Shown one piece after another: positions 1 to 64,000 of a DNA stretch of 64,000 nt. Positions within the stretch are counted from its first letter, which is position 1. Every line of letters begins with the position of its first letter. The notes under the pieces were generated by a model that saw only the letters and a list, made by a program, of their open reading frames with translations, was not told the DNA's origin and made no database searches. The position numbers and the translations under genes were made by a program. The stretch comes from an uncultured Bacteroidales bacterium (GTDB lineage: Bacteria > Bacteroidota > Bacteroidia > Bacteroidales > UBA7960), in NCBI GenBank assembly GCA_964614525.1, contig CAZTPA010000009.1, positions 306 through 64,305 on the forward strand. The letters are read 5' to 3'.

Positions 1-534
1 CTTTGAGCCTTTGTGGTTATAATTGATTTTAACCAGACAGTAGTGAAAATGAATAGCAAATTTTGGGATAGTCATTATTTGATGCGCCACAGGATAACAT
101 TCCACGCAAAAAGCGCAAAACATCTGCTAAAACTGCAAAATTCAAAAACCTTATCAATTTTTCAAGCTTAGTAGAATTTTTTGTTCCCTTAGATTTCAAA
201 CCTTATTACCATATTTTCTTAAATAATTCAATGAATTTTTACAAAAAAGGTGCTAATGAAAATCTTTAATAAGCTTGTTGGTTAAGGCGGTGTGAATAGC
301 TTCTCCTAAGGTTTCAAAAAAAGTATAAGGTTTGCTTTGAATAACATTACTGAAAGTAAAAAATTAAAAAAAACAAATCTGAAAATTATATTTTAATATG
401 CTTAATTGTTGATAGCGGCTTCGCACAAAATTAAAAACAAAAACACCTAATGCATCAAATAATGGTTATCCCCGAATTTTGATAAAAACCAAAAATCAAA
501 TACAAAAAATTCTTGAAAATATATTTAGAAAATA

Positions 535-1191
535 TTAGGGAATGCTCATGAATTTATGAGCTTGCAGAGATGATTGCCATTGTGGATGCATTTTAATATA
601 ATCTACAATAAGAGGCAAAATACGCTTATACTGACTCCATTCGGGCTGCAGGTACAACAAGCATTTTTCTTTAACCAGCTTAGCATTTTTTTCGGCCCAT
701 TCAAAATCAGCTATATTATTAATCACAACTTTCAGTTCATCAGCCATTAGCAGCATATCTTTTCGTGGCGGAACATTAGGCTTTGGAGATAAGCACATCC
801 AATCATATCGACCTGATAAAGGATAGACGCCGGAGGTCTCAAGAAAAATCTTAGCTCCTCCTTTTTTCAGTCCGTCGCAAAGAAAATCAAGATTATACAA
901 CATCGGTTCACCACCTGTAATAACAACAGCCTTAGCAGGAAATTGCAAAGCCCTTTCGATAATATCTTCTGTTTTTGAAAGCGGGTGCAAACTTGCGTCC
1001 CAGGACTCTTTAACATCGCACCACCTACAGGCAATATCACAGCCACCGATACGCAAAAAATAAGCTGCCCTGCCGGTATTATAACCCTCACCCTGAATAG
1101 AATAGAACTCTTCCATAACAGGTAAAAGCCTTCCTCTTTCAAGGTTTTCCTTTTGAGTGGCGCTTAAATTTATTAGTTTATATTGTGTCAA
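535..1191 (-). CDS. queE: 7-carboxy-7-deazaguanine synthase (radical SAM, queuosine pathway)
   Basis: 218-aa ORF with EEFYSIQGEG followed by the radical-SAM cysteine triad CDIACRWCD. The size fits short QueE. Its start abuts the folD stop with a 1-nt gap. Confidence 0.85.
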   Translation of the reverse strand: MTQYKLINLSATQKENLERGRLLPVMEEFYSIQGEGYNTGRAAYFLRIGGCDIACRWCDVKESWDASLHPLSKTEDIIERALQFPAKAVVITGGEPMLYNLDFLCDGLKKGGAKIFLETSGVYPLSGRYDWMCLSPKPNVPPRKDMLLMADELKVVINNIADFEWAEKNAKLVKEKCLLYLQPEWSQYKRILPLIVDYIKMHPQWQSSLQAHKFMSIP

Positions 1192-1192
1192 A

Positions 1193-2074
1193 TCAGCTGT
1201 AAATTTCTTTTTTAGATGCTTTTAATGTATTAGTAAGTAGTGACACTATAGTCATAGGGCCTACTCCACCCGGAACAGGAGTAATTTTTGAAGCTTTTTT
1301 TGATACTTCTTCAAATTTAACATCTCCAATAAGCCGAAACCCTGATTTTGTTGAATCCGATTTAACTCTGTGAATGCCAACATCTATAACTACTGCGCCA
1401 TCTTTAACCATATCTGCTGTTACAAATTCCGCTTTGCCAATAGCTACTATTAAAATATCGGCAGCAGATGTAATTTCTTTAAGATTTTTTGTTCTGCTAT
1501 GACAAACAGTTACTGTAGCATTTGCATTATCATTATTCAAAGACATCAATATACTCACAGGCCGGCCAACGATATTGCTTCTTCCAAGCACCACGCAATT
1601 TTTTCCTTTGGTTTCAATTTCTGATCTTTTCAATAATTCCATTATTCCGAAAGGCGTTGCTGAAACATACGATGGAAGACCTATAGCCATTCTTCCCACA
1701 TTAACGGGATGAAAACCATCAACATCTTTGGCAGGATTTATTGCCTGAATAATTTTATTCTCATTAATATGCGACGGAAGCGGCAATTGAACAATAAAGC
1801 CGTCAATTTCAACATCATCATTCAAAAACTTCACTGTTTCAAGCAGCTCCTCTTCTGAAGTATCACCGGCTAATTTATAAACTGATGAATCAAATCCAAT
1901 TTGTTTGCATGCTTTCTCCTTGCTTGCCACATAAGTTTCGCTGGCAGGTTCGCTACCCACCAAAATGGCAGCTAAGTGCGGAATTTTACCATCATTATCC
2001 TTTATTGTTTGAACCTCTTTTGCTATCTCTTCTTTAATGTCGTTAGCGATTTTTTTACCGTCAATTAGTTCCAT
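1193..2074 (-). CDS. folD: bifunctional methylenetetrahydrofolate dehydrogenase/cyclohydrolase
   Basis: 293-aa ORF. Motifs seen: [11 protein letters not shown]-terminus, [44 protein letters not shown]. Confidence 0.9.
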
Positions 2075-2113
2075 TATATGCCTGTATTATAATTCCTTTC
2101 TTATATTAAATAA

Positions 2114-3451
2114 TTATCTTTTCATCCCTGACATGGCATTCATTATATTCTTCATTTTACCACCGCCACCGGACATCATTTTCATCATCTTTCTTGTATC
2201 TTCAAATTGCTTAATTAGTCTGTTTACTTCCTGAATTGAAGTACCGCTGCCACCTGCAATTCTTTTTCTTCTGCTTCCGTTTAAAACTCCGGGATTTGTT
2301 CTTTCAAAAGGAGTCATCGAATGTATGATAGCTTCAATACTTTTAAAAGCATCGTCATCAACATCAATATCCTTCATCGCCTTTCCCATTCCGGGAATCA
2401 TACTGACAAGGTCTTTAACATTACCCATCTTTTTAATTTGTTGTAATTGACTAAGAAAATCATCAAAACCAAACTGATTTTTTGCCAATTTCTTTTGAAG
2501 CTTTCTTGCTTCTTCAGTATCAAATTGTTCCTGAGCTTTTTCAACAAGAGAAACAATATCACCCATTCCGAGAATTCTGTCAGCCATTCTTTTTGGATGA
2601 AACAGGTCAATAGCATCTAGTTTTTCTCCAAGTCCAACAAATTTTATAGGCTTATCGACAACAGCTCTAATGGTTAAAGCAGCACCACCTCTTGTATCAC
2701 CGTCGAGCTTAGTAAGAACAACGCCATCATAATCAAGCTTTTCATTAAATGCTTTAGCAGTGTTAACAGCATCCTGTCCGGTCATTGCATCCACAACAAA
2801 GAGAATCTCATGAGGATTTAAAGCCTTTTTAAGATCATGAATCTCCGTCATCATTTGCTCATCAATAGCCAATCGACCGGCTGTATCGACAATAACCACC
2901 TGATGGCCCATGTTTTTTGCATGTGAAACAGCTTTTTTAGCAATATCTACCGGACTTTTAGAATCCTCAATGGTAAAAACTTCTGTATCTGTCTGTTCGC
3001 CAAGCACCTTTAGCTGCTCAATAGCAGCAGGACGATAGACATCGCATGCAGTTAATAAAACTTTTTTTCCTTTTTTAGATTTTAAATAATTTGCAAGCTT
3101 TGCGGAAAATGTCGTTTTACCACTTCCTTGCAATCCGGAAATCAAAATAACGGCAGGACTGCCTTTGAGATTAATATCTGCTTGCTCTTCTCCCATAAGT
3201 AAAGACAACTCTTCATGAACAATTTTAACCATGAGTTGTCCCGGAGATACTGCAGTAAGAACATTTTGTCCCAATGCTTTTTCCTTCACTGTTTCAGTGA
3301 AAGTTTTTGCAATCTTAAAACTAACATCGGCATCTAACAATGCACGACGCACATCTTTTAAGGTTTCTGCTACATTGATTTCTGTAATATGCCCCTGCCC
3401 CTTCAGGAGCTTAAATGCGCGATCAAATTTTTCGGTTAAACTTTCAAACAT
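2114..3451 (-). CDS. ffh: signal recognition particle protein Ffh
   Basis: 445-aa ORF with MFESLTEKF start, GLQGSGKTT P-loop, DTAGR, TKLDGD and a Met-rich C-terminal M domain. Confidence 0.95.
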   Translation of the reverse strand: MFESLTEKFDRAFKLLKGQGHITEINVAETLKDVRRALLDADVSFKIAKTFTETVKEKALGQNVLTAVSPGQLMVKIVHEELSLLMGEEQADINLKGSPAVILISGLQGSGKTTFSAKLANYLKSKKGKKVLLTACDVYRPAAIEQLKVLGEQTDTEVFTIEDSKSPVDIAKKAVSHAKNMGHQVVIVDTAGRLAIDEQMMTEIHDLKKALNPHEILFVVDAMTGQDAVNTAKAFNEKLDYDGVVLTKLDGDTRGGAALTIRAVVDKPIKFVGLGEKLDAIDLFHPKRMADRILGMGDIVSLVEKAQEQFDTEEARKLQKKLAKNQFGFDDFLSQLQQIKKMGNVKDLVSMIPGMGKAMKDIDVDDDAFKSIEAIIHSMTPFERTNPGVLNGSRRKRIAGGSGTSIQEVNRLIKQFEDTRKMMKMMSGGGGKMKNIMNAMSGMKR

Positions 3452-3470
3452 AATATTATAAATTTTTTTG

Positions 3471-3478
3471 CAAAATTA
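3471..3478 (-). promoter_or_regulatory. candidate Bacteroidota -7 promoter box (TAATTTTG on the minus strand) for ffh
   Basis: Plus-strand CAAAATTA is TAATTTTG on the minus strand, which matches TAnnTTTG. It lies about 20 nt upstream of the ffh start codon. Confidence 0.35.
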
Positions 3479-3821
3479 TCATTATTTATCCAATTTGCAT
3501 AACTCAAGTTTATAAACATATCAAATTGAAAGTTTAGGCATCAAATGCAAATTTCATATCTGAATAAAGCCTGCTTAATTATCCGGATTATCATCATTAG
3601 CAAATTACATAAAAACATTTTTTTGATTGTATAAAATAGTTATAGCAGTAGCACATATGGATGAAATACATTTTTTAAATCCCAAAAAGCATAACATTTA
3701 ACAAGCAATATTCTATTGTTAATAAAACGTTGATAAATTAAATCTCAGAAAATTTCCCGGTTCTCATTTTTCTCTATATTTATAAATAATAAAACAAAGT
3801 GTTTTATTGCTACTTTTTCCG

Positions 3822-3829
3822 TAAATTTG
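3822..3829 (+). promoter_or_regulatory. candidate -7 promoter box TAAATTTG for the TPR gene
   Basis: Exact TAnnTTTG match about 98 nt upstream of the ATG at 3927. A 10-bp hairpin follows in the leader (3836-3845 pairs with 3857-3866). Confidence 0.35.
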
Positions 3830-3926
3830 CAGGCTTTATTCAAAACATATATTTGATTTTGAATAAACAATAGTAAGCTAGAGTTATCGTTTTTAGGTTA
3901 AGTATTTGCCATATAAAACACAATAA

Positions 3927-5327
3927 ATGGATCGCGATTTCGAATTTGAAGATTATAAACCACAACAGGTTGAGCAGATAGAAAAAATGTTCAATAGTGA
4001 TATAATGGGGTATTTTGATGTTGATGATTTTGAAGAAATTCTCGACTATTATACTTCCGTAGGATTAATAAAAAAAGCATTAACTGTTTCTGAATATGCA
4101 AATATTGTTCACCCAACTTCTATTCCTTTGAAAGTAAAAAAAGCTAAAGTTTTGGCTTTAAATAATGATGAAAAAGGAGCTCTGAGCATTCTTAAAGAAG
4201 TAGAGAATACAGACCCGGGTGATTATGAGGTTTGCTTAACAAAAGGTGCAATTTATTCTCAGCTTAAAAACTACGAAAAGGCCATCGAGGAATACAATAA
4301 AGCACTTGCTGAAGCAGAAAGTCCAGACTATATTTATTGCAACATAGCTTTTGAGTATGAAAACATGGGTGATTATAAAAAAACCATAGAATACCTGAAT
4401 AAAGCTTTGGAGTTAAATCCTGAAAACATAATTGCAATGCATGAGGCAGCATACTGCTTTGATTTGCTGTCACTGAATGATGAAAGTATAAGTTTTTTCT
4501 CAAAACATATTGACAAACACCCCTATTCTGTTGAAGCATGGTTTAATTTGGGTACTTCATATATTAATGCCGGCCTTTACGAAAAATCAATTGAAGCATT
4601 GGATTATTGTTTAGCAATCGACGATGAACACACATTGGCTCATCTTCATAAAGCTGTTGCATATTCGTTTCTGAATATGTATGCAAAAGCAATTGAATGT
4701 TATAAAAACAGTATTGAAAATGAAGAAGACTCACCCATGACACTTTATTATATTGGTGAATGCTATGAGAAAATGGAATATTATAATGAAGCCGTTTATT
4801 ATTACAGAAAAACTTTAAATTTTGATCCGGAAATTACTGATGCATGGATAGGAATTGGGATGTGCGAACTGGAAAACGGAAATAAAAAAACAGCTATTAC
4901 TTCAATGCTCAAAGCACTTTCTTTTGAACCTGAAAATACAACCTATTTGTGTTTAATTGCTGATGCTTATCTTTCCTGTTCAGACAAAAAGAATTGTGTC
5001 AAATATTTTGAAAAAGCAATTTCTCTTGATAATATAGATGAAGACACATGGATAGAGTACATTGAAGCTTTAATTGCTTTGAATGATTTGGACGCTGCTA
5101 TTGAAGTTGGAAAAAGAAGTCTGGAGCAGATTACAAACAGCAACATCCTATTTTACCAAATGGCAATTTGTCTTTATCTTAAAGGAAATAATAAAGAAGC
5201 GGATTTCTTTTTGGAAGAAGCTCTGCAAAATGATGTTGATTTGCTAAATAAAAAAATTCTGGATAACTATCCTGAATTATTATCTAATAAATCTTTTCTA
5301 AACTTGATTGAATTATACGAAACTTAA
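3927..5327 (+). CDS. tetratricopeptide-repeat protein (cytoplasmic, function unknown)
   Basis: 466-aa ORF with repeated 34-aa A/Y/L-patterned units (e.g. YEKAIEEYNKALAEAE, YKKTIEYLNKALELNPEN, YNEAVYYYRKTLNFDPE). No signal peptide. Confidence 0.7.
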   Translation: MDRDFEFEDYKPQQVEQIEKMFNSDIMGYFDVDDFEEILDYYTSVGLIKKALTVSEYANIVHPTSIPLKVKKAKVLALNNDEKGALSILKEVENTDPGDYEVCLTKGAIYSQLKNYEKAIEEYNKALAEAESPDYIYCNIAFEYENMGDYKKTIEYLNKALELNPENIIAMHEAAYCFDLLSLNDESISFFSKHIDKHPYSVEAWFNLGTSYINAGLYEKSIEALDYCLAIDDEHTLAHLHKAVAYSFLNMYAKAIECYKNSIENEEDSPMTLYYIGECYEKMEYYNEAVYYYRKTLNFDPEITDAWIGIGMCELENGNKKTAITSMLKALSFEPENTTYLCLIADAYLSCSDKKNCVKYFEKAISLDNIDEDTWIEYIEALIALNDLDAAIEVGKRSLEQITNSNILFYQMAICLYLKGNNKEADFFLEEALQNDVDLLNKKILDNYPELLSNKSFLNLIELYET

Positions 5328-5404
5328 TTCTTTTTTTCATCACTGTGTATTTCCCATTTTTTAAAATCAGGATTCGCTTTAAATAGCAAAAGGTTGCACA
5401 CAAA

Positions 5405-6370
5405 GTGATAGCAAACAACTACTACTCTATGCTAAAAAAAATATATAAATATTTATTAATTACGGCTCGCGGATTAGCAATGGGAGCTGCAGATATAATT
5501 CCCGGAGTTTCCGGCGGAACAATTGCTTTAATAACAGGAATATATGAAAAACTCATATTTAGCATAAAATCTATTAACCCCGGTTTAGTCAAAACCGCTT
5601 ATAAAGAAGGTATTCCAACAGCATGGAGAAAAATAAATGGTAACTTTTTAGTTGCACTTTTTGCAGGTATTCTTATAAGCATATTTACCTTGGCAAGAAT
5701 TATTAGCTGGTTAATGGATAACCACAAAATGCTGGTTTGGGCATTTTTCTTTGGATTAATTGCAGCATCCGCAATCTATGTCTGGAAAAAAACTAATGGA
5801 AGAATTTTAATAAGATTAGTATTTCTTATAATCGGAGCATCCATATCATATTTTATAACTATTGCAACCCCGTCAACAACTCCTGATTCATTAATATATG
5901 TTTTTGGCGCCGGATTTATAGCAATCTGTGCAATGATACTTCCCGGTATTTCAGGTAGTTTTATATTATTGCTGCTGGGTAAGTACGAATATATTCTTGA
6001 TGCTGTTAAAGAAGTAAAACTTGATGTACTGGCCTTATTTGCTGCAGGCTGTGTAATTGGCTTAGTGAGTTTTGCTAATATTATTTCATGGCTGCTTAAA
6101 AGATTTCCGAATGAGACACTGGCATTACTTGCCGGTTTTATGCTGGGTTCTCTAAACAAATTGTGGCCATGGAAGGAAGTCATAGAAACCAGAATTAACT
6201 CAGAGGGTGTTGCTGAGCCATTCATTGAAAAAAGCATTTCACCATTTAGCTACTCACAAATGTATGGCGAAGATCCTTTAATTTTTCAAATAATTATTAC
6301 AGCAATATCAGGTTTTATTTTAGTATTTTTGATTGAATATTTATTTACTTTAAAAACGAAAAAATCCTAA
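5405..6370 (+). CDS. DUF368-family polytopic membrane protein (PopT-like candidate undecaprenyl-phosphate translocase)
   Basis: 321-aa ORF. The duplicated signature GAADIIPGVSGGTIALITG and ILPGISGSFILLLLG is typical of DUF368. Multiple TM helices. Confidence 0.8.
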   Translation: MIANNYYSMLKKIYKYLLITARGLAMGAADIIPGVSGGTIALITGIYEKLIFSIKSINPGLVKTAYKEGIPTAWRKINGNFLVALFAGILISIFTLARIISWLMDNHKMLVWAFFFGLIAASAIYVWKKTNGRILIRLVFLIIGASISYFITIATPSTTPDSLIYVFGAGFIAICAMILPGISGSFILLLLGKYEYILDAVKEVKLDVLALFAAGCVIGLVSFANIISWLLKRFPNETLALLAGFMLGSLNKLWPWKEVIETRINSEGVAEPFIEKSISPFSYSQMYGEDPLIFQIIITAISGFILVFLIEYLFTLKTKKS

Positions 6371-6374
6371 TAAC

Positions 6375-7121
6375 ATGAGAATTTTCGGCTTAGTAGGATT
6401 TCCTTTAACACATTCATTCTCTAAAAAGATATTTGAGGAAAGATTTATTAGAGAGAACATTACCGATGCCTCTTATAATTTATATCCTATAAAAAAAATT
6501 GAAGATGTCTTCCGTTTAATATTTAATGATAAGTCTATAAAAGGCTTAAATGTTACTATTCCTTTCAAAGAAAAGATTATTCCTTTCTTAAATGAATTTT
6601 CTGAAGAAGCAAAAACAGTTGGTGCAGTCAACACCCTTAAAATTAAACATTGCGAAAATGACATTTCAATAAAAGCTTACAATACTGATGTTTTTGGGTT
6701 TGAAGAATCTATAAAAGGCATACTTGAGGCGGGATTAAATAAAGCACTCATACTTGGCACAGGAGGAGCAGCAAAGTCAGCAATCTATGTTTTTGATAAA
6801 TATAAAATTGATTACACATTGGTTTCCCGATTAAAAAGGAATGATAAAACAATATTGTATCATGAAATTGATTCCAATAATTTTCACAACTATGATATTA
6901 TTGTTAACACTACACCTGTGGGAATGTATCCTAATTCAGGAGAAAAACCCAACATACCTTATCATGCTTTAAATTCAAATCAAATTCTTTTCGACCTGAT
7001 TTATAATCCTGAAATTACACTTTTCTTAAAAGAAGGAGAAAAAAAAGGCTGTACAATTATTAATGGTTTTGATATGCTTAATAAACAAGCAGATAAAGCT
7101 TGGGAAATATGGAATAAGTAA
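6375..7121 (+). CDS. aroE: shikimate dehydrogenase
   Basis: 248-aa ORF. FGLVGFPLTHSFSKKIF matches G-x-P-x-x-HS-x-S, followed by NVTIPFKE, NTDVFGF, GTGGAAKS and NTTPVGM. Confidence 0.8.
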   Translation: MRIFGLVGFPLTHSFSKKIFEERFIRENITDASYNLYPIKKIEDVFRLIFNDKSIKGLNVTIPFKEKIIPFLNEFSEEAKTVGAVNTLKIKHCENDISIKAYNTDVFGFEESIKGILEAGLNKALILGTGGAAKSAIYVFDKYKIDYTLVSRLKRNDKTILYHEIDSNNFHNYDIIVNTTPVGMYPNSGEKPNIPYHALNSNQILFDLIYNPEITLFLKEGEKKGCTIINGFDMLNKQADKAWEIWNK

Positions 7122-7131
7122 CAAACAACAC

Positions 7132-7653
7132 TCACTTTTTTTTCCTTCCTAAAAGTGATTTATTAAACAATAACAACAGCAAAGTAAAAACTATACCAAG
7201 AAGAAATCCGTGCATAGGGTCAATATCATCATTCTTCGGGGGGTTTATAAATAATCTGTAGGCTCCAAAAAGAATTCCATATAATCCCATAACCAATAGC
7301 AAGACAAATAGCACCTTGTCAAAAATTTGCTCAACAGCTTCTGGCTCACTGGGCTTGCGCTTTGCATATCTAACTCCACGTTTATATGTCTCCGGTCTTG
7401 GCCTGGCTGATGCCGGCCTGTAATGGACTTTTGTAACAATAATTCCATGCTTTAATCTAATATCGTAAAGTCTTCTTTTTGTGGGATCAATCAATACCTG
7501 ATGAGCCTCATTGAGCTTTTGAAAATCAGCTTTAGCATCGGCGGAATTATTAATATCAGGATGATATTTCTTAGCTTTTAAGCGAAAAGCTCTTCTAATT
7601 TGCTCACGTGTAGCATCTTGATTAACGCCGAGTATTTGATAGTAGCTGGCCAA
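7132..7653 (-). CDS. J-domain (DnaJ-like) protein with C-terminal membrane anchor
   Basis: 173-aa ORF with YYQILGV...KYHPD J-domain signature and two hydrophobic helices at the C-terminus. Confidence 0.75.
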   Translation of the reverse strand: MASYYQILGVNQDATREQIRRAFRLKAKKYHPDINNSADAKADFQKLNEAHQVLIDPTKRRLYDIRLKHGIIVTKVHYRPASARPRPETYKRGVRYAKRKPSEPEAVEQIFDKVLFVLLLVMGLYGILFGAYRLFINPPKNDDIDPMHGFLLGIVFTLLLLLFNKSLLGRKKK

Positions 7654-7658
7654 AACTA

Positions 7659-9008
7659 CTATCCTTTTTGATTTTGCTTATCCATATCAATATTTACCTG
7701 CAAATCAGATGGATACTGAAATATTTTCAAATCAAAGAAAGGTACTACAGCAAAAATATGATCAAAAATGTTCGACTGAATGGCTTCATAGTTTTGCCAG
7801 TTAGTATCATCCGCAAAAGCATAAACCTGCAAAGCAACGCCATGTTCACCTGATTGCAACTGGCGAACCATAAAGAGCATATCCTTATTTATATTAGGAT
7901 GATTTGCAAGGTATTTTTCAATGTAAACTCTGAAAGTTCCTAAATTTGTGAGCCTTCGTCCGTTAACTTCAAAAGAAGGGTCAATATTATATTTTTTATT
8001 GTGAGCTTCAATTTCCAGCTTTTTCTTCTTAATATAATCTTTCAAATGATGAATCTTCTCAAATTTTTGAATCATTTGTTCATCACAGAATTTAACACTT
8101 TTCAAATCAATATTAACAGAACGCATAATTCTTCTGGCCTTGGTATCTAGCATTCCTCTCCAGTTCTTAAAGGAGTCGGAAACCAAAGCATAAGTTGGTA
8201 TTGTGGTTATGGTTTTATCGAAATTCTGAACTCTCACAGTATGTAATGAGATATCTATAACATCACCGTCAGCTCCATATTTGGGCATTTCTATCCAGTC
8301 GCCGATTCTAACCATGTCATTTGCTGTAACCTGTACCCCACCAACAAATCCAAGTATCGTATCTTTAAATACCAACATTAAAATAGCTGTCATTGCGCCC
8401 AAACCTGTTAACATATAAACCGGGGAACGATCTAATAAAGCTGATAAAAGCAATATTGCTACAATAATTCCTGTAACTATTTTTAATCCTTGGATATATC
8501 CTGTAATTGGACGTGATTTTGAAAGTTCGTAAGCATTATATACCCCCTGAACTACATTTAAAAATGCAAATAGAATTAACATTGCAGTAATTATAATGTA
8601 AATACGGGTAATTAAAAAAGTTTTATCTGCAAGTACGGGGTACTCTGCCAGCAAAGCAGGACCAAGAAGATAAATAACAAAAACAGGTGCTAAATGGGAC
8701 AATTTTAGAAAAACTTTCTTATCAAGCAAATTGACACTCCACAAATTAGGATATTTTTTTACTATTCTTCTAACATAGACAAGAATTACGTTTTTTGCTA
8801 TCCAATAAACTAAAAAGCAAAGTACAAATAGCACAAATATCAACAATACTGCTTTTATGGTATAAGCTATTTCTGCAGACATCCCGGTTTTTTCTAAAAT
8901 ATCACTAAGAAAATCGCTAAAACGACTAATAATTGAGGGAATCATAATATATTGTTTTATGTTAAAAAATTTATAATCAAAACTTTGGCTAAGATAATAC
9001 CTTGCCAT
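7659..9008 (-). CDS. mechanosensitive ion channel (MscS family)
   Basis: 449-aa ORF with an N-terminal multi-TM region and an MscS core: VRIGDWIEMPKYGADGDVIDISLHTVRVQNFDKTITTIPTYAL. Confidence 0.8.
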   Translation of the reverse strand: MARYYLSQSFDYKFFNIKQYIMIPSIISRFSDFLSDILEKTGMSAEIAYTIKAVLLIFVLFVLCFLVYWIAKNVILVYVRRIVKKYPNLWSVNLLDKKVFLKLSHLAPVFVIYLLGPALLAEYPVLADKTFLITRIYIIITAMLILFAFLNVVQGVYNAYELSKSRPITGYIQGLKIVTGIIVAILLLSALLDRSPVYMLTGLGAMTAILMLVFKDTILGFVGGVQVTANDMVRIGDWIEMPKYGADGDVIDISLHTVRVQNFDKTITTIPTYALVSDSFKNWRGMLDTKARRIMRSVNIDLKSVKFCDEQMIQKFEKIHHLKDYIKKKKLEIEAHNKKYNIDPSFEVNGRRLTNLGTFRVYIEKYLANHPNINKDMLFMVRQLQSGEHGVALQVYAFADDTNWQNYEAIQSNIFDHIFAVVPFFDLKIFQYPSDLQVNIDMDKQNQKG

Positions 9009-9202
9009 TAATTATAAAACAAATATTTTAAGATTGAATTACATCTTAGAAATAAAAACGTATTATATGCAAAAAACAATTACTTTTGCAAAATATTAGT
9101 AATAATGCTTTATTACCAGTGGATTAGGCTAATAATTATTCTCTATTTCTATTTATTTTACAAAAACAACAAAAAACATTTGTCAGATAAAAAAAAAATA
9201 CC

Positions 9203-9216
9203 GAATTTTGCACTCC
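9203..9216 (+). promoter_or_regulatory. candidate promoter box GAATTTTG plus CACTCC for rpmB
   Basis: One mismatch to TAnnTTTG. The G lies 50 nt before the rpmB ATG, the same spacing and C-rich downstream box as at rpsF and rplU. Confidence 0.35.
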
Positions 9217-9259
9217 TTAAAAGGGAAATATATTTATTCATTATATAAGGATTAAGAAA

Positions 9260-9496
9260 ATGTCAAGAGTTTGTCAAATAACAGGAAAAAAAACTATATC
9301 AGGAAATAATATTTCTCACTCACACATTAAGACAAAGAGGAAGTTTCATCCTAACTTGCAGAAGAAAAAATTTTTCATTCCTGAAGAAAATCGTTGGGTA
9401 ACATTAAAAGTATCAGCAAAAGGCATTCGTATTATCAATAAAAAAGGTATTACAGCAAGCCTATTGGATGCATTTGAAAAAGGAAATATAAAATAA
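9260..9496 (+). CDS. rpmB: 50S ribosomal protein L28
   Basis: 78-aa ORF starting [11 protein letters not shown]...[18 protein letters not shown], the classic L28 pattern. Confidence 0.9.
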
Positions 9497-9520
9497 GCAA
9501 GGCATTTTTGCTATTCACCG

Positions 9521-9562
9521 GAGGCTGTTTCAATCAATATTGATGCAGCCTCTTTTGTTTTT
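9521..9562 (+). terminator. intrinsic terminator after rpmB
   Basis: GAGGCTG (9521-9527) pairs with CAGCCTC (9546-9552), followed by TTTTGTTTTT. Confidence 0.6.
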
Positions 9563-9651
9563 ATGCATTTAAATGAAACAATAAAAAAACAAAGTATTTG
9601 TTATTGTATAATAATTATACTTTTGTTATAAAATAATTCACTGTAAATCCC

Positions 9652-10314
9652 ATGAAAAAAACAGCATCAGTATTATTTGTGACAATGATAGTTGTTTTTA
9701 CATCTTTCTCAATGATCGGTATAACTGACAATGATGATAAAAAACAAAAACGAAAAATTATCCAACTATCAGGAATTATTGTTACAGGTGACAGTTTAAA
9801 ACCTGTTCCATATACAAATATTTGGGTAAAAAATTCACGCAGGGGAGCCATATCCGACTTTTACGGTTTTTTCAATATTACAGCCAGGGAACTTGACACC
9901 CTCAGGTTTTCATCTGTTGGCTTTGATGAAGTACATTACATAATCCCTGACACACTTACAGAAAACAGATATTCAGTAGTGCAAGTTATGACCCGAGACA
10001 CATTAATTCTACCTGAAACAGTTATATATCCATGGCCAACAAAAGATCAATTTCGTTATGCTTTCTTAAATGTAAAAGTTCCGGAAGATGATTATGACAG
10101 GGCAATGAAAAACCTTGCCAGAGCTGAAATGAAAGAAAGACTGGAAAACATGCCAATGGACGGAGGAATGAACTTTAGGAATTACATGAATCAGCAAAAT
10201 AATCAATTATACTATGCAGGACAAGCACCTCCTATGAGATTATTTGATCCTTTTGCTTGGGCCGAATTTTTTAAAGCATGGCGCGACGGGAAATTCAAAC
10301 GCAACAAAGATTAA
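9652..10314 (+). CDS. secreted CarboxypepD_reg-like domain protein
   Basis: 220-aa ORF with a signal peptide. LSGIIVTGDSLKPVPYTNIWVK...GFFNITA...LRFSSVGF matches the carboxypeptidase-regulatory-like fold pattern. Confidence 0.5.
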   Translation: MKKTASVLFVTMIVVFTSFSMIGITDNDDKKQKRKIIQLSGIIVTGDSLKPVPYTNIWVKNSRRGAISDFYGFFNITARELDTLRFSSVGFDEVHYIIPDTLTENRYSVVQVMTRDTLILPETVIYPWPTKDQFRYAFLNVKVPEDDYDRAMKNLARAEMKERLENMPMDGGMNFRNYMNQQNNQLYYAGQAPPMRLFDPFAWAEFFKAWRDGKFKRNKD

Positions 10315-10437
10315 TTTTTCGACCCCAAAACAATAATTCTTTTCTGTTTGGGTTTATTTCTATAGTATCTTTTTCAAACATTGCTAAGTAAATATTTTCT
10401 AAAGAAAAAATTAATAACACATTATTATCTTTGTCGG

Positions 10438-12888
10438 GTGAAAAAAGTAATATTAATAATCTCTCTCTTTTTAATCTTTATATCCGGCATATCTTATGCG
10501 AATGCTCAAAGTGCAAGTATTCGTGGAATGATAAAAGATAAGAATAATAACCCACTTGAATTTGTCAGTGTTTCTATTAAAGGAACTACAATAGGATCCA
10601 TAAGCAATGCTGAAGGTTATTATTACCTGTCTCTAACTCCCGGAGAGAATATTTCAATACTTTTTTCAACATTAAGTTATAAAAAGAAAGAAATTACAAT
10701 TAACATAAAGGAAGGTGAAAATATCGTTATAGATGTAATTCTTGAAAGCAGCACTTCAGACTTACCCGTTGTAGAAATAAGAGACAAACAAATTTTATCA
10801 TCAGATCTTGTTAAGATTGATCCAAAACACAGCAAGTTTATTCCCGGTCCCGGAGGCCAAATTGAGAATCTCGTCAAAACAATGCCGGGCGTTAGTTCCT
10901 CCAACGAACTTACATCGCAGTATTCAGTAAGGGGAGGAAATTTTGATGAAAATCTGGTTTATGTTAATGGAATAGAAATATACCGGCCATTTCTCGTTAG
11001 ATCAGGACAGCAAGAGGGATTGAGTTTTATAAATTCAGACCTTGTTTCAGAAATAACGTTTTCCTCAGGAGGTTATAATGCTGAATATGGAGACAAGATG
11101 TCTTCAGTTCTTGACATTCATTACAAAGAGCCGGAGGAATTTGCCGGATCAGCATCAATTAGTTTATTAGAAGGCTCGATGCATTTTGAAGGTGCATCAC
11201 CCAACAAAAACATATACTATCTTTTCGGTTTCAGACATAAATCAAATCAATATCTTCTGGGAACATTTGATACAAAAGGTGATTACAAACCTTCTTTTAC
11301 AGATATTCAAACTTTAATAAACTGGAAAATAAATTACAATTGGGATTTATCTTTTCTTGGCAATTATTCCAGAAACAATTATCTGTTTGTACCTGAAGTG
11401 CAGAAAACAAGATTTGGTCATTTAACTGATGTAAGGGAATTAACAATATATTTCGACGGACATGAAGTTGACCGCTTCACTACCGGACTTGGAGCTCTCT
11501 CTCTTCAATATAAGCCATATAAAGGTCTTTTACTGCAATTCAATACATCTGTTTTTCAAAGTGATGAAAATGAAACTTTTGACATACTAGGCCAATACTG
11601 GATACAAGAAATTCAAACAGATTTTGGCCAGGATGATTTTGGTCAACCAACCGGAAGATCATTGGGTGTTGGAAGCTTCTTAAATCATGCAAGAAACTAT
11701 CTGAATGCTATTGTGTGGAATGTTGAACACAAAGGACAAAACCAGATTGAAAACCATTTTCTCTCTTGGGGTGTAAAATATCAGTATGAGGACATCTATG
11801 ACAGGATAAGAGAATGGTCATTGCTTGATTCCGCCGGATATTCATTACCAAGAGAGCCGGAATATTATGTGATTTTGCAGGAAAGCATTAATACAGATAT
11901 ACAACTTAATTCATCCCGATTTTCAGGCTTTATACAAAACACATGGGATACAGAAAAAACTCATGGGAGGTTTTCTTTTACTACCGGATTGAGAGCAAAT
12001 TACTGGACTTATTCCGAGCAATTTATTGTTAGTCCCAGGATTACAGCAATGTACAAACCATATTGGGCTCCCAAATTTTCTTTCAGAGCATCTACGGGAC
12101 ATTACAGTCAGCCCGCATTCTACCGGGAACTTAGAGATTTAGAAGGAAATTTAAATCCAAATATTAAAGCTCAGGAATCATATCATTTTGTACTTGGTTC
12201 TGAATATGTTTTCAGGGCGTGGGACAGGCCTTTTAAATATACTACTGATATTTATTATAAAATTCTGAAGAACCTGATACCATATGAAATCGACAACGTA
12301 AGAATCAGATATCATGCAGAAAATTCGTCAGAGGGATATGCTATGGGCATGGATATGAGGATTCATGGGGAATTCGTACCCGGTATTGATTCATGGGCAA
12401 GTATCTCAATTATGCAAACTGAAGAAAAAATTGAGGGTAGTTATTATGAAGATGATGACGGAAATCTTGTTAGCACTGGATATATTCCCCGTCCCACGGA
12501 CCAAAGATTTAATTTCAACCTGTTTTTTCAGGATTTTCTACCTCGCAATCCAACATATAAAGTGCACCTGGGATTAGTTTATGGAACAGGTTTGCCATTC
12601 GGACCTCCTGACTCTGAAAGATATAAAAATACACTTAGAATGCCCTCATACAGAAGAGTTGACATTGGTTTTTCAAAACAACTAATAGGTGAGAAAACAA
12701 AACTATCAGACAAAAATCCTCTCAAACGAATTAATTCTGCATGGATCTCTTTAGAAGTATTCAATTTGTTTGAAATAAACAATACTATTTCATATATGTG
12801 GGTCAGAGATATAGAAAACAGATTAATGGCCGTACCTAATTATCTTACTTCCAGACTAATCAACTTAAAATTAGCAGTACATTTCTAA
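10438..12888 (+). CDS. TonB-dependent outer-membrane receptor with N-terminal CarboxypepD_reg domain
   Basis: The ORF track starts at TTG 10381, but the signal peptide VKKVILIISLFLIFISGISYANAQ begins at GTG 10438. IRGMIKDKNNNPLEFVSV is the CarboxypepD_reg domain. A plug region and a beta-barrel ending in F follow. Confidence 0.75.
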   Translation: MKKVILIISLFLIFISGISYANAQSASIRGMIKDKNNNPLEFVSVSIKGTTIGSISNAEGYYYLSLTPGENISILFSTLSYKKKEITINIKEGENIVIDVILESSTSDLPVVEIRDKQILSSDLVKIDPKHSKFIPGPGGQIENLVKTMPGVSSSNELTSQYSVRGGNFDENLVYVNGIEIYRPFLVRSGQQEGLSFINSDLVSEITFSSGGYNAEYGDKMSSVLDIHYKEPEEFAGSASISLLEGSMHFEGASPNKNIYYLFGFRHKSNQYLLGTFDTKGDYKPSFTDIQTLINWKINYNWDLSFLGNYSRNNYLFVPEVQKTRFGHLTDVRELTIYFDGHEVDRFTTGLGALSLQYKPYKGLLLQFNTSVFQSDENETFDILGQYWIQEIQTDFGQDDFGQPTGRSLGVGSFLNHARNYLNAIVWNVEHKGQNQIENHFLSWGVKYQYEDIYDRIREWSLLDSAGYSLPREPEYYVILQESINTDIQLNSSRFSGFIQNTWDTEKTHGRFSFTTGLRANYWTYSEQFIVSPRITAMYKPYWAPKFSFRASTGHYSQPAFYRELRDLEGNLNPNIKAQESYHFVLGSEYVFRAWDRPFKYTTDIYYKILKNLIPYEIDNVRIRYHAENSSEGYAMGMDMRIHGEFVPGIDSWASISIMQTEEKIEGSYYEDDDGNLVSTGYIPRPTDQRFNFNLFFQDFLPRNPTYKVHLGLVYGTGLPFGPPDSERYKNTLRMPSYRRVDIGFSKQLIGEKTKLSDKNPLKRINSAWISLEVFNLFEINNTISYMWVRDIENRLMAVPNYLTSRLINLKLAVHF

Positions 12889-13087
12889 TACTGACTTTTT
12901 GTCATACGCTCTTTTCTCTCCTTGAATAAGCATGTCATTTACATTTTATCTCCTGCCAAAAAAACTACTTTTTACAATTTTTCATGTCATAATTGCAAGA
13001 AATGACGCTAAATTTTCATTGGCATAATGATTGAGAACATATGGCAAAAGTGAAAACATTTAAGAACATTATAAAAACAAAATTAAC

Positions 13088-15001
13088 ATGGGTAAAATTA
13101 TAGGAATAGATTTAGGAACAACAAATTCATGCGTTGCTGTAATGGAAGGTAATGAACCTGTTGTCATACCTAATAGTGAGGGACGCAGAACAACGCCCTC
13201 TATTGTTGCTTTTACTGAAAATGGTGAAAGAAAAACAGGAGATCCTGCAAAAAGACAGGCTATTATTAATCCTACAAAAACAATATATTCAATAAAAAGG
13301 TTCATGGGTGAATCTTTTGATTCTATTGCAAAAGATCGCAAAAGAGTATCATATATTGTTGAAAAAGGAGAAAATAATACTCCAAGAGTAAAGATTGATG
13401 ACAGGCTTTATTCTCCGCAGGAAATTTCTGCTATGGTATTGCAGAAAATGAAAAAAACTGCAGAAGATTACCTGGGACAAGAAGTTACCGAAGCAGTAGT
13501 TACTGTACCGGCATATTTTAATGACAGCCAGCGCCAGGCAACTAAAGAAGCCGGAGAAATTGCAGGCTTAAAAGTTCGTAGAATTATCAATGAACCTACA
13601 GCTGCTTCTTTGGCATACGGCTTAGATAAGAAAAACAAAGATGTTCGTATAGCTGTATATGATTTGGGTGGTGGTACATTTGATATTTCAATATTAGAGC
13701 TTGGAGATGGTGTATTTGAAGTAAAATCTACAAATGGTGATACTCACCTTGGTGGTGATGACTTTGATGATGCTATTATTAATTGGCTTGCTGAGGAGTT
13801 TTTAAAAGACGAAAACATAGATCTAAGAAAAGATGCGATGGCAAAACAACGTCTTAAAGAAGCTGCTGAAAAGGCTAAAATTGAGCTTTCAAGCGCAACT
13901 TCTACAGAGATTAACCTGCCATATATAATGCCGGTTGATGGAATCCCAAAACACCTTGTAAGAACACTTTCACGTTCAAAATTTGAACAATTGTGTGATA
14001 AATATATTCAGGCAACAATAGAGCCTTGTAAGAAAGCTCTTAAAGATGCAAAAATAACAGCTGCTGATATTGATGAGGTAATTTTAGTTGGCGGTTCTAC
14101 CAGAATACCGGCCATACAAAAAATTGTTGAAGATTTCTTTGGTAAAAAACCATCGAAAGGTGTAAACCCTGATGAAGTTGTTGCAATTGGTGCAGCTATT
14201 CAAGGAGCCGTATTAAGTGGTGATATTAAAGATGTATTACTTCTTGATGTAACACCTCTATCTCTCGGTATTGAAACTTTAGGTGGTGTAATGACAAAAC
14301 TTATTGAAGCAAACACCACAATACCTACTAAAAAATCTGAAACATTCTCAACTGCTGCTGATAATCAAACTTCTGTTGAAATACACGTACTACAGGGAGA
14401 AAGACCAATGGCTAAAGATAATCGTACAATTGGAAGATTTCACTTGGACGGAATACCACCGGCACCTCGCGGAATACCACAAGTAGAAGTTTCTTTTGAC
14501 ATTGACTCTAATGGTATATTAAATGTTTCTGCTAAAGATAAAGCTACAGGCAAATCACAAAACATCAGAATTGAAGCTTCAAGTGGATTAAGTGAAGATG
14601 AAATCAATAAGATGAACAAAGAGGCTGAAGAAAATGCAGAAACCGACCGTAAAGTAAAGGAAGAAACTGAGAAAGTAAATGCTGCCGACAGTTTGATTTT
14701 CCAAACTGAAAAGCAATTAAATGAATTTGGAGAAAAAATTCCTGAAGATAAAAAAGCTACTATACAAAAAGCTTTGGAAGAGCTGAAAGAAGCTCATAAG
14801 AACAAAAATCTTGAAGCTATTGATGCTGCCATGAATAATCTTAATCAGGCCTGGCAAGCAGCAAGTGCAGATATGTACAAAGAAACACAGGGCGAACAAC
14901 CCCAAGGTGAACAAGCTCAGGAACAGGGAGAACAAAAATCCAAAAAAGATGATGACAATAACGGAGACGTTACAGATGTAGATTACGAAGAAGTGAAATA
15001 A
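13088..15001 (+). CDS. dnaK: molecular chaperone DnaK (Hsp70)
   Basis: 637-aa ORF with [17 protein letters not shown] and [11 protein letters not shown], plus an acidic C-terminus ending EEVK. Confidence 0.97.
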
Positions 15002-15028
15002 TACTTTATTAAATTAAAAATCAGATTT

Positions 15029-15063
15029 AAAAAAAAAGGGGATTAATTAATCCCCTTTTTTTA
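15029..15063. terminator. bidirectional intrinsic terminator between convergent dnaK and tpx
   Basis: An A-run, then GGGGATTAATTAATCCCC (15038-15055, perfect palindromic stem), then a T-run. Confidence 0.7.
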
Positions 15064-15087
15064 TTTAAACAACAATACACAAGCAAG

Positions 15088-15600
15088 CTATGACAATTCT
15101 TTAGCGACAGCAAAAGCTTTATCAAAATCAGGAAGCTCACCTATTTCTTTAACAATCTCAACATATTTTACCACATCGTCTTTATCAATAATTATAATTG
15201 CCCTTGCCAACAAGCGATGTTCCTCAATAAGAAGTCCATATTTTAAACCAAAATCCAGATCTTTGTGATCAGATACTACTGTCATATTATAAACACCTTC
15301 AGCTTCACAAAATCGCTTTAATGCAAAAGGCAAATCATTTGAAACACTAATAATATGAACACCTTCAAGTTTTGATGCTTCGCGGTTAAACTTCAGGGTT
15401 TGTTGTGAACAAACACCTGTGTCAATACTGGGAACAGAAGAAATTATTCTTACTTTTCCCTGATAGTCACTAAGTTTTACTTGCTCGAGGTTTTGTCCAA
15501 TGCAATAAAAGTTTTTTGCATTCATGCCGGTTCTGACCATTTTCCCTAATAAAGTTACCGGTTTCCCTCCGAATGTAACTATATTTGCATTTCTTTTCAT
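15088..15600 (-). CDS. tpx: thiol peroxidase (atypical 2-Cys peroxiredoxin)
   Basis: 170-aa ORF. VPSIDTGVCSQQ is the Tpx active-site motif (S-x-DT-x-VC), and the second Cys lies in FCEAEG. Confidence 0.85.
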   Translation of the reverse strand: MKRNANIVTFGGKPVTLLGKMVRTGMNAKNFYCIGQNLEQVKLSDYQGKVRIISSVPSIDTGVCSQQTLKFNREASKLEGVHIISVSNDLPFALKRFCEAEGVYNMTVVSDHKDLDFGLKYGLLIEEHRLLARAIIIIDKDDVVKYVEIVKEIGELPDFDKAFAVAKELS

Positions 15601-15668
15601 AATTATATGTTTTTGTAAATTATTAATATCTTTATTTAATTGTTTTTGCCGGGATAAAAAACAATAAT

Positions 15669-15676
15669 CAAAGTTA
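15669..15676 (-). promoter_or_regulatory. candidate -7 box (TAACTTTG on the minus strand) for tpx
   Basis: Plus-strand CAAAGTTA is TAACTTTG on the minus strand, about 70 nt upstream of the tpx start. Confidence 0.35.
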
Positions 15677-15753
15677 ATATTTTTTTATAAATATCCGACA
15701 AACAACTTACATTTCCGGACAAACATTCTTTTTTAATAGTAAAACAACAAGAT

Positions 15754-17658
15754 ATGTCATACAATGGAACACAAGCTTTTATCAACAAGCTAATAGAAAA
15801 TAATCTTATTGATATAATTGATGAATTTGTATCTCCAAATTTGGAAATAAGCGAAATAACAGATCGTTATTCTAAAAACAACGCTAAGGCAATTTTGTTT
15901 AAAAATACCGGAACAAAATTTCCTGTGCTTACGAACTCTATGGGAAGTGAACAAAGAATTTGTTTAGCACTTAATGTTAAAAACCTTGATGATTTCGGAA
16001 ATGAGATTAAAACTTTATTCAAAACTATCGGTGAACCTCACGGTTCATTACTGCAGAAAATAAAATTACTACCAAAATTAAAAAGTATTGGTTCCTGGAT
16101 GCCAAAAAGCATAAAAGGTAAAGCACCTTGCCAGGAGGTAATAATGCAGGATCCCGATATAAATGAATTACCGGTTTTAAAAACCTGGCCGTATGACGGA
16201 GGAAAATTCATAACACTTCCTGTTGTTCACACAAAAGATCCTGAAACCGGAAAACGGAATGTGGGAATGTATAGAATGCAGGTATTTGACAAAAAATTAT
16301 GTGGCATGCATTGGCACAGGCACAAGGGAGGAGCAAAACATTATGAGCTTTATAAAAAAGCAGGAAAAAGAATGCCTGTTGCAGTTATTTTAGGCGGTGA
16401 TCCGGCATATACATACGCTGCTACAGCACCAATGCCAGAGAATATAGATGAATACTTACTTGCCGGTTTTATCAGGAAAAAAAATGTAAAGCTTATAAGA
16501 TGTATCACACAAGATATTGAAGTGCCGACTGATGCTGATTTTGTTATTGAAGGATACATCGATCCTAAAGAAGATTTACTATGGGAAGGTCCGTTTGGTG
16601 ATCACACCGGCTTCTATTCTTTGCCTGACTGGTATCCCGCTTTTCATATTACTGCTATAACACACAGAAAAGATGCAGTATATCCGGCAACTATTGTCGG
16701 AATTCCACCACAGGAAGATAAATGGATAGGAAAAGCAACTGAAAGAATATTCCTGGCACCTTTGCAGCTTACAATGGCTCCGGAAATTATTGATATGAAT
16801 ATGCCTGTTGAAGGTGTCTTTCATAATATTGTTATTATAAAAATAAAAAAGGAATATCCCGGACATGCTTTGAAAGTTATGAATTCACTTTGGGGAGCCG
16901 GCCAAATGATGTTTAGCAAAATACTTATTGTTGTTGATGAAAATGTGAATATTCAAAACTATTTAGAAGTTGCAAAAAGTATTTCCAATAACGTCAGAAC
17001 AAAATATGACATACATTTGAGCAAAGGGCCTATGGACGCACTGGATCATTCGGCCACGAAAGCATCATATGGTGGCAAGATGGGCATTGATGCTACATCA
17101 AAGATGCCGGAAGAATTAGAACAAGAGGAACAATATAAAGGTTTAGATTTTAAACCATCTAATCTTATTAAGGAACTAAAACAAAAATTTCCTGAATTTA
17201 TTAAAACCATAAATGCCACTTTATGTGAAAAAGGCGTAAACATTATTTTTGTTGGAATCAATAAGAATCAAAAAAATATTGTTAAAGAAATACATGCTGA
17301 AATTAAATTATCAGACAGTGCAAAAAATCTGACAGGGATTATCTACACGGACATTGAGGCAGATATAGATGACATAAATATGCTGGTGTGGAGGTGTGCT
17401 AATAATTTTGATCCAAAACGTGACACCTTTATGTCAGTGGAAGGCGAAAATGATATAATAGGAATTGACGCAACCAGAAAAACCAAAGAACTGGACAATT
17501 TCCAAAGGCCGTGGCCCAATATTGTTGTTATGGATGAAAATACAATAAAATCTGTTGATGAAAAATGGAGTTCTCTTGGAGTAAAAGAGTTTTACCCATC
17601 ACCTTCCGCAAAATTCAGAAACAGTCAATATAAGGGAGAGTCTTTTGCAGAAGAATAA
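15754..17658 (+). CDS. UbiD-family (prenylated-FMN dependent) decarboxylase, long form
   Basis: 634-aa ORF with MYRMQVFDK, MHWHRHKGGA, LGGDP and a FGDHTGFYS-type core. An extra segment sits between the core and the C-terminal region. Confidence 0.8.
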   Translation: MSYNGTQAFINKLIENNLIDIIDEFVSPNLEISEITDRYSKNNAKAILFKNTGTKFPVLTNSMGSEQRICLALNVKNLDDFGNEIKTLFKTIGEPHGSLLQKIKLLPKLKSIGSWMPKSIKGKAPCQEVIMQDPDINELPVLKTWPYDGGKFITLPVVHTKDPETGKRNVGMYRMQVFDKKLCGMHWHRHKGGAKHYELYKKAGKRMPVAVILGGDPAYTYAATAPMPENIDEYLLAGFIRKKNVKLIRCITQDIEVPTDADFVIEGYIDPKEDLLWEGPFGDHTGFYSLPDWYPAFHITAITHRKDAVYPATIVGIPPQEDKWIGKATERIFLAPLQLTMAPEIIDMNMPVEGVFHNIVIIKIKKEYPGHALKVMNSLWGAGQMMFSKILIVVDENVNIQNYLEVAKSISNNVRTKYDIHLSKGPMDALDHSATKASYGGKMGIDATSKMPEELEQEEQYKGLDFKPSNLIKELKQKFPEFIKTINATLCEKGVNIIFVGINKNQKNIVKEIHAEIKLSDSAKNLTGIIYTDIEADIDDINMLVWRCANNFDPKRDTFMSVEGENDIIGIDATRKTKELDNFQRPWPNIVVMDENTIKSVDEKWSSLGVKEFYPSPSAKFRNSQYKGESFAEE

Positions 17659-17665
17659 TTATGTG

Positions 17666-18205
17666 TTACTTCCTGTCAAAGAAAGGATTTTTTGAAGAGG
17701 CACTCAGTGGAATACCAAACACAATTTTATACTCCTCCCCCATAAGGTTTAATTCCTTTGCTGCCATTCCTATAGTGTACATAACCCGATTATCTATTCT
17801 CATATCCGCAGCAACCGAAACCGCAGATCCAACAGCTATTCCCAAATCTGTAGTATTAAAAGCACAAGGAATATCGGGGTATTTATTTTTTTCTTCACAA
17901 TTTTCAAAACCACACAAACCACAAATTTGAAGGCCTGCTGCATTTATTTTACATGCAATTAGTACAACAGCCTCGGCACCATCAAGAAGATTTTGCGAAT
18001 CCCGTAAAAAAATATGATTGTCGGAATCATCTCCAATTTGTTTCATCTTTTCAGCTAAAGCTATAATATCACCAGCAGTGAGAATAGCAGAGGAAATATT
18101 ATTCACACCTCTTGTTTTTGGAGCTGTGGTGGCTGCAATAACAATTCTTTTTGCAAGCTCAGGAACTACTTGCTTTATTAAATCATTATCCTTGAAAAAA
18201 GACAT
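17666..18205 (-). CDS. DUF2148-like ferredoxin-domain protein
   Basis: 179-aa ORF with the Cys cluster CGLCGFENCEEK. Family assigned from memory of DUF2148. It starts 11 nt after the upstream ATPase gene. Confidence 0.55.
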   Translation of the reverse strand: MSFFKDNDLIKQVVPELAKRIVIAATTAPKTRGVNNISSAILTAGDIIALAEKMKQIGDDSDNHIFLRDSQNLLDGAEAVVLIACKINAAGLQICGLCGFENCEEKNKYPDIPCAFNTTDLGIAVGSAVSVAADMRIDNRVMYTIGMAAKELNLMGEEYKIVFGIPLSASSKNPFFDRK

Positions 18206-18216
18206 ATAGACAGATA

Positions 18217-19113
18217 TTAATCAGTAAACTTTGCAATACTATCAATATACCGCAAAGGAACAACAGATATATCAGTAATATTCCTGTTTTTTGCAATAAT
18301 TACTTCAACTACATTGCCTTTTGAACTTTTTCCATTTGGTTTGCAGTATATATCATTCCTGTGCAAAAACAAAATAACATCTGATGATTCAACAATATAG
18401 TCAGGAAGTAAATTCAAAGTAGGTTTTTCTGTTAGTTTATCTGCATCAATAACCTTATTATGCTGAGAAAATAACAATATGGGAATATTTAATTCTTTTG
18501 CCAATATTTTCAAAGAATTAACAATAATATCAAGCTGCTTTTCTCTTGCAGTTTCATCTGCAATATTTGATACAAGCAACTCAAGATAATCTATAATAAT
18601 AAGTTCAACATATTCATTACGCTTCAGTTCATTTGCTCTTTTGCAAATCTCATTGTGAGATAAAACAGTAGTATCATCAATAAAGATGCTTGCTTTAGCA
18701 ATATTACTTAATAAAGTTTGAAGATGATCGTTTTCGCTATCCTTTATATCCCTATTAAGCAAATTATTTACAGATAAGCCTGTTTCACTTTCAATAATTC
18801 TGTTTGTAATTTTTTGCTTGCTTCTTTCCAATGAAAATATTGCTATGGAGTGGTTCTTTTTTATTGCAATATTAGAAGCTATTGATAACATGAGAGCGGT
18901 TTTACCCATGCCGGGTTTAACAGAGATTGTATTTAGCTGACCATTTTGAAATCCTAAAACTTCCTTGTCTAATAACTTGAAGCCGGTTGAAATTCCATTG
19001 TTGATTTCAATATCTTTAAGGTCTTTTTTTAGTGCCTGATTAACAATCTCTCCTATTGCAGTATAATCAGACACTACAGAGTGCTCTGTGACATCTATCG
19101 TATTTTCAGCCAT
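18217..19113 (-). CDS. DnaB C-terminal-domain-like RecA-superfamily ATPase (no N-terminal helicase domain)
   Basis: 298-aa ORF with Walker A KPGMGKTA, FSLERS, Walker B IIIDYLEL and SQHNK. The region equivalent to DnaB DLRESGSIEQDAD reads LLPDYIVESSDV. Confidence 0.7.
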   Translation of the reverse strand: MAENTIDVTEHSVVSDYTAIGEIVNQALKKDLKDIEINNGISTGFKLLDKEVLGFQNGQLNTISVKPGMGKTALMLSIASNIAIKKNHSIAIFSLERSKQKITNRIIESETGLSVNNLLNRDIKDSENDHLQTLLSNIAKASIFIDDTTVLSHNEICKRANELKRNEYVELIIIDYLELLVSNIADETAREKQLDIIVNSLKILAKELNIPILLFSQHNKVIDADKLTEKPTLNLLPDYIVESSDVILFLHRNDIYCKPNGKSSKGNVVEVIIAKNRNITDISVVPLRYIDSIAKFTD

Positions 19114-19232
19114 GTTACATAATTTTTAAATTTTTATTTCAAATATAATAAAAAAAACGCAGACTTTTCTCAATGTTGAAAAGTATTATTAGGAAGTAAA
19201 TAATTCAAGAACGACAAGTGTTACAGCCGGAA

Positions 19233-19607
19233 CTAAGCCATAACTATCTCATATTCAAGATCTAACTCATCAACAAGTTCTTTCCATGAATCCAGCAAAT
19301 CCTCTTCACCTTCAATATAGTGCCAGTATATTTCCACAGTATGCCCACTGTTTTTATACTCATCTATAAGCTCAAGAATTTTAAATAGATATTTTGAAGA
19401 ACTTGTATTAAAATAATTAACATTAAAATTAACGATCAAAGGTCTGTCTTCATTAAGTGTAAATTCTTTGACCCAATCAGTCAGCGGTTGAAAAAACTCT
19501 ATTGCATTATCAGGATAACTGGTTCCGGAGAAATTTAAAACGCCATTTAAATAATCAAAATTTATCCCAAAGGTTGTTTTTGTAGGAGCTAATATTAATT
19601 CTTTCAT
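19233..19607 (-). CDS. DUF1987 / SiaC-family regulatory phosphoprotein
   Basis: 124-aa ORF: INFDYLNGVLNFSGTSYPDNAIEFFQPLTDWVKEF then NVNYFNTSSSKYLF, the pattern I associate with SiaC-type partner-switch proteins. Confidence 0.75.
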   Translation of the reverse strand: MKELILAPTKTTFGINFDYLNGVLNFSGTSYPDNAIEFFQPLTDWVKEFTLNEDRPLIVNFNVNYFNTSSSKYLFKILELIDEYKNSGHTVEIYWHYIEGEEDLLDSWKELVDELDLEYEIVMA

Positions 19608-19776
19608 ACTATTACAATTTAAAATACTAATATGTTTATCAACTTAAATTTACTTTCCAATAAATAATTTAGTGATTATTGCATCAATAAATATAAAATT
19701 CGCTCTAAGTTAATAAAAACATATTTACAATAAAGTATATTTAGCGAAATTTTACTAAAAATTTAATTAACGTTCC

Positions 19777-19891
19777 TGGTATAGCTACAGTAGCGGATTT
19801 GCGGACTTCGTCACTGGCCACCGCTGCAATAGCCCACGCGTAGCAGCGAGCGCTAAACTACCACCAAGCCCCGCTATTGTTGGCTATACCA
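19777..19891. repeat. GC-rich structured extragenic element (long-range 9+6 bp closing stems)
   Basis: TGGTATAGC (19777-19785) pairs with GCTATACCA (19883-19891). TAGCGG (19791-19796) pairs with CCGCTA (19871-19876). The interior is much more GC-rich than its surroundings and contains GCGGACTTCGTC. Confidence 0.5.
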
Positions 19892-19907
19892 TGTTAGCGT
19901 GTCGTGG

Positions 19908-20222
19908 TTATTTATCAACGTTTATTTCTATTCCAGTTTGTTCGATTTCGTATGCAAAAGGATTTAGAGAATTAAAATCCTGTTCTTTTATCGGATGGGG
20001 TTCAATTCGTAAGTCAATATTTCTCCTTAATTTCATCAACTGTTTCTGAGCAGAGAAAAAATCAGGCATATTTTCTAAGACCAACGCAATATCTATATCA
20101 CTTTCTTCCTTTTCTTTTCCCTGTGCAAAGGAGCCAAAAAGATATGCCTTTTTTACCCCAAAGTCCTTAGGAATAATCATGATATACTGTTTTACTTTGT
20201 CTATAACTCTTTGATTAACCAT
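19908..20222 (-). CDS. minimal nucleotidyltransferase (MNT-type antitoxin)
   Basis: 104-aa ORF. AYLFGSFAQGKEKEESDIDIALV matches the G-S-x(9-12)-D-x-D polymerase-beta NTase motif. It overlaps the HEPN gene by 22 nt. Confidence 0.8.
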   Translation of the reverse strand: MVNQRVIDKVKQYIMIIPKDFGVKKAYLFGSFAQGKEKEESDIDIALVLENMPDFFSAQKQLMKLRRNIDLRIEPHPIKEQDFNSLNPFAYEIEQTGIEINVDK

Positions 20223-20602
20223 AATCTTATTTTTTCAATGCGTTCTGCCCATAAATCTGCAAATTCCTTGGTGCAAAGCTTATAAAAATCCTGTTTGTAA
20301 TTGTCATATCTGGCATTTATGTTAAACGTTGATATGTCATCAAGCCATTCTTCTGTCTCTTCGTCAATTTTAAGTCCTGCATTAGTTGCAAGTCTAAGCA
20401 AATCATGGGTAAATAGCGTATGTTTTCTCTGGTACTTTACATAGTGCGCTTTTAATAATTTTTCCAGCACCAAGTGTCCCAGAAACATAGCCCAACTGTA
20501 ATCACAAGATTTCAATAGATTTTGCATTGTCTGGTAGTCTTTTTCAGACGTTTCTCTCCAATGCTGAATAATTTTATCTATATTTTCTATTTTATCTTCC
20601 AT
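20201..20602 (-). CDS. HEPN-domain protein (toxin partner of MNT)
   Basis: 133-aa helical ORF with RKHTLFTH (R-x6-H) and INARYDNY near the C-terminus, as in classic HEPN-domain proteins paired with minimal NTases. Confidence 0.7.
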   Translation of the reverse strand: MEDKIENIDKIIQHWRETSEKDYQTMQNLLKSCDYSWAMFLGHLVLEKLLKAHYVKYQRKHTLFTHDLLRLATNAGLKIDEETEEWLDDISTFNINARYDNYKQDFYKLCTKEFADLWAERIEKIRLWLIKEL

Positions 20603-20860
20603 GTTAGCAAAGATACAAGTTTTTTCTTTTAATTTAAAGTCTGGTAGGGACAGTTACCATACACGCCAACTAATTAGCATAAAAAATGCAAATAACTTAC
20701 GCATAATAAAGATCCAATTTAAAGACAAACAAATTTGTTTTAAATATAACTAAAATATAATTCTAAGTTTTACAAAATTTTTTTAAACAAAACAATAAAC
20801 TATTTTTGCAAGTTATTTGTTAATAGTAAATAACTATTGTCCGGGCAAAACTACTAGATA

Positions 20861-21011
20861 CTTCGCTTTGCTCAGAATGACAAGGCATTTTGTGTTTTTT
20901 ATGGGTGGTGGGCTGGCGGCTTCGTCGCCAGCCCACCACCCTCCCAGACATATAAAATCTTGTCATTCTGAGCGTAACGAAGTGGAGCGAAGAACCGAGC
21001 TTGCGAGCTCG
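20861..21011. repeat. GC-rich nested inverted-repeat element (box repeat family)
   Basis: Outer stem GCTCAGAATGACAAG (20870-20884) pairs with CTTGTCATTCTGAGC (20959-20973). Inner perfect 16-bp stem GGGTGGTGGGCTGGCG (20903-20918) pairs with CGCCAGCCCACCACCC (20926-20941). Tail: GGAGCGAAGAACCGAGC. Confidence 0.65.
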
Positions 21012-21194
21012 CCAAAGGCAATCTGGTTATTATGTTATCATATTAATCGGGCAATAGTGATAGTAAATATGATATATACTTCAAAAAAAAACTTAAAACT
21101 TAATGTTTTATATATACTGAATAAGTTTAAACAAAAATGAAACTTCAATATTAGCATATAAGCTACTTGAATAAATACTGACAAATCAAAAACA

Positions 21195-22085
21195 ATGAGC
21201 AATCACAAACAGATTAACAGGTATTCTATAAAAGATCTGGAAAATATTACAGGCATAAAGGCTCATACTATACGCATGTGGGAAAAAAGATATAATATAA
21301 TTTCTCCCAGCAGAACAAAAACAAACATCAGGTATTATTCCGATGAAGATTTGAAAAAACTAATGAATATTAGTACATTAAATAAAATTGGTATAAAGAT
21401 ATCTGATATTGTTCTGATGAGTTCAAAAGAAATATGCGATAAAATAATTGAACTGAACAGTACAAATGGAGTAATAATTTCTCAAATAAATGAACTAATA
21501 ATATCCGCAATAGAATTTAATGAAACGCTATTTAATAAAATCATATCAAATAGCATTATTAAGATAGGCATCGACAAAACCTATCTCACAGTAATTTTCC
21601 CTTTTCTGGAAAAAATCGGAGTGCTATGGCAGGCAGGAGCAGTTAACCCAATTCAGGAGCATTTTATTTCTAATATAATAAAACAAAAATTATTAGTTGC
21701 GATAGATAATCTTGAAGAGCCAATAAATGAAACTGAAACATTTATTCTTTTCTTGCCGGATAACGAACTACATGAAATATTACTACTTTTCTATTATTAT
21801 AAATTAAAAAAATCCGGTTATAAAGTTATTTATCTAGGCCAATCAGTTCCACTTGATGATCTAAGTTCAATAGCAGCAACTCAATTGGCAAAATATTTAC
21901 TTGTTGTATTTACTTCCGGACAAACTAGTCTAAAACTTAATCAGTATTTAAGCAAGCTGTCAAAATTGTTCTCGGAAAAAACAATTTTTATTTCAGGTTT
22001 ACAGGTAAAAGAAAAAAACATTGAAGCTTCTTCTAATATAATTCCTATTTCAACCTACGATGAAATATTGAAAAAAATCAAATAA
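21195..22085 (+). CDS. MerR-family regulator with C-terminal B12-binding-like domain (CarH/LitR-like)
   Basis: 296-aa ORF with MerR HTH YSIKDLENITGIKAHTIRMWEKRY. IGVLWQAGAVNPIQEHFIS is B12-binding_2-like. LPDNELHEILLL...GYKVIYLGQSVP compares with the canonical E-x-H-x-x-G ... LG motif. Confidence 0.65.
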   Translation: MSNHKQINRYSIKDLENITGIKAHTIRMWEKRYNIISPSRTKTNIRYYSDEDLKKLMNISTLNKIGIKISDIVLMSSKEICDKIIELNSTNGVIISQINELIISAIEFNETLFNKIISNSIIKIGIDKTYLTVIFPFLEKIGVLWQAGAVNPIQEHFISNIIKQKLLVAIDNLEEPINETETFILFLPDNELHEILLLFYYYKLKKSGYKVIYLGQSVPLDDLSSIAATQLAKYLLVVFTSGQTSLKLNQYLSKLSKLFSEKTIFISGLQVKEKNIEASSNIIPISTYDEILKKIK

Positions 22086-22403
22086 ATAAAAGCCGATACA
22101 ATTGTTAATAACATTTTTTTTAATAAGAAAATGCGCTTTCTCACTGGTAATAGTCGTCTTATTTATATCGTTTCTAAATAAAATCTTTTCTTCAATCTAT
22201 TTAACAATATTTTTTACGTTTTTTCATTCATATGTAAATATTTAAATATATCTTTACATCATAAAGCTTAGTTAAAGTGTACGATTACATGATATTAAGC
22301 AAACGTTCATAAGTTAAATAATTAAAAAATTGTAATAGCAATTGATTTTTTGTTTAACTTTATTCCATACTTTGTTAAACAACAAATAAGAAAGGAAACA
22401 CAA

Positions 22404-22913
22404 ATGACAGCAATTGAATTTAATTATAAGCTATTAAGCTTACAGAAGAACCTTAAATACTTTGCATACACATTAACATCAAATTATGATGATGCACAAG
22501 ACCTTGTTCAGGAAACATTTTTAAAAGCGATTAGTAATCGCGATAAATTTGCAGACAACACTAATCTTAAAGCCTGGACTTTCACAATAATGAAAAATAC
22601 TTTCATTAACAATTATCGTCAGAATGTTAGAAACAATACTATTCTAGACAAAACTGATGATTTGTATTACTTAAATCTTCCAAAGAGCAGCAAGGTAGGT
22701 GTACCTGACGCAGATATTTCTGTAAAAGAAATTTACAAAGAAATAAACAAAATTGATGAGGAACAGCGCAGGCCGTTTGAGATGTATCATCAGGGGTATA
22801 AATATAAAGAAATAGCTGACCACTTGAATCTAAACATTGGGACAGTGAAGAGCCGTATATTTTTTACCCGCAAGAAACTCATGGAAACATTAAAGGATTT
22901 TAATCCTGCTTAA
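22404..22913 (+). CDS. ECF-type RNA polymerase sigma-70 family factor
   Basis: The likely start is ATG 22404 (MTAIEF...); the track ORF starts at 22350. Region 2 reads DAQDLVQETFLKA, and region 4 reads YKEIADHLNLNIGTVKSRIFFTRKKL. Confidence 0.8.
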   Translation: MTAIEFNYKLLSLQKNLKYFAYTLTSNYDDAQDLVQETFLKAISNRDKFADNTNLKAWTFTIMKNTFINNYRQNVRNNTILDKTDDLYYLNLPKSSKVGVPDADISVKEIYKEINKIDEEQRRPFEMYHQGYKYKEIADHLNLNIGTVKSRIFFTRKKLMETLKDFNPA

Positions 22914-22963
22914 TGAATTTGTGTTGTTTTTTTTAGTTGGTTTGTAATTGGTTTATTAGTTTT

Positions 22964-23000
22964 GAGGTTGCCTTAATTATCTTTAGGGCAACCTCTTTTG
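22964..23000 (+). terminator. intrinsic terminator after the sigma factor gene
   Basis: GAGGTTGCC (22964-22972) pairs with GGCAACCTC (22987-22995), followed by TTTTG. Confidence 0.65.
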
Positions 23001-23066
23001 TATTCTTTAATATCTGTAGTTGTTTTTTTGTAATTTTGGCATTCAATTATTAAAACCCCACGGGGA

Positions 23067-24344
23067 ATGGAAGTATTCAAATTTGGAGGCGCCTCTTTAA
23101 ATAGTGCTGATGCAGTTAAAAATGTTGCTTTAATTATTAAGCAATATGGTGTGCAAGCTTTGCTTGTAATTGTTTCTGCTATGGGTAAAATTACAAATGA
23201 GCTTGAGATTCTCACTGAAGCTTTTATGGCTGAGGATGATGCAAGGAAAAAGCAGCTTTTAAATGATATAAAAAGTTATCATTATAGTATAATGGATAAT
23301 CTTTTTAAAAAAAACGACCTTGTATTCCTGCAAGTTGAACAAACATTCCATCACTTAGAATTATATATCAATCAAAAAGCAGGCAACAACTATAATTTTG
23401 AGTATGACAGGATAGTTTCTACAGGAGAAATTGTTTCTTCACAAATACTAAGTCATTATTTAAATAAAGTTGGAATTAATAACACTTGGTTTGATGCAAG
23501 GAAGCTCATAATAACAAATACATCTTACAGGGATGCTCAACCTGACTGGAATCAAACAACACAGTCAATAAAAAAAAACGTACTCAGTTTTTTTAACAAT
23601 AATAAAAACGAATCCGGGAAGATAATAGTAAGTCAGGGATTTATTGGCGGAACATCGCAGGGTTACACAACAACTCTCGGCAGAGAAGGATCAGATTTTT
23701 CAGCTGCCATATTCGGCTTTGCGCTGGATGCTAAAGAAGTAACTATTTGGAAAGATGTGCCCGGCTTATTAAATGCAGATCCAAAAATATTTAAAGACAC
23801 GGTTTTGCTTCCGCAAATAACTTATCAGGAAGCAATTGAATTATCATATTTTGGAGCAAAAGTTATACATCCTAAAACACTAAAACCGCTTCTTAGCAAA
23901 AATATTCCTTTAAAAATCAAATCTTTTATAAATCCCGAAAACCCGGGCACTATAATTCACGATATAGAAGGATCTACAGAGTATCCGCCCTCATATATTT
24001 TTAAATTTAATCAGGTTTTACTTTCAATAATGCCAAAAGATTTCAGTTTTATTGCAGAACATAATCTTTCTTTAATTTTTTCATCCTTCGCAAGGATTGG
24101 CGTAAAAATAAATTTAATGCAAAATTCTGCAATTAGTTTTTCGGTTTGTTTTGACAAGGACAAGACAAAAACGCCCGGTCTGATGGCTGACCTTGAGAAA
24201 AATTTCAATCTGAAATACAATGAAAATCTTGAACTTATAACAATAAGACATTATGAAAATGCTCCTATTCATAATATTATAAAAAACCGGGATATATTGC
24301 TGGAACAAAAAAACAGGATGACCTTACAGCTTGTTGTTTCCTGA
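23067..24344 (+). CDS. aspartate kinase
   Basis: 425-aa ORF: MEVFKFGGASL, VVSAMGKITN-like VIVSAMGKITNEL, TTLGREGSDFSAA, and C-terminal ACT-like repeats. Confidence 0.85.
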   Translation: MEVFKFGGASLNSADAVKNVALIIKQYGVQALLVIVSAMGKITNELEILTEAFMAEDDARKKQLLNDIKSYHYSIMDNLFKKNDLVFLQVEQTFHHLELYINQKAGNNYNFEYDRIVSTGEIVSSQILSHYLNKVGINNTWFDARKLIITNTSYRDAQPDWNQTTQSIKKNVLSFFNNNKNESGKIIVSQGFIGGTSQGYTTTLGREGSDFSAAIFGFALDAKEVTIWKDVPGLLNADPKIFKDTVLLPQITYQEAIELSYFGAKVIHPKTLKPLLSKNIPLKIKSFINPENPGTIIHDIEGSTEYPPSYIFKFNQVLLSIMPKDFSFIAEHNLSLIFSSFARIGVKINLMQNSAISFSVCFDKDKTKTPGLMADLEKNFNLKYNENLELITIRHYENAPIHNIIKNRDILLEQKNRMTLQLVVS

Positions 24345-24349
24345 GCGAA

Positions 24350-25303
24350 TTAATAGAGATCATTTATTTTATCTGCCAAAACACGAGCTAATTTAATATT
24401 AGACTCATGAGTCCAGCCGGCAATATGCGGAGATAAAACTACACGGGAATCCTTTACCAAAAAATCAAAATCTTCTTTGAGAAGTTCTTTATCTAAATCG
24501 CTAAAAGAGGAGTTCTCATATTCTAAAACATCCATAGCTGCGCCCCGTATAATATTATTTTTGAGAGCAGAAACAATATCTGCAATTTTAACCACCTTAC
24601 CCCTGCTTGTATTAATAATCCACAGCGGCTTTTTAAAATTACTCAGATAATCGATATTTACGAGGTACTTGGTTTCATTTGTTAAGGGCACGTGTAAACT
24701 AAGGATGTCTGCATTATTAAAAATTCCATCCATTGATACTTCTTTCACAATATTGGAACTAAAGCCTGATTTATACTTATCATATGCAATAACATTTGCT
24801 TCAAAACCTTTCATTCTTTGAGCAAATGCACTACCCATATTACCATATCCAATAATTCCGACTGTTTTACCTTTTATTTCATAACCTCTGTTTTCTTCCC
24901 TTTGCCATAAGCCTTTTTTAACCTGCATATCTGCTTTAATTAAATTATTAAGCAATGCAAGCAACATTCCGCATGCATGTTCGCCAACTGCATCACGGTT
25001 GCCTTCAGGAGAATTCAGGCATCTTATTCCCAAACTTTCAGCAAATTCAACATCTACATTTTCCATTCCACTGCCAACACGACCGATAAATTTCAAATGA
25101 GTTGATTGAGCAAGAATTTCTTTATCTAAGGCCATTTTACTCCTAACAATCAAACCATCAAAATCTTTAACTCTTTGAACAAGATTTTCTCTTGTAGTAT
25201 CAGGGAAATAGAAGCAATCGAAGCCGTAGGCAGTGAGTAAGTTCTCCAATTCCGGGTGCACAGAATCAAGAAATAAAACTCCGGCTTTTGATTTTTTCAA
25301 CAT
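24350..25303 (-). CDS. D-isomer-specific 2-hydroxyacid dehydrogenase (PGDH-like)
   Basis: 317-aa ORF with Rossmann motif GIIGYGNMGSAFAQR, then SLHVPLT and SPHIAGWT. Confidence 0.8.
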   Translation of the reverse strand: MLKKSKAGVLFLDSVHPELENLLTAYGFDCFYFPDTTRENLVQRVKDFDGLIVRSKMALDKEILAQSTHLKFIGRVGSGMENVDVEFAESLGIRCLNSPEGNRDAVGEHACGMLLALLNNLIKADMQVKKGLWQREENRGYEIKGKTVGIIGYGNMGSAFAQRMKGFEANVIAYDKYKSGFSSNIVKEVSMDGIFNNADILSLHVPLTNETKYLVNIDYLSNFKKPLWIINTSRGKVVKIADIVSALKNNIIRGAAMDVLEYENSSFSDLDKELLKEDFDFLVKDSRVVLSPHIAGWTHESNIKLARVLADKINDLY

Positions 25304-25304
25304 A

Positions 25305-26564
25305 TTACAGATTCATTTCATTTTTAATTTTCTCGAAATCTTTAAGAAAAGCGGCATTCGCATTTTGGCAAGAACCTCCAAGCTTTTCTGTAGAAAACTC
25401 TTTATAAAAATCAGGATTAAAATTCTCTTTAGAGCTATACATAAGTGGGATGTTGATTCTAATCCCGGCAACAGGGTTTCCTGCACGATCAAATTTTCCA
25501 ATATTTGGTTTATGATTTTTGATAAACCATGAACATACTCCAAATCTCTCATATATTTTACCCCAGGTATCACCGCTTTTCACAGAATAAATAGTATCTG
25601 GTGGAACAAACAAGGCTTTTTCTGCAGCTAAGTCTGTGTGCTCATCTACTTGTTCCTTAACCTCTTCGGATATTTTTAAATCACTCGAAGGATTTGGGTT
25701 GTGGATAAAAAGATCATATACCATATAAAAAAAGAACAAAGCTATCATACCTATAATTATCATATTTCCGATAGGATGTTTTATTATTCGAGGTAATTTA
25801 AAATTATCAGAAACAATCTTCTTTTTTTCATTTTGCACCGGGGTAAAAGATCTTTCAATATTTTCAATATTATAAAAGGTAATAAGCTGTATAGAAACAT
25901 TTTCCTTTCCACTCAACTGAGTTTCAAGATCAACAAGTCTGCTAACTTTAGTATGTAAAGGCATTGGATCGGAAAGAATAGTTTTTACTGATTTTTCCGG
26001 TATAGTTTCAAGAAACTGTTCCGAACAAATGAGTAACATATCATCGTCAACCGGAATAAAAGGATGCTCGCAAGCTGAAGGAGTAATTATCTTATCAGAA
26101 CCTAATAAAACTTGCTCTTCGTCTTCATCACCTTTTGTAGTATATGCAAGCGGATAAAGCTTTCTACCATTAAAAAAATACAAAGCATTTTCTCCAATAT
26201 TAGAAAAATACACTTTGTTATCTCTTATTAATACGCACAAACATGCTGCTTTCATGCCTTCAAAATTTTCATGTTTATATCCATATTCATGAATATAACC
26301 ACTAGCATAAACTAAGGCATTTACAACTGCTTGTGCAGGATCATCTACAAAATCATTTTCCAAATAATAAGAAACTCTCTCAAGAGCTATTTCGGCAGCT
26401 TTAGCATCTTTTTGTTCATTGCTGTATGCACTGCACAAAATCAAAGCGTAACCATTAGGAGTTTCAAAAGCTCCAACTGTTTCTCGAATTTGTTCGTTAT
26501 CTGAATATTTTTGTGAATGATAAGCGTATTCAAAGGTTTTTAATTTCCTGGTAGCCATGATCAA
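25305..26564 (-). CDS. membrane protein with PP2C-like N-domain (acidic motifs substituted), one TM helix and a C-terminal LysM domain
   Basis: 419-aa ORF. The order of blocks resembles PP2C (YSDNEQ, ILCSAYSNE, SNIGENALYFF, LLICSEQF). TM helix: MIIIGMIALFFFYMVYDLF. LysM: YSVKSGDTWGKIYERFGV. Confidence 0.5.
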   Translation of the reverse strand: MIMATRKLKTFEYAYHSQKYSDNEQIRETVGAFETPNGYALILCSAYSNEQKDAKAAEIALERVSYYLENDFVDDPAQAVVNALVYASGYIHEYGYKHENFEGMKAACLCVLIRDNKVYFSNIGENALYFFNGRKLYPLAYTTKGDEDEEQVLLGSDKIITPSACEHPFIPVDDDMLLICSEQFLETIPEKSVKTILSDPMPLHTKVSRLVDLETQLSGKENVSIQLITFYNIENIERSFTPVQNEKKKIVSDNFKLPRIIKHPIGNMIIIGMIALFFFYMVYDLFIHNPNPSSDLKISEEVKEQVDEHTDLAAEKALFVPPDTIYSVKSGDTWGKIYERFGVCSWFIKNHKPNIGKFDRAGNPVAGIRINIPLMYSSKENFNPDFYKEFSTEKLGGSCQNANAAFLKDFEKIKNEMNL

Positions 26565-26665
26565 TACGTTTTAAAGTGTCTGATCTTCAATTTTCATGTA
26601 AAATTAACAATATTACTATAATTGCAATGATAATGTTTAAAAAGAAAATCCAATCAAATGAATAT

Positions 26666-27445
26666 TTATATTAAGACTGCATTTGCAATGTCAAAGAAGA
26701 TTTCAACATCCAGTTGTTCCGGCCTTTTGCCGGGAATGCTTTCAGGCAAAACACTCCAGTCGATTTGCATTCCTTTCAATGAATTCCTGAGGGTTTTTCG
26801 ACGTTGATTAAAGGCTGTTTTTACAACAGAGAAAAGGAGTTTTTCACTGCAAGGCAATTCCATGTCTGTTTTATGCTGCATTCTAATTACAGTCGACTTC
26901 ACTTTTGGTGGCGGGATAAAAACATTTTCACTAACATGAAAAAGCCATTCAGTAGTATAAAAAGCTTTACAAAGTACGCTAAGTATGCCATATGTTTTAC
27001 TTCCCGGACCGGCACAAACCCTCATTGCAACTTCCTTTTGAAACATCCCGACCATCTCAGGTATCTGTTTATGATTTTCAAGAATCTTAAAAAGTATTTG
27101 TGTTGAAATATTATACGGAAAATTTCCAATTACTGCAAAATTCTTATTATCAAGATAATCAGCAAAATTCACTTTTAGAAAATCTTCTTCAATAATATTG
27201 TTCTCAATTTTGGGATATCTCTCTTTCAGAAAGGCGACAGAATCTCTGTCAACTTCAATTCCATACCAATTAAACATTTGCCTTTCAATTAAAATATCAG
27301 AAAGCACACCCATTCCGGGGCCAACTTCCACAACATCATTATAGTTCTCATGTCCGCTAAGGCTATCAACAATTTTTACAGCTATGTTTTTATCTTTAAG
27401 AAAATGCTGTCCCAAGCTTTTTTTCGGTTTTACAAAGCTGTCCAT
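26666..27445 (-). CDS. rsmA: 16S rRNA (adenine1518/1519-N6)-dimethyltransferase
   Basis: 259-aa ORF with KKSLGQHFL, VVEVGPGMGVLS and GNFPYNIST. Confidence 0.9.
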   Translation of the reverse strand: MDSFVKPKKSLGQHFLKDKNIAVKIVDSLSGHENYNDVVEVGPGMGVLSDILIERQMFNWYGIEVDRDSVAFLKERYPKIENNIIEEDFLKVNFADYLDNKNFAVIGNFPYNISTQILFKILENHKQIPEMVGMFQKEVAMRVCAGPGSKTYGILSVLCKAFYTTEWLFHVSENVFIPPPKVKSTVIRMQHKTDMELPCSEKLLFSVVKTAFNQRRKTLRNSLKGMQIDWSVLPESIPGKRPEQLDVEIFFDIANAVLI

Positions 27446-27466
27446 TTCAAAAATTTAGTGAATATT

Positions 27467-29299
27467 TTAATTAAGCATTCTCTCCCGCAATCTGCGAAAA
27501 TGATTTCTTGCAACAACTGCATGGATACTTCCGGGATATTCCGTCAATATCTTCTGATACAATTCAATAGCTTTTTCCGGGTCATTAAAAATTCTCTCAT
27601 TAATTTCCGCTCTTTTAAATAAAGCTTCATCAGCTAAGATATCATTAGGAAAATGCTCTACAATAAAAGCCAAAAGGCTATCTGCTACTTCATAATTTTC
27701 CTGATAAATTTTTATATCAGACTTTACAAATAAAACTTCATCAAGTATAGGATGTGTTGGAAAATTCTCTACTAAACTATCAAGTATCAGCTCAGCTTCC
27801 TTGCGCTTATTCATATAAATAAGCTTTTCTGCCTTTGAAAATTTTTCCAGAGGAGTGGTGTCTTCATCGAAATCAATATTATCCTGAATTATCAAAGACA
27901 ACTTCATGGCATCATTAGCTATTAGCTTAGATGTTGCGGATTTCAGAACATCCAGTTGAGCTTTAGCCCAATCAAATTCACCAATAAAATATGAAAGACG
28001 GGCGTTTTTAAATCTTGCTTCATGAGCAATAGGATCATCTTTAAAAGTTCTGTCCACCTCAGCATATAGCAAATTAGCATCCCAAATATCTCCAATAAGC
28101 ACAAGTATATCTGCAAGTTCAACCTGACATTCCGCCTTTACTCTTCTATTCAAAGTATTTAAAGAAATTGCATGTTGAAGTAATTCCACAGCCTCATCAC
28201 TTTTATCCAGATAAAATGCTTTCATATTTGCAAGATTTCTGAGAAGGACAACAGACTGTGCGTTAACCCCTAAATTTTCCAATGCTTTTTCATACTTTTG
28301 TTCAACAACATAGAGATTTTCTTTTTCAAAATCAAAATCAGATACTACTTTAAGAAACTCAACATCTAACATTCCTATTTGTGCATTGAGATAATGAGGA
28401 TTTTCTTTCCCCAAATTTATTACATATTGAAAACCATCAATAGCTACTTCAAAATCATTATTTGATTTGCTGAGTTTAGCCACATGCAGTACAATATCGC
28501 CACCCCTGCTTAATCTTCTGTCCAGAGCTTTTGCTTGATTTAAAGCTAATCTAAAATCTTTCTGCTGAATTGAAAGCCAAAGTAGCATTTCAGAATAAAT
28601 AAAGTTAGAAGGATTATCCTGAGTTCGTTCGATAAGAACTTTTCTAAGTGCATTATTCTTTTTAAAATCAGGATCATCGGCAACGGCATCTTGTAAAATT
28701 CCCTGAACTTCTTCAATATATGATTCTCCAAGATTGAACATGTCAACATATTCATTCATCATCGCTTCATAATCTTGTTTTTGCTTATAAATCAGTGCTA
28801 TTTGCCTGTTAAAAGGATAGTTGTCTCCAAACATATCCCTGCCTTTGAGGTATGTTTCCAAAGCATAATCATGGTATTCTCTAAATTCAAAAGCATTAGC
28901 AAGAGAGATAACGGAATTAGGGTTTTTATCCAGGTCAGAAATAAGGCCTTCAAGTAGTCTTCGGGATCGCCTTTTATTATCATCAATATCCATTATCCAA
29001 CCCAAATCAACTTCATACCTGATCTCTTGAGGAAATCGTTTGATCTGGCTCTTAACAATTTTCCGGGCTTCTTTTAAATCCTCAAGTTCAATATAGCAAT
29101 CTAAAAGTCTGTTGTAAAAAATCGGTGAATCAGGTTTGTTTTCAAAAAGCTCTTCATACAAAACAACAGCTTTATTGTACTCTCCATTTCTGAAATACTC
29201 AGCAGCAAGCTGTTCATCCATATCTTGGGCAAACACACAAATATTTGCAAAGACGAATAAAACGAGCGGAAAAGAAATTCTCATGAAAGTTTTGATCAT
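27467..29299 (-). CDS. secreted tetratricopeptide-repeat protein
   Basis: 610-aa ORF with signal peptide MIKTFMRISFPLVLFVFANICVFAQ and TPR-like units throughout. Confidence 0.65.
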   Translation of the reverse strand: MIKTFMRISFPLVLFVFANICVFAQDMDEQLAAEYFRNGEYNKAVVLYEELFENKPDSPIFYNRLLDCYIELEDLKEARKIVKSQIKRFPQEIRYEVDLGWIMDIDDNKRRSRRLLEGLISDLDKNPNSVISLANAFEFREYHDYALETYLKGRDMFGDNYPFNRQIALIYKQKQDYEAMMNEYVDMFNLGESYIEEVQGILQDAVADDPDFKKNNALRKVLIERTQDNPSNFIYSEMLLWLSIQQKDFRLALNQAKALDRRLSRGGDIVLHVAKLSKSNNDFEVAIDGFQYVINLGKENPHYLNAQIGMLDVEFLKVVSDFDFEKENLYVVEQKYEKALENLGVNAQSVVLLRNLANMKAFYLDKSDEAVELLQHAISLNTLNRRVKAECQVELADILVLIGDIWDANLLYAEVDRTFKDDPIAHEARFKNARLSYFIGEFDWAKAQLDVLKSATSKLIANDAMKLSLIIQDNIDFDEDTTPLEKFSKAEKLIYMNKRKEAELILDSLVENFPTHPILDEVLFVKSDIKIYQENYEVADSLLAFIVEHFPNDILADEALFKRAEINERIFNDPEKAIELYQKILTEYPGSIHAVVARNHFRRLRERMLN

Positions 29300-29370
29300 C
29301 TTGCTTTAAATAATTATTTAGTAAATATGATATTCTAAAAAGCTTCTATATTAAACAGGAAAGAATAGAA

Positions 29371-30642
29371 TTAATCAATAAATTCAAAGCCGGTATATTT
29401 TACCAGTTCCTTTGGAATCTTTATTCCCTTTTCTGTTTGATTATTTTCCAATAGAGCAGCTACTATTCTAGGTAACGCAAGAGCACTTCCGTTTAGTGTA
29501 TGAGCCAATTGAGTTTTGCCTTCACTGTTTTTGAATCTCAGTTTCATTCTATTAGATTGAAAAGCCTCAAAATTTGAAACAGAGCTCACTTCCAGCCATC
29601 TTTTTTGTGCTGCCGACCATACTTCCATGTCGTAAGTTAAAGCAGAAGCAAAACTAAGATCACCACCACAAAGCCTTGCAACTCTAAAAGGAAGTTCCAG
29701 CTTTCGCAGCAAACCCTGAACATACTGAGTCATTTCATTTAAGGCATCATAACTTTTGTCAGGATGAGTAATTTGTACTATTTCAACTTTATCAAACTGA
29801 TGCAATCTGTTAAGACCTCTAACATCCTTACCGTACGAGCCGGCTTCTCTGCGAAAACAAGAAGAGTAAGCAGTACATTTAACCGGCATTTCATTTTCAG
29901 AAAGAATTTTATCTCTAAAAATATTTGTCACCGGCACTTCAGCTGTTGGAATAAGATAAAGATTATCGATTTGCACATGATACATCTGTCCGTCTTTATC
30001 GGGTAATTGCCCGGTAGCAAAAGCAGATGCTTCATTAACCATTAATGGTGGCTGATATTCTACATAACCGGCATTTATTGCTTCCTCCAGAAAAAATGAA
30101 ATTAGTGCCCTTTGTAGTTTGGCTCCTTTGCCGACATATACGGGGAAACCCGCGCCGGTAATCTTTGTTCCCAGCTCAAAATCTATAATATTATATTTTG
30201 CAGCAAGATCCCAATGAGAGAGGACATTATCACCTAAGTCAAAGATATCTCCTTCAGAATGAATTATTTCATTATCTTCTTCAGATTTGCCTGCGGGAAC
30301 TTTTTCATTTGGCAAGTTTGGTAAAACAAGCAAAAGCTTTTCATACTCTTTGTTGAGCTCTTCAAGCTTAATATTAAGATCCTTTGATTTTTGCTTTAAC
30401 TCAACAGTTCGTTCTTTTAATTTATTTGCCTCTTCAGTTTGGCCTGTCTTAAAAAGTTCTCCGATTTTTTTTGACATTAAATTACTTTCTGCCAACACAT
30501 CATCAAGGCCTTTTTGAGTTTCTCTTCTTTGACTATCTGTATTAAGCAATTTCTCAACAGTAGTTTTAGCATCAAAGTTTTTGATTTTTAATCTTTCAAT
30601 AACTTCAGCGCTATTGTCCCTAATTTTATAAATTTCAAGCAT
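29371..30642 (-). CDS. serS: seryl-tRNA synthetase
   Basis: 423-aa ORF with an N-terminal coiled-coil arm and class II motifs: FRREAGSYGKDVRGLNRLHQFDKVE and GSALALPR. Confidence 0.95.
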   Translation of the reverse strand: MLEIYKIRDNSAEVIERLKIKNFDAKTTVEKLLNTDSQRRETQKGLDDVLAESNLMSKKIGELFKTGQTEEANKLKERTVELKQKSKDLNIKLEELNKEYEKLLLVLPNLPNEKVPAGKSEEDNEIIHSEGDIFDLGDNVLSHWDLAAKYNIIDFELGTKITGAGFPVYVGKGAKLQRALISFFLEEAINAGYVEYQPPLMVNEASAFATGQLPDKDGQMYHVQIDNLYLIPTAEVPVTNIFRDKILSENEMPVKCTAYSSCFRREAGSYGKDVRGLNRLHQFDKVEIVQITHPDKSYDALNEMTQYVQGLLRKLELPFRVARLCGGDLSFASALTYDMEVWSAAQKRWLEVSSVSNFEAFQSNRMKLRFKNSEGKTQLAHTLNGSALALPRIVAALLENNQTEKGIKIPKELVKYTGFEFID

Positions 30643-30704
30643 TTTTCTAAGTATTATTAATTAAAGTTCCAAAATTAATAAGAAACAATTATATTATTCA
30701 TTAT

Positions 30705-30749
30705 CCAAAAAAATATAGCCGCTCCACGATAAAATCACGGGCGGCTATA
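30705..30749 (-). terminator. intrinsic terminator after rpmA (minus strand)
   Basis: TATAGCCGC (30714-30722) pairs with GCGGCTATA (30741-30749). The plus-strand A-run 30707-30713 gives a U-tract on the minus-strand transcript. Confidence 0.65.
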
Positions 30750-30779
30750 ATATTTTACATAAAACAAACCTGTTTTGTA

Positions 30780-31046
30780 CTATTTTTCGGCAGCAACAGG
30801 TTCTATGTAAACGAATGATTTGTTATCAGCTTTTTTTCTAAAAACTACCTTACCATCAGACAGAGCATATAAAGTGTGGTCTTTGCCCATACCCACGTTA
30901 AGTCCGGGATTATGAACTGTACCTCTTTGTCTTACAATGATATTTCCGGCAGTAGCCATTTGGCCTCCAAAAAGCTTAACGCCCAATCTTTTACTATGGG
31001 ATTCTCTTCCGTTACGTGAACTACCGGCTCCTTTCTTATGTGCCAT
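30780..31046 (-). CDS. rpmA: 50S ribosomal protein L27
   Basis: 88-aa ORF: [24 protein letters not shown]...[11 protein letters not shown]. Confidence 0.95.
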
Positions 31047-31075
31047 AATTTCAAAATTTTAGGGTTAAAAAATAA

Positions 31076-31387
31076 CTAAGCAACTATTTCCTCAATTTGT
31101 ATTTGAGTCATTTGTTGCCTGTGGCCATTAAGTTTTTGATAGCCTTTTCTTCTTTTTTTCTTAAAAACCAGAATTTTATCTGATTTAACGTGTGCCAATA
31201 CTTTCGCTTTAACTTTAGCACCGTTCACAACAGGAGCGCCTACTTGAACCTTGTCACCATCTGCTAAAAGAAGAACCTGGTCAAACTCAACATTTGCACC
31301 TTCTTCTTGAATCAGCTTGTTAACATAGATCTTCAGGTCTTTTTCTATCTTAAATTGCTGTCCTGCTATATCTACAATTGCATACAT
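31076..31387 (-). CDS. rplU: 50S ribosomal protein L21
   Basis: 103-aa ORF: MYAIVDIAGQQFKIE ... KKRRKGYQKLNGHRQ. Confidence 0.9.
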   Translation of the reverse strand: MYAIVDIAGQQFKIEKDLKIYVNKLIQEEGANVEFDQVLLLADGDKVQVGAPVVNGAKVKAKVLAHVKSDKILVFKKKRRKGYQKLNGHRQQMTQIQIEEIVA

Positions 31388-31435
31388 GTTTATAAATGGT
31401 TTTAATTAACTATAATAACTATAATAATCGGGGTG

Positions 31436-31443
31436 CAAAGATA
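31436..31443 (-). promoter_or_regulatory. candidate -7 promoter box TATCTTTG for rplU-rpmA
   Basis: Plus-strand CAAAGATA is TATCTTTG on the minus strand, followed by CACCCCG. It lies 49 nt before the rplU ATG. Confidence 0.5.
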
Positions 31444-31641
31444 AGTTTTTTTTCATTAAGAACAATTAATGAATAAAAAAATATTAATAAATGTCACATA
31501 TTTTTATTTAGATATCATTTATTCTACATAAGATGAGTATTTCAGGGTCAAATAGTCTTAAATCTTCCATAATTATGTATTTTAGTATAAAAAACAAAGT
31601 TATCTGTTTAAAATTATTTATGATAAGTGTAATTTTTCACC

Positions 31642-31649
31642 TAACTTTG
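31642..31649 (+). promoter_or_regulatory. candidate -7 promoter box TAACTTTG
   Basis: Exact TAnnTTTG match immediately 5' of the 31653-31728 hairpin and 113 nt upstream of the LytTR gene ATG. Confidence 0.45.
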
Positions 31650-31652
31650 CAC

Positions 31653-31740
31653 TGTCGGTAGCAGGTATTTTAAGCCGTTTAAACCTTTTTCTCTGCTTGC
31701 ACAAATAAAGAGAAACCTGTTACCGACATTTATTTTTTTA
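31653..31740 (+). ncRNA. candidate small RNA or leader attenuator (14-bp closing stem plus U-tract)
   Basis: TGTCGGTAGCAGGT (31653-31666) pairs with ACCTGTTACCGACA (31715-31728), 13 Watson-Crick pairs and one G-U. Inner stem TTCTCT (31689-31694) pairs with AGAGAA (31709-31714). TTTATTTTTTT follows. Confidence 0.35.
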
Positions 31741-31761
31741 TCTGCTTTAACCGGCTTTATT

Positions 31762-32604
31762 ATGATTAGCAACATAAATCAGTTAAACCAACTATTAAAA
31801 TCAAACCTAAAACTTGCTTTAAGCATTAGTTTTGGTGTTTTTCTTTTTATACTGTTTTATCAACCGTTTTCAGTAGAAAAGTTTGATGATACAGACTGGT
31901 TAATATTTGTAACCGGTTTAACTGCAATTGTTTTCATTTTAATAATGTTAGTAAGAGTTGGATTTCCGTGGTTTACAAACAAAAACTATGAGGAACTTCA
32001 AAAGCCGGCTTTTCTTTATAAAATCGGCGGAATAATTTTGTTTGTTTTAAACTTAATTTCTTTCCTTTTTTATCTGCATTATTTAGGTTCAATAGAAATA
32101 TCTTTGGATTTACTAACCAAGGTTGTTTTTATATGCCTGGCACCGCCTGTTATATTGTGGATTAATGACAAATATAAAAGAGCCAGTTTGCAAAATGAAA
32201 CTCTTTTTAATGAGAAGAAGCTTTTGGAAAAACAATTGGAAAAACATGAAAGTGCATACCAAAACACATCAATAGAGCTGGCATCTGAAAACAGTAAAGA
32301 GGTTTTTGATATCAGTATCTCAAATATTGCGTTCATTCAATCTGCTGACAATTATGTTGAAGTCGTATATAAAGAAGATGGAGAATTTAAGAAAAAACTA
32401 CTTCGAAATACATTAAAAAATATAGAGTTGCAACTCAAATCCTTTTCAAATTTTGTGCGTTGTCACAGGTCATTTATTGTAAATACATACTTAATTGAAA
32501 CAAATAAAAAGGATTTAAACAAGATGTGGCTTGCTATCAAAGGCTTGGGACAGAAAATACCGGTTTCAAGACAATATTTAATAAAGCTGAAAGAGGCTAT
32601 TTAA
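31762..32604 (+). CDS. membrane-anchored LytTR-family DNA-binding protein
   Basis: 280-aa ORF with about four N-terminal TM helices, a coiled linker, and a C-terminal LytTR pattern: IAFIQSADNYVEVVY...FVRCHRSFIVN. Confidence 0.75.
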   Translation: MISNINQLNQLLKSNLKLALSISFGVFLFILFYQPFSVEKFDDTDWLIFVTGLTAIVFILIMLVRVGFPWFTNKNYEELQKPAFLYKIGGIILFVLNLISFLFYLHYLGSIEISLDLLTKVVFICLAPPVILWINDKYKRASLQNETLFNEKKLLEKQLEKHESAYQNTSIELASENSKEVFDISISNIAFIQSADNYVEVVYKEDGEFKKKLLRNTLKNIELQLKSFSNFVRCHRSFIVNTYLIETNKKDLNKMWLAIKGLGQKIPVSRQYLIKLKEAI

Positions 32605-32758
32605 GGGCGTTGGGACAAGTGTCATTCACCCCACAAATTTAACATTTATCCCCTAAACAATCGTTTTACCACCTGAGAAGAGTTACTAATCCCATAGTTT
32701 TGTTATCCTTTGATGCAAGAATTATCTTTGCGCTGAATAAAAAAAGGATAAAATTAAA

Positions 32759-33847
32759 ATGCAAGAATTTATTAAAAATTTGAAACCAATAAAAATTGGT
32801 AACTTAACAGTTAACATTCCAATACTACAAGGAGGAATGGGCATAGGGGTCTCTATGTCGGGTATGGCAGCAGCTGTAGCCAACGAAGGAGGCGTTGGAG
32901 TAATTTCCAGTGCAGGTTTGGGTTTATTAAATCGTTATAAAGGACTAAATTATATTGAATCAAATATTCAGGCCTTAAAAGATGAAATAAAGAAGGCCCG
33001 TGAAAAAACAAAAGGACTTATTGGCATAAATATAATGGTAGCCATGTCGAATTTTGCAGACATGGTAAAAACTTCAATATCTGAGAAAGCTGATATAATA
33101 TTTAGTGGAGCCGGACTTCCATTGGACATGCCTTCATTTTTAAAAAAAGACAGTGTAACTAAATTAGTTCCAATAGTTTCCTCAGGAAGAGCAGCGAAGA
33201 TTATTTGCGAAAAATGGAAAAATCAATATGATTATCTGCCTGATGCTGTGGTGGTTGAAGGTCCAAAAGCCGGTGGTCATCTGGGATTCAAAGCAAACCA
33301 GATAACAGATGATAACTTTTCATTAGAGCAGCTTATTACAGACGTTGTGTCTACGGTTAAGATATTTGAAGAGCAGTATAATGTCAAAATTCCTGTAATT
33401 GCTGCCGGTGGTATATATACCGGGCAAAACATTCATGATATAATGAAGCTGGGAGCTTCCGGTGTACAAATGGGTACCCGTTTTGTAACTACAAATGAAT
33501 GTGATGCCTCAGATGCTTTTAAACAAGCATATATAGATTCAAAGGCCGAAGATGTCGGAATTATTAATAGTCCGGTTGGTATGCCGGGAAGAGCATTGAA
33601 AAACAGTTTTATTGATAAAGTAAATCTGGGAGAAAAGCATCCAATCAGCTGTCCGTACAAATGTATAAGAACCTGCAATGCAGAAACCAGTCCATACTGT
33701 ATAGTAAAGGCCCTTATAAGCGCATATAAAGGTAATTTCAAAAATGGATATGCTTTTGCTGGAAGCAATGCATACAAGGCAGAAAAGATTATTTCCGTAA
33801 AAGAAACTTTTCAGAATATAAGAGATGAGTATGAGCTTGCAAAATAG
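32759..33847 (+). CDS. nitronate monooxygenase family flavoprotein (FabK-like enoyl-ACP reductase II candidate)
   Basis: 362-aa ORF: PILQGGMGIGVS, VVVEGPKAGGHLG, AAGGIYTG, VQMGTRF. Confidence 0.7.
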   Translation: MQEFIKNLKPIKIGNLTVNIPILQGGMGIGVSMSGMAAAVANEGGVGVISSAGLGLLNRYKGLNYIESNIQALKDEIKKAREKTKGLIGINIMVAMSNFADMVKTSISEKADIIFSGAGLPLDMPSFLKKDSVTKLVPIVSSGRAAKIICEKWKNQYDYLPDAVVVEGPKAGGHLGFKANQITDDNFSLEQLITDVVSTVKIFEEQYNVKIPVIAAGGIYTGQNIHDIMKLGASGVQMGTRFVTTNECDASDAFKQAYIDSKAEDVGIINSPVGMPGRALKNSFIDKVNLGEKHPISCPYKCIRTCNAETSPYCIVKALISAYKGNFKNGYAFAGSNAYKAEKIISVKETFQNIRDEYELAK

Positions 33848-33872
33848 AACCGGAAAAAGAAAGTTACTAAAA

Positions 33873-33920
33873 GAAAAGCCTAAAACTTAAGAAAGTCATA
33901 AGTTTTAGGCTTTTCTTTTG
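33873..33920. terminator. bidirectional intrinsic terminator between convergent genes
   Basis: GAAAAGCCTAAAACTTA (33873-33889) pairs perfectly over 17 bp with TAAGTTTTAGGCTTTTC (33899-33915), with A/T runs on either side. Confidence 0.7.
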
Positions 33921-33933
33921 TACAATTGCATGT

Positions 33934-34821
33934 TTACCTTCTGTTTGCCATATAAACGCCACCCAGAATTATTACTATCCACAGCATAAAAATAGCCAGG
34001 AAAGCTTCACCATCCAGAATACCCCACAAAATAGATACCAGCGGCATAAGATAAGTAACACTTGAGGCAAAAACAGCTGAAGTCCGTTTAATAACTCTCA
34101 CATTAAGAATCACAGCAAGGGAAGTTCCAAAGAAAGCCAGAATAGTAATGTAACCCAAACTTTTCCATGCATCAGGATCATTTTGCATTACGAAAATGAA
34201 ATCTGACATTGAAAAGACATATATTATTGCGGGAATACCTATAAACAAAAAAGCTATTGAAACAATTGTGACAGTATCATATTTTGTCAAAAACTGCTTA
34301 ATAATATTCATATTGAAAGCGTAGCAAATAGTAGCTGCAACAACAGCAAGAGAATAGTACGAATTAATTACAAAATCTCCATTAGAAGAAGCAATCAGCA
34401 AACCAACAGCACCAACTAAACCAACAAATACACCAACAATATTAAACCAACGAGCTTTAATATTAAAAAGCAGAATCCCAACAAGCAAAGTAAACAAAGG
34501 AGTAAGTGAGTTGAGAATGCCCGCCATAAAACTTTCGATACCTGTTTGAGCTTTAGCAAATAAAAAAGCAGGCAATCCATTTCCCAATATACCGGCAAGA
34601 ATGAAATATTTTATATCCTCTTTATGAATTCGTTTTAATCGGGATACTGCAAAAGGAATTAATACAACGAAAGATAATCCGACTCTCAGAGCTCCAACCT
34701 GATAATGAGAAAATGAATCCAGTCCTCTTTTTATAAAAATAAAAGAACTACCCCAAACAAACATAAGAAAAATTAAAGTTGCCCAGTCAATGAAGGCCGG
34801 CTTGCTGTCATTATTAGCCAT
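33934..34821 (-). CDS. EamA/DMT-family transporter
   Basis: 295-aa ORF with about ten TM helices in a duplicated EamA arrangement. Confidence 0.75.
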   Translation of the reverse strand: MANNDSKPAFIDWATLIFLMFVWGSSFIFIKRGLDSFSHYQVGALRVGLSFVVLIPFAVSRLKRIHKEDIKYFILAGILGNGLPAFLFAKAQTGIESFMAGILNSLTPLFTLLVGILLFNIKARWFNIVGVFVGLVGAVGLLIASSNGDFVINSYYSLAVVAATICYAFNMNIIKQFLTKYDTVTIVSIAFLFIGIPAIIYVFSMSDFIFVMQNDPDAWKSLGYITILAFFGTSLAVILNVRVIKRTSAVFASSVTYLMPLVSILWGILDGEAFLAIFMLWIVIILGGVYMANRR

Positions 34822-34890
34822 CCCGGAAATGTTATAGTATGTTTTTCATCGTAAAAGTAAGGATAATTTTTTCATATGAAATAATTTTCC

Positions 34891-34898
34891 TATCTTTG
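34891..34898 (+). promoter_or_regulatory. candidate -7 promoter box TATCTTTG for rpsF-rpsR-rplI
   Basis: Exact TAnnTTTG match followed by CCCTCCG. The G lies 50 nt before the rpsF ATG. Confidence 0.5.
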
Positions 34899-34947
34899 CC
34901 CTCCGTTTTTAAGGAAATTTTTAATTAATAAACTAAAAATCAATAAG

Positions 34948-35301
34948 ATGTTAAAACAGTACGAAACCGTTTTCATTATGACTCCCGTTTTGTCTGATGA
35001 ACAGATGAAGGAAGCGGTAAGTAAGTTTCAGAATTATCTGAAAGAAAAAGGTGCAGAAATAGTGTCTGAAGAACACTGGGGCCTTAGGAAACTTGCCTAT
35101 CCTATTCAAAAAAAATCAACAGGCTTTTATCACCTGATCAACTTCAAAGCAGAAGGTAAATTAATTGCAGAACTGGAAGTTGAATTTAAGCGCGATGAGC
35201 GAATTATGCGATTTCTCACAGTTGCTCTTGACAAACATGCTGTAGCATATAACGAAAAGAGAATGAGAGAGAAAGAAGTTGCAAAAACTCAGGAATCATA
35301 A
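34948..35301 (+). CDS. rpsF: 30S ribosomal protein S6
   Basis: 117-aa ORF: YETVFIMTP ... [12 protein letters not shown]. Confidence 0.9.
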
Positions 35302-35328
35302 TTTTAAAAAACTAAAAACAAAATAATT

Positions 35329-35601
35329 ATGGCAAGTCCTCAAAATTCAGAAATAAGATATCTGGCACCAATTGCTGTTGATATCAAAAAGAAGAAATAC
35401 TGCCGATTTAAAAAATCCGGCATTAAGTATATTGACTATAAGGATGCAAATTTTTTGCTAAAGTTTGTAAACGAACAAGGTAAAATTTTACCTCGTCGTC
35501 TAACCGGTACTTCAGTTAAATATCAACATAAAGTATCAAGAGCTATAAAAAGGGCAAGACATCTTGCTATATTACCTTACGTTGCAGACTTGTTAAAATA
35601 G
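35329..35601 (+). CDS. rpsR: 30S ribosomal protein S18
   Basis: 90-aa ORF: KKYCRF...IDYKD...[15 protein letters not shown]...K.Q..V..AIKRAR. Confidence 0.9.
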
Positions 35602-35611
35602 GAGGTATAAA

Positions 35612-36061
35612 ATGGAAATTATTTTAAGAGAAGATATCACAGGTTTAGGATACAAAGACGACATAGTAACCGTAAAACCGGGTTATGGAAGAAATTATCT
35701 AATCCCAAAAGGATTAGCAATTCTTGCTGTTAGTTCTGAAAAGAAAAAGCTGGCTGAAACAATTAAGCAAAGAGCTTTCAAAGAAGAAAAAATCCAAAAA
35801 GAAGCAAATGCACTTGCTGAAAAATTGCAAGGAATATCTGTAAAAATCGGAGCAAAAGCCGGTACATCAGGTAAAATTTTTGGATCTGTAAACTCATTGC
35901 AAATTGCAGAGGCTATAAAATCTCAGTATGATATTGATATTGATCGGAAAAAGATCGTTATTGATGGTGAGTCAGTAAAGGAAACAGGCAGTTATTCTGC
36001 AAAAGTTAATCTTTACAAAGACATAAAAGCTGAAATAAGTTTTGAAGTTATAGCTGAATAA
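35612..36061 (+). CDS. rplI: 50S ribosomal protein L9
   Basis: 149-aa ORF: MEIILREDITGLGYKDDIVTVKPGYGRNYLIPKGLA. Confidence 0.9.
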   Translation: MEIILREDITGLGYKDDIVTVKPGYGRNYLIPKGLAILAVSSEKKKLAETIKQRAFKEEKIQKEANALAEKLQGISVKIGAKAGTSGKIFGSVNSLQIAEAIKSQYDIDIDRKKIVIDGESVKETGSYSAKVNLYKDIKAEISFEVIAE

Positions 36062-36082
36062 GATTTTTTTTGATTTTTTTTT

Positions 36083-36230
36083 AGCTGTTTCAAAAGACAG
36101 AATAAATTCACGCAGAGATTATAATTACTCAAAAGCAAAAATTATTTAGCATAGCTTTGTATTTTTGCTTTTGAGTTTTTCTATAAATTCTTTTTTGTGA
36201 TGCTGTATTTTTGAAACAGCTTTTTTTTTA
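36083..36230 (+). terminator. nested hairpin structure downstream of rplI
   Basis: Outer stem AGCTGTTTCAAAA (36083-36095) pairs with TTTTGAAACAGCT (36209-36221), followed by T9. Inner stem CTCAAAAGCAAAAAT (36128-36142) pairs with ATTTTTGCTTTTGAG (36161-36175), followed by T5. Confidence 0.5.
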
Positions 36231-36245
36231 ATTCATTTAAACAAT

Positions 36246-37019
36246 ATGCTTACAAATGCAACAATAAAAGAAATAAAGGCTTTGCACAAAAAAAACTTCA
36301 GACAGGAGAAAGGCCTCTTCATAGCTGAAGGTGATAAAATATGCAGAGAGATGTTGCAAAGCAAGTATAGCATAGTTGGCATTTATGCCTTGGAATCATG
36401 GTTGAAAGAGAATGAAAATTTACTTTCAAATCATAAAAACACCTCCATTACAGAAAAAGAACTTTCAAGAATCAGCACTCTGAAAACTCCCAACAAGGTT
36501 TTAATTGTAGCAGAAAAAACATTTACACAAACTTCTGACATTGCTTTAAAAGGAAATATCACTTTAGTACTTGACAATATTCAGGATGCAGGAAACCTGG
36601 GAACAATAATCCGCACTGCAGACTGGTTTGGAGTAAATAACATAATTTGTTCCCCTGACACTGTTGAACTACATAATCCCAAAGTAATACAATCAACTAT
36701 GGGCTCATTTATGAGAATAAATGTAATACATGCAGAACTCGGGAAGTATTTTAAAGAAATAATAAGCCCAACAAATATATCGGTCTACGGAGCAATGCTA
36801 AATGGAGAAAAATTACCGGAAGTAACTCCACCCAAAGAATGCGTAATAATAATAGGAAATGAGTCAAAGGGTATTTCAAAGGAACTTATACCACATATAA
36901 CAAATAAGATAACAATACCTGCATATTTTTCAAACTATAACGAAACGAAGGCCGAATCACTAAATGCTGCTGTTGCCACTTCTATCTTACTTTCATGGTT
37001 TAGAATGAGAACTGTTTAA
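36246..37019 (+). CDS. TrmH/SpoU-family RNA 2'-O-methyltransferase
   Basis: 257-aa ORF: LVLDNIQDAGNLGTIIRTADWFG, IIIGNESKGIS, SLNAAVATSILL. Confidence 0.8.
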   Translation: MLTNATIKEIKALHKKNFRQEKGLFIAEGDKICREMLQSKYSIVGIYALESWLKENENLLSNHKNTSITEKELSRISTLKTPNKVLIVAEKTFTQTSDIALKGNITLVLDNIQDAGNLGTIIRTADWFGVNNIICSPDTVELHNPKVIQSTMGSFMRINVIHAELGKYFKEIISPTNISVYGAMLNGEKLPEVTPPKECVIIIGNESKGISKELIPHITNKITIPAYFSNYNETKAESLNAAVATSILLSWFRMRTV

Positions 37020-37057
37020 TTAGAAAAGAGCATTCAATTCTGTAATTTTGGTAGTTT

Positions 37058-40000
37058 TTATACTCTAAAACCAATTACAAGTATATCATCAATTTGAAAA
37101 TATTCATCAGTCATCCAATCTTTCAATTTTTGTTCAAGCAATCCTTTTTGCTTCTCCATAGGATTTTTATAAATACTTAATAGCAACTCTTTAAAAGCAT
37201 TTTTACCCATGCTTACTCCTTTTGGGCCGCCAAATTGGTCTCTGTATCCGTCAGAGAAAATATATACAACATCATTGCTTTGCAGCTGAATCTGATGAGT
37301 TTCAAAAGGTCTTTCCTTATGGTGAATCCCGATAGGATTGCGTGTAGGCTTATATTCTGTTAATTCATTATTTCTAATCAGGAATAGAGGATTATTAGCA
37401 CCTGCATAATATAAAACATTGCTTTCTGTGTTTAATGTGCAAAATGCCAGATCCATTCCATCTTTTTGTTCAGCCCTACTGCCGGTCTGTCCCAGTGTTG
37501 TTTTTGTTTTTTCACGCAATTGATCTAATACTGCCGATACATTTTCGGTCTGTTCTCTTAAAGCTACTTCATTTAAAAAAGCAATACCAAGCATACTCAT
37601 AAAAGCTCCCGGAACACCGTGCCCCGTGCAATCTGCAGCAACTATTGACACATAAGGTTCATTGGCTTTCACCCAATAAAAATCACCACTTACAATATCT
37701 CTGGGAACCCAAAAAATAAAACTCTCAGGAAGATATTTCTTTAAGAAATCCTCTTCGGGGACCAATGCATTTTGAATGCGGCTTGCATATCTTATACTGC
37801 TTGTAATCTCATCTTTTTGCCTGAGCACCAGTTTATGTTGCTTTGAAATTTCATTTTTTTGCGCTCTAATTTCTTCCGTTCGCTTTTCAATAATCTTTTC
37901 AAGTTGAATGTTTTTCGCTTTCAACCTCATTAAACTTAACTTCACAATTAACATTATAATAAGTAATGCTAAAATACCATAAGCAATATAAGCAAAGGTA
38001 GTTCTGTACCATGGTGGTAATATTCGAACAACATATGAAATTACTTCACTTTCATTTTCATAAATATCCTTCGCTTTAACAAAGAATATATACTCTCCCT
38101 CTCTTAAATTTATATATTCCTGAGTATTCAATTCAGTCCATTCTGACCAATCCTCATCAAGTCCTTCCAATTTAAATGAATACAATGCTTTGTGGTTATT
38201 TTCAATAAATGGAGATGCAAACTCAAAAATGATTCTATTTGAGGAATACGGAAGCACAATTCTTCGTGGAATTCCTTTCCGATATGGATAATAAAAAAGA
38301 ATAGAATCATTCTTTGTAAGTATTCTGCTAAAATTAATTTTAGGAATATCAGAAAATTTTTCTTTCCAATCAGTATTAACTTTAAGCAAACCATCATCAG
38401 TTGCGATCCATACATTAGCTGAATCAACAGCTGTTAAGTCATAAATTCTACCTGCATCCACAATAGTAAAAGGTTTATTATCAAGATCTTTTAAACTGAG
38501 GCCATAGTGAATTTCATTATCCAAAGAAATCCATGCTTTATTATGCATATATTTAAGAAGCAAAACAGAGACTGAGTCAATTCCTGGTATATCAACATAA
38601 TCAAAAAAACCTTGTTCTCTTTTCGCATTTGAGTCTTCTTGCGCTGAATCATCGTAATCATCTCTGATAAAATGCATTAAACCTGAAGCAACTCCAAAAT
38701 ACACATTCTCTTTATAATTAAATGGCCTGACCCAGGTTTGTCCCAATCCTGTTTGTTGTCCAATATACATATCCATTTCATAAGTATAATCGGGTTTTAT
38801 AAGCACATTCCATGCTCCTTCATTTAAAGTACCAATCCATAAGTCATTTCCATCACCACTATACAAAATATTTTCAGCAATATTTAATGGGTTTAAAGAT
38901 GAAAGTTCTGGATATTCAGCAAGTTTTCTTAATCCTCTTTTTGTAGCATAAACAAACAATCCATTTTCTCCAATTACAAAAAGAAGATCATTTTTCTGAG
39001 AAAAATATATTACGGGAGCATCAATATCTTCAATTATTTTCAGGCCTGCCTTTTCACTCCATACGAACAAACCATCAGAAGATCCAATAATCAAATTATC
39101 ATCAATCGACATCAAACTTTTAACATCAAAATTAGTATTGCCAATTTGAGAAAAATGCTTAAAAACCTTATCATCGGGAATAATATTTTTTTTGAATAAG
39201 CCTATGGATGTCCCGGCAAAAATATCTTCATTATGCTGAATAACAGATTGGGTAGTTCCCCATATTCCGGTGTTATAATCAAACATTGAAATGCCGCTAT
39301 TATAATTTACCATGCTAATACCGGTATTAAGAGTGATCCACAAATTATTATTGCTGTCCTGAAATACTTGATTTATTTCATTATCTCTTAATCCTGAGTT
39401 TTGATCAATTATTTGATATAGATTCCCATCCTGATCAATTATTACAACCCCACTATTTAGAGTTGATAAAGCAATAAGATTATTATGAAGCATTGTCCCT
39501 CCGATAATCTGGGAATTATTCAGATAATCGGTATAATTGCTAAACAAAGGATATATTCCTTTTGATTCTTCTTTAAGAGAATATTTAAAAAGACCTATTT
39601 CCTGGCTAACCAATAAATACTCATTATCGTTGCCGGGAAAAATTCCAAAGATTCCATAATCACTAAATATCTCACCATTTTTAACAAGCTTAAAGTTTTG
39701 ACCGTCGTATTTCATCAGTCCAATTCCTCTTTGCCTGACAAAAAGTTCACCTTCCACAACGAATGCAAGGTGGAAAGAAGTTTGCGGTTCAATAATTTCC
39801 AACGACTCTCCATCCCAAAGGAAAATATTTTCCTGGGCAAAAAACAGCACTTTCTGATTATAATAGTAAATCCTCCATACATTATTAAAAAAGGAATCTT
39901 CCGCACTCAGGGAATCGGAAAGAGAAACATATTCATACTTTCCTGTCGGCTTTGTTTTAAGAAAACCGAACTCACCGCTTGCACCGACAAATATTTCACC

Positions 40001-40300
40001 GGAAGGTGCAGCCATCAAAGAAGTCACATAAACACCATGAAGAGGAATACGAATAGGATCCCAGTTTTCGCCATCATATTGCAGCACGCGATATGCATTG
40101 CCAAAATACATAATACCGTGAAGATCTTCGGTAATTGCCCAGTTTTGAGCACTGCATGAATCCCCATATTCACGCTGAGTATAATTTACAGTTGGTTGTC
40201 TTTCAAAGTGATTTACAAGTGGCTTTGAATTAAGGCTTACTGCATAAATATTCATTGTCGAAATCAGAAAAATGAATAAAGATGCAATTAGTTTGAACAT
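37058..40300 (-). CDS. transmembrane sensor phosphatase: periplasmic beta-propeller plus Y_Y_Y domain, TM helix, coiled coil, cytoplasmic SpoIIE/PP2C domain
   Basis: 1080-aa ORF with a signal anchor and repeated propeller units (LWIGTLNEGAW, VWIATDDGLLKV). Y_Y_Y-like: YSFKLEGLDEDWSEW...EGEYIFFVKAKD. TM: AYIAYGILALLIIMLIV. PP2C core: SGDFYW...AADCTGHGVPGAFMSMLG...FSDGYRDQFGG. Confidence 0.8.
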   Translation of the reverse strand: MFKLIASLFIFLISTMNIYAVSLNSKPLVNHFERQPTVNYTQREYGDSCSAQNWAITEDLHGIMYFGNAYRVLQYDGENWDPIRIPLHGVYVTSLMAAPSGEIFVGASGEFGFLKTKPTGKYEYVSLSDSLSAEDSFFNNVWRIYYYNQKVLFFAQENIFLWDGESLEIIEPQTSFHLAFVVEGELFVRQRGIGLMKYDGQNFKLVKNGEIFSDYGIFGIFPGNDNEYLLVSQEIGLFKYSLKEESKGIYPLFSNYTDYLNNSQIIGGTMLHNNLIALSTLNSGVVIIDQDGNLYQIIDQNSGLRDNEINQVFQDSNNNLWITLNTGISMVNYNSGISMFDYNTGIWGTTQSVIQHNEDIFAGTSIGLFKKNIIPDDKVFKHFSQIGNTNFDVKSLMSIDDNLIIGSSDGLFVWSEKAGLKIIEDIDAPVIYFSQKNDLLFVIGENGLFVYATKRGLRKLAEYPELSSLNPLNIAENILYSGDGNDLWIGTLNEGAWNVLIKPDYTYEMDMYIGQQTGLGQTWVRPFNYKENVYFGVASGLMHFIRDDYDDSAQEDSNAKREQGFFDYVDIPGIDSVSVLLLKYMHNKAWISLDNEIHYGLSLKDLDNKPFTIVDAGRIYDLTAVDSANVWIATDDGLLKVNTDWKEKFSDIPKINFSRILTKNDSILFYYPYRKGIPRRIVLPYSSNRIIFEFASPFIENNHKALYSFKLEGLDEDWSEWTELNTQEYINLREGEYIFFVKAKDIYENESEVISYVVRILPPWYRTTFAYIAYGILALLIIMLIVKLSLMRLKAKNIQLEKIIEKRTEEIRAQKNEISKQHKLVLRQKDEITSSIRYASRIQNALVPEEDFLKKYLPESFIFWVPRDIVSGDFYWVKANEPYVSIVAADCTGHGVPGAFMSMLGIAFLNEVALREQTENVSAVLDQLREKTKTTLGQTGSRAEQKDGMDLAFCTLNTESNVLYYAGANNPLFLIRNNELTEYKPTRNPIGIHHKERPFETHQIQLQSNDVVYIFSDGYRDQFGGPKGVSMGKNAFKELLLSIYKNPMEKQKGLLEQKLKDWMTDEYFQIDDILVIGFRV

Positions 40301-40335
40301 AAAATAGTATTTGAGGAAGCCTTTTTCAGAATAAT

Positions 40336-41139
40336 TTACATGTCAATATTTTCTTTGATCCACTCTTCAAGGCTCTCACGATCAGGCGTACCATAGAACT
40401 CATTAATAAAAGACAGAGCTTCGTTTACTTTTTCCTCATATGATTTCTCTTCGAAGACTTCAAAAATTATAGTAATCTCATTAGCAAGTTCCTGGTTATC
40501 AATAATTACAGGTTCAAAACTACCCAATAATGTATTTTTGTTACCAAGATTTCTTTGCATATACCAAACTTCCATTTCAGAAACAGCATCTTGTTCTATT
40601 GAATTACCGTCAACCTTAAAAATCTCATCTTTGTTTAAAATGAGATAATTATCCTTAAATGATAATTTTTTGTTTATTTTCTCATTATTGTAAACATATT
40701 GGATATAGAAGAAATTATCTTCATCCATTGGAAAAGCATCGGGATTCATTTTAAGGTTAACTTTATCAAAAAGCACATATTTACCATTAAAATGATTCTT
40801 CATATCCAGGACTGTCATTAGTTCTGAGCTTCTGGAACTGATATTACTCATGGCGGGAGTATAACTTGCTTTAGCGTAAGCCAGGTCAGTATTGTCGGGT
40901 CTGAGGACAAAACGGCCATTTTCAGGACTAATTACTGTTGCAATAGAATTATAGGTTTTAAAAACAAGAGGATCTTCCTCATTAAACACGGTGCCTCTTT
41001 CGAGCATAGCATTTGTTTTTTCCAATAAGATTGTACCATTAACTCTTATAGTGTGATAATCCTGAGCATTAAGGTTAGTGCTGCATAAAAAAGATGCAGT
41101 AACTATAATTCCTGTTATAGCTTTAATAATTGTTTTCAT
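40336..41139 (-). CDS. secreted protein of unknown function
   Basis: 267-aa ORF with a signal peptide ending NLNAQD. I recognise no family. It lies between the CHAT gene (79-nt gap) and the PP2C sensor gene (35-nt gap) on the same strand. Confidence 0.5.
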   Translation of the reverse strand: MKTIIKAITGIIVTASFLCSTNLNAQDYHTIRVNGTILLEKTNAMLERGTVFNEEDPLVFKTYNSIATVISPENGRFVLRPDNTDLAYAKASYTPAMSNISSRSSELMTVLDMKNHFNGKYVLFDKVNLKMNPDAFPMDEDNFFYIQYVYNNEKINKKLSFKDNYLILNKDEIFKVDGNSIEQDAVSEMEVWYMQRNLGNKNTLLGSFEPVIIDNQELANEITIIFEVFEEKSYEEKVNEALSFINEFYGTPDRESLEEWIKENIDM

Positions 41140-41218
41140 GTCTGAATATTTTTGTAATTGTTTTTTAAGAGGATAAATTTACAAATTAGTATAATAAATT
41201 CCTAAATATTCTTAAATT

Positions 41219-44200
41219 TTATTCAATAAGTACAAAAGCAGCCCAAAAAAACGGGTCATATTTGCTTCTCATAATCTTTTGTGTTTCAAAAAAAGCCTCA
41301 TGTAAATCATTCTTATGTAACAATAATTTATAGAAGTTTCTCATAAACTCCTCTGTTTCATTATCCGGCACTTTCCACAAACTCATTATCATGTGATTTG
41401 TTCCCGCCATTTTAAAGGCTCTTTGCAAACCATACACACCTTCACTGCCTTTGATTTCACCAAGTCCGGTCTCACAAGCCGACATAACAACGAGTTTATT
41501 TTCTCTCATATCGATATTAATAACTTCCAATGCAGTCAATACGCCATCATCTCCATTTATTTCCTTTGAGCCTGACCAATAATCATTAACACCGGCAAAT
41601 ACCAATCCCGATCTCATAAGAGGATTATTGTTATTGACGAAGTTCTTGTGTCCAAAACCGGGCGTTCCTGCTCTAAAAACCACATCATCATAAATCACTT
41701 CAGATGCGACTATTTCTTTGATTTTTTCAGGATCCGGAAAAAAGAAACCGTGCGTAGCAACATGCAATAATTGACTATTTTTTGCTAAATCCTTAAAATT
41801 CTCTTCGGTTGCATTTCTGCCGGTTTTAGTTATTGTGTTCGGAGCTTTTGACGTTGCAATAGTTTTAATATTATTAACCTCATCCAAAGTACCCGGCAAA
41901 TATGCCCACGACATGTCATCAGACTCTATTGCGTAATCAATACCGCCAAATAATGTCAAGCGGGTTTCTTCATTAATACTAAAATCAGATTCGGTGCCAA
42001 CATATGCTGTTGTACTTAGATTGAACAAGTTATAATCATCAATAATAAAATGATCTCCCTCAGTACTAATAGCTGAAAAAGCTATCTTATGTAATAAGCC
42101 GGATGCTGATAAATAAACATTATCAGTATGATGAAGATAGCCTTCAAGTGGTTTCCAAATAATATCATACAAGTTTGAAACTGTAGTGTATCTTTCACCA
42201 TAAATACTGCTGATATACTGATAATTATTACCACCGTACTGACTTAATACATCACTAAGCAATTCTTCCTTGAATAAAGATATCATAGCAGGAAAATCTC
42301 TTTCAGGCTTTATAATAAGAGCGCAATATAAAATTTCATCATTAGAATTTTTAAAGTGAGTGAATTCAACAGCAGCTTCGTTAGGTTTCAAACTTTCTTT
42401 TACTGTTTGCCATGATATAGCAATGCTTTTTTCGAACTCATTAAACTCATTTGAATTTCTAACCAGGAATCTTTCTAATTCATTTGCTTTTTCTTCAAGT
42501 TCAGAAAGATCTGCCTCTCTTTCATCAGCAGCTAATGTGTACAATTCTGCAATATTTTGCTTGAGTTGTATCCAGTTATTGAATCTTGTTATCAAGTCCT
42601 CATCATTGCTTGACAATATAGCATTTCTCATAGCTGAACTTGACTTCAGCAACAGGCCTTTATTTCTTAAAAGATTATCATAAACATTGCCGCTTATAGC
42701 AGGATTTATATGCTGATACTTAAGAGCAAAGTCATTAAAGCGATCAAAATCTTCTGCCACAGTTTCAAAGAATTTTTCCTTTTCACTTTCAGAAAGAATA
42801 GAAAAATTCCTGGTAATTTCATCATGATTCATTTCAATAACCTGCAAATAATATTTTTCAGCCTCTTCGAACTTATTCGTAATATTATATGCCCAGGCTA
42901 ATTGCCTGCATGCCTCTCTCAAAGTATTTAAATATCCGCCGTCTTCAGAAATCATACGACTTTTATCTGCGAGATTAATTGCTACATTATATTCACCTTC
43001 TTCTATCTTAAGTGCTGACAAGCTTGCCAGCACCATAGCTTTTCCGTGTTTATCATTAATTTCTTCATAAATATCAAGAGACTGAGAATAATAATCCACA
43101 GCCTTTTGGAAATCTCCCTGGAACCTGTGAATATTCCCCATATTTAAAAGGCTGGCAGCAAGTCCTGACCTATCATTTGCACTAAACTTAATATTAAAAG
43201 ATTTTTGATAATAATCACTCGCTGTAGAATAATCGCCGGCAATTTCATAAATAACACCCAGATTATTATAACAATATGCTATTGCATCCTTTTTGCCCAA
43301 TTGCTCATAAATCAGAGTAGCTTTAAGGTAAGAGTTCTCTGCTCTTAGCAAATCACCCAGTTGCCTAAAAACCACACCCATATTATTGTAAATTGCAGCC
43401 TCTGCCTCTCTGTTTTCCATTTTATCGGCAAACTTCAAGGCCTCTTCATATAAATCAATTGCTTTAGGAAGGTCACCATAGATTTCCTGAACATTTGCTA
43501 AAGCATTCAGGCAGGATGAAGCCATGTTCATTTCATCGTTTTCCCTGAAGATCAATAATGCCTTCTCATAATTTTCAATAGCAAGTTTAAACTGTGTTTC
43601 CTGGCGAAACAAATCGGCCAGGCCGTAATAAGACTCAGCCACAATATTATCATACGGTTCTAAATCAGAATTTATATTCTTATTATAAAACTCTTTTGCT
43701 TTGTAAATATTTTTTTCTTTTTCGTAAGTCTTTGCAATAATGTTATTGATTTTAGCAACTTCTGGGATATTATTCATATCCAAATAATCATTTTGAGCTT
43801 TAATGAAATATTCTCTGGCCTCACTATACTTTTCTGCCTGCACCAACACATCGCCAATGCTCATATTTGCTCGCGTAATAAGTATTGGGTCATTAAGCTC
43901 TTTTCCCAGTTCAAGATATTCATTATAATATTGCAAAGACTTATCTACCTCACCCATATGTGAGTATATATTACTTAAGTTGAGCAAGCCATCAAACAGC
44001 ATTTGCCCCTGCCCCGTCTCCTTTGCAAGTTCAACAACAATTTTCCAGGCTTCTACACATTCATTATAATTACCCAAATTATAATGAATAATAGCAATAT
44101 TATTCAGAGCAAGAACTTCATAATTCTTATTTCCAACACTTCTGCTATATTCCAGATATTTTGAATAATATTCGTATGCCTTATTATATTCATGATTATC

Positions 44201-44992
44201 ATAATAGTTAGATCCTAAATTAGAATATATCAAACCTAAATTTTCAGTCTCATTTCTTTTGAGACTTTCCTCCAATGACATTTCCCAATATTTTATAGCC
44301 TTATCTGTTTCGTTCAATTTTGTATAAAGCATTGCAATATTAATAATCTCACTAACGGTTTCAATAGGCATATTTGATTCCTGTTGCAATTCCAGCAAGG
44401 TTTGATAATAATAAGCTGCTGCATAGTAATTACCCATATTCGCATATAATGCGCCAAGATTACCCTTGCAATAAATCATACCATCAGTATCTTCAAGCTT
44501 TTTATTGTATGCCAGGGAAATTTCAAAATACTCAATAGCTTTAAAATAGTTTCTGTTTTTAGCAAAAAATACAGCAAGATTATTAGAACAATATACAGCC
44601 AACTTAAAATCCTTAATTAAATCTGCTATAATAAGAGCTTTTTTAAGAAAAGCTTCTCCATTATCCTTATCGTTTTTTTGAAGATAAATTAATCCGGATT
44701 CGGCTAAGGATAATGACACAAAATACTTTTCCGGTTCTGATGCGTTTTTTTTCCACTTTTCAAAGAAATCATTATCATTAATTTTTTGAGGAAGAATCTT
44801 AGAATAGTAAAAAAGTGCAGAATCCGGATTTGAAGTTTCTAATGATTTTGCTTTTTCAAACTTTTGCTGCAATTTCTGCGGATTATCTGCAATGTCATAT
44901 TCATCAAAAGAATTGGCTTTGGCGCAAGCAGAAGCTATAAGTATAGCTGCAAATACTGAGCATAAATATTGAGTAAAAAGGGTTTTGCTCAT
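41219..44992 (-). CDS. TPR-repeat CHAT-domain (caspase-like) protease, probable lipoprotein
   Basis: 1257-aa ORF. The signal peptide has lipobox-like ASAC. A long TPR array follows (e.g. YNKAYEYYSKYLEYS, LPKAIDLYEEALKFA). The C-terminal CHAT domain has His in LLHVATHGFF and Cys in LVVMSACETGLGE. Confidence 0.8.
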   Translation of the reverse strand: MSKTLFTQYLCSVFAAILIASACAKANSFDEYDIADNPQKLQQKFEKAKSLETSNPDSALFYYSKILPQKINDNDFFEKWKKNASEPEKYFVSLSLAESGLIYLQKNDKDNGEAFLKKALIIADLIKDFKLAVYCSNNLAVFFAKNRNYFKAIEYFEISLAYNKKLEDTDGMIYCKGNLGALYANMGNYYAAAYYYQTLLELQQESNMPIETVSEIINIAMLYTKLNETDKAIKYWEMSLEESLKRNETENLGLIYSNLGSNYYDNHEYNKAYEYYSKYLEYSRSVGNKNYEVLALNNIAIIHYNLGNYNECVEAWKIVVELAKETGQGQMLFDGLLNLSNIYSHMGEVDKSLQYYNEYLELGKELNDPILITRANMSIGDVLVQAEKYSEAREYFIKAQNDYLDMNNIPEVAKINNIIAKTYEKEKNIYKAKEFYNKNINSDLEPYDNIVAESYYGLADLFRQETQFKLAIENYEKALLIFRENDEMNMASSCLNALANVQEIYGDLPKAIDLYEEALKFADKMENREAEAAIYNNMGVVFRQLGDLLRAENSYLKATLIYEQLGKKDAIAYCYNNLGVIYEIAGDYSTASDYYQKSFNIKFSANDRSGLAASLLNMGNIHRFQGDFQKAVDYYSQSLDIYEEINDKHGKAMVLASLSALKIEEGEYNVAINLADKSRMISEDGGYLNTLREACRQLAWAYNITNKFEEAEKYYLQVIEMNHDEITRNFSILSESEKEKFFETVAEDFDRFNDFALKYQHINPAISGNVYDNLLRNKGLLLKSSSAMRNAILSSNDEDLITRFNNWIQLKQNIAELYTLAADEREADLSELEEKANELERFLVRNSNEFNEFEKSIAISWQTVKESLKPNEAAVEFTHFKNSNDEILYCALIIKPERDFPAMISLFKEELLSDVLSQYGGNNYQYISSIYGERYTTVSNLYDIIWKPLEGYLHHTDNVYLSASGLLHKIAFSAISTEGDHFIIDDYNLFNLSTTAYVGTESDFSINEETRLTLFGGIDYAIESDDMSWAYLPGTLDEVNNIKTIATSKAPNTITKTGRNATEENFKDLAKNSQLLHVATHGFFFPDPEKIKEIVASEVIYDDVVFRAGTPGFGHKNFVNNNNPLMRSGLVFAGVNDYWSGSKEINGDDGVLTALEVINIDMRENKLVVMSACETGLGEIKGSEGVYGLQRAFKMAGTNHMIMSLWKVPDNETEEFMRNFYKLLLHKNDLHEAFFETQKIMRSKYDPFFWAAFVLIE

Positions 44993-45087
44993 CTTAGGTT
45001 TTTGTCTTTGTTTTTTTAGAAGTATGTGAAATAATACCTGATGTCAGATAAAGCTAATTTTAACAAAAAAGCAATATAATTCATAAG

Positions 45088-45095
45088 CAAAATTA
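45088..45095 (-). promoter_or_regulatory. candidate -7 box (TAATTTTG on the minus strand) for the CHAT operon
   Basis: Plus-strand CAAAATTA lies about 96 nt upstream of the CHAT gene start. Confidence 0.3.
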
Positions 45096-45232
45096 GTTGT
45101 TTTTTATTAAAAAAATTGAATAGCATACAAATTTAGTAATTATCCAAGTTTTATTTCAACAAACGGATTTGTTTTGGCATCAAGGTTTTAAGATTTTATA
45201 TAAACTTATTTAATTAAAACAAATTAAAATTA

Positions 45233-45240
45233 TAAATTTG
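45233..45240 (+). promoter_or_regulatory. candidate -7 box TAAATTTG for the OmpA-family gene
   Basis: Exact TAnnTTTG match 62 nt upstream of ATG 45302. Confidence 0.4.
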
Positions 45241-45301
45241 CGGTAAGTAATGTATGTATTTATATGTTATTTCTGTGAAATTATAATTTAAATCTTTTAG
45301 A

Positions 45302-47371
45302 ATGTTTGCGATAAAGAAAAAAGCATGTTTATTAAAATTGATTATCATTTTAATATGCTTTTTCTACATATTTCCTGCATCATTATATGCACAGATTGAC
45401 TCTATCCCTTCGATGCTAAACACCTGGAATACTGTAAAGGCTTTTACAATAAATTCTGATGAAGATTACATGCTTGTTATAATAGAGCATCAGGAAAAAG
45501 ATCAGATATTTGAAACAAGGTTAGTTAATAAGAAATGGTCTGATCCGGTACCAATAAGCGCAATTAACAATTTCGGAGGAGGCAAAGCAAATATTGGAGG
45601 TCCTTCTTTTAATTATGATGCCAGTGAATTATATTTTCACGCAGACTACTCAGATGCAATTGGTGGTTTCGATATTTATTATTCAAACAAAACACGAACA
45701 GGATGGAGTACTCCCATAAATATTGGGAGCATAATAAATTCTAAAAATGATGATATGTATCCATCTATTGCCGTTGGGGGAGAGAAAATATATTTTTCAA
45801 GAAGAAATGCAAATGCTGATGCAAAGAAACCCAGAAGGACACCTGATTGTCAAACGTTTTTTTCATCCCATAAAAACACATCCCGTGAATGGAGCACTCC
45901 AATACCCATGCATGACGAAATCAACCGGGCTTGCGAGTATAGCATCTCGATTGCTGATGATAATAAAACTATTTTCTTTTCTTCAGTAGATCAGGATAAT
46001 TATCGTGATGGATATAATGTTTATTATGCAAAAGAGATTTTGAAAAATACATGGATGCTTCCTGCAATAATTCCAAATATTGCTTCGGAAGAAACAAATA
46101 TTAACCCGCGAATAGTTGGTGATAACATTTATTTTTTAAGAGAAACTGAAACAAGAAGAACTAAACTCGGGACAATATACGCTGCCAAACTACCTGAGAA
46201 TGCAATACCTGAACCCACAATAGTTTCAAGAGGAAGAATAATCAACCAGGCAGTAAAAAGGCCTGTTCGAGCAAAACTAACTGTATTTGACCCCACAACA
46301 CTGGCAATTATAGGAGAATTTTACTCTGATAGTCAAAGCGGAGAATACAAAATTCCATTATTAGACAATAAAAACTATATAGTTGACGTGCGAAATCCCG
46401 GCTTATCATTTGCCAGCTTTCAGCTTGACTACAGAGAAGAAGAAAAGATTACCGGTCCAACTCTCATTGAACTTTTTGACGAAACCAATCTGATTATTTC
46501 TGTTTATGATGGAGAAATATTCAGACCTTTAGAAGCAGAAATATGGGCAGAAATAATTTCTGATAATGACAAAAAAATTAAAGCTGTAAAAAATGCAGAG
46601 GGAAAATATGCACTAAAACTTCCCATAGGCCATAATTACTTAATTAGAGCAGAAGCAAAAGGATTTAAAAGTAATGAACTGGAGTTTAATCTAAGAGGAG
46701 ATATTGTATTTTCAAAATTTGAAAGAAACATTCCATTAGAACCTATAAAAGTTCCATTTGAAATAACCATTGCCGACTATCAAACAAAAGATGCAGTAAA
46801 TGCAGATGTTTTTATTACTAACTTAAACAGGGAGGAAACAATATTTTTCTCAGCCCAGGATATAAAAGATGGGAAAGTAACTGCGATGCTTCGTGAAGGA
46901 GACCAATATGAATTCACAATTAAAGGTGCTGAAGGTTATTCTTTTCATAATCAAGTGGTAAATGTTTCCGGAGAAGAAGAATCGAATGTTGAAGTAGATC
47001 TTGTTTCACTAAAAGAAGAAACTACTATTAGGCTTAATAATATACACTTTGCTTCCAATTCGGCAGAACTGAACTCCGAATCTTTTGCTGAACTGAACAG
47101 AGTTGTTGAGCTGATATTTACGAATCCAAAAGTTGTATTAGAAATAGCAGCCCATACTGATGACGTTGGAAGCGATTCTTATAATATGATGTTGTCAGAG
47201 AGAAGAGCACAATCGGTAGTTAATTACTTGCTTGACAATGAAGTTCCCGGAAATAATATTATTGCGAAAGGTTACGGGCTAAGAAATCCGGCAGTACCTA
47301 ATACATCAGACGAAAACCGTGCTCTGAACCGACGGGTTGAATTTAAAATTATAGAAGTAAAAAAAGAGTAA
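45302..47371 (+). CDS. OmpA-family protein with N-terminal PD40/TolB-like propeller repeats and CarboxypepD_reg-like middle region
   Basis: 689-aa ORF with a signal peptide and PD40-like units (ELYFHADYSDAIGGFDIYYS; DMYPSIAVGGEKIYFSRR). C-terminal OmpA domain: IHFASNSAEL...AHTDDVGSDSYNMMLSERRA...NRRVEF. Confidence 0.8.
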   Translation: MFAIKKKACLLKLIIILICFFYIFPASLYAQIDSIPSMLNTWNTVKAFTINSDEDYMLVIIEHQEKDQIFETRLVNKKWSDPVPISAINNFGGGKANIGGPSFNYDASELYFHADYSDAIGGFDIYYSNKTRTGWSTPINIGSIINSKNDDMYPSIAVGGEKIYFSRRNANADAKKPRRTPDCQTFFSSHKNTSREWSTPIPMHDEINRACEYSISIADDNKTIFFSSVDQDNYRDGYNVYYAKEILKNTWMLPAIIPNIASEETNINPRIVGDNIYFLRETETRRTKLGTIYAAKLPENAIPEPTIVSRGRIINQAVKRPVRAKLTVFDPTTLAIIGEFYSDSQSGEYKIPLLDNKNYIVDVRNPGLSFASFQLDYREEEKITGPTLIELFDETNLIISVYDGEIFRPLEAEIWAEIISDNDKKIKAVKNAEGKYALKLPIGHNYLIRAEAKGFKSNELEFNLRGDIVFSKFERNIPLEPIKVPFEITIADYQTKDAVNADVFITNLNREETIFFSAQDIKDGKVTAMLREGDQYEFTIKGAEGYSFHNQVVNVSGEEESNVEVDLVSLKEETTIRLNNIHFASNSAELNSESFAELNRVVELIFTNPKVVLEIAAHTDDVGSDSYNMMLSERRAQSVVNYLLDNEVPGNNIIAKGYGLRNPAVPNTSDENRALNRRVEFKIIEVKKE

Positions 47372-47428
47372 TCTGTTATAATTTATAAACTAACAAGACT
47401 AATTATCTGAATACAGAATCACAAAGCA

Positions 47429-49696
47429 ATGAAAAAAACAAGAATATCCATAAAAAAATCATTTTGGCTTCTATTACTTGTGTTATTATGCTGTGTTTCC
47501 AGAGCCTCAGCTCAAAAGATTGATTATGACGAACTGATTGAAAACCTCAATTCATTAACCAACGAACAAGCTTTTTACAGATTATTCAAATACCAGTCAC
47601 AAAATCCTACTTTTGCTAATGCCTACATCCAATTGGGAAATGTGTGTGAAAATATTTTTAAAGATTTAGATCCCTTACAGGATATTGAGCTTATAAATTA
47701 TTGGGCTTCAAATGCTGAATTGTATTACCAACTGTTTCCCGCATATCTTGAGAGTGGAGAAGTAAGAAGAAACAGAAGTTATTATACAAATATTCCTGTC
47801 GAGACCTCGGGCAAGAGGCTTGATAATGAAGATGTTTTAGCATACACGAAAGAACAAATTGAATATTGCAAAAATTACAAAGACACAGTATTATTAATTT
47901 ATTCAACTTTTGAAAAATCAAAAGACCATTACAATAAGTGTGTGCGTATTTTTAATGAAATTAATCAAAACTATGATAATTTAAATGAAGTTTTACTACA
48001 AACAGATGATGAGTTCATCACTACCCTGGATGATTTGCAATTTAATTTCAGCGCCTGTATAAATGAGTTTAAAACCTACAGATCTGTATTAAATAAGTTT
48101 TCAGAGAAATACGAAAATCAAGAATATATTTTAAAAAAAATTGAAACATTCAGGCTTGACGGATTAACAAATAGCAATTTTCTCCTTGACACATTTTATC
48201 TTTGGGATTATGACGATTGGACCAAAAGTTTCTTAGATGTATATAAAGATGAAATAGTAGGGCTAAGAAACGAAATTAGTTCTATTAATAAACTATTTAA
48301 AAACAACACAAATCTAATAAATCAGCTTGATTATATTGATCATGAAATGAAACTGGATGTATTTGACGACTTGTTTCTTTTTAGATTAGGTAAATATGAT
48401 AATAATTCGCTGATTCGCGAACTATTTACTTATCTCGAATCAAGACAGAAATATTTGCTTCTAAGTAAAAACATCCTTAATAATCCGGCAGACAGCACAG
48501 CTGAATTAATGAACAAAAAACTCAGGTATTACTACCGGCTTGCAGGAGATCTTAATCATGCCAAAACAAACCTTAGCGATTTTAATAAAGCAATAACACC
48601 AAAAAAAGTTATACGCTTCAAAGAGTTCTTTAACACAAACTATAACGGGGAAGAAGGTTTAAAAAAATACTACACAGAGCAAATATACTTTTTGCGTAAA
48701 AATTTCAGCGCAAATTTGAAGAACCTTAAAAGCTACTTGGAAAACGAACAAACACTAAGACAAAAATATGATTATGCTAATTATAATAATAATCAGTCAA
48801 TCCCATTATTTGCTGTTGATAAAAGCCACGAAAACTTCAACTCCCTAAAATATATAACAAGAAAGATAATATACGAAGAAGGCAAACCTACTTATATTGC
48901 AGGTTATATCAAAAACAATGATAAGCAAACCAGTGCATATGCTGCTAAAATTTCGGATAATATTGATATAGAGTGGATTACTGAATTTAACAATAAAACC
49001 GAGGATACAAATAAAACTCAAAACTCTGAAATAATCACTTCTTACAGTAACGGTCTATGGGCAATAATATCAGAAAAAGGATTAATAAGTGAAGTTGACA
49101 GCCTTGGGATTGAGCAAGAAAGAGAGTTGCTTACAAATATTTTAGTTCATTTGGATAATGCAGGTGAAGAAATTAGCAGAATTAACATTGGAGAAGATAA
49201 TAAACCTTTTTATCTTAAGTATGACGAAATAAATCAACTCAGCATTTTTGGTTTAGGCAAGCAAGACAGATACATTCCTGATGCTTTTACATCTATAAGT
49301 TTATCACAAATTGATTCTACAAATAATATTAATTGGAACATCGACATTAAACTTAAAGGCCAACTTGTAGATATTGTAAGAGCTGAAAATAAGCATATTG
49401 CATTTTTCAACTTTCAGCATTATGATATAAATGGCAATTCTCAAATCACTAAACAAATGGGAGATAACTGGTCATTTGTGATGCTTGAAATTTCAAATGA
49501 TGGTGAAATAACAAAACTGACTCCGATAATTACTGAAGAAAGCATATTTATAAGCAAAGTGTTTAGCATATCGAGCGATGAAATTAGCTTAATTGGCCAT
49601 TCCGGATATCCTGATGACATTGGTGAAGATCTCCACTTTTTAATTGTCTCTTCCGATTCTGAAATTATTTTCAGCAACATCGAATCATCAGAATAA
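47429..49696 (+). CDS. secreted protein of unknown function
   Basis: 755-aa ORF with signal peptide LLLLVLLCCVSRASAQ and Asn/Tyr/Lys-rich composition. I recognise no family. Confidence 0.5.
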   Translation: MKKTRISIKKSFWLLLLVLLCCVSRASAQKIDYDELIENLNSLTNEQAFYRLFKYQSQNPTFANAYIQLGNVCENIFKDLDPLQDIELINYWASNAELYYQLFPAYLESGEVRRNRSYYTNIPVETSGKRLDNEDVLAYTKEQIEYCKNYKDTVLLIYSTFEKSKDHYNKCVRIFNEINQNYDNLNEVLLQTDDEFITTLDDLQFNFSACINEFKTYRSVLNKFSEKYENQEYILKKIETFRLDGLTNSNFLLDTFYLWDYDDWTKSFLDVYKDEIVGLRNEISSINKLFKNNTNLINQLDYIDHEMKLDVFDDLFLFRLGKYDNNSLIRELFTYLESRQKYLLLSKNILNNPADSTAELMNKKLRYYYRLAGDLNHAKTNLSDFNKAITPKKVIRFKEFFNTNYNGEEGLKKYYTEQIYFLRKNFSANLKNLKSYLENEQTLRQKYDYANYNNNQSIPLFAVDKSHENFNSLKYITRKIIYEEGKPTYIAGYIKNNDKQTSAYAAKISDNIDIEWITEFNNKTEDTNKTQNSEIITSYSNGLWAIISEKGLISEVDSLGIEQERELLTNILVHLDNAGEEISRINIGEDNKPFYLKYDEINQLSIFGLGKQDRYIPDAFTSISLSQIDSTNNINWNIDIKLKGQLVDIVRAENKHIAFFNFQHYDINGNSQITKQMGDNWSFVMLEISNDGEITKLTPIITEESIFISKVFSISSDEISLIGHSGYPDDIGEDLHFLIVSSDSEIIFSNIESSE

Positions 49697-49792
49697 AATA
49701 TTAGTTTGCAAAAGAGAATATACTATTAAGGAAATTAAACTTTTGTTTGACAAATTCAGTGAAACTTTGAGTTTATTTTCATTTAATCGCAT

Positions 49793-49800
49793 TAATTTTG
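49793..49800 (+). promoter_or_regulatory. candidate -7 box TAATTTTG for the TPR-PP2C gene
   Basis: Exact TAnnTTTG match 76 nt upstream of ATG 49876. It overlaps the TTG start used by the ORF track, which argues against that start. Confidence 0.4.
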
Positions 49801-49875
49801 TCGTTTTATATGATATTCATAAAAAGCAAAAACAATATCACCCTGAAATATAATTCTAAATTAATATCCCACAAA

Positions 49876-52239
49876 ATGAAACATTTTGCCTCTTTAATAA
49901 TATGCGTATTTTTTTTCACAATAAATTCGAACGCTCAAAATCAAAATAAACTTGACTCATTACGTAATGAGCTCAACAAAACAAAGAATGAAGAAGATAT
50001 TTGCCTTATATATTCGCATATTGGAGATATATACACTTATAACAATGCTGATTCAGCAATCTTTTACTTTGAAAAAGCAATTGAAATTGCTGAAGAAACA
50101 AACTATGAAGAGGGCGCTTCTCAGGCTATAGGTAATTTAGGAATTGTGTATCATTTGCAGGGTGAGACAGACATTGCTCTTGAATATTATCTTGAAGCAC
50201 TAACACTAAGAGAAAAACTTGATGACAAAGAAGGGCTGGCAGTATCATATAATAATATTGGAATCATTTATCAAAGCCAGGGAAGTTATGCTTTGAGCAT
50301 GGAATTTTCAGAAAAATCCCTGGACGTCAACATTGAATTAGGTGATTCGATAGGAATGGCAAGATCATATAATAATATTGGGAATACATATTTTTACCGT
50401 GGAAATTATGATAAATGTATTGAGTATTTTTTTAAAGCATTGGATATAAGAGATAAGATCAATGACTTAGAAGGGGCTGCAGCGAGTTATTCAAACATAG
50501 GCCTTGTTTACCAAAACCAAGAAAACTATGATAATGCTGTTGAATATTTGCTGAAAGCTCAAGAAATTTACGAAGAACTTGAAGATGAAAAAGGCCTTTC
50601 TGTTGTGTTTAATAATCTTGGCAATATCCATTCAGATAACAAAAATTATGATGAAGCAATTGATTATCATAAGAAATCTTTAAGAATAAAAGAAAACATC
50701 GGAGATTCTCGTGGAATATCTTCCAGCTACACAAACATTGGTAATGTATATCGTGATCAAAAAAAATATGATAAAGCAATTGCTGAATATATGAAAGCAT
50801 TAAATATAGATAAAAAATCAGGAGATTTGCAAGGACAAGCGATTATATATACAAACATAGCCGAGCTTTACACAACACTGATTGACAAGTCGCAAGGTTT
50901 GGAACTAGAATCTAATATTAATGCAGCTATTGAATATGGACTTAAAGCATATAATATTGCTATTGAAATCGGAGCCTTACCAGTGCAAAATAATAGTGCA
51001 GAAAAATTACAAATTACATACAAAAAAACAGGTGATTATAAGAAATCTTTAGAATTTGCAGAGATATATATTGCAACAAAAGATGAAATGTTTAATGAAG
51101 AAAAAACTAAAGCTCTTGCAGAAATGCAAACAAAATATGAAACAGAAAAAAAGCAGCAAGAAATTGAAAAACAACAACTAACAATTGAAAAGCAAGAAAT
51201 AGATAATCGCAGACAAAAAAATCAGAGAAATTTCTTTATAGCAGGCTCTGTGCTAATGGCAATGATGGTATTAGTTGTATATAACGGATACAGACAAAAA
51301 AAACGGAGAAATAATATTATAACAGAGAAAAACGCATTATTAATTGAAGCTAATGAAGAAATTCATGCACAAAAAAATGAAATCGAAGCCCAGCATGATA
51401 TGGTGATTAAACAAAAAGAGCATATTGAAATTCAAAAAACCAAAATTGAAGACTCAATTATATATGCAAGAAGAATTCAAAATGCTGTGCTGCCAAAAGA
51501 GCAATATGCTGAGAATCTCTTAGGTGAACACTTTGTAGTATTTTATCCAAAGGATGTGGTATCAGGTGATTTCTACTGGACAACAAATGTGAATGAGTGG
51601 ACGGTAGTTGCTGTAGCTGATTGCACCGGACATGGTGTTCCGGGTGCTTTTATGAGTATGCTTGGAATTAGCTTCCTGAATGAAATTGCAAGAAAAAAAG
51701 AGGTTAATGACCCTTCAAAAGTTTTAAATGCACTTAGAGAAGCAGTTATAGATGCTCTTGACCAAAAATCAAAAAAAGATTCTCAAAAGGACGGCATGGA
51801 TATGAGTTTAATTGCAATAAACAATAAAACTAATGAATGCCACTGGGCAGGCGCTGGAATACCTTTGTGGATTCTAAGAAAAAATGACATTAATAAAGAG
51901 TTTCCAGATAAAACACAAATGATTGAAGTAATAAAAGGGAACAATATGACACTTGCAATTAGTCCTAAAATGAATGATTTTACCTGCCATAAAATTGATA
52001 TCAGTAAAGGTGACCGGGTTTATATGTTTAGTGACGGACTGGTAGATCAATTTGGCGGACCGCAAGGAAAGAAGTTTATGTCTAAGAATTTAAAAACTAT
52101 CCTGGCTAATACAGCAAATAATACGATAAATGAACAACATGCAGAAATAGAGAAAGCATTAGATGAATGGATGAACCCAAAAGAAGGAAGAAGCTATAAC
52201 CAAATAGACGATATAACAATGATTGGTATGGAGTTATAA
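49876..52239 (+). CDS. transmembrane sensor phosphatase: periplasmic TPR domain, TM helix, coiled coil, cytoplasmic SpoIIE/PP2C domain
   Basis: The probable start is MKHFASLIICVFFFTINSNAQ (signal peptide). TPR units: SYNNIGIIYQSQGSY and similar. TM: FFIAGSVLMAMMVLVVY. PP2C core: SGDFYW...VADCTGHGVPGAFMSMLG...FSDGLVDQFGG. Confidence 0.8.
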   Translation: MKHFASLIICVFFFTINSNAQNQNKLDSLRNELNKTKNEEDICLIYSHIGDIYTYNNADSAIFYFEKAIEIAEETNYEEGASQAIGNLGIVYHLQGETDIALEYYLEALTLREKLDDKEGLAVSYNNIGIIYQSQGSYALSMEFSEKSLDVNIELGDSIGMARSYNNIGNTYFYRGNYDKCIEYFFKALDIRDKINDLEGAAASYSNIGLVYQNQENYDNAVEYLLKAQEIYEELEDEKGLSVVFNNLGNIHSDNKNYDEAIDYHKKSLRIKENIGDSRGISSSYTNIGNVYRDQKKYDKAIAEYMKALNIDKKSGDLQGQAIIYTNIAELYTTLIDKSQGLELESNINAAIEYGLKAYNIAIEIGALPVQNNSAEKLQITYKKTGDYKKSLEFAEIYIATKDEMFNEEKTKALAEMQTKYETEKKQQEIEKQQLTIEKQEIDNRRQKNQRNFFIAGSVLMAMMVLVVYNGYRQKKRRNNIITEKNALLIEANEEIHAQKNEIEAQHDMVIKQKEHIEIQKTKIEDSIIYARRIQNAVLPKEQYAENLLGEHFVVFYPKDVVSGDFYWTTNVNEWTVVAVADCTGHGVPGAFMSMLGISFLNEIARKKEVNDPSKVLNALREAVIDALDQKSKKDSQKDGMDMSLIAINNKTNECHWAGAGIPLWILRKNDINKEFPDKTQMIEVIKGNNMTLAISPKMNDFTCHKIDISKGDRVYMFSDGLVDQFGGPQGKKFMSKNLKTILANTANNTINEQHAEIEKALDEWMNPKEGRSYNQIDDITMIGMEL

Positions 52240-52365
52240 TAAAAAGATTTTTAAAAGAATGGTTATATGAACATATCAGCAGGTCAGATAAAACAATGGG
52301 AAGTTACCTGAACACAATGAACATAAAATAGCTTAAATTGTTTTTTTATATAAAGGAGATATATT

Positions 52366-52575
52366 ATGCAGGTATTTATTTTAGCAATAGTTTTAATTGC
52401 AATTGCAATAGGAGGCATTGCAATAAAGATGTTTTTGTTGCCCGGTGGTAGTTTTACAAAAAAATGTGGAAGTTATACAGATCCTAAAACAGGAAAACAA
52501 TTACCTTGCACCTGTAATGCAGAAAATCCAACAAAATGTGAAAACAAAGAAAACACTGAGATTACAGAAAAGTAA
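52366..52575 (+). CDS. small single-TM four-cysteine protein, NqrM-like (candidate Na+-NQR maturation factor)
   Basis: 69-aa ORF with N-terminal TM helix VFILAIVLIAIAIGGIAIKMF, then KKCGS-x13-CTC-x7-C. AGGAG lies 7 nt before the ATG. It is convergent with apbE. Confidence 0.45.
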   Translation: MQVFILAIVLIAIAIGGIAIKMFLLPGGSFTKKCGSYTDPKTGKQLPCTCNAENPTKCENKENTEITEK

Positions 52576-52595
52576 TTTCAGAAAAAGAAAGTTTA

Positions 52596-53642
52596 CTAAA
52601 TATCACTTTTGTCAATTACACTTAAACCTTTACTGGCATATGTTTCAAACGAATTATGTTCCAATGAATATATAAAAAAGGCTTCAATATCTTCTCTATT
52701 CTCAACAAATTCAATTGATTTTTCTAAGCCCATAGTCATAAATGCAGTTGCGTATGCATCGGCAGTGATCGCATCATCAGCTATAACTGAAACGCTAAGG
52801 AGGTTGTGATTTACCGGATATCCGGTTTTGGGATTAATAGTATGTGAATATTTTAGTCCATCCTTTTCGTAATACCGGCGATAATTCCCGGATGTTGCAA
52901 TAGCCTGATCTTCCAGTTCAACAATATACTGCCAATCCTGAGGATCATCATAATTTTCAACAGGTCTTTCAATGCCGATCTTCCATTTACTTCCATCTGG
53001 TTTAACACCTTTAGTAATTAAATCACCACCTATTTCAATCATATAAATATTTACATTCTTATCTTCCAAAAAAGCACCTATCACATCCGCAGCATAACCT
53101 TTAGCAATTGCATTAAAGTCAAAACTAATACGATCATCATCTTTAATAACAACTCCTGATTCAAGGTGTGCATTTTTATAACCCACAAAATCCAGAATTG
53201 AATCAATTTTTCGCTTTGTTACTTCTCCCTGATTTTCAAATCCAAATCCCCACAAATTCACTAAAGCCGTAACTGTTACATCAAAATACCCATCAGTCTT
53301 TTCAGATATCTCATAAGCTTTTCGAAATACTGTTTCAAAATACTTATCTGCTTTATTAGTCTCATTCCGATTAATTTTAGAGATAAGAGATTCTTTGTCG
53401 TAATAAGAAACAGAGCTATTAAATTCCTTGAAAACACTATCTATTTCTTCTTTATAATTAGTTCCATCTTCACTAAAATAGGAAACAGAATAGTATGTCC
53501 CGAAAACATTACCTTTAAAAATTACATTTTTGTAAGCTGTTTCTGTTTGGTTACAAGCATTATTGGAAAAAACCAATATTATAACAAAAAACAGATATTT
53601 AAGTGTCTTCATGAAATTAAAAATTAAAATGTTATAAGTCAA
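52596..53642 (-). CDS. apbE: FAD:protein FMN transferase (ApbE family)
   Basis: 348-aa ORF with a signal peptide. Motifs: FDFNAIAKGYAAD, AIATSGNYRRY, HTINPKTGYP. It is the last gene of the nqr transcription unit. Confidence 0.85.
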   Translation of the reverse strand: MTYNILIFNFMKTLKYLFFVIILVFSNNACNQTETAYKNVIFKGNVFGTYYSVSYFSEDGTNYKEEIDSVFKEFNSSVSYYDKESLISKINRNETNKADKYFETVFRKAYEISEKTDGYFDVTVTALVNLWGFGFENQGEVTKRKIDSILDFVGYKNAHLESGVVIKDDDRISFDFNAIAKGYAADVIGAFLEDKNVNIYMIEIGGDLITKGVKPDGSKWKIGIERPVENYDDPQDWQYIVELEDQAIATSGNYRRYYEKDGLKYSHTINPKTGYPVNHNLLSVSVIADDAITADAYATAFMTMGLEKSIEFVENREDIEAFFIYSLEHNSFETYASKGLSVIDKSDI

Positions 53643-53644
53643 CT

Positions 53645-54535
53645 TTATTCAAGGGGTTCGGTATGGATAGAAATAATAGTTTCATCACCATATTCTCTTC
53701 TTAATATTTTCTCTAAATTTACTGTTATTTTGTGTGCATCTTTAATATTCAAGTCGCTATCAACCTGAATATGCAAATCAATAGCTATTACATTACCTAT
53801 TTTTCTTGTCTTAAGGTTGTGAGGATTGTTTACACCATTAACTTCGGAAGCTAATTCAATAATATCCTTTTCGCTTTTTTCAGGCAAGGAGGTTTCAATA
53901 AGCTCAAGCAAGGCTTCTTTTGAAATTTTATATGCAACTCTAAAAATAAAAACACTAACAACAATGGCAGCAATAGGATCAAGCACAACCCATTTCTCAC
54001 CTAAAAAAATCGCACCGCCAATTCCAATAAGAGTTCCAAAAGAGCTCAAAACATCACTTCTGTGATGCCAGGCATTCGCAATTACAGCACTACTGTTAAT
54101 TTCTCTACCAATTTTTATACTATATTGATAGAGAATCTCTTTAACAACGATAGAAAAACCGGCAGCATAAAGAGCAAGCAATCCGGGACGAGGTATCAGA
54201 TCGCCTTCGGTATGTTCATAAATTTTAACAATACTCGTATAACACAAACCGACGGCTACTCCAAATAATACTATACCAATAAAAGCAGCTGCGAGAGTTT
54301 CAACTTTTCCGTGACCATACTTATGATTATGATCCTGAGGCTTTGAAGCAACACTAAGGCTTCCCACTACAACAAGATCAGTAGCAAAATCACTCAAAGA
54401 GTGAATAGCATCAGCAACCATAGCAGAACTTCTACCGAATATACCTGCCAACAACTTAAAAATCATCAGGATTACATTCGCAAAGAATCCAAGCCAGGTA
54501 ACCTTCTGAGCACTTTTTTTCCGTTCTGTATTCAT
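53645..54535 (-). CDS. cation diffusion facilitator (CDF) family metal efflux transporter
   Basis: 296-aa ORF with six TM helices. Motifs: ADAIHSLSDFATD and NAWHHRSDVLSS (H-x3-D), plus a C-terminal cytoplasmic domain. Confidence 0.85.
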   Translation of the reverse strand: MNTERKKSAQKVTWLGFFANVILMIFKLLAGIFGRSSAMVADAIHSLSDFATDLVVVGSLSVASKPQDHNHKYGHGKVETLAAAFIGIVLFGVAVGLCYTSIVKIYEHTEGDLIPRPGLLALYAAGFSIVVKEILYQYSIKIGREINSSAVIANAWHHRSDVLSSFGTLIGIGGAIFLGEKWVVLDPIAAIVVSVFIFRVAYKISKEALLELIETSLPEKSEKDIIELASEVNGVNNPHNLKTRKIGNVIAIDLHIQVDSDLNIKDAHKITVNLEKILRREYGDETIISIHTEPLE

Positions 54536-54550
54536 TACTTTTTTTTAATA

Positions 54551-55810
54551 CTAACCTCCAAAATCATCAAGGTCAATATTTTCTTCCGGCACACCGAGGC
54601 TGTCTAACATTTGGAGCACAGCACTATTCATAACAGGAGGACCGCACAAGTAGTATTCTACTTCTTCGGGCTCTTCATGCTTACTAAGATAATTATCTAA
54701 AACAACCTGGTGAATAAAACCCACGTAACCGTCCCATTTATCTTCAGGTAATGGTTCTGAAAGGGCAATATTAAATTTAAAATTAGGAAACTCTTTCTCT
54801 ATTTTTCTAAACTCTTCTTCATAGAAAACCTCTCTCTTTGATCTGGCACCATACCAAAATGTTACTTTCCTGTCGGTTTTCAATGTGTGAAATAAGTGAA
54901 ATATATGAGAACGTAAAGGAGCCATTCCTGCACCACCGCCTATATAGACCATTTCTCTGTCGGTATCTTTAATAAAAAATTCACCGTAAGGACCTGAAAT
55001 AGTAACTTTATCTCCGGGTTTTAAAGAAAAGATATATGAAGAACAGATACCGGGATTTACGTTCATAAACCGATTATTCTTGGAATCCCATGGTGGAGTG
55101 GCTATTCTTACATTCAACTTTACAATATTACCTTCAGCCGGATGATTAGCCATTGAATACGCTCTAAAAACGGGTTCGGGGTTTTTCATTTTCAAACTCC
55201 ACATATCAAATTTATCCCAATCTTTCCGGAATTTCTTATCAACCTCAATATCCTTGTAATCCACTTCACACACCGGTACATCAACTTGAATATAACCTCC
55301 TGATTTAAAATCAAGTTCCTCCCCTTTGGGAAGTTTAACGACAAATTCCTTTATAAATGTTGCAACATTATTATTTGAAACAACTTCGCATTCCCACTTT
55401 TTAATACCAAATATTTCTTTTGGAATACCAATTTCAAGGTCATTTCGAACTTTAACCTGACAGCTGAGCCTCCATTGTTCCTGAATTTCTTTCCTGGTAA
55501 AATACCCTACTTCTGTAGGCAATATACTCCCTGCACCTGAAAACACCTGGCATTTACACATAGCACATGTACCACCTCCTCCGCATGCACTTGGAAGATA
55601 AATTGAATTATTTGACAATGTAGTCAACAATGTTGAGCCTGAATCAACTTCGAGTTCTTTCTCTTCATTAATTGTAATTTTCACAGGGCCGCTGGGAATC
55701 AACTTAGCTCTAGCATATAGCAATACTACTATTAACACAATCATAATAATAAAAAAGATTGCTATGCTAATTCCTATTATTCCGAGGGATCCAATTTCAA
55801 GCAGTATCAT
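54551..55810 (-). CDS. nqrF: Na+-translocating NADH:quinone oxidoreductase subunit F
   Basis: 419-aa ORF with an N-terminal TM helix, 2Fe-2S motif [12 protein letters not shown] and FAD/NADH motifs RAYSMAN and GGGAGMAP. Confidence 0.95.
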
Positions 55811-55880
55811 ATTTTGAAATTTATATTAATCACTAAATATTCTATTAAAAAATTACTTATTCAAGCTTTTACTCTATTCT

Positions 55881-56498
55881 TTATAACTGAATTCCCATAA
55901 AACTCATAAAAGCAATTCCCATTAAACCTGTAATAATAAAAGTAATACCCAGACCTCTCAGTGGTGCAGGCACATTAGAATATCTTATTTTCTCACGTAT
56001 AGCGGCAATTCCAACAATTGCAAGCAAAAATCCAACACCGGAACCCACTCCAAAAGTTGAAGCCTCTCCAATATTTGCAAAATTTCTTTGCTGCATAAAC
56101 AATGAACCACCCAATATTGCACAATTCACAGCAATAAGAGGTAAAAATATTCCAAGATTGCTATAAAGAGTAGGACTAAATTTTTCAATAATCATTTCAA
56201 CCAGCTGAACCATTGCAGCAATAATTGAAATAAACATTATGAATGTTAAGAAGCTAAGATTAACATCAGCAAATTGAGGCCCAAGCCATTCCAACGCACC
56301 TTTTCCTAACACAAAATTTTCCAGCAAATAATTCATAGGAACAGTGATTCCAAGTACAAAAACTACTGCTATTCCTAAGCCGACTGAGGTATTTATTGTT
56401 CTGGAAACAGCGAGGTATGAGCACATTCCAAGGAAATACGCCAAAACCAGGTTATCAATAAATACTGACCTAATAAATATATTTATATAATCTATCAT
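55881..56498 (-). CDS. nqrE: Na+-NQR subunit E
   Basis: 205-aa polytopic ORF in the position and of the size expected for NqrE, with LGMCSYLAVS and AVNCAILG. Confidence 0.9.
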   Translation of the reverse strand: MIDYINIFIRSVFIDNLVLAYFLGMCSYLAVSRTINTSVGLGIAVVFVLGITVPMNYLLENFVLGKGALEWLGPQFADVNLSFLTFIMFISIIAAMVQLVEMIIEKFSPTLYSNLGIFLPLIAVNCAILGGSLFMQQRNFANIGEASTFGVGSGVGFLLAIVGIAAIREKIRYSNVPAPLRGLGITFIITGLMGIAFMSFMGIQL

Positions 56499-56521
56499 AG
56501 CTTTATCCTTAAAAGTTAAAC

Positions 56522-57181
56522 TTAACTAACATCAACAAGACTTTTATCACGTGAACGATGAACCCAGATAATAACTCCAACAGTAAACAGTGCCATTGGC
56601 GGTAAAATCATCAGACCATTATTTTCATAGCCAAGATCGTAGAATAATTGAGGCACAAGCTGATAGCCCATCACTGATCCGGCACCAAATAATTCTCTAA
56701 CAAATCCAACAGTAATAAGAATAGCTCCGTAACCGGCACCATTGCCTAATCCATCCAAAAACGAAGGCCAAACCTTATTGCTGAGAGCAAAGGCTTCAAG
56801 ACGTCCCATAATTATACAATTTGTAATGATCAGCCCAACAAAAACAGACAATTGGCGACTTACATCATAAACAAAAGCTTTCAGCATTTGATCCACCAGA
56901 ATAACCAAAGTCGAGATTACAACTAATTGCACTATAATCCTAATGCGCGGTGGAATTGTATTTCTAAGGAGTGAAATAATCACATTTGCAAGAGCCATAA
57001 CAACCACAACTGAAATAGCCATAACTAATGAAGCTTTTACCTGTACTGTAATTGCAAGCACTGAACAAATACCAAGCACCTGAACCGTAATCGGGTTGTT
57101 TTTCCCAAGAGGGCTTGTAAGCAGCCTTTTATTCTTTATCGAGAACAAAGGTTCTTTTTCTGTATTATTAGTTTTACTCAT
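56522..57181 (-). CDS. nqrD: Na+-NQR subunit D
   Basis: 219-aa polytopic ORF with VLGICSVLAIT and ITNCIIMGR. It overlaps nqrC by 4 nt. Confidence 0.9.
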   Translation of the reverse strand: MSKTNNTEKEPLFSIKNKRLLTSPLGKNNPITVQVLGICSVLAITVQVKASLVMAISVVVVMALANVIISLLRNTIPPRIRIIVQLVVISTLVILVDQMLKAFVYDVSRQLSVFVGLIITNCIIMGRLEAFALSNKVWPSFLDGLGNGAGYGAILITVGFVRELFGAGSVMGYQLVPQLFYDLGYENNGLMILPPMALFTVGVIIWVHRSRDKSLVDVS

Positions 57182-57873
57182 ATATCTTTGAGTTTTTTGA
57201 AAAATGGTTCATAAACTTTAAGTCCTTCTTCTATCATTTTACTTAATCCGTTTGATGTGATTGTACCACCGGAGATAGCATCAACTGCATGAGGGTCATC
57301 GTCCGCAGCGCCGCCTCTGACAACTTCTACTGATTTGAAATTACCTGATTCATCATAAATTTTCTTTTCCGAAAACTGATTTTCAAACTTTGGCTGAGAA
57401 ATTTCCGCACCTAATCCTGGAGTTTCAGATTCATGGTCAAAATTTGCTCCTAATATGGTGTTCAAATCAGATTTAAGACTGACATAACCCCATAGAGGTC
57501 CCCAAAGTCCGGAACCATACAAAGGAACAACATAAATGGTTTCACCTTCAATTTCGGCAATATACAATGGTAATCTCCTGTTTTCAATCTCTTTACGATT
57601 CTCTTCCTGAAGATTTACTTCAAAAGCGTCACCCTCAACATCCTCTCCTTTATAATTGATAATCTTAGACTCTTTTATGTATTTAGCAAATACTTCATCA
57701 GCTTCGGATTTCGTGGTTTGTATTTCCATTGAAGCAAGAATATTCTGCATTTTTTCTACACGAACATTTCTTTCCTGAAACGGCCTTAACATTGTTGCCG
57801 CTAATGATAACAATACAGCAACTATTATCACCATTGCACTTGCGTAGAGAAATATATATCGATTACTATACAT
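57178..57873 (-). CDS. nqrC: Na+-NQR subunit C
   Basis: 231-aa ORF with an N-terminal TM helix, ETPGLGAEI, and the FMN attachment region DAISGGTITS. Confidence 0.9.
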   Translation of the reverse strand: MYSNRYIFLYASAMVIIVAVLLSLAATMLRPFQERNVRVEKMQNILASMEIQTTKSEADEVFAKYIKESKIINYKGEDVEGDAFEVNLQEENRKEIENRRLPLYIAEIEGETIYVVPLYGSGLWGPLWGYVSLKSDLNTILGANFDHESETPGLGAEISQPKFENQFSEKKIYDESGNFKSVEVVRGGAADDDPHAVDAISGGTITSNGLSKMIEEGLKVYEPFFKKLKDI

Positions 57874-57898
57874 GATCTGTTATTTTCAAAATTAAACA

Positions 57899-59098
57899 CT
57901 AAACCTTAATTTGTGAAGCCTTATATCTTTTCATTCTTCTCTTAACATTCGCTTGAATGACATAATGATCAATAAGAGGAGCAAAAATATTCATAAACAA
58001 AATAGCCAGCATCATGCCTTCAGGAAAGGCAGGATTAAGAACTCTGATTATAATCGCTATCACTCCTATTAAGAATCCGTAAATATACTTTCCTATCCCG
58101 GTTTGCGCGGCAGACACAGGATCTGTAGCCATGAATACAGCTCCAAAAGCAAAGCCTCCCAGCATTAAATGATAATAGGCAGGCATTTCCATAAATGGAT
58201 TTACCGCAAATAAATTCAAAAGAGCACCCATAAACAATCCGCCAATAACAACGGATAACATTATTCTTAAACTTCCAATGCCTGTATATACAAGGATAAA
58301 GGCTCCAATCAATATAGCAAGTGTCGAAGTTTCACCAATAACACCGGGCATATTTCCTATGAACATCTCCATTATGGAGGGCAGAGATCCGCTAAACTCT
58401 GCGGCAGACATTTGTCCTCCCACAGCTAATGCACCAAAAGCCAAAGGTGTTGCACCTGAAAATCCATCAATTAATTGTTGTCCTTCCTGCAATACAGTAT
58501 ATGTATATACCTCACCGGAAAAATATGCAGGATAAGAAAAGAAGAGGAATGCTCTGGCTAAAAGTGCCGGATTTACGATATTCATACCTGTACCTCCAAA
58601 GACCTCTTTGCCAATAATAACAGCGAAGATTGTTGCTAATGCAATCATCCATAGAGGCGTTGTAACAGGCACAATAAGAGGAATTAACATTCCTGTCACT
58701 AAAAAACCTTCATTAACTTCATGGTCACGAACAGTAGCAAAGATAAACTCTGTACCTAATCCAACAACATAAGAAACTACAATGATGGGAAAAACTTTGA
58801 TTAAGCCAAACATAAAGTTTTCTATTAAGCTAGTATCTGTCATCCCGATAGCATTATAATGCTGATAACCGACATTCCACATTCCAAATAAAAGTGCAGG
58901 CATTAATGCTATAACAACAAAAAACATTGTCCGCTTCATATCCATAGTATCCCGAATATGACTTCCCTTAGTAGTAACCCTGTCGGGAACCAGAAGAAAT
59001 GTCTCAAAAGCTTCAAAAGACCGTTGAAATTTATGATACTTACCTCCTTTTTCCAGGGCGGGCTTAAACTTATTAATAATTTTTTCTAATGCTTTCAA
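57899..59098 (-). CDS. nqrB: Na+-NQR subunit B
   Basis: 399-aa polytopic ORF with FMN attachment region GFSGATPLA. Confidence 0.95.
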   Translation of the reverse strand: MKALEKIINKFKPALEKGGKYHKFQRSFEAFETFLLVPDRVTTKGSHIRDTMDMKRTMFFVVIALMPALLFGMWNVGYQHYNAIGMTDTSLIENFMFGLIKVFPIIVVSYVVGLGTEFIFATVRDHEVNEGFLVTGMLIPLIVPVTTPLWMIALATIFAVIIGKEVFGGTGMNIVNPALLARAFLFFSYPAYFSGEVYTYTVLQEGQQLIDGFSGATPLAFGALAVGGQMSAAEFSGSLPSIMEMFIGNMPGVIGETSTLAILIGAFILVYTGIGSLRIMLSVVIGGLFMGALLNLFAVNPFMEMPAYYHLMLGGFAFGAVFMATDPVSAAQTGIGKYIYGFLIGVIAIIIRVLNPAFPEGMMLAILFMNIFAPLIDHYVIQANVKRRMKRYKASQIKV

Positions 59099-59154
59099 TT
59101 TCCTGGTAGTTTTTGGTTTAACAATTCTTCAAAAACATATATAATAATTTAATA

Positions 59155-60516
59155 CTACTCAAATTCTTTTTTAATAAGATCCAGCCCTTCTCTAATGATT
59201 GATTGAACTTCTATTTTTGAAGTACAAACAAACTCACACAGGGCTAAATCTTCAGGAGCAACTTCATAAATTCCGAGTTTTTCCATCATATCAATATCTT
59301 CAATTAAAATTGATTTTACTAATTGTACCGGATAAATATTCATAGGCAAAACCTTTTCATACTGCCCGGTAACAACAAACGGACGCTCACCACTCCTGGC
59401 ATTTGTGTTTATTCTATACTTTTTCCAGGGAGTAAGAAATGAGAAGAATGTTCTGGAAATGCTATATTTATCCAACTGTGGAGTTATCCACCCTAATAAC
59501 TCTCTGTTATTTCCTTCAGGAATTACACTTAGCATATCATGATAAAACCCAATAAATCCGTCAGAATCAATCTTTGTGCCGCTTAATACATCTCCACTTA
59601 TATATCTTAATTCCACATCCTCATTTTGCTTAATATTATTGGTAGTGAAAGATTTAATTCCTGCACCATTAATAATCTTAAAGTATCTTCTGTTTGAAAC
59701 CTCAGAACCTACTAATGCAACAATTTTTTTTGCATCATAAATTCCTTTCTCAAAAAGCCTTCCAATCATTATAACAGACTGCAAATCAAGATACCAAACG
59801 ATGTCACCCTTATTTATAGGTTCTATATGATGAATTTGAATTCCAACATTTCCTGCCGGATGCGGCCCTTTAAAATAATGCAGCTTTACATTATTCGCTT
59901 CAAGGAGAGCTTTTGAGGTTGTTTGAATTTCATGTACCGACAAATGCACATCCCCTTCTGTAAGTTTAGACAATGCATTAATGCCGGTTTGTAATTGTTT
60001 TTCCTGCCCATTTATAACAAAATCCATGTCAGTTGCTAAAGGAACTGTATTAAATCCTGAAATAAAAATATTCTTAGGCTTATCTTTAGGATTAGCTACA
60101 ATGGAATATGGCCTCTGGCGAATTGTCGGCCACAAACCGCTTTCTAATAACTTTTTAACTATTTCATCTCTTTTTAAACTTAAAGGATCTGCTGCTCCAA
60201 AATCAACATAATCATCAACTTCATCGGGTTTAATATGTATTTCGAGAATACGCCTTTTATCTCCCCTGACTAATTGCGTAAAAACACCACTTACAGGAGA
60301 TACAAATAATATATCCTCATTGTATTTATCAAAAAACAAAGGACTTCCTGCCTGAACTTTTTCGCCTTCTTTAATCATCATTTTAGGCGTAAGTCCATGA
60401 AAATCCGTAGGTTTTAACGCATAAAGATCAGCTCTTGCAGGAGTTGTCAGAATTTTTTCCGCTTCTCCTTTTAGGGGAATATTCAAACCCTTAGTTATCT
60501 TAATTACTTTTGACAT
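59155..60516 (-). CDS. nqrA: Na+-NQR subunit A
   Basis: 453-aa soluble ORF starting IKITKGLNIPLKGEA, the first gene of the nqr operon. Confidence 0.9.
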   Translation of the reverse strand: MSKVIKITKGLNIPLKGEAEKILTTPARADLYALKPTDFHGLTPKMMIKEGEKVQAGSPLFFDKYNEDILFVSPVSGVFTQLVRGDKRRILEIHIKPDEVDDYVDFGAADPLSLKRDEIVKKLLESGLWPTIRQRPYSIVANPKDKPKNIFISGFNTVPLATDMDFVINGQEKQLQTGINALSKLTEGDVHLSVHEIQTTSKALLEANNVKLHYFKGPHPAGNVGIQIHHIEPINKGDIVWYLDLQSVIMIGRLFEKGIYDAKKIVALVGSEVSNRRYFKIINGAGIKSFTTNNIKQNEDVELRYISGDVLSGTKIDSDGFIGFYHDMLSVIPEGNNRELLGWITPQLDKYSISRTFFSFLTPWKKYRINTNARSGERPFVVTGQYEKVLPMNIYPVQLVKSILIEDIDMMEKLGIYEVAPEDLALCEFVCTSKIEVQSIIREGLDLIKKEFE

Positions 60517-60553
60517 AGCTTACTTGTCTGTTTTTAGATTGTCATAACACAAG

Positions 60554-60561
60554 CAAATTTA
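60554..60561 (-). promoter_or_regulatory. candidate -7 box (TAAATTTG on the minus strand) for the nqr operon
   Basis: Plus-strand CAAATTTA lies about 40 nt upstream of the nqrA start. Confidence 0.4.
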
Positions 60562-60743
60562 TAGATATTTTACTATCTTTAAAAAATTAATTTTATGATT
60601 AGAGAGTTTTAATCATAAAAACTTGATTATGAAAAGATTTAAAAAATATTATTACTTATTTAAGCGTTTTATTTTATCTTATGTATAAACATGATTTATT
60701 GGATAAATCTTAATAATATTATTATTCTAACATTTATAACATT

Positions 60744-62126
60744 ATGATTAAAAAACTTTCAAAAATAAAAATTTTTGTCGTATTTCGGCTCTTATTTACC
60801 TTTTTCTTTTTTACAAGCTTTTCATCAATATACTGTTCCGAAGTATATAAAAATGACAATGATCAGAATAGAGATGAGAACGTCCAAGACAGTGTTTCTT
60901 TTGAATATTACAGTGAAGATTTTTTAAGATACGGGGATTTTATTTATACAGAAAATATAAAAACCGTTTTATTTTACAAAAGTGGATTTGAGTTATCTCC
61001 GCCATTAATAAAGCATAATTCAAATGAAAAATTAACTTTAAAATTTGATGATCTGGATGCTGATCATAAAAGCTATGCCTATACAATAATTCATTGCAAT
61101 GCCGACTGGCAGCCATCGGGTTTGAGCAATTATGAATATATTGATGGATTTTATGATGACGAAATTACTAATTATGAATTTTCCTTAAATACTATTATAC
61201 CTTATACTCACTATACTTTACAATTTCCTAATGAGAATATTAAACCACGTTTATCCGGAAATTACATTTTAAAAGTATATATACAGGGCTATCCTGAAGA
61301 AGTTGTTTTAACCCGCAAATTTAAAATCTATGAGCAGCTGGTCAGCCTTGAAGGTAATGTAACAAAAGCCACACTTGTTTCAAAAAGAGATGAAATGCAG
61401 GAAGTTAACTTCACAATAAACTCTTCAACATACAGAATTAGCAATCCCTACCAGGATATAAAAGTTTCAATAAAGCAAAATGGCCGAACAGATAATATTA
61501 TTTGGGATTTAAAACCAAAAATGGTTTTAGGAGATAAATTAGTATATGAATATGAAGAAAAAAATCTCTTTGAGGGTGGCAACGAATTCAGACAATTTGA
61601 CATAAGGAGTTTGAGATTTGCCACAGAAAGTGTTAGTGACATTGTGGCAACACATTCTCATTATGAGGTTTATTTATTAAACGATCCTCGCAGATCATCA
61701 ATGAGATATACATTTAATGAAGATATCAACGGGCAATACAATATTAAAAACAATGATGGCTATGAATCACATATTGATTCCGATTACGCCTGGGTGTATT
61801 TTAGTTTGAATTATCCGATACCTGAAGAAAACGGCAATTTTTACGTTACCGGAGCATTAACAGATTGGAACTATACCAGTGAAAACAGAATGAATTATTC
61901 TTTCAGGGATAAAAAATACCATACAAGCTTATTGTTGAAACAAGGATATTATAATTATCAATATATTTTTTTGCAGGACGGGTCGAGAAGAGGCAGCACA
62001 TTTAGAGCTGAGGGAAGTCATTCTGATACTGAAAATGAATATTCAATTTTCGTATATCATAGAAAACCCGGAGATATGCACGATAGCTTAATCGGCCTTT
62101 TGCACCTCAACTCGGGTGTTAATTGA
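60744..62126 (+). CDS. DUF5103-type protein (T9SS plug-like family), secreted
   Basis: 460-aa ORF with a signal peptide. IKTVLFYKSGFELSPPLIKHNSNEKLTLKFDDLDADHKSYAYTIIHCNADWQPS matches my memory of the DUF5103 N-domain. Confidence 0.55.
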   Translation: MIKKLSKIKIFVVFRLLFTFFFFTSFSSIYCSEVYKNDNDQNRDENVQDSVSFEYYSEDFLRYGDFIYTENIKTVLFYKSGFELSPPLIKHNSNEKLTLKFDDLDADHKSYAYTIIHCNADWQPSGLSNYEYIDGFYDDEITNYEFSLNTIIPYTHYTLQFPNENIKPRLSGNYILKVYIQGYPEEVVLTRKFKIYEQLVSLEGNVTKATLVSKRDEMQEVNFTINSSTYRISNPYQDIKVSIKQNGRTDNIIWDLKPKMVLGDKLVYEYEEKNLFEGGNEFRQFDIRSLRFATESVSDIVATHSHYEVYLLNDPRRSSMRYTFNEDINGQYNIKNNDGYESHIDSDYAWVYFSLNYPIPEENGNFYVTGALTDWNYTSENRMNYSFRDKKYHTSLLLKQGYYNYQYIFLQDGSRRGSTFRAEGSHSDTENEYSIFVYHRKPGDMHDSLIGLLHLNSGVN

Positions 62127-62167
62127 AACTTGTTTTTACCATGGCATTCCTAATTTTATCGAGATTT

Positions 62168-62250
62168 AGCTACGCTGCTACTTCGTGGTCTCACATACGT
62201 TCGAAATGACTGTGTCTTTTATGGAGTGAGCTTAGACCCGTCGGGAAAAC
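62168..62250. repeat. GC-enriched box-repeat element
   Basis: Contains ACTTCGTGG and the box GTTCGAAATGACTG (compare GTTCAGGGTGACAG at 63224 and GCTCAGAATGACAAG at 20870). Local stems: GGTCT/AGACC and CCCG-T-CGGG. Confidence 0.35.
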
Positions 62251-62358
62251 TATGTAGCCTTGACTTGTTTGTTTTTGTATTAAGACAAAAGTGAAGAAAT
62301 ATTTTCTTATTCTTTTGGCTAGCCTAAAAGAATAAAAAATGACAAGCATTTTTTCACA

Positions 62359-62565
62359 TCAACCACCGCTAATCAGATGAATAACATTTACTTTATCACC
62401 ATCACTTATCACGGCAGTATTAAATTCCTCAGGCTTAACAACCTGATTATTAATCTTCACAACCAGGAACTTGAAAGTAAAGTTTTTGAAGTCAAGAAGT
62501 TCCTGAACAGTCATTTTATCTTTAGCTGTAAATTCTTCATTTCTATTATTAAGAACAATTTTCAT
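62359..62565 (-). CDS. ThiS/MoaD-family ubiquitin-like sulfur-carrier protein
   Basis: 68-aa ORF ending in ...DGDKVNVIHLISGG (C-terminal Gly-Gly), with a beta-grasp-like pattern. Confidence 0.7.
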   Translation of the reverse strand: MKIVLNNRNEEFTAKDKMTVQELLDFKNFTFKFLVVKINNQVVKPEEFNTAVISDGDKVNVIHLISGG

Positions 62566-62568
62566 ACT

Positions 62569-63084
62569 TTAAAATATTTTTCTTGCTTCAGCCTTTAAAA
62601 AATCCAGGGCTTTTCTTGTTGCTAATTTATCTACACTCATATCCAAAATTTTCTTGCTTAAATCAGCAGAGTTGGCATCCTCTTCAAGCTGGCCTGCTGA
62701 AGTATTTATTTGCCTGATCATTTCCTCTTTAGCTGTCTTAACCATTTCCCATGATTTATTTGAAACATATAACTGCTGAGAAAGATTATGATCATACTCC
62801 TCCCGGATAGCGTGAACGAGAATTTGATGAAACTGTGTTGCGCTTAAACCGGCTTTATGAGTTCTCAAAACAAGATTTGCAGGAGAAATTCTTTCCAGGA
62901 ATAAAACTATTCTTTCGTATGCCTGAAGGCGTATTGGCAGAGAAACTTTTCTTTGTTCTTCTAGCATTGTAAGATGACGTTTATTCATCTCATTCTGAAA
63001 GAATTCTTTCAAAAGAAAATAAGCTGTTGCAAAAACAACACCTGCAACCAAAATTACTGTGAGCAAGTTATATAAATTTATCAT
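62569..63084 (-). CDS. N-terminally membrane-anchored protein of unknown function
   Basis: The probable start is MINLYNLLTVILVAGVVFATAYFLL (TM helix), 33 codons inside the track ORF. The remainder is helical and I recognise no family. Its stop lies 3 nt before the ThiS-like start. Confidence 0.5.
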   Translation of the reverse strand: MINLYNLLTVILVAGVVFATAYFLLKEFFQNEMNKRHLTMLEEQRKVSLPIRLQAYERIVLFLERISPANLVLRTHKAGLSATQFHQILVHAIREEYDHNLSQQLYVSNKSWEMVKTAKEEMIRQINTSAGQLEEDANSADLSKKILDMSVDKLATRKALDFLKAEARKIF

Positions 63085-63191
63085 GAGTTTTTTGGTTTTA
63101 ATTAGATATAAGAACTGCAAAAATACACAATATCTAATGATTTGGAAAATGATTTTCTTTTCAAAAAACAATGAATTAAACATTTGCAGAA

Positions 63192-63311
63192 CCCCACTAG
63201 ACCCTTCACTCCGCTATCGCTCCGTTCAGGGTGACAGTACTATTGGTTGAATGGGAGGAGGGAGCAAATGCGAAGGATCTCGTGGAAAAACCGGCTAAGT
63301 TAGAATAATGC
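63192..63311. repeat. 120-bp direct repeat, copy 1 (box-repeat family)
   Basis: Aligns without gaps at an offset of 654 nt to 63846-63965. I count 4 substitutions by eye. Contains CACTCCGCTATCGCTCCGTTCAGGGTGACAG and GCGAAGGATCTCGT. Confidence 0.8.
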
Positions 63312-63544
63312 TAAAACAAATGGATTACACATTAGCAGAAAAGTATAGTTTCAATTTTCGAGCTTCGTTATTTGGATTATTTTCTCATTATCCGGTACCT
63401 CAATATTTAACTAAATAATATACCCTAATTCAATATGTGGATTTTTATATTCTTTATGTCTACCTTATTTGCTTTTTTGTATTAATTTTGTATTTTTTAT
63501 ATTTGCTGAGAGTTTTCTTTTTGCCAAATCTAAATTAAGAGCAC

Positions 63545-63904
63545 ATGAATATCCACCAATATTATGTTTACATAATAACTACTTCAAAAAATAAAGTGCT
63601 TTACACAGGAGTCACAAACAACCTGATTAGGAGATGCCATGAACATAAAATGGGGCTTATAAAAGGCTTTACAAAGAAATACAACATAAGCAAATTGGTT
63701 TATTACGAAGTTTTTGATCATATAGAAACAGCAATAAAAAGGGAAAAACAAATTAAAACGATAACCCGTGCAAAAAAAGAATCCCTGATAAATAGTTTCA
63801 ATCCGGAATGGAAGGAACTGTTTTCTGATAACACAATCCATAAACCCCCACCAGACCCTTCACTCCGCTATCGCTCCGTTCAGGGTGACAGTACTATTGG
63901 TTGA
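63545..63904 (+). CDS. small GIY-YIG nuclease-family protein (C-terminal about 20 aa read through into the repeat)
   Basis: YYVYIITTSKNKVLYTGVTNNLIRRCHEHK plus YYEVF...AIKREKQIK gives the GIY / YIG / R / E motif series. The tail PPPDPSLRYRSVQGDSTIG is encoded by repeat copy 2. Confidence 0.8.
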   Translation: MNIHQYYVYIITTSKNKVLYTGVTNNLIRRCHEHKMGLIKGFTKKYNISKLVYYEVFDHIETAIKREKQIKTITRAKKESLINSFNPEWKELFSDNTIHKPPPDPSLRYRSVQGDSTIG

Positions 63905-63965
63905 ATGGGAGGAGGGAGCGAATGCGAAGGATCTCGTTGAAGAACCGGCTAAGTTAGAATAATGC
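63846..63965. repeat. 120-bp direct repeat, copy 2
   Basis: See copy 1. It overlaps the 3' end of the GIY-YIG ORF. Confidence 0.8.
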
Positions 63966-63968
63966 AAC

Positions 63969-64000
63969 AGCGAATGCGAAGGATCTCGTTGAAGAACCGC
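63969..64000. repeat. tandem reiteration of a repeat sub-module, truncated by the window edge
   Basis: AGCGAATGCGAAGGATCTCGTTGAAGAACCG at 63969-63999 is identical to 63917-63947 (offset 52). Confidence 0.6.

Follow-up and report, generated by a model that had tools for sequence, protein, structure and literature searches.

The window analyzed here, a 64,000-nucleotide stretch of a Bacteroidales contig, holds six open reading frames between positions 37058 and 52239, arranged in two divergent arms with gaps of 79, 35, 309 and 57 nt. Coordinates, Pfam domains and hydrophobic segments were checked, and the reading frames, domains and envelope topology described in the original prediction proved real. 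The features of the cluster, together with one gene elsewhere in the window, are as follows.

37058..40300, minus strand: transmembrane phosphatase of 1080 aa, Y_Y_Y-PP2C (Pfam SpoIIE, E 5.5e-19; Y_Y_Y, 8.6e-12; Reg_prop)
40336..41139, minus strand: p267, a secreted protein of 267 aa from an unnamed family, with two β-sandwich domains and a C-terminal three-helix bundle
41219..44992, minus strand: secreted TPR-CHAT caspase-fold protease of 1257 aa (Pfam CHAT, E 1.3e-53; multiple TPR families)
44993..45301: divergent intergenic region, AT-rich, 309 nt, with Bacteroidota-type -7 motifs (TAnnTTTG) toward both arms
45302..47371, plus strand: secreted scaffold protein of 689 aa, the OmpA-protein (Pfam OmpA, E 7.2e-19; CarboxypepD_reg below threshold)
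47429..49696, plus strand: p755, a secreted protein of 755 aa from an unnamed family, with a long-helix domain (~33-445) and a C-terminal β-propeller (~449-750)
49876..52239, plus strand (listed as an ORF at 49798-52239 with a TTG start): neighboring sensor TPR-PP2C (Pfam, NCBIfam)
19233..19607, minus strand: SiaC-family (DUF1987) protein of 124 aa (Pfam SiaC, 2e-30), 17.5 kb from the cluster

Export signals were called by hydrophobicity and sequence inspection. All six products have a hydrophobic N-terminal segment, in agreement with their predicted targeting to the envelope, and signal peptides are kept across orthologs in all five families CHAT, p267, Y_Y_Y-PP2C, OmpA-protein and p755. The lipobox-like start proposed for some products was not borne out, as a strict lipobox is absent from all six. 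The same applies to the label of lipoprotein given to the CHAT protein, in which the signal-peptide Cys is also not conserved among 20 orthologs. The flanking genes are housekeeping genes and the GC content is uniform around the cluster, implying a resident chromosomal locus. No terminator-like sites were found in the 79-nt and 35-nt gaps of the minus arm. In the divergent region, a plus-strand TAnnTTTG motif lies at 45233, 61 nt upstream of the ATG at 45302, and minus-strand motifs lie at 45088 and 45128, 95 and 135 nt upstream of the ATG at 44992; with a motif frequency of 1.6 per kb in the window, these are weak evidence for promoters. An Rfam search of this region gave no match, and it holds no meaningful repeats.

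The TPR-CHAT protein consists of a signal peptide, a TPR/helical scaffold of ~900 aa and a CHAT domain at residues 939-1256. Its sequence retains the catalytic dyad H1081/C1173, which together with the CHAT match supports the proposed caspase-like protease. The ATHG and SACETG motifs are kept in all 20 CHAT orthologs, so that the dyad is intact throughout, and each of these orthologs has a signal-peptide-like N-terminus. No PDB sequence match was found for the CHAT half. The same order of N-terminal TPR scaffold and C-terminal CHAT domain with a His/Cys dyad occurs in Csx29 of the type III-E CRISPR Craspase and in HetF of Anabaena. Csx29 provides a precedent for a TPR-CHAT enzyme that acts as a signal-transducing protease with its substrate encoded next door. 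The window protein differs from both in its conserved signal peptide, which indicates that it acts in the periplasm. Moreover, the gRAMP/Cas7-11, Csx30, Csx31 and CRISPR array of the Csx29 system are all missing from the cluster.

The two families next to the protease and the OmpA-protein had been called unknown, and this holds: neither p267 nor p755 matched Pfam or NCBIfam, and p267 had no match in PADLOC either. The p267 family comprises 1116 representative clusters with no Pfam model. Its AF2 model (pLDDT 87) matched only generic Ig-like folds, with TM about 0.2, and its profile found nothing in PDB. In Bacteroidales loci, p267 adjoins the Y_Y_Y-PP2C gene, a caspase-fold protease gene or both. 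Its Crocinitomicaceae homologs occupy another conserved context, composed of MerR, two tandem p267 genes, guaA and a LysM protein, from which protease and phosphatase are missing. The homologs of p755 form 80 clusters, all named hypothetical; the AF2 model (pLDDT 89) matched generic propellers only, and the profile had no match in PDB, leaving the family with no named or solved relative.

The OmpA-protein begins with a PD40-type propeller region, followed by CRD-like β-sandwich repeats and, at the C-terminus, an OmpA_C domain of the peptidoglycan-binding type. Of the original description as a PD40/OmpA protein, the OmpA part was confirmed, while Pfam detected PD40 only in homologs and not in the window protein. 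The profile matches OmpA_C domains in PDB, including that of PorE (6top, 1.7e-24). PorE (PG1058), a periplasmic lipoprotein that binds peptidoglycan and belongs to the type IX secretion system, has the same order of propeller, CRD-like β-sandwich and OmpA_C-like domain, and its solved structure 6TOP, whose OmpA_C domain the window domain resembles, holds a bound peptidoglycan fragment. Bacteroidota are known to have several PorE-like paralogs that are not lipoproteins (PMC7192894). However, the window protein lacks the N-terminal TPR domain and lipobox of PorE, scores far below the NCBIfam cut-offs for CHU_0125 and PorE (131 bits against 600 for the latter), and is partnered by p755 and a caspase-fold protease rather than by T9SS genes. 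In some lineages its OmpA domain has also been exchanged for a protease. In 10 protein clusters, the N-terminal part of the scaffold (50% identity over residues 11-514) is joined to an active Peptidase_C14 in place of the OmpA domain. At these fusion loci a WD40-OmpA protein and p755 come next, with no CHAT gene nearby.

The Y_Y_Y-PP2C protein has a signal peptide, a periplasmic Reg_prop/Y_Y_Y sensor of the HTCS type, a TM helix at 766-796, a coiled coil and a cytoplasmic PP2C domain. TPR-PP2C combines a signal peptide with a periplasmic, FimS-sensor-like TPR domain, a TM helix at 476-498, a coiled coil and a SiaA-like PP2C/SpoIIE domain. In each, the one further TM helix is followed by a K/R-rich stretch, which places the PP2C domain in the cytoplasm, as originally predicted. 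Both sequences retain the PP2C metal-binding motifs. Over 334 aa, their TM/coiled-coil/PP2C modules share 38% identity, consistent with the proposed paralogy of the two sensors.

The closest solved relative of the PP2C domain is SiaA (PDB 6k4e, E 2e-30). SiaA is also the top NCBIfam match of both phosphatases, which share with it a membrane anchor and an extracytoplasmic sensor part, although their scores of 186 bits (Y_Y_Y-PP2C, partial) and 157 bits are far under the 700-bit equivalog cut-off and their Reg_prop/Y_Y_Y or TPR sensors are unlike that of SiaA. In the SiaABCD system of Pseudomonas aeruginosa (SiaA PP2C, SiaB kinase, SiaC DUF1987, SiaD cyclase), there is no protease or OmpA scaffold. 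The contig also carries a SiaC-family gene, here 17.5 kb away, and with a SiaA-like PP2C this makes the protein at 19233..19607 a reasonable candidate, on sequence grounds, for the substrate class. The gene is unlinked to the cluster in relatives, with no SiaC homolog in 72 related loci. Neither a SiaB kinase nor a SiaD cyclase was found in the ~36 ORFs scanned of ~46 non-overlapping ORFs of at least 110 aa. We agree that the cluster has no kinase, STAS or SiaC gene, and no kinase or phosphoprotein substrate was linked to it in any locus examined. The Reg_prop/Y_Y_Y sensor matches PDB 4a2l and 3v9f, periplasmic domains of Bacteroides hybrid two-component sensors, in which a Reg_prop β-propeller and Y_Y_Y domain likewise precede one TM helix. 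In contrast to those sensors, the output here is a PP2C phosphatase, and histidine kinase, receiver and AraC modules are absent.

We compared 56 species-level loci, 42 of them with an upstream flank of 9 kb or more; the relatives were all metagenome-assembled genomes. The OmpA-protein gene is directly followed by p755 in 55 of the 56, and this pair is the universal core. Of the 42 species-representative loci with such a flank, 12 show the full divergent layout of five genes, in which Y_Y_Y-PP2C, p267 and TPR-CHAT lie on one strand and OmpA-protein and p755 on the opposite one; p755 identity in these 12 is only 36-58%. Other loci show different arrangements. In L028, TPR-C14, a p267 homolog (hhalign probability 98.4%), OmpA-protein and p755 all share one strand. 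L001 has p267 followed by Y_Y_Y-PP2C, with a convergent CHAT gene, and in L006 the gene immediately 5' of Y_Y_Y-PP2C encodes a secreted C14 protein of 261 aa. In five Chlorobi-labelled loci, OmpA-protein and p755 are directly followed by Y_Y_Y-PP2C on a single strand. No PP2C gene was found within 10 kb in the protease-bearing loci L028, L068 and L069, and in ~30 Bacteroidales loci from gut or rumen the OmpA-protein/p755 pair stands by itself, so that signaling through Y_Y_Y-PP2C is not obligatory for the core. Protease/p267 and Y_Y_Y-PP2C are thus recurrent but optional additions to the core, and the link to a caspase-fold protease outlasts gene shuffling, as in the C14 fusions and L028. Recurrence in distant genomes indicates that the arrangement is not due to chance. 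The conserved, uncharacterised Bacteroidales gene set thus comprises five of the six genes, and its neighborhood extends well beyond the source genome.

The sixth gene does not belong to this set. TPR-PP2C lies downstream of p755 in L008 only, the one locus that keeps all six genes; of the 12 loci with the complete five-gene layout, the remaining 11 lack it. Because L008 comes from a close relative, in which ApbE, CDF and the gene after them are likewise found downstream at 62-90% identity, it does not count as independent evidence. The listed TTG start at 49798 is overlapped by a promoter-like motif, TAATTTTG, in a 179-nt upstream gap; from the sequence, translation probably begins at ATG 49876 (MKHFASL...), which gives a signal peptide. 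TPR-PP2C is a separate sensor neighboring the five-gene unit, and co-occurrence of the genes in this order holds for five of them.

As originally stated, no characterised system matched the cluster. A survey of prokaryotic caspase homologs found OmpA-domain genes in 14 metacaspase operons (PMC3501461) and has the same theme of caspase-fold proteases with TPR or WD40 interaction domains, often with a signal or TM segment at the N-terminus. It is confined to statistics, delimits no system and describes neither the p267 and p755 families nor the link to PP2C. Shown here are a specific five-gene module that is conserved and, within it, the replacement of CHAT by C14.

We consider it most likely that the unit is a peptidoglycan-tethered periplasmic protease module with a SiaA-like transmembrane phosphatase, and give an even chance to the genes at 37058-49696 forming one functional unit in the cell envelope, in which the protease module is coupled to phosphatase signaling. 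The direct basis is the export signals of the five products, the intact dyad and metal-binding motifs, and the linkage of the five families in several independent arrangements; every mechanistic step rests on gene neighborhood. The OmpA-protein would bind peptidoglycan and form a periplasmic scaffold with p755. Acting on this scaffold would be a caspase-fold endopeptidase that carries a TPR arm: TPR-CHAT here, and in other loci TPR-C14 or a C14 domain built into the scaffold protein. As an accessory of the protease, p267 might be a substrate, adaptor or inhibitor. The periplasmic Reg_prop/Y_Y_Y domain would read the state or product of the protease module and set the activity of the cytoplasmic PP2C, whose target for dephosphorylation would be a Ser/Thr phosphoprotein from another locus, possibly the SiaC-family protein at 19233..19607. 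We infer in this way the proteolytic sensing relayed by PP2C.

The module might instead be a machine for envelope maintenance or processing, although we regard this as doubtful. An anchored scaffold of OmpA-protein and p755 would position the endopeptidase to mature, trim or degrade periplasmic or outer-membrane proteins, loosely comparable to Tol-Pal or PorE-type tethers with a clan-CD protease, and Y_Y_Y-PP2C would be an independent sensor, co-regulated or co-located through the same envelope cue. The scaffold pair is indeed far more common than the phosphatase (55 of 56 loci versus ~17), the protease-bearing variants without a PP2C gene nearby fit this reading, as do the OmpA-domain genes of the metacaspase operons, and PorE, which the scaffold resembles in its propeller/CRD/OmpA_C architecture, is a structural tether (PMC7192894). 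However, Y_Y_Y-PP2C is linked in two unrelated arrangements, to the CHAT/p267 arm and after p755 in the Chlorobi-labelled genomes, and also stands behind the small C14 gene in L006, a pattern that is difficult to account for unless a functional connection exists; in the window, only 35 nt separate it from p267.

A periplasmic conflict or defense module is improbable. A caspase-fold effector with TPR/propeller sensors would detect envelope attack by a phage, a predator or a competitor's effector and respond by proteolysis, with PP2C signaling inward. The type III-E Craspase is a conflict system with a CHAT protease. Having a CHAT or C14 protease together with TPR or WD40 partners is a typical trait of bacterial conflict systems (PMC10907252), and the modular architecture has been shuffled from lineage to lineage, with non-orthologous replacement of the protease family. 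Nevertheless, PADLOC matched only generic TPR and MotB-like domains; there is no NTPase, nuclease, TIR or other effector and no mobile-element gene; the flanks and GC content are those of a resident locus; conservation of order and identity looks vertical within Bacteroidales; and all parts are exported, in contrast to known CHAT defense systems. An original six-gene system with both PP2C sensors as outputs flanking the protease could draw on the paralogous output modules and on L008, but the closeness of that locus, the absence of TPR-PP2C from the other 11 loci and the promoter-like motif in its 179-nt upstream gap make it hardly credible, as is its opposite, coincidental adjacency, which recurrence at 36-58% identity and domain fusions exclude for the other five genes.

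Under the preferred reading of a tethered protease module coupled to a phosphatase, a secreted caspase-like protease, a scaffold anchored to the cell wall and a phosphatase that spans the membrane come together in what may be a new route of envelope sensing.

All six open reading frames of the original prediction were recovered at exactly the same positions. They are arranged in two divergent arms, with an intergenic gap of 309 nt between them:

37058-40300 (-): Y_Y_Y-PP2C sensor phosphatase, 1080 aa
40336-41139 (-): p267, 267 aa
41219-44992 (-): TPR-CHAT protease, 1257 aa
45302-47371 (+): OmpA-protein, the propeller/CRD/OmpA scaffold (CRD, CarboxypepD_reg-like domain), 689 aa
47429-49696 (+): p755, 755 aa
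49798-52239 (+): gene 6, TPR-PP2C phosphatase, 813 aa

The spacers within the minus arm are 79 and 35 nt long. Housekeeping genes border the cluster on both sides: one flank has rpsF, rplI and a SpoU methylase gene, the other has ApbE and a gene for a CDF transporter. The GC content is even across the cluster and its surroundings. We therefore regard it as a locus resident in the chromosome, with sharply defined borders. The TTG start of gene 6 at 49798 was not retained. The promoter-like motif TAATTTTG overlaps this codon, so the ATG at 49876 (MKHFASL...) is the more plausible start. The 309-nt gap gave no match in Rfam and contained no more repeats than chance predicts for AT-rich DNA, and a regulatory RNA or operator in it was rejected on these grounds. 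Sigma-70 and terminator scans performed no better than on shuffled sequence.

Pfam and NCBIfam agreed with the domains originally assigned. The 1257-aa protein combines TPR with CHAT (Pfam E 1.3e-53). Its match to the CHAT peptidase family (PF12770, clan CD) covers residues 939-1256 and reached 182.8 bits against a gathering score of 24 bits. The catalytic dyad, formed by H1081 (ATHG) and C1173 (SACETG), is intact and was kept in 20 of 20 orthologs. The CHAT half of the protease had no sequence match among solved structures. Pfam also identified Reg_prop/Y_Y_Y and SpoIIE in the 1080-aa protein, a CarboxypepD_reg-like region and OmpA in the 689-aa protein, and TPR and SpoIIE in the gene 6 product, while p267 and p755 had no domain in either database.

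Each of the six products starts with a hydrophobic N-terminal segment, which bears out the proposed envelope targeting. In both phosphatases a second TM helix is followed by a K/R-rich stretch, so their PP2C domains are predicted to be cytoplasmic. The PP2C metal-binding motifs are intact in both. The two proteins have a TM/coiled-coil/PP2C module in common (38% identity over 334 aa), and their sensor domains are unrelated. The description of the CHAT protein as a lipoprotein was unsupported, because a strict lipobox was found in none of the six proteins and the Cys of the CHAT signal peptide is not kept among orthologs.

The p755 profile was scanned against one genome per GTDB species, and the resulting 60 loci were annotated by tblastn with domain-level queries. 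They come from Bacteroidales of the gut and the environment; the MAGs bear the labels Rikenellaceae, Tenuifilaceae, Perlabentimonas, Marinilabiliaceae and Paludibacteraceae and, in a few cases, Chlorobi. The neighbourhood proved to be conserved outside this genome. Directly upstream of p755, the propeller/CRD/OmpA gene was present in 55 of the 56 loci with enough sequence. The full divergent five-gene layout, with PP2C, p267 and CHAT on one strand and the OmpA-protein and p755 on the other, recurs in 12 of the 42 loci whose upstream sequence reaches 9 kb or more, and p755 identity in them is 36-58%. One such case, for which Pfam labels were precomputed, is L005/L020. All five families keep their signal peptides. 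The OmpA-protein/p755 pair alone occurs in about 30 gut or rumen loci. Gene 6 recurs in L008 only. This locus comes from a close relative in which ApbE, CDF and the gene after them are also kept, 62-90% identical to those of the window, and is therefore not independent evidence for gene 6. Thus, a five-gene core with modular architecture survives from the proposed six-gene unit, without gene 6.

Several loci showed further variation. In L018 (~400-4750) and L024 (~1-4150), the divergent arm has two tandem CHAT genes in place of one, with 46-59% identity to the window's CHAT domain; the protease has been duplicated locally. In some gut loci having the pair alone, a split TPR protein (217 aa) and SpoIIE phosphatase (497 aa) lie 5-9 kb downstream (L007/L043, 19762-21893; L042, 9280-10176), and L007 has a HisKA_3 kinase gene divergently upstream of the pair. 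Typical Bacteroidales pairs were also seen in L049, L054, L056, L059 and L065, from bins titled Clostridium sp. CAG:343, Bifidobacteriaceae, Pseudobutyrivibrio and Eggerthellaceae; these contigs are probably mis-binned or mislabelled.

The links between the core genes could be followed through rearranged loci. In L006, the OmpA-protein ortholog (50% identity over residues 11-514) carries a C-terminal Peptidase_C14 caspase domain (C14) instead of OmpA. A search with the N-terminal 491 aa found such caspase-fused scaffolds in 10 of 68 clusters. Their loci are ordered C14-fusion, WD40-OmpA, p755, and no CHAT gene was found near them. L028 encodes, on a single strand, a secreted TPR-Peptidase_C14 protein, a p267 homolog, the OmpA-protein and p755; the p267 homolog is a true one (hhalign probability 98.4%, E 4.5e-15), and L029 and L034 resemble this arrangement by tblastn. 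Every C14 variant carries a signal peptide, and in none is the AGHG or DAC.SG motif disrupted. The protease family has undergone non-orthologous replacement, CHAT by C14, with the TPR and caspase-fold design kept. L001 has p267 and Y_Y_Y-PP2C and, after them, a CHAT gene in convergent orientation. In L006, a 261-aa secreted C14 protein occupies the slot of p267, immediately before Y_Y_Y-PP2C, and in five Chlorobi-labelled loci p755 is directly followed by Y_Y_Y-PP2C. Each pairwise link (protease-scaffold, protease-p267, p267-PP2C and p755-PP2C) therefore occurs in two or more distinct gene orders. No PP2C gene was found near the protease-bearing variants L028, L068 and L069. The replacement of CHAT by C14 and the scaffold-caspase fusion serve as natural experiments showing which partners matter. 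Near the caspase-fused locus of L069 lies a CarbopepD_reg_2 and TonB-dependent receptor pair (L069, 1-2147), similar in type to one at 9652-12888 (+) in the window, where a CarbopepD_reg_2 protein (220 aa) precedes a CarboxypepD_reg/Plug TonB-dependent receptor (835 aa).

Both p267 and p755 belong to conserved, unnamed families. There are 43 close clusters of p267, and a profile search of 1.84 billion representatives extended the family to 1,116 clusters, 319 of them at E ≤ 1e-30 (the ~1,100 clusters being defined at 50% identity). Nearly all members are standalone proteins of 255-285 aa, and the search for fusions gave seven N-terminally extended members without a Pfam domain. The 80 clusters of p755 are all named "hypothetical". 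The AF2 model of p267 (pLDDT 87) has two β-sandwich domains and a three-helix bundle, and that of p755 (pLDDT 89) has a long-helix domain (~33-445) and a β-propeller (~449-750). Foldseek comparison of both models with the PDB returned generic Ig-like or propeller matches only (TM ~0.26 or less), and PDB profile searches were empty, giving no lead to a structure-based function. The idea that p267 is a degenerate caspase was rejected, since p267 has no BLASTP similarity to the 261-aa C14 protein and its model is a β-sandwich with a helical bundle. A different conserved setting was found in Crocinitomicaceae/Putridiphycobacter MAGs (L003, L004, L070, L071 and L072), which have a cbb3 oxidase cluster, MerR, two tandem p267 genes, guaA, a LysM protein and a PKD/CHU_C protein (p267 region ~7100-8900 or 9180-10810). 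Neither protease nor phosphatase is present in these loci, so they represent a second, independent setting for the p267 family.

As predicted, the cluster contains no kinase, STAS or SiaC gene, and none was found in its flanks. No such partner linked to the cluster was detected in the scanned window ORFs or in 72 related loci, which also lack any SiaC homolog, and no kinase or GGDEF protein occurred among the ORFs scanned, which covered most but not all of the window. A lone SiaC-family (DUF1987) gene lies at 19233-19607 (Pfam 2e-30), 17.5 kb from the cluster. It is followed on the same strand by genes for a 298-aa DnaB_C/AAA_25-only protein, with the helicase N-terminal domain absent, and a DUF2148 ferredoxin-domain protein, the three genes together spanning 17666-19607 (-). 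No SiaB-type kinase was found near it, and this context is unusual for a SiaC-like phosphoprotein. Three further regions of the window were noted. At 19908-20602 (-), a HEPN-domain protein (133 aa, Pfam 2.3e-17) overlaps one of 104 aa that has the nucleotidyltransferase-like motif GSFAQG...DIDIAL, and the pair resembles a HEPN/MNT toxin-antitoxin module. The MerR regulator at 21195-22085 (+) contains a B12-binding_2 domain, is similar to the CarH/LitR light- or B12-responsive regulators, and adjoins an ECF sigma factor gene (22350-22913, +). A 419-aa ORF (25305-26564, -) between 2-hydroxyacid dehydrogenase and rRNA adenine dimethylase neighbours had no Pfam match at E ≤ 1e-5.

The five-gene set joins two uncharacterised families to parts of known type: its transmembrane PP2C is SiaA-like, its tether is PorE-like, and its protease combines TPR with a caspase fold. 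The closest structure to the window PP2C was that of SiaA (6k4e, E 2e-30), and the PP2C domains would function in the manner of SiaA. However, the NCBIfam SiaA equivalog (NF038263, at least 700 bits) gave 186 bits for Y_Y_Y-PP2C and 157 bits for TPR-PP2C, with only the PP2C/coiled-coil part aligned, and the adjacent SiaB, SiaC and SiaD genes of SiaABCD are missing from the cluster and flanks. PorE, a component of the T9SS, is a TPR-WD40-CRD-OmpA_C protein with lipoprotein acylation (PMC7192894). The scaffold has propeller, CRD and OmpA_C in like order, with the propeller deduced from homologs, but it lacks the TPR domain and the lipobox and scored 131 bits where NF052230 demands at least 600. 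Its OmpA_C is similar to the PorE domain, which is seen with a peptidoglycan fragment bound in the solved structure 6TOP. Pal models reached 62 bits against a 125-bit cut-off, and no tolQRA genes adjoin the cluster, in contrast to the tolQRA-tolB-pal-cpoB context of Tol-Pal.

The protease has the same TPR-CHAT design as Csx29 of Craspase (type III-E). However, gRAMP/Cas7-11, Csx30, Csx31, a CRISPR array and a cytoplasmic location are all lacking; its neighbours are p267, the PP2C sensor, the OmpA-protein and p755, its signal peptide is conserved, and the Craspase check of the window gave no PADLOC or Rfam matches. The sensor has the ectodomain of hybrid two-component system (HTCS) sensors (Pfam Y_Y_Y 8.6e-12, Reg_prop 5e-5; PDB 4a2l and 3v9f), but no HisKA/HATPase, receiver or AraC output, and SpoIIE/PP2C is its only cytoplasmic domain. 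RsbU/SpoIIE partner-switching joins PP2C to a STAS antagonist and an anti-sigma kinase, whereas no STAS or HATPase_c_2 genes were found in the cluster, flanks or related loci examined. A defence system was discarded as a candidate, as PADLOC-DB v2 gave generic TPR and MotB/OmpA-domain matches only and no specific defence model. A 2012 survey found that prokaryotic caspase homologs are partnered most often by TPR and WD40, and that 14 metacaspase operons contain OmpA genes; it provides statistics and defines no system (PMC3501461). A targeted full-text literature search found no characterised system combining these parts, as had been claimed at the outset.

Taken together, the five genes probably constitute one envelope-located functional unit. 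The original observation was confirmed and its interpretation was partly supported; the six-gene unit was not upheld. The direct results behind a mechanism are the export signals, the active sites and the linkage. It is probably through OmpA_C that the propeller/CRD protein is tethered to peptidoglycan, and this protein and p755 would form a periplasmic scaffold on which the TPR-armed caspase-fold endopeptidase acts. Because natural scaffold-caspase fusions occur, protease and scaffold are likely to be in physical proximity. p267 may be an accessory or a substrate of the protease. The HTCS-type Reg_prop/Y_Y_Y ectodomain would sense the state of the module, and the SiaA-like PP2C would then dephosphorylate a cytoplasmic phosphoprotein. 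The chances of this composite of scaffold-docked protease, p267 and PP2C readout seem evenly balanced.

The same genes might instead make up a non-signalling envelope processing machine with the sensor merely co-located, an alternative we consider rather unlikely. A periplasmic conflict module is less probable still, given the negative PADLOC result and the housekeeping flanks. The original six-gene reading, or pure coincidence, has very little likelihood.

Returning to the composite mechanism, a signalling relay from protease to PP2C is plausible but unproven. In its specific form, a "periplasmic caspase to phosphatase" relay, the TPR arm would dock the CHAT or C14 protease on the peptidoglycan-anchored propeller scaffold of OmpA-protein and p755. 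The docked enzyme would cleave a dedicated periplasmic protein, for which p267 is the prime candidate. The HTCS-like Reg_prop/Y_Y_Y sensor would register the cleavage state, and its fused PP2C would reset a Ser/Thr phospho-switch in the cytoplasm. We offer this form tentatively, as a minority possibility.

Most work on CHAT enzymes and orthocaspases has dealt with effectors of death or defence in the cytoplasm. In the present system, a caspase-fold protease with an intact active site is consistently predicted to be exported and is linked both to a cell-wall anchor and to a transmembrane phosphatase, which would carry regulated caspase-type proteolysis into the Gram-negative periplasm. p267, which has no Pfam model, and p755, which has no named relative, now have an outline of their structure and a context that can be tested, and the five-gene system is directly open to genetics in any cultivable carrier. 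To our knowledge, proteins of the "periplasmic sensor, TM helix, PP2C" type are very abundant in Bacteroidota yet unstudied, and this system would be the first functional handle on them. If true, the relay would be a previously unrecognised trans-envelope signalling route of Bacteroidales without a characterised counterpart.
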